DNA of 64,000 nt from Sedimentisphaerales bacterium. Lineage in GTDB: Bacteria; Planctomycetota; Phycisphaerae; Sedimentisphaerales; SM23-30. Every line of letters starts with the position of its first letter. The stretch's first letter is position 1. Shown piece after piece: positions 1-64,000 of the stretch. The notes under the pieces were generated by a model. That model was not told where the DNA came from. It worked only from the letters and a program-made list of their open reading frames with translations, and did no database searches. Both the position numbers and the translations under genes were made by a program. The DNA is taken from assembly GCA_963666285.1 (NCBI GenBank), contig OY762711.1; one strand, written 5' to 3'.

Positions 1-2077
1 TATCTGCGATCTCATCTATCAGCTTGCTCGTTGGCTTGCCGCTGCCGTGACCGGCCTTGGTCTCAATTCGGATCAGCATCGGCTCTTCACCCTTATACAC
101 ATGCTGCAATCTCGCCGCAAACTTGAACGAATGGCCCGGCACAACCCTGTCATCTGTATCAGCTGTCATCACCATCGTCGCTGGATACGCCACTTCCGGC
201 CTCAGATTATGATACGGCGAATAACTCAGCAGATATTCAAACATCTCCTTACTCTCTTTTGCACTGCCGTACTCATCCACCCAGAACCGACCCGCGGTAA
301 AATTATCAAACCGCAGCATATCCATTACACCAACCTCCGGCACCGCCGCGCCATACAGCTCAGGCCTTTGAACCATAACAGCTCCTACCAGCAGCCCGCC
401 ATTGGAACCGCCCAAAATCGCGATCTTACCGGCACTGGTATACTTCTCCTTGATCATATACTCAGCCGCCCCGATAAAATCATCAAATACATTCTGCTTC
501 TTAAACCGCTTACCGGCCTCATGCCAATCCTCGCCATACTCACCGCCGCCCCGCAGATTAACAGTTGCCACCACAAAACCATTCTCCATCAACACCTGCC
601 TGCCCAAACTATACCCCGGCTGCAGTGATATACTGAAACCACCGTAACCGTACAGCATCGTCGGGTTACTGCCGTCCCTCTTCATACCCTTCATATAAGA
701 AACAAACATCGGAACCTTTGTACCGTCCTTCGATTCAAAAAATATCTGTTCGGTCACAAACTTATCCGGATCCATCTTCGCTTTACTCTTCTCCATCAGC
801 GTAGAAGTTCCTGTCTCCATATCATACCTGAAAATTGATGGCGGTATATCATATGACGAAAAAGCATAGAACGTCTCCTTATGATATCGCCTGCCGCCGA
901 ATCCGCTGCCGGTACCAACCCCCGGCATCTTAATATCCCGTACAAACTCACCTTCCTTACTATATACCTTCACCTGAGTCGTCACATCCTTCAGATACTT
1001 GCACAAAAACTGCTCGTTTACCATATTTACGCCGTCCAGCGTCTCCTTCTCCTCCGGCACAAGCTCTATCCAGTTCTCCGGCTCCGGATGATTTACATCC
1101 ATCGCTATCACCCGCCCCATCGGTGCATCCCGGTCAGTCTGAAAATAGAATATATTATCATCATTCTCCAGCAAATAATAACTGTTCTCAAACTCACTTA
1201 CCAGGTAAGTAAACTCGCTATCCGGATTCTGCAGATCCTTATACAACACCCTGTACTTATCATCCGTCCCCACACTAATAGTAATCAGTAAATAGCGACC
1301 GTCATTTGTCTCACCCGCCCAGAAATTCCATTTCGGATTCTCCGGGTTCTCATATACCTGCCTGTCAGCCGACCGCGGCTCGCCCAGCTTATGATACATT
1401 ATCTTCTCATTCGTATTCAACGATGTAAACTTCTCGCCCTCTGCCGGCGCCGGATACTCACCATAATAAAACCCCTCTCCCTTTTGATCCCACGAAGGGC
1501 TCGTAAACTTCAGATCCTCCATCACATCCGGCAGATCCTTGCCGCTGGCAACCTCGCGTATCTTCCATGTCCGCCAGTCAGAACCGGATTCCTGGATACC
1601 ATAAGCCACATATCTGCCGTCATCACTAAACGACATCCCCGCCAGCGCTACCGTACCATCATCCGACCAGGTATTAGGATTAAATAAAACTTCCTTCTCA
1701 CCATCCAGAGATTTCATTTTATATACAATCGAATGGTTATCCATACTATGACGCACCGACTGGATATAATAGTCGCCATGCCGGCTCGGCACACCAACCT
1801 TATCATAATCCCACAGCTCGGTCAGCCGCTCTTTTATCTGCTCACGTTCCGGGATACCATCCAGGTACGCACGAGTTATCTCGTTCTGATGCTCTACCCA
1901 TTCACTCACCCGCTCGCTCTCACGCACATCTTCTTCCAGCCAGCGATACGGATCCGACACCTTTACGCCAAAATATTCATCCACCTGGTCTACCCTCTCT
2001 GCCTTCGGATATTCTATCGAAGGCGAACATGAAACACATCCAACTATCAATAATAAATATAGACTCTTCTTCAACAC
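1..2077 (-). CDS. prolyl oligopeptidase (peptidase S9A); C-terminus runs off the window start
   Basis: From my own minus-strand translation; it is absent from the ORF track because there is no stop inside the window. N-terminus VLKKSLYLLLIVGCVSC is a lipoprotein-type signal. Further motifs: DPYRWLEE, MLYGYGGFSISL, the GGSNGGLL Ser-nucleophile motif and DDRVVPGHSFKF near the end. Start is GTG 2077 or TTG 2074, preceded by AAAGGAA. The + strand ORFs at 47-2032 are antisense artefacts. Confidence 0.85.
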   Translation of the reverse strand, partial: MLKKSLYLLLIVGCVSCSPSIEYPKAERVDQVDEYFGVKVSDPYRWLEEDVRESERVSEWVEHQNEITRAYLDGIPEREQIKERLTELWDYDKVGVPSRHGDYYIQSVRHSMDNHSIVYKMKSLDGEKEVLFNPNTWSDDGTVALAGMSFSDDGRYVAYGIQESGSDWRTWKIREVASGKDLPDVMEDLKFTSPSWDQKGEGFYYGEYPAPAEGEKFTSLNTNEKIMYHKLGEPRSADRQVYENPENPKWNFWAGETNDGRYLLITISVGTDDKYRVLYKDLQNPDSEFTYLVSEFENSYYLLENDDNIFYFQTDRDAPMGRVIAMDVNHPEPENWIELVPEEKETLDGVNMVNEQFLCKYLKDVTTQVKVYSKEGEFVRDIKMPGVGTGSGFGGRRYHKETFYAFSSYDIPPSIFRYDMETGTSTLMEKSKAKMDPDKFVTEQIFFESKDGTKVPMFVSYMKGMKRDGSNPTMLYGYGGFSISLQPGYSLGRQVLMENGFVVATVNLRGGGEYGEDWHEAGKRFKKQNVFDDFIGAAEYMIKEKYTSAGKIAILGGSNGGLLVGAVMVQRPELYGAAVPEVGVMDMLRFDNFTAGRFWVDEYGSAKESKEMFEYLLSYSPYHNLRPEVAYPATMVMTADTDDRVVPGHSFKFAARLQHVYKGEEPMLIRIETKAGHGSGKPTSKLIDEIAD

Positions 2078-2150
2078 TATCCTATATTCCTTTCGAAATT
2101 ATCTCATCAATATTCAATCTCGCGTCAGCGACACAAACAACTTCTTACTT

Positions 2151-3350
2151 CTAACCTCTAACTTCTAACTTTTTGATCTCTTCATCTGTCAGATAACACG
2201 CAGGGTCCGGCTCCCACAAATCGCCGTACTTCGCTTCTGCTCTCACCCGGAAATTCCCGTTACACACATCCTGGAACCGGCATACTCCGCAGCGACCCTT
2301 CAAAAACTTCTTACGATCTTTCAGCTTCGCCATCAGTTCATCATTGGTATCGGTCCATATCTCCGAAAATTTACGCTCCCTCACATTGCCAAAAGTATAA
2401 TGTCGCCAGAACTGGTCCGCATGTACGCTGCCATCCCAGCTAACACAGCCAATACCGATACCGGTACTATTGCCGCCGTTCATCTTCAGCAGCTCCATTA
2501 CCTGCTCCGCCCGCTCGGTCTTACCTTCCGCCAGCAGCCGCAAATAAATATACGGACCGTCTGTATGGTTATCTACCGTCAGCACTTCCTTCTTCAAACC
2601 ACGATTATGCAAATCTTCTGTCCGGTCGATTATCAGGTCAACAACTTTGCGACTCTCCTCCAAGCTCAAGTCTTCCTCCATCAGCTCACTGCCGCGCCCG
2701 GCATAAACCAGGTGATAAAAACACACTCGCGGAACATCCTCCTGCTCCAGCAAATCAAATATACCCGGAACATCATGCACATTTCGCTTATTAATAGTAA
2801 ACCGTAAACCAACCTTTACACCCGCCGCCTTACAGTTTCGCATACCCGCCAACGCCTTATCATAAGCACCGGCTATCCCGCGAAACTTATCATTCGTTTC
2901 ACGCAGCCCGTCCAGGCTCACACCCACATAGCTCAAACCCAGTTCAGCAAACTGCTCGGCCTTCTCCGGCGTTATCAGTGTACCATTTGTTGAGATCACA
3001 GCACGCAATCCATTCGCCTTCGCCCTCTTTATCAGCTCCGGCAAATCCTTCCTCGTCAGCGGCTCACCGCCACTAAACAACACCACCGGCACACCAAACT
3101 CCGCCAGGTCATCCAAAAGCTTAAAACCCTCTTCGGTCGTCAGCTCATTCTCGTAATCCATATCATGCGAATGCGAATAGCAATGCACACACTTCAAATT
3201 ACAACGCCTCGTTGTATTCCAAACCACAACCGGCCGCTTATCCTTAGAAAACTGTAATAAATGGCTGGGCAGCTTGCCTGAATGGCGATTATACCTCAGT
3301 GGATCAGAGGCCTCAACGGTTCCGCAATATAATTTTGATATTCCAATCAT
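2151..3350 (-). CDS. radical SAM / SPASM-domain enzyme (AhbD/NirJ-like by N-terminal similarity from memory)
   Basis: CNLKCVHCY is a CxxxCxxC radical-SAM cluster motif. GGEPL is present. The C-terminus is Cys-rich (GRCGVCRFQDVCNGNF...PDPACY), typical of a SPASM auxiliary-cluster domain. The N-terminal ISKLYCG...LRY...LPSHLLQF string recalls heme-pathway AhbD/NirJ proteins. Confidence 0.75.
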   Translation of the reverse strand: MIGISKLYCGTVEASDPLRYNRHSGKLPSHLLQFSKDKRPVVVWNTTRRCNLKCVHCYSHSHDMDYENELTTEEGFKLLDDLAEFGVPVVLFSGGEPLTRKDLPELIKRAKANGLRAVISTNGTLITPEKAEQFAELGLSYVGVSLDGLRETNDKFRGIAGAYDKALAGMRNCKAAGVKVGLRFTINKRNVHDVPGIFDLLEQEDVPRVCFYHLVYAGRGSELMEEDLSLEESRKVVDLIIDRTEDLHNRGLKKEVLTVDNHTDGPYIYLRLLAEGKTERAEQVMELLKMNGGNSTGIGIGCVSWDGSVHADQFWRHYTFGNVRERKFSEIWTDTNDELMAKLKDRKKFLKGRCGVCRFQDVCNGNFRVRAEAKYGDLWEPDPACYLTDEEIKKLEVRG

Positions 3351-4556
3351 TGTTCTATCTTTCTGGTAACAATACTCTGATTTCTCATGGCTGGTTCTAA
3401 GTAAAGTATAGTATTATAGTAATAATTCCGCTCCGGGACTAATAATAAAACGAGCTTATCTCTATATTATTCATCCATTTGCATCATTTACCCCACTTTA
3501 ACATCTCAAATTTACTATACCTCAACAATGATCCGAAAAATCCCAATAATACAAAAGCCTGACCCTTGACTATTTCTCCAGCCGCGGCCGAACCTACGAC
3601 GGCCTGCTCTTTGTGAAAGATTAATAAATCCCAAGCCGCAACATACAAAAAAACACTATAATTACTCTAAAAACAAAATAATTATGATTACCTCAAGTGA
3701 AAATAGGTAAAATATCTCTGCTATTTTAATCTTTATCTGATAGCAAATTCTCTTATAAAATCTAATGATGTCTAACCTGTTCTGAAACCATTATTTATAT
3801 CATCTGCATGAAAATTTAACCGTTACATGTTTATCATCATTTGCAGATTTTGTCTCAATCGCTATAAGATATTTACAATTGTTTGTATGGGACAAATACA
3901 TTACCTGCGACTATTCTACCCAAACTGCTTACCCTGTATACACATATAATTCCTTGACAAAATCGGATAATAAAGTAAAATACTTTCTTGCTTCAAGAGT
4001 CGACTTTACTGGATGAAATTGATTTAATTTCTTTGTATTTCTTATTTTTATCGTTTTTGTACTACTATTAAATCTTATTGCGAATTAGTTGAGAATGTTT
4101 TTTGCAATTATCCTGGCAAAGTATGACGCGATAGAGTGATTTTATAAGGATCGGTTGAAAAGAGAATTAGACCAGGATCAAGCCTGGTCTTTAAGTCCCT
4201 GGAACGCAGGAGGCGAGGGTTTGTTTGCTTTTATCTTTCTAACTTATTCATATTAATATATGGATTATATAGGAATTTGTATTCCTGTCGTTTTTTAAAA
4301 TTGGAACCAATAGTAACATTTTTTGTAAGCATTCACAGGTGCGTTATTTGAGTCAGATTCTGTGTTTGCGGAGATTTAAAATAGTTCGCGATAAGCGAAC
4401 CTTAGCTTATTTCTTTTTACTTATATTTTATTACTGTAACCGTGTGAACGGTTACCATTTTTTTACTTGAAAGATAACCTCTTAACAGATGTTGCCTGAA
4501 TAAGTAAATTCATTTTTTAGTGTTTGAGAAGATTATCGTTTTATAGGAGTTTTCAT

Positions 4557-4817
4557 GTGGAGAAAACCAAGTATTACAATATTATTGAAGATTTTATAAT
4601 TGAGCAGTTTCTATTTGGCAGTAAAGAAGACCTTCAGAGAGATTTTTCTCTTTTGGAACAGGGAATTATTGATTCCATGGGTGTTCTGGAAATCGCCACT
4701 TACCTGGAAGATACCTTCAACATCATTATTCTCGATGATGAAGTTATACCCGAAAATCTAGACACAATAGATAATATATGTAGATTTTTGGAGACAAAGG
4801 TTAAATGTGCGGGATAG
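4557..4817 (+). CDS. acyl/aminoacyl carrier protein
   Basis: GIIDSMGVLEI contains the DSxG phosphopantetheine-attachment serine motif. The preferred start is GTG 4557, 5 nt after AGGAG (4547-4551), rather than the track's TTG 4524. The stop overlaps the next gene by 13 nt. Confidence 0.75.
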   Translation: MEKTKYYNIIEDFIIEQFLFGSKEDLQRDFSLLEQGIIDSMGVLEIATYLEDTFNIIILDDEVIPENLDTIDNICRFLETKVKCAG

Positions 4818-6772
4818 CTGGTATTTGCTGTATAAATTCTTCCGACCGGTTTGATGCTGATACAATATGCTCGATGCTGTCATCTATTCGCCATAGAGGA
4901 CCGGACGAATCAGGTATATACCTTGACAACCACGCTGCTCTGGGGCACTGCCGACTTAGCATTATTGACTTGGCCGGCGGCATCCAGCCGCTGTCCAACG
5001 AAAACGAAGACCTGTGGATAACCTATAATGGCGAGATTTTTAATTTCCCTGAATTAAAACGCTGCCTCGACAAGCATAATTTTAAAACCAGAACTGATAC
5101 TGAGGTACTCCTGCACCTTTTCGAAGACCATGGAATAGAATGTCTCGATATGCTTAACGGGCAGTTCGCCTTCGCTATCTGGAACAGCAGCAAAAAAGAA
5201 CTATTCCTGGCAAGAGATCGACTCGGAATCAGACCACTTTTTTATACTATTCAAGATAACAAAATAATTTTTGCTTCTGAAATTAAAGCTGTTTTCCAAT
5301 ATCCCAGGATCGACAGGGAACTCGACTGTATCGCACTCGATCAGATTTTCACATTCTGGACTACCCTGCCTGGCTATACAGCGTTTAAAGGTATCAGGGA
5401 ACTGCCGCCGGGCCATTACCTGCATCTTAAAAATGGTATTATCACAATTAAACAATACTGGCAAACTCCTTTATGTCGGGAAGACTCATCTGAATACTCT
5501 GATCTGAAGGAAGCATCAGAAAAGCTAAGCTGTTTAATCACCGACTCTATCAATATACGGCTGAGAGCTGATGTGCCGGTTGGCAGCTACCTCAGTGGAG
5601 GACTGGACTCTTCCGGAATAACCGCTAAAATCGTTAACAAATTTAATAACCGGTTAACTACTTTTGGCATCCGGTTTGACGATCCGGATTTCGACGAAAC
5701 GGCCTACCAGAAACATATGGTTAACCATCTCAAAACTAACCATACCGAACTGTTAGCATCAAACAATCTCATTGCGGATAACTTCGACAGGGTAATTTAC
5801 CATAGCGAAAAACCTATGACCAGAACCGCCCCCGCCCCGCTCTTCCTGCTGTCTAAAGTTGTTAGAGACTCAAACTACAAGGTGGTACTTACCGGAGAAG
5901 GGGCTGATGAATTTTTCGGCGGATATAATATATTTCGTGAGGCAAAGATAAGATACTTCTGCGCCCGCCAACCTGAGGCAACCTGGCGAACGGAGCTTTT
6001 TGGCCGCATCTATCCATATATCTTTAATAACCCAAGGATGAAAAAATCTTTACAGGCTTTTTTCACCAGGGGTATGCTCGATTTTGAAAACCCGTACTAT
6101 TCGCATTGCTTGCGATGGGCTAATACCTGCCGGATTAAATCTTTCTGGGATAAACCTTTTCAGAAATCCGTCGGACAATACGATGCTATCGGCGAACTTG
6201 ACAGCTTCTTACCTGGCGGTTTCGGTAAATGGGATATCCTTTCCAGGGCTCAATTCCTGGAAAGCAGCCTGTTCATGAGCAATTACCTGCTCTCCAGCCA
6301 GGGAGACCGGGTGGCTATGGCTCACTCACTGGAAATCCGGCTCCCATTCCTGGACTACAGACTCCTGGAGGCTCTTGCCGCTTTACCAAGACGATGGAAA
6401 ATCTCAGGCATAAAAGAAAAATTTATTCTTAGAAAAATTTTTGAAAACGATCTGCCCGCTGACATACTAAACCGCACCAAACAACCTTACAGGGCGCCCG
6501 TTATCAATGCCTTAACTGCCGATAGCAGCAGCTATTCTTCAAATATGGTCAGCGAAGATATGGTCAAAAAATCCGGCATATTTGACTATAACAAAGTATC
6601 GCTTCTGTTGAAAAAAATCAAAAACAATCGACAGCCATCTGAAATTGACAATATGGCCTTGTGCCTGATTGTGTCAACCCAGATGCTCATAGACCAGTTT
6701 ATTTGCAACCCGGTTAAAATTCCTGAACCTTATCAGGTCGATATGGTTATCGATAAAAGAAACAAAAACTGA
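4805..6772 (+). CDS. asparagine synthase-type glutamine amidotransferase (AsnB/WbpS-like)
   Basis: MCGIAG provides the N-terminal Cys nucleophile of class II glutaminases. YLSGGLDSS is a PP-loop. The protein is 655 aa. Confidence 0.85.
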   Translation: MCGIAGICCINSSDRFDADTICSMLSSIRHRGPDESGIYLDNHAALGHCRLSIIDLAGGIQPLSNENEDLWITYNGEIFNFPELKRCLDKHNFKTRTDTEVLLHLFEDHGIECLDMLNGQFAFAIWNSSKKELFLARDRLGIRPLFYTIQDNKIIFASEIKAVFQYPRIDRELDCIALDQIFTFWTTLPGYTAFKGIRELPPGHYLHLKNGIITIKQYWQTPLCREDSSEYSDLKEASEKLSCLITDSINIRLRADVPVGSYLSGGLDSSGITAKIVNKFNNRLTTFGIRFDDPDFDETAYQKHMVNHLKTNHTELLASNNLIADNFDRVIYHSEKPMTRTAPAPLFLLSKVVRDSNYKVVLTGEGADEFFGGYNIFREAKIRYFCARQPEATWRTELFGRIYPYIFNNPRMKKSLQAFFTRGMLDFENPYYSHCLRWANTCRIKSFWDKPFQKSVGQYDAIGELDSFLPGGFGKWDILSRAQFLESSLFMSNYLLSSQGDRVAMAHSLEIRLPFLDYRLLEALAALPRRWKISGIKEKFILRKIFENDLPADILNRTKQPYRAPVINALTADSSSYSSNMVSEDMVKKSGIFDYNKVSLLLKKIKNNRQPSEIDNMALCLIVSTQMLIDQFICNPVKIPEPYQVDMVIDKRNKN

Positions 6773-6797
6773 CAAGATAAATAATTATGGAATTAGT

Positions 6798-8375
6798 ATG
6801 TATGATAAATATCCAATATTAGTACATCAATGGCTCGAAAAAACTGCGTCAGAATTTCCCGACAAAACCGCACTGGTATGCGGTAAAGAAAGCATTACTT
6901 ACCGGGAACTTAATGAAAAATCTGATAATATGGCCGCAGCACTCAGACTTAATGGAATCTCTCATCAGGACAGGGTGGTTATTTTTCTCGAAAATTCTAT
7001 CGAAACAGTTATATCTCTTTACGCTGTTGCAAAGGCCGGCGCCATCTTTGTTATTGTTAACGAACAGCTCAAGGCTGCCAAGCTGGCCTATATCATCAAT
7101 AACTCACAGGCGAAATTCCTGGTCTCTTCCGGCCCCAAAATCAAGACCGTCTCTCTCGCTGTAAATGAATGCCACGGCAAACCAAAACTTATTTTCACCC
7201 GGATAAATAAGAAAGTAACCGATCAGTTCAACGATAGCCTGGCATTCGAAGAACTTACATCATCCAAACCTGATACCGCCGGAATTTCTACTGTTGTCGA
7301 AATCATTGATCAGGATCTGGCCGCTCTTATCTACACCTCCGGGTCAACTGGTGAACCAAAAGGAGTTATGTCTTCTCATCTCAATATGATTTCAGCGGCA
7401 CGAAGCATCATTCAATATACCAAACAATGCTCCGGCGATATCATCCTGAACGTATTGCCGCTGTCTTTTGACTATGGACTGTACCAGGTGATTATGAGTG
7501 TTATGTTTGGCGGCACTGTTATTCTTGAAAAATCTTTTGCCTACTTCCACCAGGTACTGTTAAAAATCAGTGAATATAAAGTCACCGGTTTCCCCATTGT
7601 GCCTACTATTGTTGCTATGATGCTAAATTTGCAGGATCTTTCCAAATACGACTTCTCCTCTCTTCGTTTTATTACCAATACCGGTGCCGCACTGCCGGTC
7701 GAACATATCAGGCGGTTCAGAAAACTCTTTCCCCGCTTGGAAATATACTCGATGTACGGCCTGACTGAATGCAAGCGGGTCAGCTATCTTCCTGTAGAAC
7801 AAATTGATATCAGACCAGATTCCGTCGGAATAGCTATGCCCAACTGCAGGGTTCTTATCGTTGACAACGATGGCAAACCGGTGAATACCGGTGAGATCGG
7901 CGAACTCATTATACAAGGTTCCAATGTTATGCCCGGCTACTGGCAGGATCCGCAACTATCAGCTAAAGTATATAAAACCGGTTACCTCAACCTGCGATAT
8001 CTCTATTCCGGAGATTTCTTCAAACAGGATAAAGATGGATATCTCTATTTCCTCGGGAGAAAAGATGATATGATAAAGACCAGGGGAGAACGAGTCAGCC
8101 CAAAGGAAATTGAAAATATTATCAGCCAATACCCGGGTGTCGCTGAAGTCGCTGTGATTGGCATACCAGAACCGATTATGAGCCAGGTTCCCAAAGCGTT
8201 TATCGTTAAAGCAAATGGATATAATCTAAACACAGATGATATACTCAAATATTCTATCGAAAATATGGAAAGGTTCATGGTGCCTGGAGCCGTTGAATTC
8301 ATAGACGCTTTACCTAAAACACCAAATGGTAAAATTGACAAAAACAAGCTTAAAGAGCAGGAACTACAAATATGA
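6798..8375 (+). CDS. AMP-forming adenylating enzyme (acyl-CoA/acyl-carrier-protein ligase family)
   Basis: ANL-superfamily core motifs are present: YTSGSTGEPKGV, YGLTE, GDFFKQDKDGYLYFLGRKDDMIKTRGERV and PKTPNGKIDK. Confidence 0.85.
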   Translation: MYDKYPILVHQWLEKTASEFPDKTALVCGKESITYRELNEKSDNMAAALRLNGISHQDRVVIFLENSIETVISLYAVAKAGAIFVIVNEQLKAAKLAYIINNSQAKFLVSSGPKIKTVSLAVNECHGKPKLIFTRINKKVTDQFNDSLAFEELTSSKPDTAGISTVVEIIDQDLAALIYTSGSTGEPKGVMSSHLNMISAARSIIQYTKQCSGDIILNVLPLSFDYGLYQVIMSVMFGGTVILEKSFAYFHQVLLKISEYKVTGFPIVPTIVAMMLNLQDLSKYDFSSLRFITNTGAALPVEHIRRFRKLFPRLEIYSMYGLTECKRVSYLPVEQIDIRPDSVGIAMPNCRVLIVDNDGKPVNTGEIGELIIQGSNVMPGYWQDPQLSAKVYKTGYLNLRYLYSGDFFKQDKDGYLYFLGRKDDMIKTRGERVSPKEIENIISQYPGVAEVAVIGIPEPIMSQVPKAFIVKANGYNLNTDDILKYSIENMERFMVPGAVEFIDALPKTPNGKIDKNKLKEQELQI

Positions 8376-9370
8376 CAAATCAAAAACCATTTAGCCCGGA
8401 CGTACTGAATATTGATTATGACCGGGAAGTTGAAAAAATCTCGGAGTATATTCGTCATTCTCTTCAGAAAGTCTTAAAGAGAAAAGGGATCGTTCTAGGC
8501 GTATCCGGTGGTATTGACAGTAGTACAACCGCGGCACTTTGTGTAAATGCTATTGGAAAGGAACGGGTATTCGGCATACTTATGCCCGAACAGGATTCAG
8601 CCGAGGAGTCCGAACAGTTCGGCAAACTGCTATGCTGCCATTTAGGAATTAAATGGTCCGAAGAAATTATCACTCCTATGTTGGAAGCTTTCGGTTGCTA
8701 CAAACGCAGAAATGATGCCATTAGAAAAGTTATCCCGGAATTCGGTAATAATTGGAAATGCAAAATCACTCTGCCCAGCGTCCTGGAAAAAGGGGCCGCT
8801 TACCGAATCTTCTCGATTGTTGTCCAGTCTCCCGACGGAAAAGAAATCAAAACCAGGCTTAACCAGGAAGCATATCTTGGAATAGTAGCGGCTACTAATT
8901 TCAAACAGAGAACACGAAAAATTATGGAATACTATAACGCTGACAGGCTTCATTATGCTGTCGCCGGAACTCCAAACCGCCTCGAATATGATCAGGGATT
9001 CTTCGTTAAAAACGGCGATGGGGCTGCTGATATCAAACCTATCGCTCACCTTTACAAAACTCAGGTTTATAAGCTCGCCGAACATCTGGGGCTGCCTCAG
9101 GAAATTGTCAAACGACCACCCACCACCGATACTTATTCGCTGCCGCAGTCTCAGGAAGAATTTTTCTTCTCGCTGCCATACGATAAAATGGACCTCTGTT
9201 TGTATGGAAAAAATAACGGGTATTCGCCACAGCAGATAGCACCTGTCGTTGAGCTCTCCGCACAACAGGTACAGTGGGTATTTGATGACATTGACCAGAA
9301 GCGAAAAACCACCAGGTATCTGCAGCTGCCGCCTTTAGTAGTTGAAAAGGTAACTGAAATTGCTGAATAA
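8372..9370 (+). CDS. NAD synthetase-like PP-loop ATP pyrophosphatase
   Basis: GVSGGIDSS is an SGGxDS PP-loop. An ATGA start/stop overlap with the ligase gene indicates translational coupling. Confidence 0.7.
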   Translation: MTNQKPFSPDVLNIDYDREVEKISEYIRHSLQKVLKRKGIVLGVSGGIDSSTTAALCVNAIGKERVFGILMPEQDSAEESEQFGKLLCCHLGIKWSEEIITPMLEAFGCYKRRNDAIRKVIPEFGNNWKCKITLPSVLEKGAAYRIFSIVVQSPDGKEIKTRLNQEAYLGIVAATNFKQRTRKIMEYYNADRLHYAVAGTPNRLEYDQGFFVKNGDGAADIKPIAHLYKTQVYKLAEHLGLPQEIVKRPPTTDTYSLPQSQEEFFFSLPYDKMDLCLYGKNNGYSPQQIAPVVELSAQQVQWVFDDIDQKRKTTRYLQLPPLVVEKVTEIAE

Positions 9371-9478
9371 TAAATTTCTGAAATTCTTCGATAATTGATA
9401 TAATAGATTTTATCGAGGGGTGCAATCTTATTGACATTTATAGTTCTAGATGCGTAAACTTCTATAGATAATACAGAT

Positions 9479-10039
9479 ATGTTAGTTCTTATCAAAAAAA
9501 TATTAAAAAAAACTTTTCACCCGACCATACTGCGCATTACCTTCTCCAATTTCATTATAAACCTGCTGCCTGATATTGAAATATGCTCGTATTTACGGGT
9601 CTGTATCGCGCGACTCCTGGGACTGACAGCCGGTTCTAATACTTCCATTAGAAAAACTGTTTACCTGGGAAACCTCAAGAATATTAAGATGGGGGCAAAA
9701 GTCAAAATAAACAGGGATGTCTTCTTTGATGCCTTCGATAAAATTACAATTGGTTCCAATGTAGGAATTGCTTTCCAGGTTTCATTTGTTACCAGCACAC
9801 ATGAAATCGGCGAAACTAAAGCTAGAGTTGGCAACATTGTCGGTAAACCTATCACTATTGAAGATGGTTGTTGGATCGGGGCTAGAGCTATTATCGGACC
9901 AGGTGTAACAATTGGCAAAAGCAGCGTAATAGCAGCCGGAGCGGTTGTTCTGCGATCAATGCCGTCAAACTCTGTTATCGCCGGCAACCCGGCCAGGGTC
10001 ATCAACCGAATAACAAACAACAACACCATCGAAGCTTAA
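9479..10039 (+). CDS. hexapeptide-repeat (left-handed beta-helix) acyl/acetyltransferase
   Basis: Imperfect hexapeptide repeats are present (IGSNVGIAFQVSF, IEDGCWIGARAIIGPGVTIGKSSVIAAGAVV). The size is typical of WcaF/LacA-like O-acetyltransferases. Confidence 0.75.
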   Translation: MLVLIKKILKKTFHPTILRITFSNFIINLLPDIEICSYLRVCIARLLGLTAGSNTSIRKTVYLGNLKNIKMGAKVKINRDVFFDAFDKITIGSNVGIAFQVSFVTSTHEIGETKARVGNIVGKPITIEDGCWIGARAIIGPGVTIGKSSVIAAGAVVLRSMPSNSVIAGNPARVINRITNNNTIEA

Positions 10040-10296
10040 ATTCTCTGGTACCGGCAAACTCTATTACAAATCACTCTATCAGCAGTTATATATCTCAACA
10101 TAAAAATTATAGGACCCTTAATTCCTTCCGAAACACTCTTGTTAATCAAAAATCTAACTTAACACACAATTAACAAGGTAATAATGGCAAAATAAAACAT
10201 TTTTTTGTAAATTTTGAATAGAGACAAATATTTCACTCTGCCTATCCTGTTTATATTGCCGAAATAATAGAGAACAAACAAATATATAACTATAAA

Positions 10297-10457
10297 GGGT
10301 ACTTCTAGAAATTGCTTTTGTTGCGAAAGTGAGGAGTTTTGTTTGCTGGCAAGAAAGATAAAATCGTGCATATTGGGCTATATTCGCGGTTTTATCTGAC
10401 GCAGACCAGCAAGCAAAAGATCCATCTTTCGCTAAAAATGAATTTTTAGAGGTACCC
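10297..10457. repeat. 161-nt imperfect palindrome (long hairpin potential)
   Basis: The arms are GGGTACTTCTAGAAATT...GCGAAAGTGAGGAGTTTTGTTTGCTGG...AGATAAAATCG and their reverse complement CGGTTTTATCT...CCAGCAAGCAAAAGATCCATCTTTCGC...AATTTTTAGAGGTACCC. Confidence 0.7.
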
Positions 10458-10575
10458 TAAATACATAAAATATATCTTTTCTTTGTTACGCCCATTGACA
10501 TACACTGGGTTGCTTCTGTATCATAAAGGACTTTCTGTTCACTAAAAACATAATAAAGCATACAGAGAACTCTAA

Positions 10576-12393
10576 ATGAGCAAAATTAAAATACATTATT
10601 CAGAGTTGCCGGTTATGAAAAAACTGCAGAAGTTTTTTTCTAAGCTCGGCTTCAAAGAAGATTCCTTACTTATTGTAATTGCACTAGTTATAGGAATATT
10701 TACTGGTATTGGATCGATTGCCTTCACTTGGCTGATCGATATTGCGCATAACTTCTGCTACGGCGGCGAAGATTTCACCGGCATATACCAGGGAAAATGG
10801 TACTTCCTCATCCTGCTGCCCGCTGTCGGAGCTTTACTCGTTGGCATTATAACCTATAATTTTGCCAGAGAAGCTCGCGGACACGGCGTCCCCGAGGTTA
10901 TGGACGCTATTGCACGTAAAAACAGCATTATTCGCGGAAGAGTAGCTATTGCCAAAGCTATTTCATCTGCTCTTACTATTGGCTCTGGTGGCTCAGCCGG
11001 TACCGAAGGACCTATTATACAAATTGGCGCTGCTCTCGGTTCCAGTATTGGCCAAAAAATCAAACTCAAAAAACACTATATGTCGATTGCTGTTGGATGC
11101 GGGGCTGCCGCAGGTATATCTGCTATTTTCCATGCACCAATTGCCGGGGTACTCTTCGCTCTAGAAGTATTCCTCAGAAACATCAAATTCAAAACTTTCT
11201 CGCCGGTCCTTATCGCTTCTGTTATGAGCTCTGTTACTGTAAGTGCCATCCTTGGCGAAAATTCCGCTATCTTCCCTGTCGTTGACTCTGCTTTCTCCTT
11301 CACCTGGCAGGAAACTTTCACTTATTTACTTCTCGGACTAGTCTGCGCCTTCCCTTCCGTTGGCTTTATAAAAATGCTTTACTTCACCGAAGACCTGTTC
11401 GAGCAAAAAATCAAAATTCACTATATCCTGAAACCAGTTGTCGGTGCAATCGCTCTTGGAGCCGTCGGCATTATCATGATCAAATTCTTCGGCGACCAAA
11501 GTCCGCACGAACCGTCGGTTTTCGGCAACAGCTATCCTATGCTCGGGCTCTTCATCGGTTCCAGCAACCATGGCGATGAAGCGATCACTCTTACTATTAT
11601 CACATTGCTCGGGCTCATATTTATGAAATCGCTCGCTACTTGCTGCACTCTCGGTTCAGGCGGTAGCGGTGGCGTCTTTGCCCCTTCCCTGTTCGTTGGC
11701 GCCTCTACCGGATACCTGTTCGGGCTGATCCTGCAAAAAACTCAGCTTATCGCAGGTGTAGCACCCGAAAACTACGCTCTCGTAGGCATGGCATCCGCGG
11801 TCGCAGCTACCACTCACGCGCCTATGGCCGCTATTATGATCGTATTTGAGATGACCAGAAATTACCAGGTTATGCTGCCGCTTATGCTCGCGGTTACTAT
11901 ATCTCTTATGATCGCACAGCTGCTGTATAAAGAATCTATCTACACCCTAAAACTCACCAGACGCGGCGTCGATTATCAGGCTCTTTCCGACAAAGCTATA
12001 CTTAGAAGCGTTTCTGTCGGAGAGGTTATGCACACCGACCTGCTCAAAATCAAATACGATACCCCGCTTATGGATGTTATCAATATGGCTATCGGCCATG
12101 ACTATGCCGACTTCATTGTAACTTCAAACGATAAATATATCGGAACCCTGAACGAACACGACCTGCGAGAAGCACTTCTCCAACCGGAAGCGGTACCGCT
12201 GCTGGTCGCTGGAGAACTCGTCCGGGAAAACGTACCGCTTATCAGTACCGAAGAATCTATGGACAGGGTACTCGACCTGTTCGCTGAACTGGGTGTCAAT
12301 TCTCTGCCGGTCGCCGAAGATGATCAGTTCATCGGCATGGTCACCAGGTCTGACCTCATGAGAAAATACCAGCAGGCACTTAATCACCGCTGA
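10576..12393 (+). CDS. ClC-family voltage-gated chloride channel/antiporter with C-terminal CBS pair
   Basis: ClC selectivity-filter motifs are present: GHGVPEV, GSGGSAGTEGP and GGVFAPSLF. There are about 10 hydrophobic segments and a soluble C-terminal region of ~140 aa of CBS-pair type. Confidence 0.85.
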   Translation: MSKIKIHYSELPVMKKLQKFFSKLGFKEDSLLIVIALVIGIFTGIGSIAFTWLIDIAHNFCYGGEDFTGIYQGKWYFLILLPAVGALLVGIITYNFAREARGHGVPEVMDAIARKNSIIRGRVAIAKAISSALTIGSGGSAGTEGPIIQIGAALGSSIGQKIKLKKHYMSIAVGCGAAAGISAIFHAPIAGVLFALEVFLRNIKFKTFSPVLIASVMSSVTVSAILGENSAIFPVVDSAFSFTWQETFTYLLLGLVCAFPSVGFIKMLYFTEDLFEQKIKIHYILKPVVGAIALGAVGIIMIKFFGDQSPHEPSVFGNSYPMLGLFIGSSNHGDEAITLTIITLLGLIFMKSLATCCTLGSGGSGGVFAPSLFVGASTGYLFGLILQKTQLIAGVAPENYALVGMASAVAATTHAPMAAIMIVFEMTRNYQVMLPLMLAVTISLMIAQLLYKESIYTLKLTRRGVDYQALSDKAILRSVSVGEVMHTDLLKIKYDTPLMDVINMAIGHDYADFIVTSNDKYIGTLNEHDLREALLQPEAVPLLVAGELVRENVPLISTEESMDRVLDLFAELGVNSLPVAEDDQFIGMVTRSDLMRKYQQALNHR

Positions 12394-12467
12394 TAACACC
12401 GAAAACCCAAATTTCATCCCATACTGCCTTTACCGACCGGCTTTCGACCAACCTGACTACCGGTAAA

Positions 12468-13451
12468 TCATACTTGCCCAACTACCAGTTCGGTAAATCG
12501 CTTGCCTATAACGCCAATATCATATTTCTCGCTTACCTTGGCCCGAGCTGCTGCACCATAAGCTGCTCGCTTTCCAACATCATCTACCAGCTCCGAGATT
12601 CTCGCCAGCCAGCTTTCATCATCGCCCGGCATAAATCCTGTCACTCCCTCTTCAACAAACTCGGCATTCAATCCCACCGCGTCCGCCACCACCGGCAAAC
12701 CTGCCGCCATATACTGCAATATCTTGAAACCGCACTTGCCGCGGGTAAACCTGTCGTCTGGCGTCGGTGCCAGCCCGATATCACCGCCGCTCAATGCCTC
12801 ATACTGACCGGACTCGCTCCATTGAACCTTCTCAACCGCCATATTATCAAGCTCAAAATAACAGTCTGCTATTATCCGCAGCACAACATTATCATATCGC
12901 CGGCCTAGCTCTTCGAAAACTGCCTTCTTCTCCTCCATAAACGGCAGCGTCGAGCTGCTCCCGATCCATACCAGCCGCACTTTTCCATCATCCAACCGCC
13001 CGGCTCCCGGCACATACCTGTCAACCTCAACCGCTGTCGGCAGCACCTCCACCCGTTTGCAATATTCTCTCCCATGACCTGCCAGATACTCATTACCGGC
13101 TATCATCACTTCCGACACGCTCGCTATCCGACCAAAACCTTTCAACCGCTTAGTGTCCACCCGCTCCGGATCGTGCGGATCATACATTATCGCATCGTCA
13201 AAATCATACACCACCGGCGGTGAATATCTCTTCAGCATAGCCGCCACTATCGGGTTCGCTATCCGCTTATGCCAAAGCAGCTGATCATATCCCTTCAGAC
13301 CGCGAAAAAACTTCAACCTCGCCAGCTCTCCGCCCGGCAATACCCGCTCAACACATTCATGCCCCCCCGCTGCCAGCTCCGGAACATAACGCTTTATACG
13401 CAAACGATAGCTCGCACTGTCAGGATCACTTGTTACTATTATTATCTTCAC
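12468..13451 (-). CDS. glycosyltransferase, GT1/GT4-like
   Basis: A C-terminal GT-B signature is present (AAGLPVVADAVGLNAEFVEEGVTGFM). I prefer the GTG start giving VKIIIVTSDP (13451) over the track's upstream ATG (13490). Confidence 0.7.
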   Translation of the reverse strand: MKIIIVTSDPDSASYRLRIKRYVPELAAGGHECVERVLPGGELARLKFFRGLKGYDQLLWHKRIANPIVAAMLKRYSPPVVYDFDDAIMYDPHDPERVDTKRLKGFGRIASVSEVMIAGNEYLAGHGREYCKRVEVLPTAVEVDRYVPGAGRLDDGKVRLVWIGSSSTLPFMEEKKAVFEELGRRYDNVVLRIIADCYFELDNMAVEKVQWSESGQYEALSGGDIGLAPTPDDRFTRGKCGFKILQYMAAGLPVVADAVGLNAEFVEEGVTGFMPGDDESWLARISELVDDVGKRAAYGAAARAKVSEKYDIGVIGKRFTELVVGQV

Positions 13452-13585
13452 CCCGACATTATAAATCAAAATCAACCAAAAGTAAATCACATCCCACCAA
13501 ATACCAAATGCAGTTCAGAACAACCACCACGCGTCAGCTTCAGACAAATTATTAACCCACATCAAACAGGCAATACCGCATACTC

Positions 13586-14587
13586 CTACTCGCTCAGCTC
13601 TTCTTCCTTCTTTCCCTTCTTATCATATTCCTTCATTACTTCTATCAGCTGACGGCCTATCTCTACCGCCTCAAATTTATCCTTTACCTTCTCACGGCCC
13701 GCCGAGCCATATTGCGAACCAATCCCCAGGTTCTCCACCATCACCGACAGACTGTTCAGCCACTGATCCTTATTCTGCGCCAGCAGCCCGGTCTCCTCAT
13801 GCACCACTACCTCGGCATTCTCACCCACCGGGCTCGCTATCACCGGCAGACCGGCAGCATACATCTGGCATACTCGGTACCCATCCACCAGCTTGGAATA
13901 CCTCCCCTCACGCATCGGCATTATCCCGATATCGCAGTCACTCAAAGCATTATACATATACGCCAGCTTATTACGCACCGGCTCTACTTCCATCTTATGC
14001 AGCTTAAAATACTTATCAGAGATCACCCGCAGCACAACTTCGCTGTATCGTTCACCTATCTCCTCCAGCACCGGCGCTATATTAATCAGATAATGCAGCG
14101 AGTCATGGTCTCCGATCCACACCAGCCGTATCTTACTGTCATAAGCGCGGTTCACCATCCGCCTGTACCGGCTCACCTCCACTCCCGTCGGCAATATCAA
14201 AGCATCCTCACAATTCTTCAGCGCCAGCGATGCCAGAAAATCATGGCTCGCCACCACCAGGTCAGAAAACTTCATCTGAACATTAAACTTATCCTCACCG
14301 CCCGCCAGCAGCTCCTTGCCTATCGACCACCCTGAAACCTCAGACACCAGCTTCTTCGCACACTTCCTCAACGCCGTCAGCTCGATAGATCCCAGCAGCA
14401 CACCGGCTAATATTACCACATCGTATTTACGCGCCTGAACATACTGCTTCAGCCGACCGGTCTTCTTATCACTCAATTCGACAAAATCTAGCTCGATATC
14501 ACTCTTCGCAAACAGGGTCTTATACCGACCTATCCGAAGGTAAAATATCTCACTATCGACATCATCTGTAAACACTAATATCCGCAT
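13586..14587 (-). CDS. glycosyltransferase, GT1/GT4-like
   Basis: N-terminus MRILVFTDD and AAGLPVIASPVGENAEVVVHEETGLL are present. It is a paralogous fold to the neighbouring glycosyltransferase. Confidence 0.7.
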   Translation of the reverse strand: MRILVFTDDVDSEIFYLRIGRYKTLFAKSDIELDFVELSDKKTGRLKQYVQARKYDVVILAGVLLGSIELTALRKCAKKLVSEVSGWSIGKELLAGGEDKFNVQMKFSDLVVASHDFLASLALKNCEDALILPTGVEVSRYRRMVNRAYDSKIRLVWIGDHDSLHYLINIAPVLEEIGERYSEVVLRVISDKYFKLHKMEVEPVRNKLAYMYNALSDCDIGIMPMREGRYSKLVDGYRVCQMYAAGLPVIASPVGENAEVVVHEETGLLAQNKDQWLNSLSVMVENLGIGSQYGSAGREKVKDKFEAVEIGRQLIEVMKEYDKKGKKEEELSE

Positions 14588-14729
14588 AACTTACATTATA
14601 CGCATACCGCCCGCCCCCGCAACTAAATTCATCCTCCACCCTCAACCTGAGTTTTCTCGCTCTGTCCCCCTCTCACTTTCACCTCTTACCTCTCACTTCT
14701 CACTTCTCTCTTTTCACTTCTCCCGCACC

Positions 14730-15081
14730 AGCTTTAAAACAAGTCGTCCTTGCCAGCGAATTATTCCTGATGTCAACGTACATCAGGACACCTTAATTTT
14801 TCATTTTTCACTATTCATTTTTCATTTAATTGCGGCCTCTGCGAGAGACAAATCTTATCAAAATCACTCTGCTTAATATCTTCCAATCTCCATCCAAACC
14901 AACATCGTTAAGGGCATAGTAGCTCAGGCATCCCTGCCTGACAATAAACCAGCCCTCGCACAAGCGACAACCTCCTTTTCTTTTTTCATTTAGCGAAGCT
15001 TGCCTTCTTCCTCCTCGCTTATCTCTCCTAACTTTTCAACCTCAATTTCACATTTTTTTTTCATCCTTCATCCTTCATCCT
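14730..15081 (-). repeat. repeat copy A, distal part (paralogue of 19780-19921)
   Basis: Read on the minus strand it begins AGGATGAAGGATGAAGGATGAAAAAAAAATGTGAAATTGAGGTTGAAAAGTTAGGAGAG, matching the + strand at 19781-19840. It shares ...CTTGTTTTAAAGCT at the far end. An A-specific insertion of ~150 nt is present. Confidence 0.8.
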
Positions 15082-15800
15082 GTCGAGTAGGCATGTCGCC
15101 TCCTTTCATTAATTTAACAAATTCTGAGTTTCATTATATTTTGTGCAAGGAAACGCATGCCCCTCACAGAACCGGACTTGAAGATTTCCCTCATCCGGCT
15201 CTTCATTAATGCTCACTTTGACGGCTACATAAGGCAAAGTAATGTGCCTTGTAGAAGTCTCCGATAGAAGACGCTGTGGAACGTTCATGGTTTCTTCCAG
15301 TTCAGTGCCTGGCCAATATCCTGTTTCGCCTTTACACATTAATGCTGACCCCTTCGAGTGCCTCAAACTTCGAAACTCAACAGGCATTACCCTGTTTACT
15401 CCTCTACTATGAGTCAGTCCGACTACCAAAATGCCATACGGCCGCGTCACGGTTTCAGCTCCTTGGCCGCTTCCTTTCGGAGCACTTCGGTTCTCCCAAG
15501 TTCCAATGCAGTCAGTTCGTTTGCCCGCTACGGACTCAGACCCCGGCTCGTCGATATATGCTCGCCGTATTTCGCATATATCGATATTGGCTTCAGGCAT
15601 ATGAAAACCCTGGCCCGGATGCGATAAGGAATAATTTCGGGGCTCAACACCTTCACTTGCGTTGTGGCTGACAAACTCCTTTCCCGGGGCTTCGTACAGT
15701 TCGTTACCTCTCTGCACGCCCGGTGCTGTAATGGGCGGGTGGCTAGCCCTTACCCATGCCGGATTGGCCGGCTTGACTACATTAGCTTCGCTTGGCGCTC
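15082..15800 (-). mobile_element. ORF-less group II intron, copy 1 (in non-coding DNA)
   Basis: The 5' end is GAGCGCC. Domain V is GAGCCGGAUGAGGGAAAUCUUCAAGUCCGGUUC (15201..15169). The domain VI helix GAGGGGCAUG/CAUGCCU-A-CUC has a bulged A 7 nt from the 3' end, and the 3' end is ...CGAC. It is absent from the paralogous site at 19776/19777. It differs from copy 2 by 2 substitutions. Confidence 0.8.
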
Positions 15801-16064
15801 TCATACCTCATCCTTCAGGTGCCGTTTCACGGCACCTGTCTGGTCTGCCCACAAATTACCAATCTCAATTTCCAGGTTAACAAACGCCTTTTAATCTTTA
15901 TTTCATACCCCCTTCCGCGCCCTCTCCGCGCTCGTTCTCAGCCCGCCGTAAGCCTCCGCGCGGCCTCCGTTGCCCGCAATTGCCCGGCGTTTAACGCCGT
16001 AAAATCGACTTTGGTACCACCAAACCCAAAATCAGCCAAAATATTTCAACTTCTTGCACACAAT
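15801..16064 (-). repeat. repeat copy A, proximal part (inverted partner of 19516-19779)
   Basis: About 264 bp are nearly identical (~4 mismatches) to the reverse complement of 19516-19779. It contains the hairpin CAGGTGCCG-TGAAA-CGGCACCTG and a GC-rich core. Confidence 0.9.
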
Positions 16065-16527
16065 CTAACCCAAACAGATTAATATATGAACCGCCTCAGG
16101 CAAGATACCAAGACACAAAAATAAACAAACCAGAAGAGATACTCACAGATAAGGAACACCCAAAATTCTCGTCAGAAAATTTCGGTTAGAAATTTGAAGT
16201 CTAAAAAACAGATGGCATAATATGGCATAATATAGAAATAGATGATGGTTAAGTAGTCGCAACCTGAGAGGAAGTATGATGGTTAAGTAGTCGCGTAATC
16301 TGGGGAAGGTATATGGAAGCAGGCTCAATATCGAGTAAATGGATAGTGGATTTGATATCAGGTAAAAGATGGTAGTAAAAGTAGTTACAGTCTCAAACTG
16401 GAAATAGAAGCAGTTGTAATATCAGGATGGATCACGGCATAGCGAAGTCTATTTAGGGCTGTTTAGAGTCAGGCATATTTGATAATATTTTACCTTAACA
16501 TATTATACAGCAATATATTAAGATCGA

Positions 16528-17880
16528 TCAGTCAGCGGATAAATCATTACTTGCGATTGGCTGCAGACCGGGCTCGGTTTTGATAAGTTCCCGGCATTGA
16601 TCCACCGCGGCATTAAGCTGGTTGTCAAGCTGCAGCAACTGGCTGCAAAGCTCTGCGGTTGTTTCATTCTCATGCTGATGCTTTTTTTCTTCTGATTTCT
16701 CGCCGTTTTCGCGGCCATGCAAAAAGTTCATAAGTTCCGCCATTTTCTGGTAGTTATCAGCGTTGAACTCAACTTTTATATCCGGTTCCACACCCCAGGT
16801 CTCGGCTCCTTCCAGCCTGTGTACGCAGTTGCCGTTGGGCAGATAATAGTAATCCGTGGTAAGTTTAACTATGCCGCGGTTGCCCGGCAGCTTAAATGTT
16901 CTCTGGACCGATCCTTTGCCCCAACTTCGCACGCCAATAACCGTGGCACGTTTGTGGTCACGCAGAGCACCGGCAACAATTTCGGAGGCTGAAGCGCTGA
17001 TCTGATCGATGAGCACTACCATATGAAATTCAGGTAAGGTATTATCAGCTTTAGCGTTATGAACCTGTTCCGGGCTATTCTCACCGCGGGTTTTCAGTAT
17101 AACACCTTGCGGTATCAGCCGGTCGATTATGCCGGTCGCCGAGTACATCAGCCCGCCCGGATTACTGCGCAAATCTAATATAAGTGCTTTCATTTCAGTA
17201 TCTAACAGCTCGGCCATGATCTTATTGAAGTCGTCAAGAGTGCTGTCAATAAACTGGCTGATACGTAGATATCCGATGCCGTTGGCTTTGTCCAGATGAT
17301 AATCCCATTCGCCGTTTTCGTCTAGCCGCCAGCCGCGTACAGAGTGCATCTGAATCTTTTCGCGTTTGATATTAAATGTCTTTAGCTCGCCGGTGCTGCC
17401 GCGGTAAATTTGCAGCTTAAGTTCTGCTCCTTCAGGACCTTCCATCTCTTTGACCGCCCTGGCAACATTCCAATCCTGGGTACTTTTATCGTCAATTTCT
17501 ACGATTACATCGCCTGATTTTATGCCGGCTTTCCTGGCAGGTGACTGCTCCAGCGGCGTGATAATGACAATGGCATCGTCTTTCTGGTCGATGCTAATGC
17601 CTATGCCGGTGAAGTTTCCGCTGGTCTGCATGTTGAACTCTTTTTCGCGAGCAGGCGGAATGTATTCCGAATATGGGTCCAGCTCGCTGAGCATGCCGTT
17701 GATAGCGTCAGTTATGATCTTGCCTTCTTCGACCTGTTTGACATACCGTTTTTCTACCAGGTCGGTAACATCGACTAGCGGATCGAAGGCGTCGGGTGTG
17801 CTGGCATTGATGATGTTAATAGCTGTAAGTCCAGCGGTAACAATAAGAAACGAGATATAGAATTTGTGGTTTTTAATCAT
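16528..17880 (-). CDS. S41 C-terminal processing peptidase (Ctp/Prc-like) with PDZ domain
   Basis: NPGGLMYSA, the SASASEIVAGAL Ser motif and WGKGSVQ Lys motif are present, with a PDZ-like GIKSGDVIVEIDD segment. There is an N-terminal membrane anchor or signal. Confidence 0.85.
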   Translation of the reverse strand: MIKNHKFYISFLIVTAGLTAINIINASTPDAFDPLVDVTDLVEKRYVKQVEEGKIITDAINGMLSELDPYSEYIPPAREKEFNMQTSGNFTGIGISIDQKDDAIVIITPLEQSPARKAGIKSGDVIVEIDDKSTQDWNVARAVKEMEGPEGAELKLQIYRGSTGELKTFNIKREKIQMHSVRGWRLDENGEWDYHLDKANGIGYLRISQFIDSTLDDFNKIMAELLDTEMKALILDLRSNPGGLMYSATGIIDRLIPQGVILKTRGENSPEQVHNAKADNTLPEFHMVVLIDQISASASEIVAGALRDHKRATVIGVRSWGKGSVQRTFKLPGNRGIVKLTTDYYYLPNGNCVHRLEGAETWGVEPDIKVEFNADNYQKMAELMNFLHGRENGEKSEEKKHQHENETTAELCSQLLQLDNQLNAAVDQCRELIKTEPGLQPIASNDLSAD

Positions 17881-18088
17881 TCTTTATGAGCTACCTGTAA
17901 GAGGTATATTTGTTATCAGTAAACGATATCCGCCGGAGGCGGCAGACAATAATCTGATATTTCTCATTTATATGTATGCAGTGTATCCAATCGCTCGAAA
18001 GGTTAATGATAATGCAATCATTTATACCACGCTCAAACGGATACTCTTAACTGTTATGGGTATATATAACTTCTTTATACTATACAGC

Positions 18089-19249
18089 TTAACCGATATC
18101 GCGTTTTCTGAACAGCATAATAGCTATAGTTAGAGCGCCTAGCGTATATGCCATGGTATAGACAGCGGTCCTGACTATATATTTACTTCTCATACTGCGT
18201 TTTTGCAGCTCTTTTTCTTGTTTTTCGGCTGAAAGTTCATGAAGTGGTTTCGGCTCATCGTAAACACCATCGGTAACAACATAAAGATTTATCGACGGTA
18301 TAACTGCCAGTCCGCCCCAGGCACAGGTTGTAGGTAAAATCTGCTTAGGCTTTTCTGTAAAATACTTTACGTAATCGCCCAACGAGACATCGACAGATAA
18401 TTTACTGTCGTCAGTGGTCGGATCAGCCTGTTTGAGGGCAGCTGTTTTTTGCTCGGTTATCTCCTTATATGGCTTCATTGCGACTGGTCCGAGCTTGTAG
18501 TGGACCATTGTGCCAAGCAGAAAAGCGACGGCACAAATTATCAGGGTAGTTACCATATTGAACCGCATGGCAGCGGTAACCGAGATTGAGCAGAACATAA
18601 TCGAGGCCAGCATAACAAGTATGACCGGACCGATGAGGTGGGCTTTGAACTGGTTGTTGGCCGGGTTGTATTTCCAGTCTCGGTCGATAAAGCATAAGAT
18701 CAATATTGACAAGGAGTAAAGGATAGTCGAAAGAAATACCGTCGAGCTGCCAAACCGCCATTTATAGAAATAGTTGCCAAGCGCAGCCAGGGCAATGGCA
18801 ATAAACGAGGAGGCGAAGCTGAAGGTTATAACTGTATAGTCCGGCTCGTCAGAGGCTGACTCGAGCACGCCATGGCGGACAGTCATAAAGTATACCAGGA
18901 TAAGGAGATATTGTGCCAGCAGCACGGCACCGGTTACGCCGAGGAATTTGCCGAGTACGAATGCCGGTCGACTGACGGTCTTGGAGATAACGGTGAGCGC
19001 TGTCTTTCGGTCGATTTCGTCGGTAACGACGGTAGAGGCAGAGAAAACGGCGATGAACAGCCCGGCGACCAGCAGGTTAGATAAACCTATATCCCACATG
19101 AGTTTATTGTCTTCACGGATAGTGAACATTACCAGTGAAGGCGTGAACAGGAAAATGATCTGGGTTGCCAGGATGATAACGATATATATCGGCTGCCGCA
19201 GAGCTTCTGTAAATGTATTTTTACAAACGACTAATGTGTTTTTGATCAT
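18089..19249 (-). CDS. ABC-2/NosY-like multi-pass membrane permease
   Basis: The N-terminus FTEALRQPIYIVIIL...DEIDRKTALTVISKTVSRPAFVLGKFLG is typical of ABC-2 type permeases. There are at least 6 hydrophobic segments. No ATPase partner is in the window. Confidence 0.55.
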   Translation of the reverse strand: MIKNTLVVCKNTFTEALRQPIYIVIILATQIIFLFTPSLVMFTIREDNKLMWDIGLSNLLVAGLFIAVFSASTVVTDEIDRKTALTVISKTVSRPAFVLGKFLGVTGAVLLAQYLLILVYFMTVRHGVLESASDEPDYTVITFSFASSFIAIALAALGNYFYKWRFGSSTVFLSTILYSLSILILCFIDRDWKYNPANNQFKAHLIGPVILVMLASIMFCSISVTAAMRFNMVTTLIICAVAFLLGTMVHYKLGPVAMKPYKEITEQKTAALKQADPTTDDSKLSVDVSLGDYVKYFTEKPKQILPTTCAWGGLAVIPSINLYVVTDGVYDEPKPLHELSAEKQEKELQKRSMRSKYIVRTAVYTMAYTLGALTIAIMLFRKRDIG

Positions 19250-19258
19250 TGTTTATCA

Positions 19259-19314
19259 GGTATTTGATATTAGGTATTAGGTATTAGGTATTAGGTATTA
19301 GGTATTAGGTATTA
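19259..19314 (+). repeat. tandem heptamer array (GGTATTA)x8, 6 perfect units
   Basis: Seen directly: GGTATTT GATATTA followed by 6 x GGTATTA. The array ends 10 nt from the permease start codon and is followed by GGGGCGGTATCGCC, the anchor motif on the opposite strand. Confidence 0.95.
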
Positions 19315-19515
19315 GGGGCGGTATCGCCTATCGGCAAGACTAATCTGATATAGCCCCGCAAACTAATTATATTAGTACGCTTTTATGTATCGGTACGCTG
19401 CTAAAATTAAATCCAATTTGGGGTCAGAATGTGCCCGTGGCAGAATATATATCTTCTGACTGAGATTATACGATGGGTGGCCGGGTTGGTTCTGTATTAA
19501 TTAGAATGGAGTAAA

Positions 19516-19921
19516 ATTGTGTGCAAGAAGTTGAAATATTTTGGCTGATTTTGGATTTGGTGGTACCAAAGTCGATTTTACGGCGTTAAACGCCGGGCAA
19601 TTGCGGGCAACGGAGGCCGCGCGGAGGCTTACGGCGGGCTGAGAACGAGCGCGGAGGGGGCGCGGAAGGGGGTATGAAATAAAGATTAAAAGGCGTTTGT
19701 TAACCTGGAAATTGAGATTGGAAATTTGTGGGCAGACCAGACAGGTGCCGTGAAACGGCACCTAAAGGATGAGGTATGAAGGATGAAGGATGAAGGATGA
19801 AAAAAAAATGTGAAATTGAGGTTGAAAAGTTAGGAGAGAGAAGCTTCGCTAGATGAAAAATGAATAATAGAAGTGAAGAATTGAGGTGTTCGCCTGGCGG
19901 CTCACGGCTTGTTTTAAAGCT
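19516..19921 (+). repeat. repeat copy B, the uninterrupted paralogue ('empty site') of copy A
   Basis: It reads the GC-rich core, then the hairpin AGGTGCCGTGAAACGGCACCT, then AAAGGATGAGGTATGA-AGGATGAAGGATGAAGGATGAAAAAAAAATG without the 719-nt insertion. Confidence 0.9.
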
Positions 19922-20195
19922 AACGCGTAGGTAAAGTTCAATCAAAATGCGGCACCTGAAGTATGAGAAGAGTTAGGTTTCGTATTTCGATCAGGACATG
20001 AGTAACGGTTTACCTATCTTGACTCTATTTTCATCTTTATCGATCTGAATATTATTTCAGTTATCACTCCACAGAAACCTCCCATAAAAGCTGAATTGAA
20101 CAATAAAAAAAATAGAAAGGCGATGGAATTGTGTTTCATACTGTCATATGGTATAAACCAAGCAAGCGGATAGTTAAAAATAGAAAATCCTATTT

Positions 20196-20348
20196 CTAAT
20201 ATTGTATTAATGCGTTCTGGATGGTGTTAAGCGGTAAAAAAGATGTAATTAACGGAAAAATAAAACAAATAATTATTCCTATTATGCTACCAATATAACA
20301 TGAAGTTAAATCAATTTTTACTTTTATTGTAAAATAGCGTTTCTTCAT
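20196..20348 (-). CDS. possible 50-aa hydrophobic peptide (below the ORF-track cutoff)
   Basis: My own translation is MKKRYFTIKVKIDLTSCYIGSIIGIIICFIFPLITSFLPLNTIQNALIQY. GGAG lies 7 nt upstream of the ATG. The ORF sits in an AT-rich island. Confidence 0.3.
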   Translation of the reverse strand: MKKRYFTIKVKIDLTSCYIGSIIGIIICFIFPLITSFLPLNTIQNALIQY

Positions 20349-20699
20349 AAATTATCTCCAAAAACAGGTATAATATTTGTTAATATCATCTGCTAAGATT
20401 TATTGAATATATTAGAAAGTACTATTGATCTTTTTTACGTAAAAAATATTTTTTACATTTACAACAACCATACCAGATTTAATGTAATCATAAAATCAGT
20501 TAAAACTTCTATGGTTTTATCTTTATCAGGCGGTTTTCATAGTCATAGAAGTATTCGTATCCCCTATGATCTATAACCATGTTTTCAGCATTATCATAAA
20601 CACATTCAATTGTGCTTGAACTATTATTGGATAGATCGTATTAATTTGTTATCTGGACATCGGCTGATAATCTAAGCAGGCACATGAAAACAACGCATC

Positions 20700-22247
20700 C
20701 TATTTAATCTCTTCCATTTTTTCGATCTTGAAAAATGACTGTGTTACTTTATAGGCATCAAGCGGGTTGCCATCTATGACAGTAGAAGTAATATAAGCAG
20801 GACATTGGCTCTGGTGCGGCCTGGTAGCATCGATTGTATACCAATTATCATTTATCCATACCTGGGTCCAGGCATGGCCGTAAAAGGCATTCTTAACCGT
20901 AGCAAACTCGTCGACATAGAAATAACCAATCGCTACCCTGGCCGGTATCCCTGCAGACAGGCACATTCCCGCAGTTAAAACCGCATGCTCGGTGCAGTCA
21001 CCAGATTTGTTTTTAGCTATATCGAGAGCAGAAGCCCAACCTGTGCTGAGATTTTTATTGTTAATATATCCATGCACAAAGGCTTCGATTTTTTTAGCTG
21101 CTTTCCACGCATCTCTTTCATCTCCTACAGCTTCCAAGGAAAGTTTCCTGATGGCCGGATCATTATATTTGAGCCAGATATTATTAGGATTGAAACATTT
21201 TTCGGCCTGCAGATATTTATGCAAGGATGCATGAGTGTTATCATTAGATTTTTTAAATGCAAGTGATGGATCAATTTCAAAAATATCTGTCGGCAGCTGC
21301 TGACTGACCGGCGGCTGATAGGGCCTGACCTCAATGGTACATTCGTCATTTAATTGTTTGGCAATTACCTGATGATCGTCCTGATAGAAATCAACATCAG
21401 CTTTAGCAAATTTCAAATGGTAACGCATAGCTTTGGCCCTGGTCGGGTCTGGTGAATCAGCAGGGGCTTTGATCGAAACATCGGCGAGGATCTCAGCGAC
21501 ACCTTCATTGGCAAGAGCTTCTTCCATTTCGGCGACGATAAACTGGAACTTCAACCCCATCATTTCGATCGAAGATATCACATCATTACCATCTTCATCA
21601 ATATAGGAGACAGTCTCGATAGCTGTTCCTTTGAGGGTAAGAATAGTAGTACATTTGTACAGCGATTCATCGTAACCGGGCAGGTTAGTCTTATCACCGA
21701 TCACAACCTTGTAATCGACTTCCGACATATCGCCAGGCGAAAAAGCTGTGCCGGTAACGGTAACACCCGGAACAATACCATCCTTCATTGCTTCCTGCAT
21801 GAGCAGTTCTGCTGGCTGGACCTTGTCAGATATTTCCATCTCAAACTTGTTAGTACTGCCACTGATAGCCTGAAGAATATCATACTTGCCCTGCAGGTTG
21901 AGACTGCCATCAACCTTAACTACCGCCGGACCAAACTCCATAGATGAATTGAAACCGCTGAGTTTATATTTAGAAGCCTGGCTGTCCCATTTGAACTCGG
22001 TAGCTTCGGATACTGCTGCGGTAATCTTTGCACCGGCCCGACCGATATTGAGTTTGACGAATTCGCGAGACTTGACAAACTCCGGTGAAGTTTCGCTTAC
22101 GTGATGAATATAGCCGGCTTTCTGGTCGTTGAGCATAACCTTAAACCATTGATCGGCAGTTTCTTCCGGCAGCTGTTCAACAGCAGCAACCGCAGTTGCA
22201 AACATAACCAATATTAGAGATGATAATAATTTTTGTCGAGTAGGCAT
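20700..22247 (-). CDS. secreted transglutaminase-like cysteine protease-fold protein. Coordinates use the intron-internal ATG; the spliced form would be join(22957..22954,22234..20700).
   Basis: The Cys-His-Asp transglutaminase core is present (SGDCTEHAVLTAGMC...GHAWTQVW...IDAT). The N-terminal signal peptide is either MPTRQKLLSSLILVMFATAVAAV (unspliced) or MKKLLSSLILVMFATAVAAV (spliced). Confidence 0.8.
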   Translation of the reverse strand: MPTRQKLLSSLILVMFATAVAAVEQLPEETADQWFKVMLNDQKAGYIHHVSETSPEFVKSREFVKLNIGRAGAKITAAVSEATEFKWDSQASKYKLSGFNSSMEFGPAVVKVDGSLNLQGKYDILQAISGSTNKFEMEISDKVQPAELLMQEAMKDGIVPGVTVTGTAFSPGDMSEVDYKVVIGDKTNLPGYDESLYKCTTILTLKGTAIETVSYIDEDGNDVISSIEMMGLKFQFIVAEMEEALANEGVAEILADVSIKAPADSPDPTRAKAMRYHLKFAKADVDFYQDDHQVIAKQLNDECTIEVRPYQPPVSQQLPTDIFEIDPSLAFKKSNDNTHASLHKYLQAEKCFNPNNIWLKYNDPAIRKLSLEAVGDERDAWKAAKKIEAFVHGYINNKNLSTGWASALDIAKNKSGDCTEHAVLTAGMCLSAGIPARVAIGYFYVDEFATVKNAFYGHAWTQVWINDNWYTIDATRPHQSQCPAYITSTVIDGNPLDAYKVTQSFFKIEKMEEIK

Positions 22248-22953
22248 GTCGCCTCCTTTCATTAATTTAACAAATTCTGAGTTTCATTATATTTTGTGCA
22301 AGGAAACGCATGCCCCTCACTGAACCGGACTTGAAGATTTCCCTCATCCGGCTCTTCATTAATGCTCACTTTGACGGCTACATAAGGCAAAGTAATGTGC
22401 CTTGTAGAAGTCTCCGATAGAAGACGCTGTGGAACGTTCATGGTTTCTTCCAGTTCAGTGCCTGGCCAATATCCTGTTTCGCCTTTACACATTAATGCTG
22501 ACCCCTTCGAGTGCCTCAAACTTCGAAACTCAACAGGCATTACCCTGTTTACTCCTCTACTATGAGTCAGTCCGACTACCAAAATGCCATACGGCCGCGT
22601 CACGGTTTCAGCTCCTTGGCCGCTTCCTTTCGGAGCACTTCGGTTCTCCCAAGTTCCAATGCAGTCAGTTCGTTTGCCCGCTACGGACTCAGACCCCGGC
22701 TCGTCGATAGATGCTCGCCGTATTTCGCATATATCGATATTGGCTTCAGGCATATGAAAACCCTGGCCCGGATGCGATAAGGAATAATTTCGGGGCTCAA
22801 CACCTTCACTTGCGTTGTGGCTGACAAACTCCTTTCCCGGGGCTTCGTACAGTTCGTTACCTCTCTGCACGCCCGGTGCTGTAATGGGCGGGTGGCTAGC
22901 CCTTACCCATGCCGGATTGGCCGGCTTGACTACATTAGCTTCGCTTGGCGCTC
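22235..22953 (-). mobile_element. ORF-less group II intron, copy 2 (inside codon 2 of the transglutaminase-like gene)
   Basis: The same 719-nt element as 15082-15800, with domain V at 22354..22322. Both copies share the 5' exon flank TATGA and the first 3' exon base A. Confidence 0.8.
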
Positions 22954-23057
22954 TCATAATGATATACCTTTGGCTGTATTAGTAAACTTTTGCCGTTTTT
23001 AAGTTGCAAAAACAGCGAAAGTTAACGTGTATATTTCAGAGAGCAATACAGCATTTG

Positions 23058-23086
23058 ATTATATGCGATGAGATATGTTTCTGCAA
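23058..23086 (-). promoter_or_regulatory. sigma-70-like promoter TTGCAG-17 nt-TATAAT
   Basis: On the minus strand, TTGCAG is at 23086..23081 and TATAAT at 23063..23058, about 100 nt upstream of the exon-1 ATG (22957). Confidence 0.5.
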
Positions 23087-23121
23087 GATAAGAGATATAG
23101 GCTGGGCGGTCGGAAATGATT

Positions 23122-24210
23122 TTATTTTCTTCTAACTGAAGAAGCCAGTTTCCCGCAGAATTGCCTGAACTGCAACTCAACTTCACCGGTAGGTTCAGTA
23201 ATATACGATTGGAACAGTTCATACCCGGCCCTGGCACTCCAAAGCCTGGTCTGCGAATAGAGTTCATGTGCATCGCGCAGTTCGGCTGATAATTGCAGGT
23301 TACCGGAAACGGCATCGCTATAGATAGCGGTGTAACCCTTGCGATATATGCCGTATTCATATTCGAACATAAACCTGGCCAAAGCGTAGAGGTGGGCATA
23401 ATAAGAAGATATAATAAGCTCTTTTTGCTGGTCAGATATATTGGACATTGTATCTAAAATCGAACCGGGATCTGACCGGACCAGTTTAGATATCGGGAAT
23501 GATATACCTGCCTGCATGGTACGTTTCAGGTCCCAAAGCCTGTTGAGATTGTGGCGGGGAGAAAATTTTAGTCCGTCTGAATCCCAGATGAAAGATTCAA
23601 GATACACCGCCGACGATTCCGCGAGCCAGCTCGGCAATGTGTCGGCCATATTCAACCCGCAATACTGATGCCAGGCTTCATGGGTAAGAACGGAAAAATC
23701 TGCGGCACGATTGATCTGCCAGGCTACGCAGACATCCTGATAGCAATATGCCCCGGAATGAATTTTTTCGAAGGTAGATGCCTGCCGTCCGGAAAAATGT
23801 TTTGTAAAGGAGAGCCACTGGTCACGATTTTTAAAGTAATATATCGTACCGACCTGCTCATTTTTGACCGGGGCATACAGCTTAAAATTCTGATATGCAG
23901 ATTCCAGCAGCATAGGAAGCCGTCGAAGAATGAGGCGGTCGGTCGAAGTTGTATGGATGGTATAATGCGCAGTAACAATAGTCAGAGCGTCATAAGAAAT
24001 ATCATCAAAGGCGATATTCGACTTTTCAACTGAACGAACGGTAGGCAGCAAACGAATCATTTCCAAGCGATCGGTCGAATCGGGCCGGAGGGATTTTGTG
24101 GAAGGTAAGCAGCCGCAAATGATCATTAACGGCAGCAACAAAAAGAAAATGCCGAATTGCAGATATCCCATGATATTTGAGCATCTCATCAATTCACTAT
24201 TCTTCTTCAT
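23122..24210 (-). CDS. putative zinc metallopeptidase lipoprotein (HExxH)
   Basis: LTHEAWHQY contains the HExxH motif. The N-terminal signal ends in a lipobox-like LMIICGC. From memory it resembles planctomycete DUF1570-type proteins; that assignment is low confidence. Confidence 0.5.
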   Translation of the reverse strand: MKKNSELMRCSNIMGYLQFGIFFLLLPLMIICGCLPSTKSLRPDSTDRLEMIRLLPTVRSVEKSNIAFDDISYDALTIVTAHYTIHTTSTDRLILRRLPMLLESAYQNFKLYAPVKNEQVGTIYYFKNRDQWLSFTKHFSGRQASTFEKIHSGAYCYQDVCVAWQINRAADFSVLTHEAWHQYCGLNMADTLPSWLAESSAVYLESFIWDSDGLKFSPRHNLNRLWDLKRTMQAGISFPISKLVRSDPGSILDTMSNISDQQKELIISSYYAHLYALARFMFEYEYGIYRKGYTAIYSDAVSGNLQLSAELRDAHELYSQTRLWSARAGYELFQSYITEPTGEVELQFRQFCGKLASSVRRK

Positions 24211-24475
24211 CGTCCTGGTTATTCTGCCCGGCTTCTATAACAGGAATCATATCGAGCTTGAGTTTTTCTATCTTTTCACGTAACTGCTGCGGGCTGGTAA
24301 TCTGGGAATTGACCCTTATCTCCAGCTGGGCAATTTCCTTTTCCAGCCGCTTCTGTTCTTCCTGGAGAAGTATCATTTTGTTTACTGCCTGAATATGTAC
24401 AGTCTGCAGATGGACCATAAACAGGCCAATTGCAGTTGCCAGCAGTATCAGGTAGATTATTTTTCTGCTATCCAT
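24197..24475 (-). CDS. FtsL/DivIC-like small bitopic coiled-coil protein
   Basis: The 92-aa protein has one transmembrane segment (IIYLILLATAIGLFMV) followed by a coiled coil (LLQEEQKRLEKEIAQLEIRV). Its position is downstream of rsmH. Confidence 0.5.
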   Translation of the reverse strand: MDSRKIIYLILLATAIGLFMVHLQTVHIQAVNKMILLQEEQKRLEKEIAQLEIRVNSQITSPQQLREKIEKLKLDMIPVIEAGQNNQDDEEE

Positions 24476-24606
24476 CTTTCCTGGTTTGGTAATAACTCAA
24501 ACTGACCAATGGCCGTTTTGAGAAGACTTAAAAATTCAACAGGCATCCTTAAAAAAAGCCTGAAGAAAAGCTTCAGGCTGATTAAGAATTTGTTATGAAG
24601 TTTGTA

Positions 24607-25536
24607 TTAGTTTGGCAGTTTTATCTTCATGCCCGGCCTTAGAGTGTTTTCGTCACTAAGTATCCTGGCATTCAATTTTGTGATCTCATGATACCTGGCA
24701 CCATTGCCCAGCTCCTTAGCGGCAATCTTCCAGAGAGAATCATCTTCTTTAACAACATAGATTTTGTATTTTTCGCTGTTATTGCTCCTGGCAGCAGTAC
24801 CGGCCGCAGCTGAATATCCGGCAGGCTGACTGACTTCTACACCCGGCAATGACGGGATATTCAGTCTTTGACCAACTTTCAGGTCAGACATAGAAGAGAG
24901 TATATCTTTATTGGCTTCAAAGATCTTTTCGATATTGGCAAGCTTGTTGCCTTCGTTTTTGCCATAATATTTGATTGCTATTTTAGTAAGATTGTCACCC
25001 TTGGCAACGGTATGAATTACTTTTTTAGCCTTAACAGCAGGTTTAGTATTTTCTGCCGGTTTTGGAGTATTGATATTATTTTGAATTGCATTATTTTGAA
25101 CACGATCAGTATTCAAGGCATCATTCATTGAATTGATAGCCCTTTGAACCTGTCCGGTAGGAGGAGTTGTTCTGATACTGGTTCCAATGTCAGTACTGCC
25201 CGGCAAAGACTGGCGATACCGAATTGTGCCGGTTGCCCCCGGCGCCGATGAATGATCATTATTCACCTGGCTGACACTACCTGCCTGGCCGCCGGCATTT
25301 GCCGGAGCAGCAGATTGCGCCTGGTTTGGCTGACGGGCAGGCTGCGGACGATCGTCAGCAAGTGCCTGAACCGCAGAAGATAGGTTATTGTTGGTAATTG
25401 GAGATTCATCAACAACCATGATATCATCTGTAGCTGTGTTGTTACCGTCCTGGTGAACACTTCGCAAAATCACAGCGAGCGCTACGATAAATACCAGACT
25501 GAATAATAAACCGATTTTAGCTTCCTTGCTCATCAT
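24607..25536 (-). CDS. membrane-anchored protein with two LysM domains
   Basis: An N-terminal transmembrane segment is followed by a low-complexity linker. Two LysM-like modules are present (HTVAKGDNLTKIAIKYYG... and YVVKEDDSLWKIAAKELGNGARYHEITKLN...). Confidence 0.75.
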   Translation of the reverse strand: MMSKEAKIGLLFSLVFIVALAVILRSVHQDGNNTATDDIMVVDESPITNNNLSSAVQALADDRPQPARQPNQAQSAAPANAGGQAGSVSQVNNDHSSAPGATGTIRYRQSLPGSTDIGTSIRTTPPTGQVQRAINSMNDALNTDRVQNNAIQNNINTPKPAENTKPAVKAKKVIHTVAKGDNLTKIAIKYYGKNEGNKLANIEKIFEANKDILSSMSDLKVGQRLNIPSLPGVEVSQPAGYSAAAGTAARSNNSEKYKIYVVKEDDSLWKIAAKELGNGARYHEITKLNARILSDENTLRPGMKIKLPN

Positions 25537-25602
25537 ATCAAACTACCTTTGGTCCTGAAAACATTTGACCAACGGCCAAATACTACCTTAAAATAATTTT
25601 GC

Positions 25603-26616
25603 CTAAAGTTCCTGTTGCTTTCTCGCTACCCGCAATTTAGCACTGCGGCTGCGATCATTTAAAGCTATTTCAGCTTCATTAGCAGTTATCGGTTTTTTTG
25701 TTAAAATATCATAAATATTATTGGTTTTATTTTCGCGAAAATTATATTTCACGATTCTATCTTCCAAACTATGGAAACTTATGATTGCTATCATACCGCT
25801 GGGCGCGAGCAGCTCCGGCGCTGCATTGAGCAGTTTTTCCAGCTGGCCCAGCTCATCATTCACAGCGATCCGCAAAGCCTGGAATGTCCTGGTGGCCGGA
25901 TGAATAGGTTTACGCCTGTGATGCTTTGATCTGGGCGGAAACCCAATAGCCTTTACGATCAGTTCAGCGAGCTGACCGGTAGTTTCTATTTTTTTCTTTC
26001 TGCGGGCCTCTACAACAGCAGAAGCAATCCGGCGGCTCTTTCGCTCTTCGCCATACTGATAGATCAGATCTGCAAGTTCTTTTTCCCTGGTCTGATTGAT
26101 GATATCAGCGGCGGTAGTCTGAGATCCGGAATAAGGCAGCGAATCATCGCCGGCCAGCCGCATATCAAGTGGGCCATCCTTCATGAAACTTATGCCGCGG
26201 TCGGCATCGGCTATCTGGGCCGAGCAAAAGCCCAGGTCAGCCAGTATCACATTGGCCGATCCAAAATTTTCATCTTTTGAAAGAGCTGCTATATCCCCAA
26301 AGTTGCAGCGAAATGTGCGAGTTTTGCATTGCACAGATTTGAGATTCTCGCGTGCAACAGTAAGAGAATCGCTATCAACATCCAATCCAATAATTGTACC
26401 ATCAGGGCCAAGCCTTTGGCCGAGGGCAACGGAATGACCGGCCTGGCCAAGAGTACAATCAATAATTGTTCCATTTTCAGGAAACTGAAGAATATCCAGT
26501 ATAGGCTCCAGCAGGACAGGTATATGGCCGGCCTGGTAATTATCATTTTCTGAATCCGATCCTTGCGAACCAGATACCGAGTCCGGACTATATTCGTAAG
26601 GTGGATTTTTTGCCAC
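25603..26616 (-). CDS. rsmH: 16S rRNA (cytosine1402-N4)-methyltransferase
   Basis: HIPVLLEPILD, DCTLGQAGHS, ADLGFCSAQ, ISFHSLEDRIVK and the C-terminal NDRSRSAKLR are present, with synteny next to mraZ. Confidence 0.9.
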   Translation of the reverse strand: MAKNPPYEYSPDSVSGSQGSDSENDNYQAGHIPVLLEPILDILQFPENGTIIDCTLGQAGHSVALGQRLGPDGTIIGLDVDSDSLTVARENLKSVQCKTRTFRCNFGDIAALSKDENFGSANVILADLGFCSAQIADADRGISFMKDGPLDMRLAGDDSLPYSGSQTTAADIINQTREKELADLIYQYGEERKSRRIASAVVEARRKKKIETTGQLAELIVKAIGFPPRSKHHRRKPIHPATRTFQALRIAVNDELGQLEKLLNAAPELLAPSGMIAIISFHSLEDRIVKYNFRENKTNNIYDILTKKPITANEAEIALNDRSRSAKLRVARKQQEL

Positions 26617-26860
26617 GATCAGACCGCTGCTTTACTTCCTGAACTTCAGTTCCGGGGTGCGACGAACTGTTATCAATACTATTAATAACATCGTTCATAT
26701 ACGGTGAAAAATCAACTTCACGAAAATTACCGCCGAAACTTCGAACTTTTCTAAGTTTCTCCTGCAGCCTTGAAACGTATTCTTTTAATTCCTGGTTTAT
26801 AGTTTCGTTTTCAATTGCTTCCTGCAACTGATCAATTTTATTGATTTTTTTATCTTCCAT
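26588..26860 (-). CDS. hypothetical small coiled-coil protein
   Basis: A 90-aa ORF lies between mraZ and rsmH. It has heptad-like, charged sequence and overlaps the annotated rsmH start by 29 nt. Confidence 0.35.
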   Translation of the reverse strand: MEDKKINKIDQLQEAIENETINQELKEYVSRLQEKLRKVRSFGGNFREVDFSPYMNDVINSIDNSSSHPGTEVQEVKQRSDRGKKSTLRI

Positions 26861-26975
26861 GTCAAGCCTGCCGGTCGCTATTTGAATATCATTTAAACAT
26901 AAATAACAGCTGCAGGTTGGCCTCCCTGCCTTCCTGTTACTGTCTGTATGCTATTGTGTCCCCAGTAATCAAAGA

Positions 26976-27452
26976 TTACCTGGACTGCTCCTGCCGCAAT
27001 AGCTCTACTCTGGCGTCCATAAGCATTTTTTCGTGAGATGCCATATTTTGTTCCACAAAACGCTCCCACCGCTCAGGCTGCCATATTTCCAAATGATCCC
27101 TGGAACCAGTCAGCGTCACCCTTTCGGATTCGGATAGTCCGGCACGACTAAGTGCTTTTTCGGGAAGTAGCACTCGTCCCTGCCGATCCAGCTCAACCTT
27201 GCCGGCCAGAGCAAAATTGACACGCTCGAAGGCGATCAACTCGTCTGGGGCCGCCGTCCCTGGGGCCACGACAAGGGCGATGCGCTGATAATACTTCTCA
27301 GGGTATAAGCTTAATATCCTGTTAGCACCGGGCACCAGGTAGAAACCTGTACCCAGATCCTCATCAGGAATCTGATCGCGAACCTTGGCCGGTATAGCAA
27401 GACGGTTCTTGCTATCGAGAGAAAGTTCAAATTCTCCGGTCAATAGCATCAT
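26976..27452 (-). CDS. mraZ: transcriptional regulator MraZ
   Basis: Two SpoVT/AbrB-like repeats are present (LDSKNRLAIPAKVR and LDRQGRVLLPEKAL). The gene is first in the dcw cluster. Confidence 0.9.
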   Translation of the reverse strand: MMLLTGEFELSLDSKNRLAIPAKVRDQIPDEDLGTGFYLVPGANRILSLYPEKYYQRIALVVAPGTAAPDELIAFERVNFALAGKVELDRQGRVLLPEKALSRAGLSESERVTLTGSRDHLEIWQPERWERFVEQNMASHEKMLMDARVELLRQEQSR

Positions 27453-27597
27453 AATTCATCATTTTGGCATCTTATAAACGTTCAACAGCCAAAAATCCTT
27501 TTTCAGGCTATAAAACGCAGACATAACCAAATAATAATGCAGAAATTCGCAATTAATAAGCTTAGTTGAATTAACTAGTACTGATAGCGGCACCAGC

Positions 27598-27632
27598 CAC
27601 CACCAACACCCATAATCTACCACATTATCCCA
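27598..27632 (-). promoter_or_regulatory. candidate MraZ operator: four TGGNN boxes with exact 10-nt phasing
   Basis: The minus strand reads TGGGA-N5-TGGTA-N5-TGGGT-N5-TGGTG. The + strand complements are at 27628-32, 27618-22, 27608-12 and 27598-602. The array lies ~150-180 nt upstream of mraZ. Confidence 0.6.
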
Positions 27633-28065
27633 CACAAAACAAAAGAAAATTAAAGAATTTTTTCTATTCTAACGACAATCTTGCCGGGCTTCAATATATT
27701 GAATAAACCCATAAGTAAAAGCACAATATATAGAATGGGGCATTGTGGGGAATTTTTAACACTTATCAGACTTTTAGAAAATTATCGGTCTGTTTTATGT
27801 TAATTATTAACAACCTGATTTTCTATAAATCCTGAAATTGGGGCTTTTAATACTGTTAACTGGTTTTATACTATTACTTTACCAGCTTTTCCACAAGTTT
27901 TCCACAGATGTAATTTTTTATTAACAGTCTGGGCAGTCCCAGAGCACCACTCCGCCACACCACCGCCCCACAAGCTAAGAAAAAAGACAAAGCCCAATTG
28001 TAGTCCGCCAACCAAGTTGGCCAACTTCGCCAAAAGATGGCCAACACCATCCGCGCGTACATTAA

Positions 28066-28155
28066 CCGCAAAAAGTTGATTTCAGACTTTTTTGCGGTCT
28101 TTTCAAATTTCTCTCAATTTTCTTATTAAAATCTCAAAAATAAAAGATTTTGAGA
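28066..28155 (-). terminator. two stem-loops downstream of the last gene of the prophage minus-strand arm
   Basis: The stem UCUCAAAA/UUUUGAGA (28132-28155) is followed by UUUUAAU on the minus strand. A second stem, CCGCAAAAA/UUUUUGCGG (28066-28097), could terminate in both directions. Confidence 0.6.
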
Positions 28156-28164
28156 AATATCCAA

Positions 28165-30252
28165 TTATTTCACTGACAGCCTAACATCTCTGGTCATAAC
28201 TTGCAGCTGCTGGGTGTCGCCCTGGAAAGTTACCTTAGCAACTTCCGGGTACTTGGTAGTACCATCAGAATCAACTCCCAACTCAAAAGTTCTGCCAGTT
28301 ATTCGCTCAAGAAGATCACCAGGCTTTATCATGACGCCGCCACTGTCCCACCACAGGAAGTCCAGGACGAACCGGCCAGAGGTGGCCTTGTCCTGATTCG
28401 CCTTACGGATCTGCGAGATGTGGCTATCCAGAGCTGTCTGCAAATTAAGATCGTCTGATGGGTAGCTATCACTGTAGACACTAATTTGTCGAAGCTGAAA
28501 AGGATACCTGTCTGATAAGTCATATACAGATTGATGTTTAAAAAGACTTCCTCCACCATTAGCTGATGGATTACTGATAAGGCGTTGATCCATCTCAACT
28601 GTACAGGTGATCCTACATCTAGTGTGCCAGCCCGCAGTCCAGTCTATTCCTATCAGCTTATCTCTACATAATGACGTCCAATAGTTAAGAGCTATGCCGT
28701 CAAGAGTTCCGCCTGAAATAGTGTCATTGTCAGAAATATAGATATCTGACAGATTTGGCTGTGTGATTAAGATGCCAAGTTCATCCGGCAATGCTTCGAC
28801 GAGTCCATCTAGTTTATGCCAGGTAGCGCCGCCATCAAAAGAGAATTCTAGTTTAACTGGAAGCCTATTACCTTTTGTTGAAAACTCGTTAACATAGCTT
28901 AAACATTGCTTTAAACGCCTAGTAAATGGAGCATAATTCGGCTGTCCGCTAGAGGTAACATAGCTACTACCGATCACAGTAGAAAAATCAAACACATCTC
29001 CACGATTGGCAGCACCTGAATATTTGCCAGATTCGTTCAGGGCCCAACGTCTACCAACAAATGGCCTAAATCTGTCTCCTCTTGAATGATACAGCTGGTA
29101 GAACGTATAAGCATTTGGATCAGTCGCTTGCTTAAGTTCCTTTTCAGTAAAAAATAAATTGCTAATATCCGGAACCAGGTTACTATCTAGCCAGCCTGGC
29201 ACCAACTCTAGTGTAACCTCAAATTTATGTACGCCGCCAAGACCAACCGGCTGGTTGATCACGGGTGTAATATCTTCTGTCATTTCCATTGCGGCTAGAA
29301 TCTTATCGCCACGAGTGATAGCATCAAGGATTGACTCAGAAGCATTAGCCGCATAAAACTCGTGTGAAGTTGAATGCGTACAGGAACTGCCTCTTTTGAA
29401 GAATACTAATTTGTCCCCTCCGGTTGTTTGATCCCAGTCAATTCTGAATGACCAGCCGAGTTGCCTACATATCGTGTCTATTGCTTCCAGCATGTTCATA
29501 CCATCGACGCTAACAGAAGCAAGCTCGGTATCAAAGTCAGAGTGATCTAATCCCATATCAGCAAATGAAGCTGTTAATAAATAAGGAAAATACGAATATG
29601 AGAGGCTAGAACTCTTCAGAATATAATCTATCATCCTGCGTGCAGTCCAATACTCCGCCTGAGACTCAATTGCTGTAAATACCGGCATATGGATGTAATT
29701 ACTATTGTATGTAAATATTTGTGCCGTGTTGACATCTTTATTCGGCCTGCCGCCATCATTAAAAATACACCGCCTCCCAAGTAACCAGGCTGCAGGTGTC
29801 GGTGTAGTTGTTACGGTAGCTAAAGGTACTGTTTTCATATCATTTTGATACGCAGAAGCAAGCCTGGCGTATTGTCCAAAGACAACTTGCGAAACTGCCA
29901 TCAGCCAGCGAATGTCCTGAATATCAGTTGAGAGATGCTGTTTGCAAGAATCCTGGTTGCCGCTGAAACCTCTATCCATCTTAGCAGAGATGCCGGAGAA
30001 TAGAATCGTATTACCAGCTTTGACTCTCACCTTATCACACCTTCCTACAGGTGAGATATGCCAGTCTATCGCCGGAAAGCTTATAACGGCTCTTGACGGC
30101 ATTATACCCATATCATAGACAATAGAGTCTACCTTGCAGCCTGCGATAGGTGTCCACTCTCCCCAGGTAACAGGGCTGCCGGCAACAGCGGTTGCAACCT
30201 CAACTGTCAATGTTGTTGCTATGCGTTCTAAATTATAGCGTTGTGTTGTCAT
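28165..30252 (-). CDS. large virion structural protein (tail/host-interaction candidate)
   Basis: The ORF is 695 aa from ATG 30252, 8 nt after the previous stop; the track's upstream start overlaps. It is the last gene of the structural arm. No motif was recognised. Confidence 0.5.
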   Translation of the reverse strand: MTTQRYNLERIATTLTVEVATAVAGSPVTWGEWTPIAGCKVDSIVYDMGIMPSRAVISFPAIDWHISPVGRCDKVRVKAGNTILFSGISAKMDRGFSGNQDSCKQHLSTDIQDIRWLMAVSQVVFGQYARLASAYQNDMKTVPLATVTTTPTPAAWLLGRRCIFNDGGRPNKDVNTAQIFTYNSNYIHMPVFTAIESQAEYWTARRMIDYILKSSSLSYSYFPYLLTASFADMGLDHSDFDTELASVSVDGMNMLEAIDTICRQLGWSFRIDWDQTTGGDKLVFFKRGSSCTHSTSHEFYAANASESILDAITRGDKILAAMEMTEDITPVINQPVGLGGVHKFEVTLELVPGWLDSNLVPDISNLFFTEKELKQATDPNAYTFYQLYHSRGDRFRPFVGRRWALNESGKYSGAANRGDVFDFSTVIGSSYVTSSGQPNYAPFTRRLKQCLSYVNEFSTKGNRLPVKLEFSFDGGATWHKLDGLVEALPDELGILITQPNLSDIYISDNDTISGGTLDGIALNYWTSLCRDKLIGIDWTAGWHTRCRITCTVEMDQRLISNPSANGGGSLFKHQSVYDLSDRYPFQLRQISVYSDSYPSDDLNLQTALDSHISQIRKANQDKATSGRFVLDFLWWDSGGVMIKPGDLLERITGRTFELGVDSDGTTKYPEVAKVTFQGDTQQLQVMTRDVRLSVK

Positions 30253-30260
30253 AATTAAAT

Positions 30261-33200
30261 CTAAACCGTATTGGATATTATTGTGGCAGAAGACCACGTG
30301 CCAGGATAATTGCCTATGTCACTCCAATATCTAACCCTATAACTAATAGATTGAGTTTCATCTTTAAATGTTGCCGACGCATATGAGGCTGAGGGTAAGC
30401 TTACTACCGATGTTCCGGCAGAGTCTGTAATTTCCAGCTCATATGTTAGCGAATCTTGATACCACGGCACCTTAAATGTAAGCATATCCTGAAAATTAAT
30501 ACTGTCCGATGTAATCCTGGCAGCGGTTGCTATCACCGCCTGGTGCGGGAAAAACATCGTCTCTTCAGATAACGCCAGGTTGTCGGAATTAACCACATCG
30601 CTGTAATTATCCGGATATGCTCCACCCGAAACAGAACCGTAATTATCATGCGCCACGCAGGTCATATATATCGCAGAATAATCATGGAACGCTTCTACCT
30701 GCCATAGCGTCTGGCTGCCGTCCAGGGACTTATCATAAAGATAAGTCTCATCATCTTCATCCATCGCCGTTAGCCAGGCAGACAGACCGGTCACACCGGT
30801 TTCATCGACAACCGTTTCCAAAGTAAAATCATACAGGGTCCCATGTCCGGCCTCATCCTGGACCAGAGTTACCCAGGCCCTGATTCTCCAATCAGGTTCA
30901 TAATTCTCATCCTCATAGTCACTATGTCCCATTCCTGCATATACAAGATTAGCATCACACAGCTCAGGACCTCTCACAAATTTAAGATCAGGGACAGGCG
31001 GTTCTGAATCTATTAGGTCTCCAAAAACTAAATCACATCTCTCATATAATCTTTTAAAAGAGCAATTGTTATATAAAGACCAGTCCACCTCGGCATATAA
31101 AGGCTGATTGACAACTTCTAGCTCCATATGCCATATACAAACAGGGACATCATCAATCCCGTTAACTCCTGACTGAGGACCTAACTGATTAGGATTCCCC
31201 CAGGGAGGAAGGAATTCAATTACATTACAAGTCTCTCCACTTATCTCAACTGTCCCTGTTATATTTGAAGCTTGCAAAGGAACTGATACATATTCTGTAG
31301 GTCTTTCTATAATTCCATTTGTTCCACCTTCAAGGTGTTCATATAAATATTCAGTTCCATAACTTGAACCATCTCTGAAGAGAAAAACAGGGTCATGTGC
31401 CTGCTGTTCAAAGTTACTATATATCCCTGTCCCAGTATCATAGTCTGAAGTTACTGAGATTAGTCCGGCGTTATTAGCAGTTAGAGCCAGTAAAACATAA
31501 GTTGTATAACCAGCCTCAAAGGGACTAATCCCTAATACATCTTGGTAAGTGTTGACATCAACAACCATACCTGCTCTCTCTATACAGACTCCTCCTTTCC
31601 AGTAACCACTATAACTATCAATGTAAGCTTTCCATCCTTGCCCTACTCCCTCTATCGATCCGGTGGTTATCCAGTCTTCCATACCATCAGGATAATTTGT
31701 CGCATACCAGCTCTGTTGATTAGCAAACATAATTGCTAGAGCCTCTTCTTTTGTTGCAGAGGTTGGTATGCTCGTCCACACCCAGCTATAGGCATCTCCG
31801 AAACTGCTCTTATCAAGACTAGCCTGAATGCTGCGAATTAATTTATGATAAGTAAATTCGCATTGGGCGCAAGTTAACAGGTTAAGAATTTCTCTGCAAT
31901 GATTCAGGATCCTGTAAACTCTATCGTAATATGCAGGAGTCGCGAAGTCTCCAAAGTGCCGTTCATTTATCTGTGTATCACAATATAGCGTGCCGGTCGG
32001 CACTGCATCAAGTAAAACAAAAGTTTTCCCAGCCGTAGAATCATATCTCCTAGTCTTGACGGTATAGACCGTTGTAACCGCATCGATTGCATGATCTGAA
32101 CCTGTGAAGCTCCATATCTTATAGCCCGGTCTGGGTGTTGCCTGCTCGCCACTGAACGATATCAAAGCCCCGCTTTCAACGGTATAAGAGGGCAACGCCG
32201 TTCCAAAATCTGTAATCGCCGGTATACTCATTGCCTCCGCCGATGTATCCTGTTGTGGTGCGTTTGATCTCGATGTGTCTAAAATACTCCTGCCCGGCAT
32301 GCGAACATCGCGACTATTAGAATCGAACCAGTAAGTTTGCATTCCGCAAGGATCTGCACTGCTTCCATCTATTCTGATATCTTCATAATGTCCCAAGGTA
32401 TATTTCCATGTTCTCCGCCAGGTGCCTTCAACAACAGGATAGCATGCTTCCGCAAAATCTGTCCAATTATCTAAACCTGTTACACTATTACAACTAGATG
32501 ACTCATTATATGTCCCTGTGTCCTGTTTTATCTCCCAGCGTTCATCCATAATCTGCTTCCAGGTCCATTTAGTATCTGACTTATCGAATACCCAATCATA
32601 GTAGTCAGAGCCTAATTTTTTTAATAGCAATTCAATTGCAGATTCATTCTCTCCCCAAAAAACATCATCAAGAGCAGCCCACTGTTTTTGAGAAGGATTC
32701 AGTTTAGGGAGCCATGCTTTTGAAGTTCCTCCCCAATCTAAAATATCCCCATAGGTAGTGTAGGAACTAGGCATAGAATACTTGGATTCCAGATACCCTC
32801 TGTGAGCAACTGGAGCAGTTGTGTTCTCATGATACCAAAGCCAGTTGTCTATATAGTCTTCATCAGGCTTCATAACCCAGGTCCTGCCTGAGAAACCTGA
32901 AGAAAAATCATAACCAGAAACACCATCAAAACTCATAGTTGTTACTTGTTTCTGGGCTATGAGTTCAATCATATTTTGAACAGCTCCGTTAAACTTTCCT
33001 TGGCTCCATTTGTCCTCCCATTTTGATGTATAGTGTTGAGATGGAAACCAGCCAGCCTCTCCGTGATATCCCATGGAGCCTATCTCAACTTGATGTATTT
33101 CTTGATACTGTTTAGACCAGCTTGCTCCATGGTGGTCTGAATCACCTGTCCCAGTTGAATAGCCTGTCTCCATACAACTATCATAAGGACCTAGTGAATC

Positions 33201-34385
33201 AGGGTCTGTAATCTGTAGCGGGTCTATTTGAACCTTACTCTTATATTTCCACTTAGACCCCAAATCTCCTAAATAAAACTTAGGTTCAATGATCTCTTTT
33301 GGGTCAGTTGGGAATGGGAGGTAATCAGAAACAGGAAAGACTGCTGTATAAAAATCATACTCCCCCAGTGTCCTGCTCCCGGCAAAATCTCCATAGGTCA
33401 TAAACCTATGAGAGTTAGTATCAAAACAATGATATACAGAAGCATTAAACCCTCTCACCCAGTCCCCATTATAATCAACTGCTAATATTCCTCCTGTTGG
33501 AGGTCTTCCATCATTAGGACCTCTTAGAACATCAGGACCATCAAGAGGATACCTGTGATACATATCTTTGTTGCTCCACCATCTTCCTGTCCTGTATGAG
33601 TCATATCCTAAATCAGAAATATTAGCCAAGTCAGCATGTAAATCTCCATTAGTTCCATTATACGCACTTCCTGATGAACCGTGGTTACCCCTGAATATCC
33701 ACCAGTCTCCCCCAAAGTCACATATAGCATCAACTTCTGAGAATCCTGAACATGATGTTAATTGAACACTGTTTCCCTCTAAATCAGTTGGAGTTATATA
33801 TAAATAACTTCCTGAGACCCTTAATGAACCAACTCTGTAAAAACCATTGTTGACTTGTTCCCAATTAGAAGAAGTTGAATTAATTTTAAATGGAGTCCCT
33901 ATTCTGAAATCATCTTGAACAGCATACCATTGCTCTGTTCCTGATGTAGGAGAAATAGTTGAACCTGTTTGAGTGAATAACCCATAAGAGCTTATTTGGG
34001 AACCTAATGAAAATTTAAATTCTCCCAAGGGATTAGTAGAAGTATCTACTTCTAATACTTCATAACTGAAATTATATTCATACCAGCATGAAATTGAGCC
34101 AGGTTTAATACTCGCCCAATCAATATTATGAAGCTTATCAGTTGTGTCATAAACAATATCAGAAGTTGGATAAGGAAGAAGCATATCTTCCCAATTATTT
34201 AAATAATTCTGGGAAGTTATATAAGGATTTCCTGAAAAAGAGCTATGAATGGCTGGCTTGCCAAAGCCAATAGAAGCAAGATAAATAAACCTTCTTATGT
34301 CTTCGTGATTCAGATGATGGATTACATCACCAGGCACGATTGGCCATTGACCTAATTTCCAGATTGCTTCAGATTGATTAGACAT
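30261..34385 (-). CDS. giant (1374-aa) virion structural protein, function unknown
   Basis: The ORF is uninterrupted and its start directly abuts the upstream stop. It is rich in W/Y/G/S/T, as in fibre or adhesin proteins. No catalytic motif was recognised. Confidence 0.55.
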   Translation of the reverse strand: MSNQSEAIWKLGQWPIVPGDVIHHLNHEDIRRFIYLASIGFGKPAIHSSFSGNPYITSQNYLNNWEDMLLPYPTSDIVYDTTDKLHNIDWASIKPGSISCWYEYNFSYEVLEVDTSTNPLGEFKFSLGSQISSYGLFTQTGSTISPTSGTEQWYAVQDDFRIGTPFKINSTSSNWEQVNNGFYRVGSLRVSGSYLYITPTDLEGNSVQLTSCSGFSEVDAICDFGGDWWIFRGNHGSSGSAYNGTNGDLHADLANISDLGYDSYRTGRWWSNKDMYHRYPLDGPDVLRGPNDGRPPTGGILAVDYNGDWVRGFNASVYHCFDTNSHRFMTYGDFAGSRTLGEYDFYTAVFPVSDYLPFPTDPKEIIEPKFYLGDLGSKWKYKSKVQIDPLQITDPDSLGPYDSCMETGYSTGTGDSDHHGASWSKQYQEIHQVEIGSMGYHGEAGWFPSQHYTSKWEDKWSQGKFNGAVQNMIELIAQKQVTTMSFDGVSGYDFSSGFSGRTWVMKPDEDYIDNWLWYHENTTAPVAHRGYLESKYSMPSSYTTYGDILDWGGTSKAWLPKLNPSQKQWAALDDVFWGENESAIELLLKKLGSDYYDWVFDKSDTKWTWKQIMDERWEIKQDTGTYNESSSCNSVTGLDNWTDFAEACYPVVEGTWRRTWKYTLGHYEDIRIDGSSADPCGMQTYWFDSNSRDVRMPGRSILDTSRSNAPQQDTSAEAMSIPAITDFGTALPSYTVESGALISFSGEQATPRPGYKIWSFTGSDHAIDAVTTVYTVKTRRYDSTAGKTFVLLDAVPTGTLYCDTQINERHFGDFATPAYYDRVYRILNHCREILNLLTCAQCEFTYHKLIRSIQASLDKSSFGDAYSWVWTSIPTSATKEEALAIMFANQQSWYATNYPDGMEDWITTGSIEGVGQGWKAYIDSYSGYWKGGVCIERAGMVVDVNTYQDVLGISPFEAGYTTYVLLALTANNAGLISVTSDYDTGTGIYSNFEQQAHDPVFLFRDGSSYGTEYLYEHLEGGTNGIIERPTEYVSVPLQASNITGTVEISGETCNVIEFLPPWGNPNQLGPQSGVNGIDDVPVCIWHMELEVVNQPLYAEVDWSLYNNCSFKRLYERCDLVFGDLIDSEPPVPDLKFVRGPELCDANLVYAGMGHSDYEDENYEPDWRIRAWVTLVQDEAGHGTLYDFTLETVVDETGVTGLSAWLTAMDEDDETYLYDKSLDGSQTLWQVEAFHDYSAIYMTCVAHDNYGSVSGGAYPDNYSDVVNSDNLALSEETMFFPHQAVIATAARITSDSINFQDMLTFKVPWYQDSLTYELEITDSAGTSVVSLPSASYASATFKDETQSISYRVRYWSDIGNYPGTWSSATIISNTV

Positions 34386-34865
34386 CTATACCCACACCGC
34401 CACTATATGACCTGTTTCGCTGTTATGCCTGAACGATGATGTACTTTCTCCGCCGACATATTTTAACGGCTCATCCAGATACCATATCGTATCAGCTTCA
34501 GCCGCATCCCATCTTGATACTATTCTGACAATTGATCCAACTTTAAACCAGGGCAGCCAATTTCTGATATCGGTTGCATTAGCGTCATACCCCTCGTATC
34601 CCAATGCTCGGTCGATAGTAATATTAGTTCCATCACCAACCCAGGCACCGGAAGTATTAACCGACGCCTTCTGCACGGTATAATGATCGGCGGTCGCCGA
34701 ATCGTATTCCGGGATCTCGGTTACAATTGCCCATTGGAGAGAAGCCGCCCCTCCGCCTTCAGGACGCACCGCCTGCTCCGCCTGGATCATGATCGCTCCG
34801 TCCGGAGTGCCTGTTCGTTCCAGCGATGCTTTACGTGCTATATTGTCTCGTAGTAATTGACTCAT
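34386..34865 (-). CDS. hypothetical phage structural protein
   Basis: A 159-aa ORF with a 4-nt overlap with the upstream gene, in the structural arm. Confidence 0.5.
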   Translation of the reverse strand: MSQLLRDNIARKASLERTGTPDGAIMIQAEQAVRPEGGGAASLQWAIVTEIPEYDSATADHYTVQKASVNTSGAWVGDGTNITIDRALGYEGYDANATDIRNWLPWFKVGSIVRIVSRWDAAEADTIWYLDEPLKYVGGESTSSFRHNSETGHIVAVWV

Positions 34866-35473
34866 TCGCTCTTCAATACTCCGTTAATCTTATCTTGGAT
34901 CAGAGCTGTAACATCATCAACCTTTTCGAGTGCTGCATCTATCAAGGCTCCGCTGCCGTGAATCGTAACACTCTTGGCAAAAGCAAACAACAATCTAAAC
35001 TTACCTCGTTTCCCATTCCTTCGTCCAAATAATAACTGCCCGCCGCTACGAACAAAAAAACCATCTTCCACCTGGCGAGGTGAGGTAAAGCGAGGTACTC
35101 CGCTCGGCGTAAAATTTTCGCCTGCTGGAATTGCCAGGTATTTACTTTTTTTAGGTGTGATAGTGACAGTCTCATCGCCAAGCAGCCATTTATATTGATC
35201 AACATTACTGCCGTCAGGTATTCCGATTGACACACTGTTAGCATTCTGCTGCCAGCTCATCACAGCTGCCGACAGCATACCTGTCCGCCGTTTGAGATAT
35301 TGACCGCTTAGATATTCAGTTACCAGGTGACCGGCGATCATCTGGCCGCCTTCGGCCAGGCCTTCGCTAGCAGCATCAAAAATAGACCTGCCTCGCCCGA
35401 TCATATCCTGCTCGAACGTCCGCCAGCCACTACCAAGTTCTATCATCAACTGCATCGAAAACCTTAAATACAA
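34862..35473 (-). CDS. neck/tail-completion protein candidate (HK97 gp10 / virion-morphogenesis-like)
   Basis: It lies after the head-tail connector. The ...VSIGIP...ITPKKSKYLAIP... pattern recalls gp10-like proteins; this is weak similarity from memory. Confidence 0.35.
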   Translation of the reverse strand: MYLRFSMQLMIELGSGWRTFEQDMIGRGRSIFDAASEGLAEGGQMIAGHLVTEYLSGQYLKRRTGMLSAAVMSWQQNANSVSIGIPDGSNVDQYKWLLGDETVTITPKKSKYLAIPAGENFTPSGVPRFTSPRQVEDGFFVRSGGQLLFGRRNGKRGKFRLLFAFAKSVTIHGSGALIDAALEKVDDVTALIQDKINGVLKSE

Positions 35474-36063
35474 AAACCTGCGGGGTTCCTAAATAATTCC
35501 AACACTTTCAACACTTCCGGCAAAAACGGCTTCAGCGTATGCAGCTGACTATCGCCACCGTCAAAGCTCTCGCCTTTACTACCGGGATTATTCCGCCTGG
35601 TCAGCTCACAGATGCATTGCTTGATCGCCGCACCACGCAGCGACTCCGGCACCACCTTCTCTCCATCGCCAGGCGTATCACCAGCCGCCGTATACCCGCC
35701 GCGATAGATCACCTGTACGCTATCAGCCTGTTTCGGCCAGTCACAATCAAGTCGCTGTAAAACGCCGTTTAACCCGGCTTTAACAATACGATAATCCGAA
35801 TTTGCCGTAAGGGCAGCAGCACTATCGAAATCATAGGCACAGGACTCCTTAACGCTAACAACAGACACTATCGGCCAGGCATTCACGTGCAGCACATTCC
35901 CCGGCCCCTGGTGATACTCCGTATAATCGCCAACAATAAATTTACGCTGACAATATTCCTCGAACTGTGCCGTCACGCTCTTGGCAATTTCCAGTAGCAC
36001 AGCATCATCGCCGCTGCCGGTTTCGCCCATAATTGTTTTAATTTGTGCTACAGTACAAAGCAT
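35464..36063 (-). CDS. head-tail connector (gp6-like / DNA-packaging QLRG-type) protein
   Basis: The N-terminus MLCTVAQIKTIMGETGSGDDAVLLEIAKSVTAQFEEYCQRKF is typical of gp6-like connector proteins. Confidence 0.55.
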   Translation of the reverse strand: MLCTVAQIKTIMGETGSGDDAVLLEIAKSVTAQFEEYCQRKFIVGDYTEYHQGPGNVLHVNAWPIVSVVSVKESCAYDFDSAAALTANSDYRIVKAGLNGVLQRLDCDWPKQADSVQVIYRGGYTAAGDTPGDGEKVVPESLRGAAIKQCICELTRRNNPGSKGESFDGGDSQLHTLKPFLPEVLKVLELFRNPAGFCI

Positions 36064-36071
36064 ATCTTCAC

Positions 36072-38225
36072 CTATGGATAAACTGTCTTGACATTAGATT
36101 TATTAAGCTCTGTATTCCCATAATGTGTCACTGAATCCGGATACAAACTTTCTATGTCGTTTGCCGTTAAGCTACCAACGTATAACTGAGGGTCTGCAAT
36201 ATACACTTCGACGTCTTCATTGTCGTACGAACTATTGGAATCAGGGTAGAAGAATATGTCGTCATCTGTTGGGCTGGCTGCACAAAATCCTGTTGCGATA
36301 AATGGAATCCACTGCCCTTTCTTTAGAGCGTAGTAATCACTTCGCTGTGTACGTGATTCGTTGCCTGGTATAAACTGAAGGTGGAAATATGGCGATAGCA
36401 TATCTGGATTAGTATTGGTATCTTCACCTATATAAACCATATAGACAACCGTTACCACTTGTCCTGCATACTCGGCCACTTGTCCTGCTGTTAACTTAAG
36501 CTGGAACCCTGAAGGAAGTATGCCAGATACGCCTGCTTTCTTGCAAGAATTGTATCTTATAGCCTCAGTATATTTATCTTCAGGTATTCCCGAAGTAACT
36601 ATATTCCAGATGGCATAACCATCTAATGTGAAAGTAATATCTTTCCCATCAACAGATATTGTTTCACCCTTTTGGAAAACTCCAGAAAGGGCATCGATAC
36701 GGAATCTACCAACCAAATCACCTCCTGCAAGAGAACCGCTTACAGTCGTGACAGTACCATCGAGAGTCAATGTTGCTCCTGAAGTCTGTCCGGTCATAGT
36801 GTCATTATCTGCAAAGCTATCCGTTCCAGAACCACTAGTAAATGTCATCGTCTGTTCAGAATTATACCCGGAAGTTACAATTTGATCTGCAATCGCGGTA
36901 GCAGTTATTATATTCCGCTTATGTGGGTAATGCCCGCAAATATGACTTGTGATATTGACCCAAACATCACCAGTCTCATCTATGCAACGATCCCCATAAG
37001 GGGGTCGGAGCATGGCAATACATTCTCCATTCCATTCGATGAACGGAGAATATAATGTGTGACTACTGTTGTCCGAATAACGAACGACATCAGTACCTAC
37101 CCGCAAGGCTAAATTGATTTCATCTGTTGCCGGGTCAACGGCATATATCTCAAATACACCATCATTATCCTCTAACCAAGCAGAAGTTCCTGAATAACTG
37201 GCAGTGGACACATAAATTAACCCATTACCGCCAAGAGCAGGGTCAGAATAATGCCCATAAAAACCTGTATTCTTAATATTCTCATCCTTTAGTAGAGTTA
37301 TTGTTCCACCCGGCGAATCAGCAGTATCGCCCATATCAAGCTTATATATCTTCTGAGAATCTCCTCCGCCAAGTAATTGATAAGGTGGAGAATCACTCAT
37401 AAAATAAGCTACAGAGCCATTAGTTGGCAGGTCAACGATTCTCCAATCCTGAGCATTACCGGCAACTATATAATCGGAAATAACTTTGTCACTGGTCCAT
37501 GCGCTTCTTGCTCCTGAACCCAAGGCCCATCGAGTGAACCATGTTGAAGGGGAATCAATCAGACTAGGTATGTCTGCCTCTGCACAGAACAGAATAGAAC
37601 TGGCCTCATCAGTATCACCGGTGTACACATACAGACCTTTGCCCTCAACGTAGGTAGCTCCATGTACATGCGTAACAGCAGCAAGATCAACGCCGAATAG
37701 ATCATCCCAATTACCATTATCACCACAAGCAGCATCGGTCGCAACTGAACTAACGTAAACCCTGTCATGGAAAGCTCCGCCTACATCACCGGGGACAGAA
37801 CGAGCGAAATACAATAGAATCCTACGCTCCGCAGAACCACCTGCACCACCAGTTGTATCTAGGGTTACTGTATGTCTACCTAGATCGACTAAAGACCTGC
37901 CAAGAGAGTTTTTAGCGTCTGGGATGTCCGCAAGTTTCGTAAACGCAGTAGTGCCGTCAGGAGATTTCATAAGACATGAATTGTCTGATGTGTCACCATA
38001 GTTAATGAATAAACCTACTCCGTTAATACCCCATGCTCTGGCTATGTAGTTGTTAGCAACCAGACTTCCACACAAAGTGCCTGTGCCTTCATAGTCTATC
38101 ATCACCAGAGAATTGTTGGAATCTCCTGCATCCCATTTTTCGCCGCAAACTATTGAATCGCCAAACCTGCACCAGGGAGCGTAAATTTTAGAAGCTACAG
38201 TGTCATTAAATGTCCATTGTTTCAT
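36072..38225 (-). CDS. 717-aa structural protein of unknown function, between capsid accessories and connector
   Basis: The ORF is uninterrupted and Gly/Asp/Thr-rich, with a repetitive strand-like pattern that could fit a beta-propeller or fibre. Confidence 0.5.
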   Translation of the reverse strand: MKQWTFNDTVASKIYAPWCRFGDSIVCGEKWDAGDSNNSLVMIDYEGTGTLCGSLVANNYIARAWGINGVGLFINYGDTSDNSCLMKSPDGTTAFTKLADIPDAKNSLGRSLVDLGRHTVTLDTTGGAGGSAERRILLYFARSVPGDVGGAFHDRVYVSSVATDAACGDNGNWDDLFGVDLAAVTHVHGATYVEGKGLYVYTGDTDEASSILFCAEADIPSLIDSPSTWFTRWALGSGARSAWTSDKVISDYIVAGNAQDWRIVDLPTNGSVAYFMSDSPPYQLLGGGDSQKIYKLDMGDTADSPGGTITLLKDENIKNTGFYGHYSDPALGGNGLIYVSTASYSGTSAWLEDNDGVFEIYAVDPATDEINLALRVGTDVVRYSDNSSHTLYSPFIEWNGECIAMLRPPYGDRCIDETGDVWVNITSHICGHYPHKRNIITATAIADQIVTSGYNSEQTMTFTSGSGTDSFADNDTMTGQTSGATLTLDGTVTTVSGSLAGGDLVGRFRIDALSGVFQKGETISVDGKDITFTLDGYAIWNIVTSGIPEDKYTEAIRYNSCKKAGVSGILPSGFQLKLTAGQVAEYAGQVVTVVYMVYIGEDTNTNPDMLSPYFHLQFIPGNESRTQRSDYYALKKGQWIPFIATGFCAASPTDDDIFFYPDSNSSYDNEDVEVYIADPQLYVGSLTANDIESLYPDSVTHYGNTELNKSNVKTVYP

Positions 38226-38226
38226 C

Positions 38227-38616
38227 TTAATACCCCTTCACAACAGTTATTGTTTTAGCACCAGATACTACTTCAACAGAAAGATATCGATTCGTTATTG
38301 TCACAGAGCCACTAGCAGTATTAGCTTCGACCAGCAGCCAAACATCATTGTCTGCCGTTGGAATCTGAACACCTGCCGTCCCTGCCTCTATTGACTCAAT
38401 AGCAGTTTGTATATCTGCCAAACTAGCACCTTCTAACCTTAAAACATTATTTTGAATCAGTCCTTTTGTGCTTTCAGTAGTAATAACTGTACAATAACTA
38501 TCAGTCATCTCCGCAACGTAAACATCGTCAATATGATAGAACTCTCCCTCATTATAAACTCTACCATCGCTTGTCTTGTAAGTTCGCTTCATATATACAA
38601 ATTTAAACATGAGCAC
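38227..38616 (-). CDS. hypothetical phage protein
   Basis: A 129-aa ORF abutting its neighbours. Confidence 0.45.
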   Translation of the reverse strand: MLMFKFVYMKRTYKTSDGRVYNEGEFYHIDDVYVAEMTDSYCTVITTESTKGLIQNNVLRLEGASLADIQTAIESIEAGTAGVQIPTADNDVWLLVEANTASGSVTITNRYLSVEVVSGAKTITVVKGY

Positions 38617-38994
38617 CTACGCTTTCTTTTCCGGTTCGACAGTGTGATACGTACCTGGAGCAAGTTTTTCAGCATTATAGCAATGCTGCCACTTGCCCTT
38701 GCCGTTCTGGTATGCATAGCCAACCTGACCTCGCTTAGTAACTAGCCGCTGGATTTCCTTCAGCTTAGCTTCTGGTAGCGGATCCAGTTTACCATCACCA
38801 CTATTATTTTTAGGCTCAGCTTTTTTGTTTTTATCGCTGCGTTCCTTCAGCGGTTTGCCCGCTACGTCAAGTACTCTATAGCTGTTTTTTGGTAGCTGCT
38901 TGACCATAGATTGACCAAGCTCATAGGTCATATTACGATAATATTGGCCCATGATACCTGCCAGCCTTACTGTTCGTTTCATTTGAATTTTCAT
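38617..38994 (-). CDS. hypothetical basic phage protein
   Basis: A 125-aa Lys-rich ORF abutting its neighbours. Confidence 0.45.
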   Translation of the reverse strand: MKIQMKRTVRLAGIMGQYYRNMTYELGQSMVKQLPKNSYRVLDVAGKPLKERSDKNKKAEPKNNSGDGKLDPLPEAKLKEIQRLVTKRGQVGYAYQNGKGKWQHCYNAEKLAPGTYHTVEPEKKA

Positions 38995-39077
38995 TTTATT
39001 ATCCTCAAAGTTGCGGAGCTCTCCAAAGAGAGCCCCGCCTCAGAAATAACATTTGGCCTATCGCCGTTGTTTTTACT

Positions 39078-39533
39078 TTACGCCTTGACCAGCTCTTCCA
39101 GGCCCATAGCCGCTGCAGTTTCTTCAAGCACACCTTCGCCCTTTGATAGGACGGCATAGGCACACATATTTGCACCTGTTGCGCCGTCACCGGCTGTTGG
39201 CGCATTGAATCTTACGTAACGCTTACCGGCATGACGCATATTCAGATGGATCGCAAACAGCTTATTATCTTCGGTAGCTGCAATCGCATCAGCCAGAGCG
39301 GCACCATCGATATCAGTGTATACACCATCGACTGTATCACATTCTTCCAGCTTCAGAGCTGCAGACGCCGTCGTCGAGCCGATAGTAGTATCAAGAGCTC
39401 CTACACCAAAAACAAACAAACCTTCACGAAAACCAGCGGTATCAGCCGCACCATTATTAGCAAAGGCACCATTATCTTTAAGTTGAGGTGGCACCAGACT
39501 AACTACTTTTATTTTTCCAAGTAAATCGTGCAT
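39078..39533 (-). CDS. capsid-associated protein candidate (decoration/cement?)
   Basis: A 151-aa Ala/Gly-rich ORF immediately downstream of the major capsid gene. Confidence 0.4.
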   Translation of the reverse strand: MHDLLGKIKVVSLVPPQLKDNGAFANNGAADTAGFREGLFVFGVGALDTTIGSTTASAALKLEECDTVDGVYTDIDGAALADAIAATEDNKLFAIHLNMRHAGKRYVRFNAPTAGDGATGANMCAYAVLSKGEGVLEETAAAMGLEELVKA

Positions 39534-39634
39534 TTTTTATATCTCCGTTAAAAGAGTTTTAATCATATATTAAAGAGTGTTTTCTCCCTGCCGGGATAGT
39601 TTCAAAACAATCACCAAATTTAAGCCGCTGTCAA

Positions 39635-41002
39635 CTATCCAATATCGCCCAGCAGACCGACATAAGCACCGGCAGCTAACGTATCAGTATCTTCGATAGA
39701 CTTCTGACCATGAATCGTAATAGTTGACCTTTGAGTCCCAAGCAGAGTTACCTGGCCAATAGTAAACTTAACATGATCACTGCGAGCAATACCACGTTTA
39801 CGCAGCTCGCCAAGTTTGGCAGCCTGTTTCAAATCGCCCAGGATAACCGGTATATGATCAGCTGCAGGCTTAACCTTTGGCATAACATGAGTCGTCTGCA
39901 CTGGATAACCATGGAACATCTTCTGGCGGCCACGCAGGCCTTCTATCATTTCTGTCAGAGTTGTGCCGCCCATATTAGAGGCAATATTCAACATCACACT
40001 ATAATAGAAATTACGATGACAGAAATACTTGGTATCGCCAGTATCAGCAAAGTCAGGCAAACGACCTTCAATACCAAGAAAATCTTTTTCAACCATCGCA
40101 GTCCAGTCACCAGCAGTCTTCTGGATCTGAATACCAGGATTATCAGAAGGGCTTTCTGTAACTCCCAGCAGCGACGGGATCAAACCCATAATATTGAAAT
40201 AGCTCAAGGTGCCATCACCCATAAAACCGATCTGATCTTCTTTCTTCGCAAACGCCCTGGCAAACTGCTGCATAATAATTGGAGCCAGTGCAATTGCTGA
40301 ATCTTCCATCAGATCTTTACCAACAAACATCAGCGACATCCAGGTCAAAGCCTGCAGCCCTATACTGGCAGCCTTCAAATCAGCATCAGCCGGCTCAATG
40401 CCAAGAGCCGGACAATACACCGGCAGATCGCCCATCAGCGACGGTGCAGACCCTTCCGGAGAACTCATCGGCCAGACAGTCGTATTAGCACGAAACGCAC
40501 CGTAACTTTCCTGTAAGGCGATCAGTGTATTTATAAACTGGTCCGGCACAAAATATCCGCCGGTAATATTATCGCCGCCATCCATAGCCTTAAGCTCAAC
40601 ACCACGACTATCAAGAGTTTTGATAATACTATCTCTTCTTGACATCTGACCCATAGCTTCCTTGGCAATTGCCAGGACAGACAAACCAAATGCTTCAGCA
40701 GCATCAGTTGAGCCAAACATCTTACAAGAACTGACAAGATGACTTGAACTGCTCATCAGATGTTTAATCTGCTTACGCATAACACCGAGAGCCTCTTCAG
40801 CTTCTTTAACCTGCATTTCGGTTTCGGTCAGTTTCTTATTAAGTTCATTCTCACTATCAGCCATCAGCTCCTGCAGGAACTTTTCAGAAAACTCCTTCAG
40901 GCCATCCTGCATTTCATTTTTGGTAACATGGCCTTTAGAATACTGTTCCATAATCAGTTCAATTTTTTCTTCAATATCTAATTCATCAAACTTCTTTGAC
41001 AT
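39635..41002 (-). CDS. major capsid protein, HK97 fold, with N-terminal coiled-coil (delta/scaffold-like) region
   Basis: GGYFVPDQFINTLIALQESYGAFRANTTVWPMSS is typical of the HK97 MCP family. I prefer ATG 41002, preceded by AGGAG, over the track start 41056. Confidence 0.8.
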   Translation of the reverse strand: MSKKFDELDIEEKIELIMEQYSKGHVTKNEMQDGLKEFSEKFLQELMADSENELNKKLTETEMQVKEAEEALGVMRKQIKHLMSSSSHLVSSCKMFGSTDAAEAFGLSVLAIAKEAMGQMSRRDSIIKTLDSRGVELKAMDGGDNITGGYFVPDQFINTLIALQESYGAFRANTTVWPMSSPEGSAPSLMGDLPVYCPALGIEPADADLKAASIGLQALTWMSLMFVGKDLMEDSAIALAPIIMQQFARAFAKKEDQIGFMGDGTLSYFNIMGLIPSLLGVTESPSDNPGIQIQKTAGDWTAMVEKDFLGIEGRLPDFADTGDTKYFCHRNFYYSVMLNIASNMGGTTLTEMIEGLRGRQKMFHGYPVQTTHVMPKVKPAADHIPVILGDLKQAAKLGELRKRGIARSDHVKFTIGQVTLLGTQRSTITIHGQKSIEDTDTLAAGAYVGLLGDIG

Positions 41003-41042
41003 AATATAACTCCTGTTATTTAATTTACTATTCAAGCTGTTG

Positions 41043-41828
41043 TTAATCAGCAGCACGCTGTTTGGCTATAATACTATCAATAGCCGAAATATAATCATTC
41101 ACACCGCCTTTACCATTTGTGCCATCAGAATCATCAGCTTCGAATTCGTCGTCGGTGTCATCGTCGCCTTCGACCAGTGAATCTGGATCACAAATCAACA
41201 TCTTCAATTCTTCAAATTTCTCTTCAAATCTCTGCTCAAGTTTACTCACCCTCTCATCTATCAGCTGACTAATACTACCTTCATTCTCCTGGGCATCCAG
41301 TGCCTTCTGCAATGCCTGGCGATTGGCCGGGACCGCTACACAGCTGATCTCTACCAGCTCTATCTCGGTAATAACATAAACCTTAACACCTCTGACAGTT
41401 TCCACGACAGCATCTCTAACATAAAATCCAATCGATACTGCCCGCATATGCTTCTGGCTATAAAGTTTGAAATACTCCTCAGCCAGCTCAACATCTTTTG
41501 CAAATATCAAATCCATTTCTGAGTAGGTTTTATAACGCTTATAACTGTCAGTATCCCAGCTGCCAACAACCGTAGATCTCCCGGTCGAACTGCTATGCAG
41601 ATGCACCGCCAGGCTAACCGGATTAGCTGAAAAATCTTTAATAGACTTCTCGACGGCATCCTGCTTAACAATCTCGCCATGACGGTCAACCTTCTCTGAA
41701 GATATAACAAATCTGATACGACGTTCATCTTCAGATTCCGGCTGCTCTTTCGCCAAATAGCCAGCTGTATAAATCTTACTATTGATCAGCTCTTCAACGC
41801 TTTTGAATTTTTCTGTAGCTAAAACCAT
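41043..41828 (-). CDS. prohead protease (S78/HK97-type) with acidic C-terminal tail
   Basis: SSEKVDRHGEIVKQDAVEKSIKDFSANPVSLAVHLH matches the N-terminal pattern of caudoviral prohead proteases. The gene lies between portal and capsid. Confidence 0.6.
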   Translation of the reverse strand: MVLATEKFKSVEELINSKIYTAGYLAKEQPESEDERRIRFVISSEKVDRHGEIVKQDAVEKSIKDFSANPVSLAVHLHSSSTGRSTVVGSWDTDSYKRYKTYSEMDLIFAKDVELAEEYFKLYSQKHMRAVSIGFYVRDAVVETVRGVKVYVITEIELVEISCVAVPANRQALQKALDAQENEGSISQLIDERVSKLEQRFEEKFEELKMLICDPDSLVEGDDDTDDEFEADDSDGTNGKGGVNDYISAIDSIIAKQRAAD

Positions 41829-44233
41829 TATGCAGCCTTTCTTTCCATCGAATCAGCCAGTTGCTTAATACTTATCATCTTACCTTGCCTGTTAACATGC
41901 GGCACCGCCACACACCTGCAGTGGATAACATTCCCGGCAGATCCAGATGGATCGCCAGGATACATTAGTTTCTCACCGCCAACTACAAAAGCTTCGCCAA
42001 CCTTAACTATTTGATTATTCGCCTTATGATGTGCATCACGCACAACGGTATCACCACTAGTCAGCCATCGTTTCTCTTTCACCCCAGACACCTTCATCGC
42101 CTGCTGACGGCCACTGGAAACAGCTCCGGAAGTTTGTGTCCTGGCAATACTCAAAGCTCGCTTGCGATTATCACCCAACTTATCTGAAATCTTATCAGCT
42201 ATCTGCTGGACAGAATTACCGGCACGAATAGAATCTGTCAGAGTCTTCTCGATAACTTTTTTCGTGTGCTGGTTGATCTTGCCGATTTTAGTATTACTGA
42301 CAACGAGTTTACTTTGAATATATTTAGATCCGGTAACTTTATCAGCCAGCTCTTTAGCGACCTCACTCTCACCTATCTCGTTTGCGATCTGCCTGGCACC
42401 CAGCTCCGCACCCTGAACAAAGAAAGTTCGGTTTATAACTCGCAGCTTATCGTTCTCAACTTTCAGATCAAAAACAATCCTCATCACCACATCATCTGCC
42501 ACATCTTTAGTCAGGCACTTTTGTTTAGGATCATATTGATAATCCTTCAGCAGCTTCTTAACCTGCTTAATAACACTGTTAGATTGACCTACCATATAAC
42601 CACGAATTTTATTCTTATAGGCTTTCTCCAAACCAGCCCAGCTCTTTACCCAGCCATTCCAGTATCTTACTGCCTGCTGATCTTCCTCTTTTTTACGACG
42701 GCCCAAAATGTCATCTGCGATAGATTTTATCAATTCCTTCCTTTGCTCTATTTCTTCTTTACGCTCTGAATATATCCTTTGAGATTCAGCCACAGAATGT
42801 TTATATAGTTTCTCGCCCTCATCTTCACCATCTTCATCATCTGGCTCCTGCCCTTCAGGGAGCTGCTCCTCAGCGGGACCGCCATTAGCCTCATCTTCCA
42901 TAAGCTGCTTATAGCTAACCTTTAGCCCATTAGCCCACGCATCATCACCCCATTTAACATGTTCAAACGGCAGATCATAAGCATCGATCAACTGGTTAAG
43001 AGGCACACCAGAATCAGAAAACTTCAGAACCTTTTCCGCCGTCTCCTGCATAAGCTGCTGCATAGTCGGATGCTCTTCAGCTGCAAACCAGACATACATC
43101 TGATTACCGTCATTTACCGCATCTCTCTTAGCTGCCTTATAGCTTCTAAGATCAACCATCTTCTTAAGGCCAACTTTTGTATCAACTACCTTACTGCGAA
43201 CATGCCTGGTTGATACCGACGCCAACCTGGCAACCGGCCCATGAGTCAAAGACATACCGATAGTATTCAAAATCGGCAACACCGTATTAGCTATCAGTCT
43301 CTGCTGAGCCGGGCCATGGGCATATTGAGCCTCAGAGCTAAGCCCCACACATTCAGGCGGCACATTAAATAACGCACATATCCCTTTAGCTGTGAAGTTA
43401 CTGAGATTGATCATATCAAGTTCGACCATCGTTTGTGCTATAGCCGATATCTTAGCACCGCCAGATAATACCGCTGTCTTACCGGCATTATTAGCACCGG
43501 CATGATATGCATCAAACTGATTGCGTAAATACAGCTTCTGGTCATTAGTCATACTACCAGGTACTTCAACGACATTACCAACCTTACCGCCATTACGCAG
43601 TGCCGCTTCATTTAGCTGTTCTGCCTGGCGTGCCGTTGAGATCAGCAGCTCACCAGCTTTAACAGCCGGTACCGAAATCCAGGGCTGCAGCATATTAGGA
43701 TTGAACCGACATTGAACATGAATCTCTTCCGGGCTATATTGCTGCTGCTGTCCATAATCATCAGTCAACACCCAATAGCCTATCTCATTACCAACAAACT
43801 CAGGCCGCAGATGCAGCGGCGAAGCAACTATAAATGATTTAGGCCTCATCCCGACCATATCGGTATATACCAGGTAGTAACAGCGAAACAAAGCCAGATA
43901 CCCAGCCATCTCTTCAAGCTTCTGAACCCACTTCATCTTGTCACGATATAGTAGATCTATAACCGGCCCAGCTTCGACAACTTCATCGTTAGCCGTACTG
44001 ACCATCATCGGAATAGAATTACAAGCATCCAGAATAGCATTAATACAAATAAACACCCAGTCACTTTGCGAATACGGATCACTCACCAGATTAGCTTCAC
44101 TACCGCCAGACTGAGCTGCCTGAATAACCCTCTGCAATGATTCATTACTCTTTATCTCAAGCGAGCCGTCACCGGCAGCTTGAATGTCACTTGTAATTAT
44201 TGTCGATGTATAATCGTTCATTATTAAATGCAT
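41828..44233 (-). CDS. portal protein fused to a Mu F / SPP1 gp7-like head-morphogenesis domain
   Basis: The N-terminal two thirds look like a portal (NGGKVGNVVEVPGSMTNDQK...NAGKTAVLSGGAKISA...FNVPPECVG). The C-terminus is MuF-like (RTQTSGAVSSGRQQA...WLTSGDTVVRDAHH...GNVIHCRCV). Confidence 0.75.
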   Translation of the reverse strand: MHLIMNDYTSTIITSDIQAAGDGSLEIKSNESLQRVIQAAQSGGSEANLVSDPYSQSDWVFICINAILDACNSIPMMVSTANDEVVEAGPVIDLLYRDKMKWVQKLEEMAGYLALFRCYYLVYTDMVGMRPKSFIVASPLHLRPEFVGNEIGYWVLTDDYGQQQQYSPEEIHVQCRFNPNMLQPWISVPAVKAGELLISTARQAEQLNEAALRNGGKVGNVVEVPGSMTNDQKLYLRNQFDAYHAGANNAGKTAVLSGGAKISAIAQTMVELDMINLSNFTAKGICALFNVPPECVGLSSEAQYAHGPAQQRLIANTVLPILNTIGMSLTHGPVARLASVSTRHVRSKVVDTKVGLKKMVDLRSYKAAKRDAVNDGNQMYVWFAAEEHPTMQQLMQETAEKVLKFSDSGVPLNQLIDAYDLPFEHVKWGDDAWANGLKVSYKQLMEDEANGGPAEEQLPEGQEPDDEDGEDEGEKLYKHSVAESQRIYSERKEEIEQRKELIKSIADDILGRRKKEEDQQAVRYWNGWVKSWAGLEKAYKNKIRGYMVGQSNSVIKQVKKLLKDYQYDPKQKCLTKDVADDVVMRIVFDLKVENDKLRVINRTFFVQGAELGARQIANEIGESEVAKELADKVTGSKYIQSKLVVSNTKIGKINQHTKKVIEKTLTDSIRAGNSVQQIADKISDKLGDNRKRALSIARTQTSGAVSSGRQQAMKVSGVKEKRWLTSGDTVVRDAHHKANNQIVKVGEAFVVGGEKLMYPGDPSGSAGNVIHCRCVAVPHVNRQGKMISIKQLADSMERKAA

Positions 44234-44240
44234 CCTTGCA

Positions 44241-45569
44241 TTAACCGCACATTAAAAGCTCTACCTCGCAGCCGCAATCGCTGGCCATCAGAGCCAGGGC
44301 ACCTGCCCAGAATCTATCGGCATGACCATCCTTGGTCCGCTCAGCATCAAACCGCACATTATTAGCGGCGGTCACTAATTTCTTAACACTATGTAAATCA
44401 TCTCTCAAAACTCTGTCATTCGGAATCCTTACAAGCCTGTCCTCAAACTTGCGTTTCATCCTGCCAGCCAAATCCTGCTTGGACGGATTAGTAAACTTGA
44501 CACCTTCAGCTCGGCTCTCACCCAAAAAGTCAACAACATCTTCTGCCAGGTTATCGCCAAGTCCGGTGCTATCGATACAGATCCTTTCAATATTCCATTT
44601 CTTCATGACCTGGAATATCACCGCCTTCTGGTCTTTATACTTAACCTTAGGCAGCGTCAGGATCAGCCTGGTCCAGAACACATCACCGATTTGTTCCATA
44701 ACCCACAAGACTGCTCTATCTCGAACACGGCCAACATCGTAACCAGCATAAAGCGGACCGTGCGGAGTGAAGTTATAAAGATCAATATCAAAATCTTCAT
44801 ATTCGATCTCGTGAGGCAGCTGTATATCGTAACAATGTTCGATCAGGTCATAAGTCAGCCAGGCAGAGGCATCATCAATAAACAGACATTCAAACTCCTG
44901 CTGCCAGGCATCGGCATCGTCGATACCTTTTTTAAGCTCATCAATGTTATGCTCAACGCCATCTTTAACAGCCTGGTAAATGTCAACGAAATGCTTACTC
45001 CATCCGTTATCATTATTCCATAGGCTGGCAAACTTATTACCCTTGCCCTGCGGTGTTGACACAACCCTAACCTTGTAACCCTTGGAGACGGTCGGAAACA
45101 TCGCACGCCAGATCGCATCAGAATCCTTGTGGAACGCAAACTCGTCCAGAATAACATTAGCGGTAAAGCCACGAGCTGTATCCGGATTCGCTGGCAGGCC
45201 AATAATCCTGGCACCATTCGGCAGCCACGCTGTCAGCATAGTGAGCTTGGTATCCTCGAAGTAATCGATCTCCATGCTTTCAGCCGCCATGCCGCACGCC
45301 TTTAAATGAGCGTTGACCTTTGCCATCAGCTCTTTGCTCTGACGCTCACCGGCACTGAGCAGCACCCAGTCATTTCCAGTTTCAATCGCATCCAGTACAG
45401 CCTCAAGCGAAACCGCAAAGCTCTTACCGATCTGACGACACATCAGCCCGATCTTAAACCTGCTATCATCAGCCAGCCATCGCTCCTGATAGCCGTACAA
45501 GCCAACCGCACCTTTTTTCTTTCTCAAAGGTTTTACAGGCTCGCTAAGATCTCCGGCAGGTACAATCAT
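44241..45569 (-). CDS. terminase large subunit
   Basis: YQERWLADDSRFKIGLMCRQIGKSF is Walker A-like and VILDEFAF is Walker B. The C-terminal half is nuclease-like. Confidence 0.85.
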   Translation of the reverse strand: MIVPAGDLSEPVKPLRKKKGAVGLYGYQERWLADDSRFKIGLMCRQIGKSFAVSLEAVLDAIETGNDWVLLSAGERQSKELMAKVNAHLKACGMAAESMEIDYFEDTKLTMLTAWLPNGARIIGLPANPDTARGFTANVILDEFAFHKDSDAIWRAMFPTVSKGYKVRVVSTPQGKGNKFASLWNNDNGWSKHFVDIYQAVKDGVEHNIDELKKGIDDADAWQQEFECLFIDDASAWLTYDLIEHCYDIQLPHEIEYEDFDIDLYNFTPHGPLYAGYDVGRVRDRAVLWVMEQIGDVFWTRLILTLPKVKYKDQKAVIFQVMKKWNIERICIDSTGLGDNLAEDVVDFLGESRAEGVKFTNPSKQDLAGRMKRKFEDRLVRIPNDRVLRDDLHSVKKLVTAANNVRFDAERTKDGHADRFWAGALALMASDCGCEVELLMCG

Positions 45570-45599
45570 TAAGGTGTCAATCCTCTATTCACTTGTTAA

Positions 45600-45872
45600 T
45601 TATGCCGGGTAAAATTCCAAAAACTTGTCATCTAAAACACTGTGTTTTGGTATTTCCACCGAACGTTCTTCTATCTTATTTTCAAATAGATTCCAGTCGC
45701 TAGCTAAATATTGACGACGAAACTCATCCATATCCAAGTTCTCTCTAATCTCTTCTGCAATACTTTTCCCATTACCAACAGGCTTAATAAATATCGCATC
45801 AGCAGGCGCAGCTGCAATTGCTCTGGCAGTTTTACCGACTGATCTTGATTCAACTTTAATCAACGATGCCAT
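45600..45872 (-). CDS. hypothetical phage protein
   Basis: A 90-aa ORF between the gp27-like gene and TerL. Confidence 0.4.
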   Translation of the reverse strand: MASLIKVESRSVGKTARAIAAAPADAIFIKPVGNGKSIAEEIRENLDMDEFRRQYLASDWNLFENKIEERSVEIPKHSVLDDKFLEFYPA

Positions 45873-46419
45873 AGATCTGCTCCTTAATAGCCTTCAATAC
45901 TTCAGGACTGATTTCTTTCTTATATGTTTTTTCAATCTTCTCTGCCGCCGCCTTCGCCTTCTCCTCCACCTGCTGCCTGACATACTTATCAGAAGCAATC
46001 GCAACCTGCGTGCATTCTTTGGCACACCTGGCAATATCTTTCAGCTCCAGGGCACTAAAGCTATCAGCATCGCTCACCAGCTCAATCAGGTGAGCTGTTA
46101 TCATCTCAGCTGCCGCCTTTTGTGTCTGGCTGGCCTTCTCACCGTCCATCCCCTTCATCGTCTCACGAGCGATCAGCCCGGCGTTCCTCATCCTGGTCAA
46201 AGCTTTAACCCGCTGACCGTACCTGCCCATCGCAGATTCTGAGATCTTATGCCCTTTAAGCTCGCAATAATTTACGCAATCGATATAGCGAGGCTTACCG
46301 ATCCAGTCATCATCCGGACAGAACCCATCCGGCCAGACACCATCAATCAGCATATCATCGATAGTTGTCTTAACCTCAACTGGCAGCTTTTCAATTGTAG
46401 AATGTGTTCTTCTGCTCAT
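45856..46419 (-). CDS. Mu gp27-like (DUF3486) protein, probable small terminase/DNA-recognition subunit
   Basis: The N-terminus RRTHSTIEKLPVEVKTTIDDML and a coiled-coil C-terminus are present. Its position directly upstream of TerL matches Mu-like phages. Confidence 0.6.
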   Translation of the reverse strand: MSRRTHSTIEKLPVEVKTTIDDMLIDGVWPDGFCPDDDWIGKPRYIDCVNYCELKGHKISESAMGRYGQRVKALTRMRNAGLIARETMKGMDGEKASQTQKAAAEMITAHLIELVSDADSFSALELKDIARCAKECTQVAIASDKYVRQQVEEKAKAAAEKIEKTYKKEISPEVLKAIKEQIYGIVD

Positions 46420-46425
46420 GGGTGC

Positions 46426-46683
46426 TTATATCTCCAACGCCGGATCATCGATCAAGTCATCTGCAATTTCCTTCCCTTTAGCGGTCAGGATATACAGCTT
46501 CTCACCGTAAACATCGATCTCCCTTACATACCCCTTATCGACCAGGTACGCCAGGTCGCGGTTAAGCAAGTCATGGCTATAACCGTGCGGGTCAAGCTCG
46601 ATCATAGTCCTATAGATTATGTTCTTCTTCACCCTCGCCGGGTAAGCATCGTTAAGTGCCGCCAGTAGATCGTTTCGGGCCAT
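46426..46683 (-). CDS. small winged-helix-like protein
   Basis: The sequence is MARNDLLAALNDAYPARVKK...LAYLVDKGYVREIDVYGEKLYILTAKG. I prefer ATG 46683 (TAAGATG junction with the upstream stop). Confidence 0.45.
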   Translation of the reverse strand: MARNDLLAALNDAYPARVKKNIIYRTMIELDPHGYSHDLLNRDLAYLVDKGYVREIDVYGEKLYILTAKGKEIADDLIDDPALEI

Positions 46684-46684
46684 C

Positions 46685-47038
46685 TTAATTTTTTTTCGAT
46701 TGTCCATTCCAGTCCTTAACCTCATCTAAGACGTTCTTGGTTATCTCACCAACCATCCGAGGCAGCTTCTCGAATAGTCCAACACTTGTTTTAATTTCTG
46801 TTAGAGTCTCCTGCAGCTTCTGCATCGCCTGTCGGTTAATCGCCGCCTCGCGCAGATACTGTTCAATGCCGACGAAATTCTCGTTACAGTTCAGACGACA
46901 TTGAGCCTGAGCTTTATCCAGCTCATTGGTTCTATCTTCAACTCGTGTTATCCTGGCATCCATTTTCTTAATCTGCCAGATAATCACTCCGCCGACAACG
47001 CCGGATATTATCGATGGTAACAACGTCACAAAATCCAT
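46685..47038 (-). CDS. bitopic membrane coiled-coil protein (DUF2730-like / i-spanin-like candidate)
   Basis: An N-terminal transmembrane segment (LLPSIISGVVGGVIIWQI) is followed by a long coiled coil. Confidence 0.45.
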   Translation of the reverse strand: MDFVTLLPSIISGVVGGVIIWQIKKMDARITRVEDRTNELDKAQAQCRLNCNENFVGIEQYLREAAINRQAMQKLQETLTEIKTSVGLFEKLPRMVGEITKNVLDEVKDWNGQSKKN

Positions 47039-47040
47039 AC

Positions 47041-47100
47041 ATTCGTGCCTATTCGTGTGAACCCTGCACTGTACGGTGCAAGGGGATTCGTGGTTAAAAT
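47041..47100 (+). repeat. 60-nt 'TTCGTG-hairpin-TTCGTGGT' element, copy 1
   Basis: The sequence is ATTCGTGCCTATTCGTGTGAACCCTGCACTGTACGGTGCAAGGGGATTCGTGGTTAAAA. It has the same architecture as 52838-52900 and 53680-53742. Confidence 0.85.
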
Positions 47101-47178
47101 TTCTTGCCGTTCAAACAAAATTTGGCGGAGCAGCAACAAGCTACCCCGCCTCGAAAGGATCTTCAACAGAAAAAGATA

Positions 47179-47862
47179 TTATGCTGTATTGGGAGTAGCC
47201 GTCGATAGCTTAACCGCCTGGACCTTATTCTCTCTCACCAGTGCCTCGGTACCCGCCGTCTGGTTCGCTTTCTGGTAATCCTTGAACCGATCGACCAACG
47301 CCGAATATCCGCTCTGTTCCAGCTCTGCAATAAACCCGTCATTAGCCTGCACAACTTCCTTAACCGCCGTCGCCGCCTGGCCGGCTTTCTTAACTGCTGT
47401 AACTATCCCACTGCTGCCCTTGAGCACCCCGGCTCCGACAAGAGCCATCGCCAGTGATCCGACCACACCTAGTCCCTGCTCAACCTGTTCGACAACCTCT
47501 TGCGTCTTTGGTCGCTGTGCAGCATCAAATTCCGCCTGTGCCGTTACCGTTTCATTCGTTAAAATATCTATATTTGATGTGTCGGGAATCGTCTCCGGCG
47601 GCCCGTAATACGTGACAATCGCATCAGCCTGTCTTTCCGCATTATCAGCCAGCCTTCCTGATATTGGAGGCAGCTTTTCTCCTGCAACCAGCTTGCCGAT
47701 CTGTCCGGCCAAAGCTTCAACAGTTTTCTTGTGAATTACCGCTGATTCCTTTTGAGCCTCGGTTGGTGCCAGACGCAATTTGTCACCGCAACCGCTAAGA
47801 AATACCAGGGAAATAATGCATACCAGCATCAATAGAAATGAGCCAAAACCCGTTTTAATCAT
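47179..47862 (-). CDS. phage lipoprotein, function unknown
   Basis: A signal peptide with lipobox (LVFLSGCG) is present and AAAAGGAG is a likely RBS. It is the first gene after the candidate late promoter. Confidence 0.55.
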   Translation of the reverse strand: MIKTGFGSFLLMLVCIISLVFLSGCGDKLRLAPTEAQKESAVIHKKTVEALAGQIGKLVAGEKLPPISGRLADNAERQADAIVTYYGPPETIPDTSNIDILTNETVTAQAEFDAAQRPKTQEVVEQVEQGLGVVGSLAMALVGAGVLKGSSGIVTAVKKAGQAATAVKEVVQANDGFIAELEQSGYSALVDRFKDYQKANQTAGTEALVRENKVQAVKLSTATPNTA

Positions 47863-47928
47863 AGCTTAAACTCCTTTTTAAGCAATGTTAAAGCAGCATC
47901 ATGCCGCCGTTTAACGGGCTGTAAACAT

Positions 47929-47977
47929 AAAAAAAAGCCCGTATGCTAAAGTTAATATCAACTCAGTCACACGGGCT
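47929..47977 (-). terminator. terminator-like hairpin plus U8 inside the 5' leader of the structural operon
   Basis: On the minus strand, AGCCCGU...ACGGGCU (47977..47936) is followed by UUUUUUUU (47936..47929). Confidence 0.4.
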
Positions 47978-48041
47978 GTATTGCCGTAAAAAATTAAATT
48001 GTTTTGAGCTAGGCCGTCACGCCATCATCGCTCGACATATA

Positions 48042-48071
48042 CCATTATCGGCTATCCCACCGAATTGTCAA
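48042..48071 (-). promoter_or_regulatory. sigma-70-like promoter TTGACA-18 nt-TAATGG
   Basis: On the minus strand, TTGACA is at 48071..48066 and TAATGG at 48047..48042. The promoter is immediately preceded by TCCGTGGTTAAG-A9. Confidence 0.45.
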
Positions 48072-48288
48072 CACCTTTTTTTTTCTTAACCACGGATGAA
48101 CGCAGACTCACACTGACACACAGAGGATCCAGCAGAAGTAGTGCATTACTAAGCATTATATCACTGCCGGCCAGGAACCGACTGATAATTGACCGATTAA
48201 CCCCGGATAACTTCTCAAGCTCTCTATAGCTGACCTCGTGCACTTCAAGCTGCTCTTTAACTAATTGCCTGATCTCTTCTATATCCAT
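48052..48288 (-). CDS. XRE-type helix-turn-helix protein
   Basis: The sequence is MDIEEIRQLVKEQLEVHEVSYRELEKLSGVNRSIISRFLAG. I prefer ATG 48288. The upstream extension in the track covers a terminator hairpin and a TTCGTGGT motif. Confidence 0.55.
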   Translation of the reverse strand: MDIEEIRQLVKEQLEVHEVSYRELEKLSGVNRSIISRFLAGSDIMLSNALLLLDPLCVSVSLRSSVVKKKKGVDNSVG

Positions 48289-48368
48289 TTTTTTCACCAC
48301 GAATAAAAACGCCCCGGCACCGTCGCGCCAGGGCAAAAAAACCTGTACCGCATGGCACAAGGGAAAGG

Positions 48369-48710
48369 TCACTTTTTTTCTCGCTCGAGCTGAAACAGCA
48401 CGTTACTGTACATTGCTCTTGTCTGCGGAGTGTTAGCCAGCTCCACTCTCTCTAGCCACCGGAAGTAGATTTCCGCTGTTCCAGTGCATATATACGGCAT
48501 CTGCCCGGCTTCTGATAATAGTTCGGCGATTCGGTCGAACATCTGGCAATGTATCTCATAGGGCATCTCGTCAGCATCGCTGTAAACAGCGTTATAATCG
48601 TTCTCGCTCTGCCAGTGGACAATTGGAATAACGGTAGGACTGCCGCCTTGTTTGGCGACAACCCCCATAATATAATCAAATCGCTCTTGAGCTAACTGTT
48701 CAATGTTCAT
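48369..48710 (-). CDS. hypothetical phage protein
   Basis: A 113-aa ORF packed against its neighbours. Confidence 0.45.
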   Translation of the reverse strand: MNIEQLAQERFDYIMGVVAKQGGSPTVIPIVHWQSENDYNAVYSDADEMPYEIHCQMFDRIAELLSEAGQMPYICTGTAEIYFRWLERVELANTPQTRAMYSNVLFQLEREKK

Positions 48711-48711
48711 A

Positions 48712-49023
48712 TCACTCTCCTGTCATCTTATTCCATAAGCCTCGTTTGGCGGTATTCTCTTTGTTTGTCACGCCATCTTTCCAGGCATCATAATCGCAGC
48801 CGCAATCGATGAAGCTTGCCAGCTCAGCTTTAAGTCTATCTTTTTTGTTTTGTTCGTTAGGGTAAGAGAAGCCGCCATTTACGAATAAGTCGAAGTATAT
48901 ATTAATTCTGCGATCATCTAGTTCTGGGCCGCCAATTAATAAGTTGTTATCGGCTTCTACGGTTTTAACAAAATTTAATTCTTCGCTATATCTTTTTTGG
49001 AACTCGTTCATTTTTATCTCCAT
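48712..49023 (-). CDS. hypothetical phage protein
   Basis: A 103-aa ORF whose stop lies 1 nt from the next start. Confidence 0.45.
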   Translation of the reverse strand: MEIKMNEFQKRYSEELNFVKTVEADNNLLIGGPELDDRRINIYFDLFVNGGFSYPNEQNKKDRLKAELASFIDCGCDYDAWKDGVTNKENTAKRGLWNKMTGE

Positions 49024-49068
49024 TATTTCAAAAAAAAATTATGCCCCGGCTAACCAGGGCTTGAATTG

Positions 49069-49362
49069 TTAGTTAATAATTCTACCTTGCTCACCTGACC
49101 ATGCAAACCTGTCACTGTTGGCTTTTGCAGCTTCAATAACGGCAACAGGAATAGCTTCGACGACGAAGTCAGGACAAACTGCCATATTAACACCGTTGTG
49201 CACCATAGGCCTGTCATTAGCATCAAGCATGACTTTATTGCGTTTACCAGCTTTAAATTCTTCTGCGATTCTGTTCCATGTTCTTGTCTTGGTTGTTTTT
49301 TTCATTTTCTTACCTTTCCGGCCCGTCGGCCATTTTGTTTTTTCTGAGGCCCCTTGCCTCAT
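49069..49362 (-). CDS. hypothetical phage protein (start uncertain; internal MKKTTKT start at 49305 is possible)
   Basis: The ORF comes from the track and has a basic N-terminus. Confidence 0.4.
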   Translation of the reverse strand: MRQGASEKTKWPTGRKGKKMKKTTKTRTWNRIAEEFKAGKRNKVMLDANDRPMVHNGVNMAVCPDFVVEAIPVAVIEAAKANSDRFAWSGEQGRIIN

Positions 49363-49540
49363 CTACCTATAATATACCACAGTGGTTGTGTCAATGCAAC
49401 CATAAAAGCAAAAAATATTTTCCCCATTCGTGCATATTCGTGTTAATTCGTGGTTAAATAAAGACTTACACTGCAAAACTTTTTCGTAAAATTTCGTGGC
49501 TTCTGTTTCTTAACCACGGATGAACGCAGATTCACACTGA

Positions 49541-50347
49541 TCAAAAATCTACAGAAGACTCCAACGCCTTTTTATGATCTAGTTCTACCCAGAGCTTAGC
49601 CCCAGCAAAATCATATCGAAAAAAATAACTTGATCGCTTATATCTTACGCTATTGTGAGGGTAAGACCTATCATTCCATCTTTTTGTGCTTTCGACCCAT
49701 AAATTATATTCATTCGGAAAGATATCCAATGCAACTCTTGCTGCATCTTCCGTTTTACAATTAGCCCACATGAATCCCATGTGATCTAAAACAAGCCCCA
49801 TTCCAGTGCCGTCCATCTTCCAAAAGCTAAAGACTTTGCAGCCATTATCGGCCTCGAAATCGAGCCTAACAGTGCCGATACAATCTTTGTTAACATTATA
49901 ACCCTTTGATTCAACATGCCGCTTGAACTCATTGTAACTCATGTAAACAGGTTCGGTCGATGGCAAAGCTGTCCAGCCAACATCATAAATAGAAATACTG
50001 CCATTATAGATGCTTTGTCGCAATTCATCATAGCTTAATTTCAACAGATCAACCTTACTGGTTGTCGATTCTAGTATCACTCTATTGCTTGATTCAACAA
50101 GTTCCTGGTTTATCTCTTGCAAGGCCTTTACTTGCTTCATGCGGTGTTTATCCCCAAATTGAAACCCGGCAATACTGCCAACCAGAAGAGTAATTATAGC
50201 AATGATAACAACCATACCCGAATTGCTCTTTTTGCCTCCTGGAACAATATTTTCAATCTCGCAAACCGGGCATTTCAGAGACTGCCCAACCAAAGATTCA
50301 GGTGCTTCCATCTGCTCTTTACAGCGTTTACACTTAAAATATACCAT
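49541..50347 (-). CDS. zinc-ribbon, single-pass membrane protein with a C-terminal domain of unknown function
   Basis: MVYFKCKRCKEQMEAPESLVGQSLKCPVCE has two CxxC pairs. A transmembrane segment (VVIIAIITLLVGSIAGF) follows, then a domain of ~180 aa. Confidence 0.55.
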   Translation of the reverse strand: MVYFKCKRCKEQMEAPESLVGQSLKCPVCEIENIVPGGKKSNSGMVVIIAIITLLVGSIAGFQFGDKHRMKQVKALQEINQELVESSNRVILESTTSKVDLLKLSYDELRQSIYNGSISIYDVGWTALPSTEPVYMSYNEFKRHVESKGYNVNKDCIGTVRLDFEADNGCKVFSFWKMDGTGMGLVLDHMGFMWANCKTEDAARVALDIFPNEYNLWVESTKRWNDRSYPHNSVRYKRSSYFFRYDFAGAKLWVELDHKKALESSVDF

Positions 50348-50663
50348 AACTCACACCTCATTTTCTGTTAAAATCTATATAATTTAATAACTCAGAAATA
50401 TTTTTTAGAAATTTTCTGCCTTATTATATATCGGCAGTATCTTTATCAATACTGATATCAAAATTATTATCAGACCTGCAAGCACTCACATAATAAATTG
50501 TAAAATATATACTTGTGTTGCATTAAAAAAACATTAAAGTTTTTATATCTGGACTAAAATGATTCACTCATGAAAAGTTGGGGGTTTGCTATGGAAAAAA
50601 TTGAAACTAATACAGACGTAAAAAAACATAAACATTACGATCTAGTAAAAGAGCTAATCAAAC

Positions 50664-50912
50664 CTATAGCTCTCCAGATTCTTTTAGATCTAAAATCACC
50701 TGCCGTACTAAAGGCACAAGAGAATTCGAGTCATCAAAACCGCCAGCCATAAGTGCTGTCTGAACCTCAGCAGGTAATTTAATCCAAAACTTTGCAGCTC
50801 CCTCAACAGCTCTTTTTTTTATATAGCCACGTTCTTCAACCTGGAGATCAAACGCTTTTATCACCTCAACGTCAATATCTCCACCAAAGTTTTTCTTTTT
50901 TTTTCCTGTCAT
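50664..50912 (-). CDS. ribbon-helix-helix-like DNA-binding protein (prophage repressor candidate)
   Basis: A basic N-terminus is followed by a beta-strand/two-helix pattern (GGDIDVEVIKAFDLQVEERGYIKKRAVEGAAKFWIKL). The gene is divergent from the early operon. Confidence 0.4.
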   Translation of the reverse strand: MTGKKKKNFGGDIDVEVIKAFDLQVEERGYIKKRAVEGAAKFWIKLPAEVQTALMAGGFDDSNSLVPLVRQVILDLKESGEL

Positions 50913-51069
50913 ATCTTAATTATTCTCAAGTTCTTATGAGTTTTCAACGCATTTATCCTTGAGTTTTCTTGATTTTTCTTGATGTTTACGTTTGACACAT
51001 TCCGATAAGGGTGTTAATATTCACTCAAGATTACTCAAGATTTCTTGATAATTAAATATAGAGATCAAT
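50913..51069. promoter_or_regulatory. divergent switch region with phased TCTTGA/TCAAGA operator-like repeats
   Basis: TCCTTGAG, TTCTTGAT and TTCTTGAT start at 50956, 50966 and 50976 (10-bp phase). ACTCAAGA x2 is at 51023-30 and 51033-40, followed by an inverted TTTCTTGAT at 51041-49. Confidence 0.6.
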
Positions 51070-51267
51070 ATGGCAAGAGCAAAAACAGTAAAAGCTATCA
51101 CATTATCAAGCAACGTCTATCCAGAATTGATAGAACTGGCTAACGAAGCTGCCAGGGCTGAAGAGCGTTCCGTTCACGATCTTGCAAATCGTATTCTCAC
51201 GGCAGAATTTCAGAATATTATCAACGCCCATCGTCAATCTATCACTAACAAGAAATCAGCGAGTTAA
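51070..51267 (+). CDS. ribbon-helix-helix (CopG/Arc-like) protein
   Basis: KAITLSSNVYPELIELANEAARAEERSVHDLANRIL shows the RHH strand-helix-helix pattern. Confidence 0.5.
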   Translation: MARAKTVKAITLSSNVYPELIELANEAARAEERSVHDLANRILTAEFQNIINAHRQSITNKKSAS

Positions 51268-51270
51268 TTT

Positions 51271-51450
51271 ATGTCAGACGAATATGTAAAATCCGTCAGC
51301 TTCAACCACGATACAGACCCCGGCATCATCGCCCTGGCCAACGAAGGTGCCAGGTCCGCCGGTTGCAGTGTCGCTGAATTCGTCCGCCGCGTCCTGACAG
51401 CCGAGCTGCCTCGCTACGCACCAAATAGTAATATCAACTCAGTCCTATAG
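51271..51450 (+). CDS. second ribbon-helix-helix paralogue (59 aa, below the ORF-track cutoff)
   Basis: My own translation is MSDEYVKSVSFNHDTDPGIIALANEGARSAGCSVAEFVRRVLTAELPRYAPNSNINSVL. It has the same pattern as the preceding gene. Confidence 0.45.
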   Translation: MSDEYVKSVSFNHDTDPGIIALANEGARSAGCSVAEFVRRVLTAELPRYAPNSNINSVL

Positions 51451-51956
51451 CGGCTGAGTAAAAAACACCAGGCAGCGTCACCTGCCTGGCATAAATATAA
51501 CCGGGCACGGATAGCCCGCAAAAATAATTACGGAAGGACTTGTTATGACCGCAAAAAACTTAAAACGCATCGGCATCGCCGAAACCATAACTCTTCACTC
51601 TTCACTCTTAGTTCTTCACCCAGCAAGGTTTCATCCTTCATAATTCATAATTCATTCGAATCTGCCTCCCCCGGTTCTTGCCGGAACGATTTAAAGCAGG
51701 CAGGGCAACTGGCGAGCTTGCCACATCCGTTCGCCACATATAGTAACTAACTTTGACAAGTAAATATAGACAGGTTCCAGTAGCCAGGTTTCAGGTTCCA
51801 GTGAAGACATAAAATCAGCTTCGCCGAAGGCGAGACCTTCCCTAACACCTAATACCCAATACCTAACACCTGTTAAATCGACCTCCTTTTTCAAAGCGGC
51901 GAGCTCAACGCACTCGCCGGTAAACGTGGGGCCGGGGCGGCAGGGACGCTGCTCAA

Positions 51957-52412
51957 ATGGTTAAGGACGACCGCCCGGCCAATTTTATTATCCTGGCAGC
52001 TGACAGCTCATCGCTCGAAGCTAATCAAAACTTAAAACAGATTTTCAAAGAACAATACAACTATAGCACCGGCAGTTTATGCCGGGTAGATAAAAATAGA
52101 ATGAATTTTATACCGTACATGATAATCACAATTATTACAACAGACCAAATCGGAGCGGTAGCCTTCGAGCTAGTCGAAAGACAGACCATGTCGGCTGCAG
52201 ATGCTATACAGCAAATCCAGGCAGTCGCCCTCGTAGGCAGCTCCGATTCTTTAGATCTCGACTCAATCGAGGCGATGTTGGCAGAGACTTACTCCGGTCA
52301 ACGGGCAAACAACGATCACTCCTCAGGCCAACCGCCTCACTTTGTTAATAACGTGACAATGCACACATTTTTGGATATCACAACTCAATGGCTCAAGCTC
52401 GCTCCGGATTAG
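51957..52412 (+). CDS. hypothetical phage early protein
   Basis: A 151-aa ORF from the track, with no recognised motif. Confidence 0.4.
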   Translation: MVKDDRPANFIILAADSSSLEANQNLKQIFKEQYNYSTGSLCRVDKNRMNFIPYMIITIITTDQIGAVAFELVERQTMSAADAIQQIQAVALVGSSDSLDLDSIEAMLAETYSGQRANNDHSSGQPPHFVNNVTMHTFLDITTQWLKLAPD

Positions 52413-52600
52413 CTGCCTGCCAGTAACCTTATGACGATCAAATTAAGATGAGCGATAGCGACAACCGGCCCTTATGCCTTATCCCTTATCCCTCATCCCT
52501 GAATTCATTAACCATGTTACTATTGTTAAACATTAAGTATAAGCCGCTGTCGGCGGCGTAGCCGACAGCTTTTTTCAAAAACACTAAACCACAGATAAAC

Positions 52601-52831
52601 ATGCCAGAAATAAAAAATGGACAACCGATCAGAATCGACGATCTATCAGAAGTATTATCTGTATATCTTGCGATCAACGTAGGTTTAACAAGCAGAGGCG
52701 AACCAATGTGTAACACTTGCGGAGCAATAGCCAAAAGAAAAAAAGGCAATCATTTCAAAGATGTCTCACATGCCAAAGGTTGTTCCGCTATCAAGGCGGT
52801 AGAAATCGCAAAGATCCTTGACGAATTATAA
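52601..52831 (+). CDS. hypothetical small Cys/His-containing protein
   Basis: A 76-aa ORF containing CNTCG...H...H..C, a possible zinc site. Confidence 0.4.
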   Translation: MPEIKNGQPIRIDDLSEVLSVYLAINVGLTSRGEPMCNTCGAIAKRKKGNHFKDVSHAKGCSAIKAVEIAKILDEL

Positions 52832-52837
52832 ATTAAT

Positions 52838-52900
52838 AATCCGTGTTAATCCGTGTGAACCCTGCACCGGATGGTGCAAGGGGATTCGTGGTCCAAAAAA
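52838..52900 (+). repeat. 60-nt TCCGTG-hairpin-TTCGTGGT element, copy 2
   Basis: The sequence is AATCCGTGTTAATCCGTGTGAACCCTGCACCGGATGGTGCAAGGGGATTCGTGGTCCAAAAAAAC. Confidence 0.85.
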
Positions 52901-52932
52901 ACAATCATCAAAGAACAGGAAACTTAAAACAA

Positions 52933-53205
52933 ATGTTACACGCAAGCGACAAATATAATGGCCGCATTATCGACAAGGAAGGATTGATCCCGGCTGATGA
53001 ACCGGTGTTCTTGTTACGAGCGCAGGACCCATTATCGATCGATCTACTCGAAGACTATATCGAGAAACTGGAACAGGAACTGGACGAGCGGGTACCTAAC
53101 ATTACAGATGACAACGTACAGAAGCTGGACGATCTCAGACCTCACCTTGACCGTTTTCGAGATTGGCAAGCATTGCACCCTGATAAGGTAAAACTTCCAG
53201 ACTAA
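52933..53205 (+). CDS. hypothetical phage early protein
   Basis: I prefer ATG 52933 (MLHASDKYNG...). The track's N-terminal extension is a translation of the repeat element. Confidence 0.45.
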   Translation: MLHASDKYNGRIIDKEGLIPADEPVFLLRAQDPLSIDLLEDYIEKLEQELDERVPNITDDNVQKLDDLRPHLDRFRDWQALHPDKVKLPD

Positions 53206-53209
53206 TATT

Positions 53210-53473
53210 ATGAGCAAATTCAACAAAATGAAATCAGATTTTCAAAACTGGATGGACAACAAACTAGAATCCAGGCAGCTGAAAAACCTTAACCGGCATA
53301 CTTCTATCTGCCTCGACCTGGAACGCAAGGAACCGTTCAAGATCAAACAGATAAAGCCTGATTCGATTTGCAGCTCTGAAACCAGTATCAGTTTCAACGA
53401 AGCAACCGCTAAACAGCTTTACGATTTCCTGGAAGAGCTATTCAGAGAAGAGGAGGTCAGCAATGGCAAATGA
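53210..53473 (+). CDS. hypothetical phage early protein
   Basis: An 87-aa ORF from the track. Confidence 0.4.
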   Translation: MSKFNKMKSDFQNWMDNKLESRQLKNLNRHTSICLDLERKEPFKIKQIKPDSICSSETSISFNEATAKQLYDFLEELFREEEVSNGK

Positions 53474-53687
53474 TATTATTTCAGATGACGCTTGGCTATA
53501 TTTTATCGATAGATGGTTGCATCCGAGTAGGCCAACGACTGCCCTGGTGTACAGAATGATGATCCTTGAAAATAAAACATATAAACATGATTGGAAAATC
53601 CCATCATTGTCAACCATGTACAGGTTAATCGAAAATCGTATTTCAAAAAAAACTCAGAAATATTTCCGTAAAGGAATTTATTCGTGA
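53463..53687 (+). CDS. hypothetical phage early protein
   Basis: A 74-aa ORF with an 11-nt overlap with the previous gene. Confidence 0.4.
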   Translation: MANDIISDDAWLYFIDRWLHPSRPTTALVYRMMILENKTYKHDWKIPSLSTMYRLIENRISKKTQKYFRKGIYS

Positions 53688-53742
53688 CCATTCGCGTGAA
53701 CCCTGCACCGGATGGTGCAAGAGAATTCGTGGTCCAAAAAAA
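53680..53742 (+). repeat. 60-nt TTCGTG-hairpin-TTCGTGGT element, copy 3
   Basis: The sequence is ATTCGTGACCATTCGCGTGAACCCTGCACCGGATGGTGCAAGAGAATTCGTGGTCCAAAAAAAC. The following 35 nt up to the ATG are also conserved with copy 2. Confidence 0.85.
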
Positions 53743-53769
53743 CAATCATTAAAGAACAGGAAACTCAAA

Positions 53770-53961
53770 ATGAAAGGACTATTAACAATAACAATATGTA
53801 TCGCACTCGCCTGGCTGCTGGCAGCTATCGGGGTATGGCTGAACATATGTAAAAGAGACTTTACCGTAACCGGCATGATAGTAATCTTATGCCTCATCGG
53901 CATCGCCTGGGACCTGACATGCAGCAAGAGCAGCGACAACCAAGAGACTACTGGCCGATAA
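53770..53961 (+). CDS. small two-TM membrane protein
   Basis: The sequence is MKGLLTITICIALAWLLAAIGVWLN...GMIVILCLIGIAW. It has the same leader as the gene at 52933. Confidence 0.45.
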   Translation: MKGLLTITICIALAWLLAAIGVWLNICKRDFTVTGMIVILCLIGIAWDLTCSKSSDNQETTGR

Positions 53962-54167
53962 TCAACCGGCTCTACGCTGCCGGTAAGCAACTGACCTGGC
54001 CGGAGCAATGCTTCATCAGCCAGTGCAATATAGCCCGCCAGACATACGGTCATGCCATGCAGCTCAGCGATAAGCAGTTTGACTGGCTCGACAGATTAAA
54101 AGAAAAATACGAACACTTAATAAAGGATCATCATGATAAACCTGGAACTAACAAACGATCAGTTTAA
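53919..54167 (+). CDS. hypothetical protein (start uncertain)
   Basis: The track ORF is 53889-54167 and overlaps the preceding ORF. No motif was recognised. Confidence 0.3.
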   Translation: MQQEQRQPRDYWPIINRLYAAGKQLTWPEQCFISQCNIARQTYGHAMQLSDKQFDWLDRLKEKYEHLIKDHHDKPGTNKRSV

Positions 54168-54309
54168 CACAATCATGCTCGCCTTAAAGAGCGAGCTGAA
54201 TCAGCACATGCGGTCAGGCAATATGCCGAAATCCGAGCAGGTTGTAGTAGATGTAATAGACACAATCGAGCAACAGGTAAAAGCTCAGGTAGAAGCAGCC
54301 GCAGCTTAA
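54133..54309 (+). CDS. possible 58-aa protein (below the ORF-track cutoff)
   Basis: My own translation is MINLELTNDQFNTIMLALKSELNQHMRSGNMPKSEQVVVDVIDTIEQQVKAQVEAAAA. Confidence 0.3.
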   Translation: MINLELTNDQFNTIMLALKSELNQHMRSGNMPKSEQVVVDVIDTIEQQVKAQVEAAAA

Positions 54310-54379
54310 TTCGTGACCATTCGTGGTCAAAAATATTCCCAGCAAGGACGCTGGCATAACTAATAGGAACGGACGCCTT

Positions 54380-54868
54380 ATGTTAGATAAGGACACAATT
54401 GAAGTGAGTGACGATCATCTACTACTGAGCAATAAGCTGGAAGAACATAATATCACAGTCCAGCAGCTTTCAAACATGACAGGGCGTGCCTGCTCAACCT
54501 TATATAGATATTTGATGGGCGGGCAAACTATTCCGTCAATCGTCTGGCGTGTTATATACCAGAAAACCAAAGACCAGGAGATCTTAAAACTTATCACTGG
54601 CGATCTGCCATTAGTAATAGCTGACATGTCGGAGATCCTGGACCCGAATTTCGGTATCCCGGAGCTCCGCAAGATCATGGAGATGCGACAGGCCCAGCTC
54701 GACAGTGAACAGAACATCGTTAACATTCTAGCCGATGGTAAGATAGACGCCAGCGACCGGAAAGAGATCGAGGAATATCGCAAAAACATCAAACAGCAGC
54801 TCCGCACCGAATACCAGATATATCTAACCATCGACCGTTTATACGAAAAGGCTATAAGAAATGCTTGA
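54380..54868 (+). CDS. helix-turn-helix DNA-binding protein upstream of the transposase (Ner/Cro-position)
   Basis: ITVQQLSNMTGRACSTLYRYLMGGQTIP is an HTH. I prefer ATG 54380. The track extension covers TTCGTG repeats. Confidence 0.5.
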   Translation: MLDKDTIEVSDDHLLLSNKLEEHNITVQQLSNMTGRACSTLYRYLMGGQTIPSIVWRVIYQKTKDQEILKLITGDLPLVIADMSEILDPNFGIPELRKIMEMRQAQLDSEQNIVNILADGKIDASDRKEIEEYRKNIKQQLRTEYQIYLTIDRLYEKAIRNA

Positions 54869-55283
54869 ACAATATAATGACATTAACATACCTTGTCCAG
54901 TGGAAGATTGCGACGGGCACCTGACAGAGCCGCTCATCTGGAACAATGAAATAATTACAGGCACCGCCCCAACCCGCCGGGTTTTCGGCTCTTGTAATTG
55001 TTGCGGCTGCGACATCAACCTGGAGCAATATCAGGCCCACCACCGCTGGTTCATCAGCCGCTATTATATCAGCGGCGAGATGGACGGCACCGGTCAGATG
55101 CCAAGCGACACTACCTGGCATGATATTCAGCCGGTCCCGAAGACCGCTGTGCTGATCCCGGTCGAAGCTTTCGAGCGGGTAGAACGTCAGCGTGAGCTTA
55201 CCAAAGACCAGATCACAAATCTTTTGGACACCTTTAAACAGACATTAACAGACATTCAAAGACTAATCAAAAATAATTTATAA
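54861..55283 (+). CDS. Cys-rich hypothetical protein
   Basis: CPVEDCDGH...CNCCGC suggests possible zinc binding, followed by a C-terminal coiled coil. Confidence 0.4.
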   Translation: MLEQYNDINIPCPVEDCDGHLTEPLIWNNEIITGTAPTRRVFGSCNCCGCDINLEQYQAHHRWFISRYYISGEMDGTGQMPSDTTWHDIQPVPKTAVLIPVEAFERVERQRELTKDQITNLLDTFKQTLTDIQRLIKNNL

Positions 55284-55381
55284 CGGAGATAAAATGAGCC
55301 ATCAGCGAAATATCAAATCAGCCCCGCCCCAGGCGGCACCTTCCCTGATGCCTTATCCCTTATCCCTTATCCCTGTATAAC

Positions 55382-57376
55382 ATGAAATACTTAACCGTAA
55401 AACAAGCAGCCGAAAAGCTGAAATTGAACGAAGGCCACATACGCAGGCTATGTGCGTCCGGCGACCTCCTGGGAGCAGCACGCAAGGGTAAAAGCTGGCA
55501 GATCCCGGTATCTGCTCATCCGGATCTGCGCGGAGCCCTGGCACCGGCAGTCAAAGACGATCCAGAAGAACTGCTCAAGGTACCGCTGCCGAAACGTCAG
55601 CAGGCAACAGAGCGGCTCGGCCTGTTAAAACAGATGGAGAAATATATCGGCGGCTATCTAAACCACGGCGGCAACCGTACAGACGCTATCGCCTGTTTCG
55701 CTGACATGCAAGGCTGCTCGGTCCGGTCGCTTACCAGATGGTCCAAGCGATATCGAGAGCAGGGCATACTTGGCCTTGTTGATGCCAGGGGCGGCAGAAC
55801 CGACGACGATTCAATTAGTCCGGAAGCCTGGGATATATTCAAGGACATGTGGCTCGACCAGCGTCGACTGAGCGTACCGACCTGCTATAAGAATTTGGTA
55901 TATCTTAACCACTCGCAGCAGCAAAACTGGCAGCTCCCATCCGAGCGAAACATGTATCGTCTCATCCATGAGCGGATCCCGATGCCGGCCCAGGTATTGC
56001 ATCGGGAGGGCATGGAAGCCTACAACGCCAAGTGTGCCCCTTACATAATAACAGACAGAGAGGCGATCGAACCGGGCAGCGTCTGGATCGGCGACCATCA
56101 TCAATGTAACTGCTGGGTGCGAAATCAGGGCCGATGGATAAGGCCATGGCTAACAGCTTGGGAAGATATGCGTAGCCGTGCATTGGTCGGCTATTGCGTT
56201 ACAGCCAGCCCTAACCAATCAACCATCATGCTCGCCTTCAGGAAAGGCTGCCAGGACTACGGCCCGCCCGAATCGGTAAAGATCGATAACGGTAAAGATT
56301 ACGATTCCCAGATGTGGACCGGCACCACAAAAAAACAACGCCAGAAAAAACGCGGCAAGGTTTTGGACGACCAGCAATGCCAGGCGATCATCGGTTTGTA
56401 CGCTATGATGAATATCGACGTAAGCTTCTCGATTCCTTACCACCCTCAGAGCAAGGCAATCGAGCGGTTCTTCGACAGCTTCGACCGTCAGCTCATCAAG
56501 TCATTTGACACTTATTGCGGCAAAGGCACCCACGCCAAACCGGACACTCTCAACGACTACCTGAAAACGGACAAGGCCATCGCCGCCGCCGACGATCTCG
56601 AGAGCTTCGCCGCCAAGGTCGACCGATATCTAAAGGTATATAACTCTCAGCCGCACTCCGCGAACAAAGGCCAAACCCCGGCATCTGTCATGTCAACCCG
56701 TCAGAGCCGCCGTGTTATAGCCGACGGAACAATGGACCTTCTCTTACAGGTCTGGTCTGGCGAACTGACAATTGGCAAAAACGGCGTCAAGTTCGAAGGC
56801 AACTGGTACGGCCAGTTCAACCCTGAACTATTAAGACGTCAAGGCCAGAAAGTTCGGGTAAGCTACGATCCAGACGACATCACAGAGGTCCGGGTCTTCA
56901 CCAAGGATTTCGAATTTATCACAACCGCAACCCAGCACGAACTGGAGCAGTATGGCAAAGTACACCAGTCAAGCTTGCGAGAAGCTATGAAGCAGAAACG
57001 CAAAGCTGCTAAGGATATGAAGTCATATCGCAAGACAACCAGGATCGCCAACATGCGGCTATCAGATCTGACAATCGAAGCAGCAGAGCACGCCGCTCAA
57101 CTAACAGAGCAAGATCAGCAGCAGCGAACACCACAGCCGCCAACTATCAAGCCGGTCCAGACCCCGCTCGACAACGCGGTAACAGATGTTAAACGTAAAG
57201 AACAACAACAGCAGCTACGGAAAGCTGTCGGAGCAGACACCGTCTCGGCTATCGATCTGGATTTAGATAGCCTGACCCAGCCGGTCAGCTCCTCGGAAAA
57301 CTCGTTTAGCTTTAACCTATCGGCTTTAGAGCCGAACGAAGAGCCGACCATAAGGCTTTTCGAAAATGGACAATAA
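55382..57376 (+). CDS. Mu A-like DDE transposase
   Basis: An N-terminal MerR/excisionase-type HTH is present (LTVKQAAEKLKLNEGHIRRLCASG). The rve-type DDE core is WIGDHHQCN (D), KIDNGKDY (D), HPQSKAIERFF (E). A C-terminal Mu-transposase-like beta-barrel region follows. Confidence 0.85.
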   Translation: MKYLTVKQAAEKLKLNEGHIRRLCASGDLLGAARKGKSWQIPVSAHPDLRGALAPAVKDDPEELLKVPLPKRQQATERLGLLKQMEKYIGGYLNHGGNRTDAIACFADMQGCSVRSLTRWSKRYREQGILGLVDARGGRTDDDSISPEAWDIFKDMWLDQRRLSVPTCYKNLVYLNHSQQQNWQLPSERNMYRLIHERIPMPAQVLHREGMEAYNAKCAPYIITDREAIEPGSVWIGDHHQCNCWVRNQGRWIRPWLTAWEDMRSRALVGYCVTASPNQSTIMLAFRKGCQDYGPPESVKIDNGKDYDSQMWTGTTKKQRQKKRGKVLDDQQCQAIIGLYAMMNIDVSFSIPYHPQSKAIERFFDSFDRQLIKSFDTYCGKGTHAKPDTLNDYLKTDKAIAAADDLESFAAKVDRYLKVYNSQPHSANKGQTPASVMSTRQSRRVIADGTMDLLLQVWSGELTIGKNGVKFEGNWYGQFNPELLRRQGQKVRVSYDPDDITEVRVFTKDFEFITTATQHELEQYGKVHQSSLREAMKQKRKAAKDMKSYRKTTRIANMRLSDLTIEAAEHAAQLTEQDQQQRTPQPPTIKPVQTPLDNAVTDVKRKEQQQQLRKAVGADTVSAIDLDLDSLTQPVSSSENSFSFNLSALEPNEEPTIRLFENGQ

Positions 57377-58526
57377 CAACAACAACGACAATGAGCTTGA
57401 ATATCTAAAAAAAGGATTGTCATTAGAGCAGAATCTAATTTTGGAAAGGATTCCAAAAGTGTTCACAGAAGAAAACACAGCAAAAGCAATAGCCAACATA
57501 AGATCGTTTATGAAGGACCATTCCTTCACCAACAAGCAGCTCGCCGACCGTTGCGGCTTCAGCCAGACAACAGTCAGCCAACTAATCAACGGCAAATATC
57601 CAGGCGACACACCAAAAGCGTTAACAACTATTATTAAGTTCATGAACGCTCACTGTCGCAATAAGCTGCACCACAACGAAATGCCCGAATATGTCGAGAC
57701 CTCAGTCGCTCGTGAGATCGGAGCACTCATCACCAACACCACATCCTTCAGCCAGAGCGAAGGCAAAATCGGCCTGGTTATTGGAGATGGCGGCCACGGC
57801 AAAACCCACTGCCTGCAAGCCTGGTGCAAAGTCAACCCGCACAACTATTATATCAGGCTGCATTCCTGCATGACCAACAAGGATATCATGGTAGCGATCG
57901 CTAAAACAGTCGGCAGCGATTATTCCGGCAGCATCGCTTACATAATAGATAAGCTCGCAGCGGAACTGGCCGACCGGTTTGCTGTCATAATTATTGATGA
58001 GGCCAGCAACCTCAAGGTCAAAACTCTTGACCTGCTCCGCCAGGCTATATGCCTGGAATGCGGCTGCCCGATGATTCTGTCAGGCAACGCCGCTCTAATA
58101 AAAACAATCCACAAAGATTCAGCTCGCAGCGGCTACGAATCAATCGATCAGTTTAACAGCAGAGTTATGCGAACCTTGAACCTTGACCTGGCCGCCTCAA
58201 CCAGCACAGACCCGAACACAGGTCTCTATACCGAAAAGGATATTATCGATTTATATCAATATCAGGGTATCGGACTGGCCAAAGATGCCGTCGATACCCT
58301 GCGTAAGATCTGCCAGACCCCACACTCCGGCAGATTGCGTGTCTGTGCCGATATCATCAAAGCCCTGCACACCAGCCCAGACATATACAAAGCTCAACTG
58401 ATCACAGGCCAAAACATAATCACAGCTATTCGCATGCTGCAGCTTCCATTCGCCGACCGGCTGCCGGTCACAGTTGTCAAACCAAAACATCAAACATCCA
58501 GCCAGCAGGCCAAAGCCACAGCATAA
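57366..58526 (+). CDS. Mu B / TniB-like AAA+ transposition ATPase with N-terminal HTH
   Basis: FTNKQLADRCGFSQTTVSQLINGKY is an HTH. Walker A is GDGGHGKT and Walker B is VIIIDEAS. The gene overlaps the transposase by 11 nt. Confidence 0.8.
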   Translation: MDNNNNNDNELEYLKKGLSLEQNLILERIPKVFTEENTAKAIANIRSFMKDHSFTNKQLADRCGFSQTTVSQLINGKYPGDTPKALTTIIKFMNAHCRNKLHHNEMPEYVETSVAREIGALITNTTSFSQSEGKIGLVIGDGGHGKTHCLQAWCKVNPHNYYIRLHSCMTNKDIMVAIAKTVGSDYSGSIAYIIDKLAAELADRFAVIIIDEASNLKVKTLDLLRQAICLECGCPMILSGNAALIKTIHKDSARSGYESIDQFNSRVMRTLNLDLAASTSTDPNTGLYTEKDIIDLYQYQGIGLAKDAVDTLRKICQTPHSGRLRVCADIIKALHTSPDIYKAQLITGQNIITAIRMLQLPFADRLPVTVVKPKHQTSSQQAKATA

Positions 58527-58538
58527 CAGAGGTTTAAC

Positions 58539-59033
58539 ATGCCATTAAACTATAAAAAAGTACAGCTCTTACAAATCGCTATGAAAGCAGCCGGCCTGCG
58601 TAAACCGGAACGTACCGAAGCGAGCGAAGCTCAGTACCTGTTCTACCTGGCCCAGTTCAAAGACAGTAAGGGCAGCCCCATCACCAGCAGCAAATATCTG
58701 TCGAACGCCCAGATGGACACCATCCTGGAAACATGCGAGGAGCTCGGCTGGCGAAATCCAAACAAGAGCCGCCGCAACTACCACGGCGAGATCAGCCAGG
58801 CAATGATAGATGGTATCAATGCCCTGGCCGGAGATCTCGGCTGGCAGCCTCACCAGCTATCAGGCATGGTCCGGAGGATGACCAGGCAAACCCAATCAGA
58901 TCCCAGCGAGCTGACAGTTGCCGAAGGCCGCAAGGTAATCGAAGCAATGAAAGCTATGCTCAAGAGACACAACCCGGACATCACCGGCAATAACTTAACC
59001 GACATTCAACAGAAATTTGAATTTAATTCATAA
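58539..59033 (+). CDS. GemA / Mu gp16-like (DUF1018) protein
   Basis: KKVQLLQIAMKAAGL...SSKYLSNAQMDTILETCEELGW matches the gp16 family pattern as I remember it. The gene lies after the B-like gene. Confidence 0.55.
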   Translation: MPLNYKKVQLLQIAMKAAGLRKPERTEASEAQYLFYLAQFKDSKGSPITSSKYLSNAQMDTILETCEELGWRNPNKSRRNYHGEISQAMIDGINALAGDLGWQPHQLSGMVRRMTRQTQSDPSELTVAEGRKVIEAMKAMLKRHNPDITGNNLTDIQQKFEFNS

Positions 59034-59047
59034 CGAAAGGAAGTATT

Positions 59048-59797
59048 ATGGGCATAAATGAACGCAGAAAAACAAAATATACGCCATCACCTTGGCTAAT
59101 AGCTGAAGATGTATTCGATAAAGAAAAGTTTTTAGATTTTTGTGAGAGCGTTTGGGATGCTACTCAATCTAACGGGAACCTTTCAGATACATTTAAGGTG
59201 ATACAAACTTCTGAAGAGACAGGTTCTCTTACTATAGCTGTGATTGGAAATGGACCTCAATCAGAAGGAAACTCAAAGCTAATTGCTTCAGCTCCGGAAC
59301 TTCTAAGAATGCTAGATAAAACATCTGCCTACATTGCAAGAGGTAGTGATCCTGCATCGCTTCTTGATGAGATTGCAAAAGTCATGAGTAAAGCAACTGG
59401 CGTAACTATCACACTTCATCGTAATGCACCATCTGGTCAGGTCGATTTAGATTCATTAGAATGCTTTCTGGATGAGCTGGGTCGCGGACTGTTAAACACT
59501 ATTTGCAATGTTATCAATTCCCTCGTTAACAGTGCAGCAAATAATAAAATACACCACGCTGTCAAAGTTGCCGACAACTGGGAAAGTCCAGATATTAAAG
59601 CAATCATCAACTACAACCGAGAGAGCGACATCGAAAAGAATCTAAGCGAAATCAGCCAGAATATCAGAATCCACTGGAAAAATTATTTCGAACACAACTA
59701 TAAAAACATAATCAGTAAATATCCCGGCCTGACAGACAAATCGGTAGCGTCAGACCAGACATTAGATACTGGCTCTAGTAACTGTCCGGATGAATAA
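59048..59797 (+). CDS. hypothetical phage protein
   Basis: A 249-aa ORF with no recognised motif. Confidence 0.45.
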   Translation: MGINERRKTKYTPSPWLIAEDVFDKEKFLDFCESVWDATQSNGNLSDTFKVIQTSEETGSLTIAVIGNGPQSEGNSKLIASAPELLRMLDKTSAYIARGSDPASLLDEIAKVMSKATGVTITLHRNAPSGQVDLDSLECFLDELGRGLLNTICNVINSLVNSAANNKIHHAVKVADNWESPDIKAIINYNRESDIEKNLSEISQNIRIHWKNYFEHNYKNIISKYPGLTDKSVASDQTLDTGSSNCPDE

Positions 59798-59873
59798 ATC
59801 CGTGGTTCAAAGATTAAATTATTCGTGTCTATTTGTGTCCATCCGTGGTTCAAACAGACAAGGAGTAAATGAA

Positions 59874-60011
59874 ATGATAACCTCAAAAGACTATCATATA
59901 AAACCGGCCACCGCCGACCAGACCAAAAACACCCAGCAAGCCGCCGCTCGCCGGGTATTACTCGAACATAACCGCCAGAAGCAACAGCGTAAAACTGGCC
60001 GTGAGCGATAG
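59874..60011 (+). CDS. possible 45-aa basic protein
   Basis: ATG 59874 lies after AAGGAG. The upstream part of the track ORF is made of TCCGTGGT repeats. Confidence 0.3.
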   Translation: MITSKDYHIKPATADQTKNTQQAAARRVLLEHNRQKQQRKTGRER

Positions 60012-60099
60012 CGAACACCTTAACTATTAGTTTTTAGTTATTAACTATTAACTTGCCAGGCGTGATGGACCACGCCGCAGCATAGAACGGAGTCTTATT

Positions 60100-60603
60100 A
60101 TGGCAAAACGCACCAAATCTAAAACCGACCTGATCCAGATCGAAACCTTCGATCAGGCTGACAAGCTATTAAAAAGAGCTAGCGAACTACAAGCCTCTAT
60201 CGATCAGGCAAACAACGAACTGACCGCCATGATCGACCAGCTAAAATCCCATACCAAAGATACAGTCGGGCCTCTCCAGCTTGAGATCGACAAGATTACT
60301 AAATCCCTTCAGGCATACTGCACCGCCAACAAACAAGAATTTGGTAACGCCCAGAGCAAAAAACTAAACCACGGAAAGTTAGGTTGGCGCAGATCTTCCA
60401 GTATCACCGTCAGAAATGACACTTTAGACCTCATTAAACAGCTATTCAAACCTGCCTTAAAAAAGGTTTGTATCGTTGTTAAAGAGACCGTCAGCAAAGA
60501 TGCCCTGGCAGATCTAACCGATGACCAGCTCACCGACATCAACGCCAGGCGTAACCACAAAAACATATTTTTCATCGAACCGGAAAAGGTTGAGATTAAA
60601 TAA
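60100..60603 (+). CDS. gam: Gam-like host-nuclease inhibitor
   Basis: An N-terminal coiled coil (ADKLLKRASELQASIDQANNELTAMIDQLK) is present, with ...KLNHGKLGWRRSSSITV... and a Mu Gam family-like length and layout. Confidence 0.65.
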   Translation: MAKRTKSKTDLIQIETFDQADKLLKRASELQASIDQANNELTAMIDQLKSHTKDTVGPLQLEIDKITKSLQAYCTANKQEFGNAQSKKLNHGKLGWRRSSSITVRNDTLDLIKQLFKPALKKVCIVVKETVSKDALADLTDDQLTDINARRNHKNIFFIEPEKVEIK

Positions 60604-60872
60604 TGGACAAACACGAAATAGCAGCAAAACTATTTCCCCAGCTCGAAGAGTTGCGAGAAATCATCGAAACCAGAATCGCGGTAGTATCGGACAATTATCC
60701 ATGCGAGCCGACCTGTTTTTGGATGGTCATCCGCAACAAAGAGCTTATCTGTGTCTGGTCCAGGAATCTGGCAAAAGATGATAAAAAGATAATCAGACTC
60801 TGGGACCCGGCCAAAGGATTGACCTGGCACCAATGGTACCAGCTATGGCTGGCCTGCCATGAATATTTATAA
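60603..60872 (+). CDS. hypothetical phage protein
   Basis: An 89-aa ORF with an ATAATG junction with gam. Confidence 0.4.
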   Translation: MDKHEIAAKLFPQLEELREIIETRIAVVSDNYPCEPTCFWMVIRNKELICVWSRNLAKDDKKIIRLWDPAKGLTWHQWYQLWLACHEYL

Positions 60873-60955
60873 TTAAGCGTGAGCGGAGCGAACACCGCCC
60901 CTAACACCTAACACCTAATACCAAATACCTTTTATAGCGACAAAGGATTGAAGCT

Positions 60956-61336
60956 ATGAAACACTCAAAACCAATCACAACCCCATCACAGCAATCCGAA
61001 CTGCTGCACATCCTGCAGGCAGCCGCCGAGCCTGCGCCCGCAATCGACCTGGCCAACACCGCAGGTCTGTCCGGATCCCACGAATCCAAACGCCGCAAGG
61101 TACGTGATCTCATCAAAAAACTCCGAGACAATGGCCACTGGATAGTTGCGACGATCCAGGGCGGCTACTGGCTCACTAAAGACAAATATTTATGGCAGCA
61201 ATACAACGAGCATAGATCAATCGACGCCAAGGTTATCCTGGCTGATATCTCCCGCCGCAAACAGGCTCAGCGTGACCAGCCTCAGGGCATGCTCTTCGAC
61301 GTAACTAATTTAAACGCTATAGCAGGAGGATTTTAA
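60956..61336 (+). CDS. winged-helix-like DNA-binding protein (middle/late regulator candidate)
   Basis: SKRRKVRDLIKKLRDNGHWIVATIQGGYWL shows a wHTH-like pattern. The gene lies just before the tail genes. Confidence 0.35.
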   Translation: MKHSKPITTPSQQSELLHILQAAAEPAPAIDLANTAGLSGSHESKRRKVRDLIKKLRDNGHWIVATIQGGYWLTKDKYLWQQYNEHRSIDAKVILADISRRKQAQRDQPQGMLFDVTNLNAIAGGF

Positions 61337-61551
61337 TGGCAGGTCATATCCAAACAGATTACATGCACATTGATGGTACCCCGATCATTCTATCACAAGG
61401 CTTAAATCCAAATAGCGGCGAATGGCGTGCATACAAAAAGAACAACCTTACAAAGATCGCGGCCATCAAGCCCGGCACAGTTGATTTCTGTAATCGGCAG
61501 ATGGCAGAAGGCAAAAGCAGAGTCATTATCCCTAAAGGAGCGAAGAAATGA
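61336..61551 (+). CDS. hypothetical phage protein
   Basis: A 71-aa ORF with start/stop overlaps on both sides. Confidence 0.35.
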   Translation: MAGHIQTDYMHIDGTPIILSQGLNPNSGEWRAYKKNNLTKIAAIKPGTVDFCNRQMAEGKSRVIIPKGAKK

Positions 61552-62042
61552 GTAATATATATACTGATTGTGCCAACGCCGCCATCGCCGCCGCAACAGC
61601 CCTGGAATTCACCGAAGGCGTTGCACTCTTTAAGACCGTCGAATTCTGGAACTCACAGTTTGACGCTTCTGTCGGCGGCATGAGCAGCTTCGACCGACTC
61701 GCTCCGTTTTTCTTTATCGAACCGGCAGCAGACGGCGGCAGGCGTGCCGGTGACGGAGATCTGAACGCGCCGGTAAACTTAAATATTATGATCGGCCAGA
61801 GCATGACCGGCAGAAGCGATAACGTCAAGGTCGGTGATGCCTATAACCCCGGCATCTTTGACATGCTCGAAAAGGTTATGCAAACCTTCGACATTTGGCA
61901 TCCAAACAGCGTCGATGGCTTCAGCGGTATTACTGTAGATGAATTCCGCTATCAGGCATCCTACGAACAGGCCGACGAAAAATGTAAACGGGCATTATAC
62001 CAGATAACTTTCACTAGTAACTACATAGTACCAAGGAGTTAA
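61548..62042 (+). CDS. tail-completion/terminator candidate
   Basis: A 164-aa ORF directly upstream of the tube-like gene. The call rests on position only. Confidence 0.3.
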   Translation: MSNIYTDCANAAIAAATALEFTEGVALFKTVEFWNSQFDASVGGMSSFDRLAPFFFIEPAADGGRRAGDGDLNAPVNLNIMIGQSMTGRSDNVKVGDAYNPGIFDMLEKVMQTFDIWHPNSVDGFSGITVDEFRYQASYEQADEKCKRALYQITFTSNYIVPRS

Positions 62043-62047
62043 ATTAA

Positions 62048-62941
62048 ATGGCTAACCAAAGAACCCACAAGGCCCAGGCCGCTACTATCAACGGAGTTTC
62101 GGCAGGCGGCCTTACCACCGTTAACATAACTAAAGGATACGACAACGTTATCTCGTCCGAAGCTGACGGACTTGAGATCCCGCTCGTCGATAAAGAGATC
62201 CAGTTCTGTCGCGGCAGCGTTACCACCCAGGACATCACCCAGGCAATCAATCTTTTAACCGGCGAAGTAGGCACCTTCGTCTTTTATGAAATGGAATCAG
62301 GTGTAGCTACTTATGTCAAGCATACCATCACCAACCCGGTCATCCACCAGGTAAGTTTTAATATCGCCAAGGGCGGCTACGCTACCTGCAGCTTTAATTT
62401 CGAATGCAAAGCCGCCGACGCCACCAAAGGTTTCGCCGACATGCATACTGTCCTACGCGAACAGGCATCCCCGGATTATGTCGCAGCTAATCGCGGCGGC
62501 CACCGTGTCAAAACTCTGGCCTTATCTACTGTCAACATCCTGCATGTTACCGGCATTTCATTCTCACTGGCTCTGGAACTCAGCCGGGCCTGTAACGATA
62601 GCGATATTGGTTACACCGTTGTCGATGCTATCCTGCAGGGCTATCAGCCGGGCGGTAGTATCGCTTTCGAAGATTCCGGCCCAACCGCCGCCCAGGACTT
62701 ATCAGCCGACATCCTGTCAGCTGCTCGCGGCAGCCTGGTAGCTACAATCGCAATGGCCCAGGGAGCCACTGACAAAGTTATCACAATCGCCGGCGTCGAG
62801 TCCACCCAATGCAGCCAAAGCTCCTCTTCGTCCGGCGGCTTTACTACTTATGAAGGTAGTTATATAGTAACAAACAACACCATGACGCCGTTAACCCTGG
62901 CAGGTACCAACAAGATCATCACTATCGCTAACGCGGCATAA
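62048..62941 (+). CDS. major tail (tube) protein candidate
   Basis: A 297-aa Thr/Ala/Gly-rich ORF with two similar halves, immediately upstream of the tape measure gene. Confidence 0.4.
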   Translation: MANQRTHKAQAATINGVSAGGLTTVNITKGYDNVISSEADGLEIPLVDKEIQFCRGSVTTQDITQAINLLTGEVGTFVFYEMESGVATYVKHTITNPVIHQVSFNIAKGGYATCSFNFECKAADATKGFADMHTVLREQASPDYVAANRGGHRVKTLALSTVNILHVTGISFSLALELSRACNDSDIGYTVVDAILQGYQPGGSIAFEDSGPTAAQDLSADILSAARGSLVATIAMAQGATDKVITIAGVESTQCSQSSSSSGGFTTYEGSYIVTNNTMTPLTLAGTNKIITIANAA

Positions 62942-62953
62942 TAAGGTAATATT

Positions 62954-64000
62954 ATGGGCAAAGACCTAAACATTGAAATAACCGCAACCGGCGTTAATGT
63001 CACCAACGAAAAATTAAAAGGGCTCGGCAAGACCGGCAAGAAGGTCGGCGAAGAAATCCAGCAAGGCAGCCAAAAAGGCAAAGAAGGTTTAGAAGGACTT
63101 GACCAGCAAAGCAAAAAAACAGAGAGAGGTCTAGGTTCATTTGTCAAATCTATAGGAGACTTTAAGACCAAAATCTTTTCTGCAGTTGGTATCATTACCA
63201 CCCTGATCGGCATACTCAAAATATGGCTTGACTATCTTAACAAAATCGCCGCCGCCCAGCGTGAAATCGCCGAACAGGCTAAAAGCCTGGATTCCGCTGC
63301 CAAAGCTCTTGCCTCCCAGGCCGGTATCATGAGCACCGAAGGGGGGATCGCCGCTTCCAGGGAACAAATAATTAAAATAATGCAGGGCGGCAACCTTTCA
63401 GACGTCGGGCTCGCCGAAGGCATCGCCGTTTCCACCCATTCAGCTTTTGGCACAAAAGGCCAGGCTTTGACCGACTCGCAGGTTGGTATCGCTTCAACTG
63501 TAGCTGACTTTGCTCAGCGTAAAGGCATCAGTGCCTCCGGAGCTGACCAGCTCTTCAAAGTCTTAGCCGCTATGGATGTCTCCGACCAGGCGTCAGCTCA
63601 ATCGGCTATCCAAAAGATATCCTCCGTCCAGCAAGCATCCAAAGCCAAAACTTTCGAGCAGTTCATTACCGGCGGTGTAAAATCTCTAATCCCGGCCATG
63701 GCAATGGGAGCCTCCCCGGAGCGAGCCCTGGCAGATTTTGCAACTACCCTTAACGCTTCATCCTCCGCCGAAGAAGGTGCCACAACGGCCAGCCAGCTCT
63801 CCAGGTTATTACAAAGCCCTGACGCGATCGCCGGTATGACAGCAGGCACCGGCCTCTCTGAAGTACAATTCCGCAACCTGCCCTACGATCAAAAGATGGG
63901 CATGCTCGACCAATTTCTTAAAGGAAACTCTTCTACCGGTGAAGGGCAGATGTACCTGCAAAGTTTAGGCCTGACCGAAGAGCAAATGAAGGCAGCCGTA
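62954..64000 (+). CDS. tail tape measure protein, N-terminal part (runs off the window end)
   Basis: My own translation from ATG 62954 is MGKDLNIEITATGVNVTNEKLKGLGKTGKK...IITTLIGILKIWLDYLNKIAAAQREIAEQAKSLDSAAKALASQAG... It is Ala/Gln-rich and helical, with a TP901-type core feel. There is no stop before 64000. Confidence 0.7.
   Translation, partial: MGKDLNIEITATGVNVTNEKLKGLGKTGKKVGEEIQQGSQKGKEGLEGLDQQSKKTERGLGSFVKSIGDFKTKIFSAVGIITTLIGILKIWLDYLNKIAAAQREIAEQAKSLDSAAKALASQAGIMSTEGGIAASREQIIKIMQGGNLSDVGLAEGIAVSTHSAFGTKGQALTDSQVGIASTVADFAQRKGISASGADQLFKVLAAMDVSDQASAQSAIQKISSVQQASKAKTFEQFITGGVKSLIPAMAMGASPERALADFATTLNASSSAEEGATTASQLSRLLQSPDAIAGMTAGTGLSEVQFRNLPYDQKMGMLDQFLKGNSSTGEGQMYLQSLGLTEEQMKAAV

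Follow-up and report, generated by a model that had tools for sequence, protein, structure and literature searches.

Several kinds of short repeated site are known from the spaces between bacterial genes. Winged-helix regulators of the OmpR, PhoB and SARP types bind direct repeats of 6-7 bp with a period of 10-11 bp, in two to four units, and some of these regulators are global or essential. MraZ operators are made of GTGG[G/T] boxes placed as direct repeats at 10-bp spacing, and the R1-R2 region of phage Mu has CACGA(A/T)A-like half sites. Elements of the REP/REPIN, MIRU and Correia families are high-copy and intergenic, lie at gene ends and within operons as singlets or doublets, and vary in tandem copy number. 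Among the closest parallels to the repeat described here are the TAACTGA heptamers, intergenic direct repeats of Beggiatoaceae, Cyanobacteria and Bacteroidetes (MacGregor 2015, PMC4679880), with which we group the short tandem heptamer repeats of cyanobacteria.

The stretch of DNA analysed here (the window, 64,000 nucleotides from a Sedimentisphaerales-like member of the Phycisphaerae) contains a Mu-like prophage, with MuA, MuB and Gam, inserted upstream of the host gene mraZ. A preliminary description had listed ten copies of a TYCGTGGT core, most of them preceded by ATTCGTG-like units at 10-nt spacing and followed by an A-run. All ten are present, with one coordinate off by one (53726-53733, not 53725-53732), and the repeated ATTCGTG/ATCCGTG motif is real and far above chance: the window holds 13 exact matches to TYCGTGGT against 2.21 expected (maximum of 7 in 100 shuffles), and the tandem pattern ATYCGTG-N3-ATYCGTG, with at most one mismatch, is found 8 times, on the plus strand throughout, against 0.04 expected. 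An A-rich run stands immediately 3' of nearly all prophage copies. Ten of the 13 core matches fall within 47.0-59.9 kb, every one intergenic; those at 16853 (plus strand, inside a host gene), 42599-42606 (minus strand, inside the portal gene) and 60368-60375 (minus strand, inside gam) look like chance matches. The copies had been placed at the centre of the prophage, and they are indeed confined to its interior; since the element spans ~27.94-28.0 kb to beyond 64 kb, their position is better given as central to right of centre. The relevant features are as follows.

27937-28010 (-): left end of the prophage; homology to a prophage-free relative ends at 27936
47041-47094, plus strand: array with a hairpin insert; ATTCGTG, ATTCGTG, hairpin at 47061-47084, then ATTCGTGGT
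48089-48107, minus strand: short array, GTCTGCG-TTC-ATCCGTGGT, then an A-run, then a promoter
48071-48044, minus strand: promoter-like TTGACA-16-GATAAT, scoring 11/12 in a consensus scan
48296-48304, minus strand: single terminal unit, ATTCGTGGT
49426-49454, plus strand: triple array, ATTCGTG-CAT-ATTCGTG-TTA-ATTCGTGGT, anti-oriented
49513-49531, minus strand: short array, ATCTGCG-TTC-ATCCGTGGT, just past the stop codon of gene 49541-50347
52839-52892, plus strand: array with a hairpin insert; its first base is 8 nt past the stop codon of gene 52601-52831
53680-53733, plus strand: array with a hairpin insert; the TGA stop codon of the I-gamma-like gene 53463-53687 lies within its first heptad
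54309-54327, plus strand: double array, ATTCGTG-ACC-ATTCGTGGT; its first base is also the final A of the TAA codon that ends gene 54133-54309
59798-59849, plus strand: single unit, ATCCGTGGT, right after the TAA stop codon of gene 59048-59797, and a triple array at 59821-59849

At 48096 and 49520, on the minus strand, the copies form short arrays with a degenerate first unit, (A/G)TCTGCG-TTC-ATCCGTGGTT. The promoter reported beside the former was borne out, its TTGACA-16-GATAAT reading starting 18 nt from the copy, as was the copy 7 nt from a start codon, which is the unit at 48296-48304 upstream of the ATG (48289-48291) of the HTH gene 48052-48291; this unit shares bases with the T-tract of the terminator-like hairpin at 48335-48310. 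The array at 49426-49454 is upstream of a promoter-like TTGACA site on the minus strand at ~49395-49365, which was recognised by eye and absent from the consensus-scan list, and forms an inward-facing pair with the array at 49513-49531. The prophage copies other than those at 48096 and 49426-49454 adjoin start or stop codons, and no promoter could be recognised beside them. That at 47041-47094 is anti-oriented to minus-strand genes and ends 2 nt away from where gene 46685-47038 has its ATG; that at 52839-52892 is followed by an A-run, a Shine-Dalgarno (SD) sequence and an ATG at 52933. The 53680 copy is ~95% identical to the 52839 copy, with identity extending through the downstream 5' UTR, and the I-gamma-like gene 53463-53687 is flanked by two arrays. 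The array at 54309-54327 precedes the HTH gene 54380-54868, the first of the MuA/MuB genes, by 52 nt, and that at 59821-59849 (ATTCGTG-TCT-ATTTGTG-TCC-ATCCGTGGT) is followed by an SD sequence and an ATG.

The same layout recurs beyond the window as (ATYCGTG-N3)2-5, in which the last unit is always extended to ATYCGTGGTT(AA). Conservation is limited to the heptads and the GTT(AA) tail, the 3-nt spacers being variable and pyrimidine-rich, and a third in-register heptad is present in ~70% of matches, in an unbiased profile for which the search pattern did not demand a third unit. The T variant of the heptad, which reads GAA on the reverse strand, accounts for ~45% of arrays. With 2-5 direct units and a period of 10 bp (9 bp in some lineages), the arrays have the repeat geometry of OmpR/PhoB/SARP sites such as Pho boxes and the 11-bp-spaced SARP heptamers, with which they share same-face repeats that sometimes lie over the -35 element. 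They differ in having no fixed geometry to a -10 element that could be found in these GC-rich genomes, in occurring in both orientations and between convergent genes, and in that their would-be regulon has no functional theme. In terms of distribution the arrays resemble the TAACTGA heptamers, which come in 2-6 intergenic copies, often just upstream of starts, patchily and with no common downstream function (PMC4679880). The TAACTGA units, however, are contiguous with a 7-nt period, mostly co-oriented and proposed to act on RNA, whereas the ATYCGTG arrays have a 10-bp period with 3-nt spacers, a terminal GGTT unit, both orientations, inverted pairs and a high density in phages.

A scan of IMG/VR recovered at least 120 stretches with an array, from unrelated phage types (Mu-like, lambda gpA terminase, SU10 and SPP1), and a metagenome scan with the triple-array pattern gave at least 120 stretches, where far less than one match was expected. 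The metagenome arrays adjoin ordinary bacterial genes (alaS, leuB, rpmH, glmS, mreB-mreC). The taxa concerned are Planctomycetota, Phycisphaerae, a Lentisphaerota-like lineage and Acidobacteria, with a patchy distribution across phyla and between related phages. Upstream of alaS the array is found in two genomes whose upstream neighbours differ, and upstream of leuB likewise in two genomes. One Phycisphaerae chromosome carries an ATYCGTG array, the only array locus in ~110 kb of host-class chromosome sampled; the window's 28 kb of host DNA has none, and 20.5 kb of the prophage-free relative has none either. The prophage, with 8 array loci within 13 kb, is therefore strongly enriched, and arrays in phages reach up to one per 1.5-2 kb. 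The comparison with host DNA thus upheld the enrichment proposed in the preliminary description, but not the specificity to phage. What appears in the prophage is a local cluster of a wider, apparently undescribed, intergenic repeat of many bacteria and unrelated phages, and the motif is thus probably not a private switchboard of this phage.

This bears directly on the model from which the analysis started, in which the copies are operators for a prophage-encoded protein (for example the HTH proteins 48052 and 54380, gene 60956, the RHH proteins or the I-gamma-like protein 53463) that coordinates both arms. The strong local enrichment, with 8 array loci in 13 kb of prophage and not one in the adjacent 28 kb that belong to the host, speaks for such a model, as do the copies adjoining a strong promoter and regulator genes and the I-gamma-like DNA-binding protein encoded between two arrays; phage proteins of widespread families could in principle occur in bacteria too. 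Yet arrays of the same kind stand in unrelated phages and in chromosomes, so that the sites are not restricted to this phage and to relatives with a cognate regulator, and none of the candidate proteins recurs on array-bearing contigs. Across ~220 array-bearing loci no protein family is present in more than ~10-16, the recurring ones are structural, and no gene for a DNA-binding protein co-occurs with the sites. The protein with the free-standing MuA I-gamma domain is unique to this phage. A related phage (L002) encodes homologues of gene 54380, gene 60956 and MuA, yet its 21.7 kb contain no more than one array; gene 48052 and the RHH proteins have no match in it. The immunity switch region, moreover, is built on other repeats, of ACTCAAGAT type. 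We consider a regulator of this phage improbable, and the proposal that the two arms form one regulatory system on the strength of these copies finds no support, given the same array in unrelated phages and chromosomes, the lack of a common protein family and the nearly array-free L002. The broader idea of protein-binding sites on DNA fits the anatomy (heptads kept, spacers varying, 10-bp period, both orientations, no complementarity).

End sites of the transposase, also suggested as the binder, are excluded because the left prophage end carries GTTGGCC/GTTGGCG repeats and zero ATYCGTG heptads. The Mu operator/enhancer and MuA end sites are comparable in belonging to a Mu-like phage and in being short repeated sites at roughly helical spacing. 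The prophage end that lies in the window, however, has GTTGGC(C/G) and its switch region ACTCAAGAT-type repeats, and the arrays are internal, numerous, spread over 13 kb, and present also in non-transposable phages and chromosomes; they were rejected as MuA end or enhancer sites.

We tentatively favour a reading in which the arrays are helically phased platforms to which a conserved oligomeric DNA-binding protein, probably encoded by the host, would bind, and are accumulated by phages at gene boundaries; on the sequence evidence this seems plausible rather than probable. Each heptad would be the site of one protomer, on the same helix face, and the extended terminal unit would nucleate binding, after which the oligomeric protein might fill the weaker upstream units cooperatively. 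The putative binder would not be encoded by the conserved early genes of this phage, and would most likely be a host factor that is conserved in both the PVC group (Planctomycetota, Lentisphaerota) and Acidobacteriota. Bound arrays would occupy the exact junctions between genes, beginning at one stop codon and ending shortly ahead of the following start codon or promoter. In that place they could affect transcription through the junction, by occluding or activating a promoter or by serving as a roadblock or insulator. In phages of such hosts the arrays would build up to high density.

In terms of orientation to the neighbouring genes, among the matches listed 70 phage loci are anti-oriented, 28 co-oriented and 10 divergent, and the corresponding metagenome loci are 37 anti, 28 co, 9 convergent and 6 divergent. 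Arrays are thus found in all kinds of intergenic space, including between convergent genes and within operons, a placement that sits awkwardly with a boundary platform acting on transcription. Sigma-70-like promoters show no clear peak at a fixed offset from the arrays (GC-rich genomes limit the power of this comparison), and the tail is the same in co- and anti-oriented arrays; the missing promoter distance and the identical tail likewise count against the platform.

These orientations also weigh on a different account, that the arrays act during transcription or on RNA, either as serial RNA polymerase pause sites, an idea that arises because the 10-nt period places a G at -10 of each YG step in both orientations, or as sites in 5' UTRs and intercistronic regions to which an RNA-binding protein attaches. 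The plus-arm arrays of the prophage are all co-oriented with the genes and extend from a stop codon to within 20-50 nt of the following start. Many bacterial copies precede real start codons by 11-30 nt, and the recurrence of one sequence across phyla would make sense if a universal machine, such as RNA polymerase, were acting on it. Both orientations to transcription are nevertheless common, which leaves no one RNA sequence conserved; some arrays have a 9-nt period, and the pause consensus leaves the conserved ATYC part unexplained. We take the reverse strand of the C variant to match the CsrA consensus (A/U)CANGGANG(U/A). There is no GGA in the T variant, so that CsrA is excluded for roughly half of all arrays, and with ~45% of arrays of this variant (GAA) and mixed orientation, CsrA-binding GGA arrays were ruled out.

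Three elements of ~60 nt (47041-47094, 52839-52892 and 53680-53733) do have a common bulged hairpin, CCCTGCACC/GGTGCAAGGG, as the preliminary description recognised. Its statement that changes between copies leave the stem intact was mistaken: of the two substitutions within the stem among the three elements, a C to T change gives a G.U pair in RNA but a mismatch in DNA, and a G to A change in the 53680 element breaks a C-G pair. With three near-identical copies, the hairpin offers no evidence of covariation. Matches to Rfam 15 covariance models at gathering score in the window were to group II introns only, and none fell on the arrays. We give an action during transcription or at the RNA level little chance. 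Mixed orientation and non-complementary inverted partners point to the DNA level rather than to an RNA hairpin.

A known binder of phased repeats is a further candidate, namely MraZ or a lineage-specific variant of the DnaA box. MraZ operators share with the arrays 3-5 direct repeats, a 10-bp period and a GTGG core, here confined to the terminal unit; the 7+3 layout with a GTG[G/T] core resembles them, and the host encodes MraZ directly beside the prophage. For DnaA, the terminal CGTGGTTAA matches 7/9 of the reverse DnaA box TGTGGATAA, and a large block of arrays adjoins rpmH in a dnaN-containing region of 21.7 kb with no canonical DnaA box. The host mraZ operator, however, reads GTGGG-N5-GTGGT-N6-GGGT-N4-GTGGT, without ATYC, and is conserved in several relatives, most clearly L247 and L248, while the mraZ regions of L249 and L250 have only two GTGGG/GTGGT boxes each; no arrays were seen upstream of mraZ in 4/4 Phycisphaerae loci. 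MraZ boxes were rejected on these grounds: the period matches, but ATYC is absent from mraZ operators and the internal array units lack GG (GTGT, GTGC, GTGA). DnaA boxes (TTWTNCACA) were rejected as well, as internal units match at only 4-5/9, against 7/9 for the terminal unit, and the host has canonical-looking TTTTCCACA boxes, at 27887 and 27898. Either protein is very unlikely.

The neighbours of the arrays in the listed phage and metagenome loci have no common function, a pattern that argues against the platform reading and speaks for another, in which the arrays are a REP/REPIN/MITE-like element that spreads and amplifies either autonomously or with the help of an unlinked mobilising enzyme. 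Such an element would have landed many times in this prophage with no specific phage role, and any binding protein (mobilising enzyme, gyrase or nucleoid protein) would serve the element or DNA topology. The old gyrase cleavage consensus is YRTGNYNNY, and we take CGTG-TYN-AT of the arrays to fit it, as a lead only. Like REP families, the arrays occur as dispersed intergenic singlets and inverted doublets, patchily across phyla and related phages, and in every intergenic type, convergent included. Of the arrays sampled from metagenomes, 39% are accompanied 0-120 nt upstream by an inverted partner, the tips pointing outward, against 6% with an inward-facing partner. A ~76-nt array pair lies in the mreB-mreC spacer of L250, which measures 141 nt against 67 nt in the array-less L249, and strains whose YidC is identical differ in their number of tandem 41-nt units, from ~5 to 12. 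Such copy-number-variable blocks fit a selfish repeat as well as they fit a regulatory site. The arrays differ from REP/REPIN, MIRU and Correia elements, however, in being phased direct heptads rather than palindromes; inverted partners differ in their spacers, and even at the Y position, so that arm complementarity is not kept. No transposase or RAYT-like gene is linked within or beside the pairs examined, there is no consistent target duplication, and TTAA follows only ~40-50% of array tips. Single arrays predominate in phages, the arrays before alaS and leuB are kept at orthologous sites, and a spread over several phyla and many phages is unusual by comparison with REP families. A purely repetitive element appears rather unlikely. 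Signs of function are seen in the arrays kept at alaS and leuB and in L001, where an array at the position syntenic to 49513-49531 lies after a Zn-ribbon gene and before a TTGACA promoter.

Returning to the phased platforms, a host factor binding them would have few chromosomal sites in the host class, given one array locus in ~110 kb. In a broader form, which we regard as possible though not likely, the arrays would be a new cross-phylum DNA element of the PVC group and Acidobacteriota, a platform for a conserved oligomeric DNA-binding protein or a topoisomerase that marks gene boundaries, and phages would load their genomes with arrays in order to plug their transcription units into this host system, or to exploit it.

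The motif TYCGTGGT has 13 matches in the 64-kb window compared with 2.2 expected; ten of the 13 are located within 47.0-59.9 kb, and all ten of these are intergenic. Tandem heptads of the form ATYCGTG-N3-ATYCGTG (at most one mismatch) were found eight times in the window against an expectation of 0.04, in every case on the + strand, which bears out both the enrichment and the 10-nt-phased half-repeats of the preliminary description. The arrays have the general form (ATYCGTG-N3)n-ATYCGTGGT, followed by T or C and an A-rich run. On the minus strand, the copies at 48096 and 49520 form short arrays whose first unit is degenerate, (A/G)TCTGCG. In three copies (47041, 52839 and 53680), units two and three are separated by an insert of 28 nt that contains a bulged hairpin (CCCTGCACC/GGTGCAAGGG), and no occurrence of this insert was found outside those three window copies. 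The hairpin is common to the three, but its stem, said earlier to survive all changes between copies, is broken at one pair by a substitution, and the near-identity of the copies is too high for covariation. The cassettes at 52828-52935 and 53669-53772 share approximately 95% identity along about 100 nt, a stretch that takes in the A-run and the Shine-Dalgarno region; this likeness suggests that the prophage has recently undergone an internal duplication or gene conversion.

The element carrying these arrays is a Mu-like transposable prophage, and its host is a Sedimentisphaerales-like member of the Phycisphaerae with a 6.15-Mb replicon. Genes of the prophage, and host genes just to its left, are as follows.

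25603-26616, - strand, host rsmH
26976-27452, - strand, host mraZ
39635-41056, major capsid protein
41828-44233, portal/F fusion
44241-45569, terminase
45856-46419, gp27-like protein
55382-57376, MuA
57366-58526, MuB
58539-59033, GemA-like protein
60100-60603, Gam

Since homology to L247, a prophage-free relative, ends at 27936, we place the left end of the prophage at about 27.94-28.0 kb; its right end lies beyond the window. The insertion is only about 300-400 bp upstream of the MraZ operator, which has its textbook form (GTGGGataatGTGGTagattatGGGTgttgGTGGT, around 27590-27640, - strand), is kept in relatives, and belongs to the start of the host dcw cluster (25603-27660, - strand). Two DnaA-box-like copies of TTTTCCACA, 11 bp apart, lie between this operator and the prophage end (27887-27906, + strand). 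Elsewhere in the host DNA, a group II intron about 690 nt long is present twice (15082-15767 and 22235-22920, - strand) and is matched by Rfam D1-D4 and domain V/VI models; no reverse-transcriptase ORF was found between these matches in either copy, and the introns look ORF-less.

Within the prophage, the arrays occupy the intercistronic gaps. Those of the plus arm start at a stop codon or within a few bases of it, while those of the minus arm flank a promoter-gene-terminator unit (47179-47862) and are also found upstream of the head operon. Given these positions, the most economical interpretation of the prophage arrays would be that they act on transcription where it passes from one gene to the next. 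The two divergent arms originate at 50912/51070, where divergent TTGACA promoters are flanked by a repeat other than the array motif (ACTCAAGAT/TTCTTGAT), with an 82-aa leftward gene on one side of this switch region and two rightward RHH-like genes on the other. The equivalent place in L001, a prophage in a Planctomycetota MAG whose MuA is 47% identical to that of the window, contains TACTAAGAAT twice (7640-7690), and these repeats are likely to be the true immunity operators. The early region of L001 also includes a tRNA-gene-like sequence, as read by eye (8515-8590).

Proteins of the phage itself were considered as candidate binders of the arrays. The transposase, named earlier as a possible binder, is rejected, as the prophage end region (27937-28010) carries GTTGGCC/GTTGGCG repeats, which are candidate MuA-binding sites, instead of heptads, and arrays are also present in non-transposable phages; this applies to MuA end and enhancer sites alike. 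Polarity relative to the MuA gene is not consistent, the arrays being co-oriented with it in the window and opposite in L001 and in two further sequences compared, L014 and L042. Between two hairpin-bearing arrays, at 53463-53687 (+ strand), the window phage encodes a free-standing 74-aa protein consisting solely of the MuA I-gamma DNA-binding subdomain (Pfam HTH_Tnp_Mu_2, E = 4.9e-9), which may modulate transposition or end binding. A separate I-gamma gene was not found in L001, L014, L065 or L002 (the last a second relative of the window phage), and a protein unique to the window phage was rejected as a general binder.

Arrays of the same kind occur in other phages. In L001 the syntenic array, ATCCGCG-AAA-ATCCGTG-AA-ATCCGTGGTTAAAAAA, follows a Zn-ribbon/TM gene and precedes a TTGACA promoter, and in the 21.7 kb of L002, which shares early proteins with the window phage, there is no more than a single two-unit array. 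Scanning IMG/VR with ATYCGTGNNNATYCGTGGT returned at least 120 matches; a third in-register heptad is present in about 70% of the real matches listed, although the query did not demand one, and some contigs contain 6-10 arrays per 10-14 kb. The array-bearing contigs represent unrelated phage types (Mu-like, lambda gpA terminase, SU10 capsid, SPP1 portal and HK97 capsid), one of them with an integrase. No generally co-occurring protein family was found among the array-bearing contigs listed using all-against-all BLASTP, phmmer and iterated HMMs. Array queries were unmatched in GenBank phages and PLSDB plasmids, where the BLAST low-complexity filter may hide matches.

The arrays are not confined to phages. 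A metagenome scan for the triple array gave at least 120 matches, where far fewer than one was expected by chance, and the neighbours are ordinary bacterial genes, such as glmS and those for ABC transporters; in the metagenome matches listed, 148 neighbours gave hits to 775 NCBIfam families. Real N-termini are encoded 11-30 nt downstream of the GGTT end, including those of AlaRS (twice), ArgRS, KsgA, RsfS, Def, LeuB (twice), FolK, RmlA/B-like proteins and PolX. The array upstream of alaS is kept in two genomes whose upstream neighbours differ, that upstream of leuB is likewise kept in two, and one array contig comes from an Acidobacteria MAG. A much-sampled Lentisphaerota-like organism (L243-L246) has 5-12 tandem 41-nt units between gcvH and rpmH (around 8440-8900), each unit being a triple heptad array; units with 9-nt and 10-nt periods alternate, and copy number varies among strains of identical YidC. 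In a complete Phycisphaerae genome of 4.9 Mb (L250), the mreB-mreC spacer holds a pair of arrays facing outwards, about 76 nt in all (17600-17700), one arm of the T variant and the other of the C variant; the corresponding 67-nt spacer of Anaerohalosphaera lusitana has no array. As no array locus other than this pair was seen in the sampled host-class chromosomal DNA (about 110 kb), the prophage is strongly enriched in arrays, but the element is not phage-specific.

We surveyed the anatomy of about 330 arrays among the matches listed. They consist of 2-5 units (mode 3), with variable spacers, mostly TTC, TCC or TTA, and a GTT tail in approximately 70-80%; all-C and all-T arrays are about equally common, and mixing within one array is rare. 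Variant heptads at other loci include TTTCGTG, ATCTGTG and CTCTGTG. At a further array locus, L242 (around 2520-2580), the ATYCGTG array adjoins another direct repeat of the 7+3 type whose heptad differs (AAATTACGGT, four copies), and several sequence families of phased-heptad arrays may therefore exist. In the phage and metagenome loci listed, arrays run in either direction relative to genes. The tail is identical in both orientation classes, and it is the GGTT end that lies towards the gene boundary, 5-30 nt away where this is the start of a gene on the same strand and 0-36 nt away where it is the stop of a gene on the opposite strand, the TAA of TTAACC often being used. Among the matches listed, an inverted partner lies upstream (outward-facing) for 39% of chromosomal arrays and downstream for 6%. 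The partners are unlike in their spacers and even in the Y position, indicating that hairpin complementarity is not maintained.

These features were compared with known elements. The arrays differ from MraZ boxes (ATYC is missing from the operator of the host itself, GTGGG/GTGGT) and match DnaA boxes poorly, canonical-looking boxes being present in the window. CsrA or other RNA-level recognition is rejected by the T variant, which has no GGA, by the mixed orientation, and by the finding that no Rfam family matches the arrays. In the consensus no consistent -35/-10 was recognisable and no fixed offset from sigma-70-like promoters was seen, which argues against a promoter made by the array itself; single arrays have no hairpin and the hairpin insert is unique to the window, which argues against an intrinsic terminator. 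The core and inverse core are in the wrong order for integron attC (by inspection). OmpR/SARP-type direct repeats share the architecture, but their fixed promoter geometry was not found for the arrays. The closest published parallel found, the unexplained TAACTGA heptamer repeats (PMC4679880), differs in period, orientation bias and taxa. The array strings appeared in no paper of the literature searched, one apparent match being mutagenesis primers only, and a search for promoter-motif work on Akkermansia yielded nothing. The window set is a local, unusually dense case of a widespread phased-heptad array family that has apparently not been described before.

Conservation of the heptads only, helical phasing, occurrence in both orientations and lack of arm complementarity together point to recognition as double-stranded DNA by an oligomeric protein, which would nucleate at the extended terminal unit. 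The copies are probably DNA binding sites, as proposed earlier, but probably not for a regulator of the window phage: such a regulator would account for sites dense in the prophage, and is improbable given arrays in unrelated phages and in chromosomes. Their presence in both arms had been taken to argue for one regulatory system; since the motif defines no private prophage regulon, it cannot serve as such an argument. A conserved factor encoded by the host is suggested by the chromosomal copies, by the range of phyla reached and by the lack of any phage protein that co-occurs with the arrays, and we put forward tentatively that the arrays are platforms for it. A REP/MITE-like selfish repeat with its cognate enzyme elsewhere, a reading that overlaps with the host-factor platform, seems rather unlikely; the distribution is like that of REP/REPIN-type elements, but the arrays have neither arm complementarity nor a linked enzyme, and no transposase is encoded inside pairs 0.2-3 kb apart, as a transposon with cargo would require.

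If the arrays are platforms for a conserved host factor, they would represent a hitherto unrecognised level at which genomes are organised or genes controlled in the poorly studied Planctomycetota, Lentisphaerota and Acidobacteriota, common to these bacteria and their phages. They would then serve as a sequence signature by which uncultured phages can be assigned to hosts, as bait in the search for the factor, and as a candidate component of genetic tools for these phyla.
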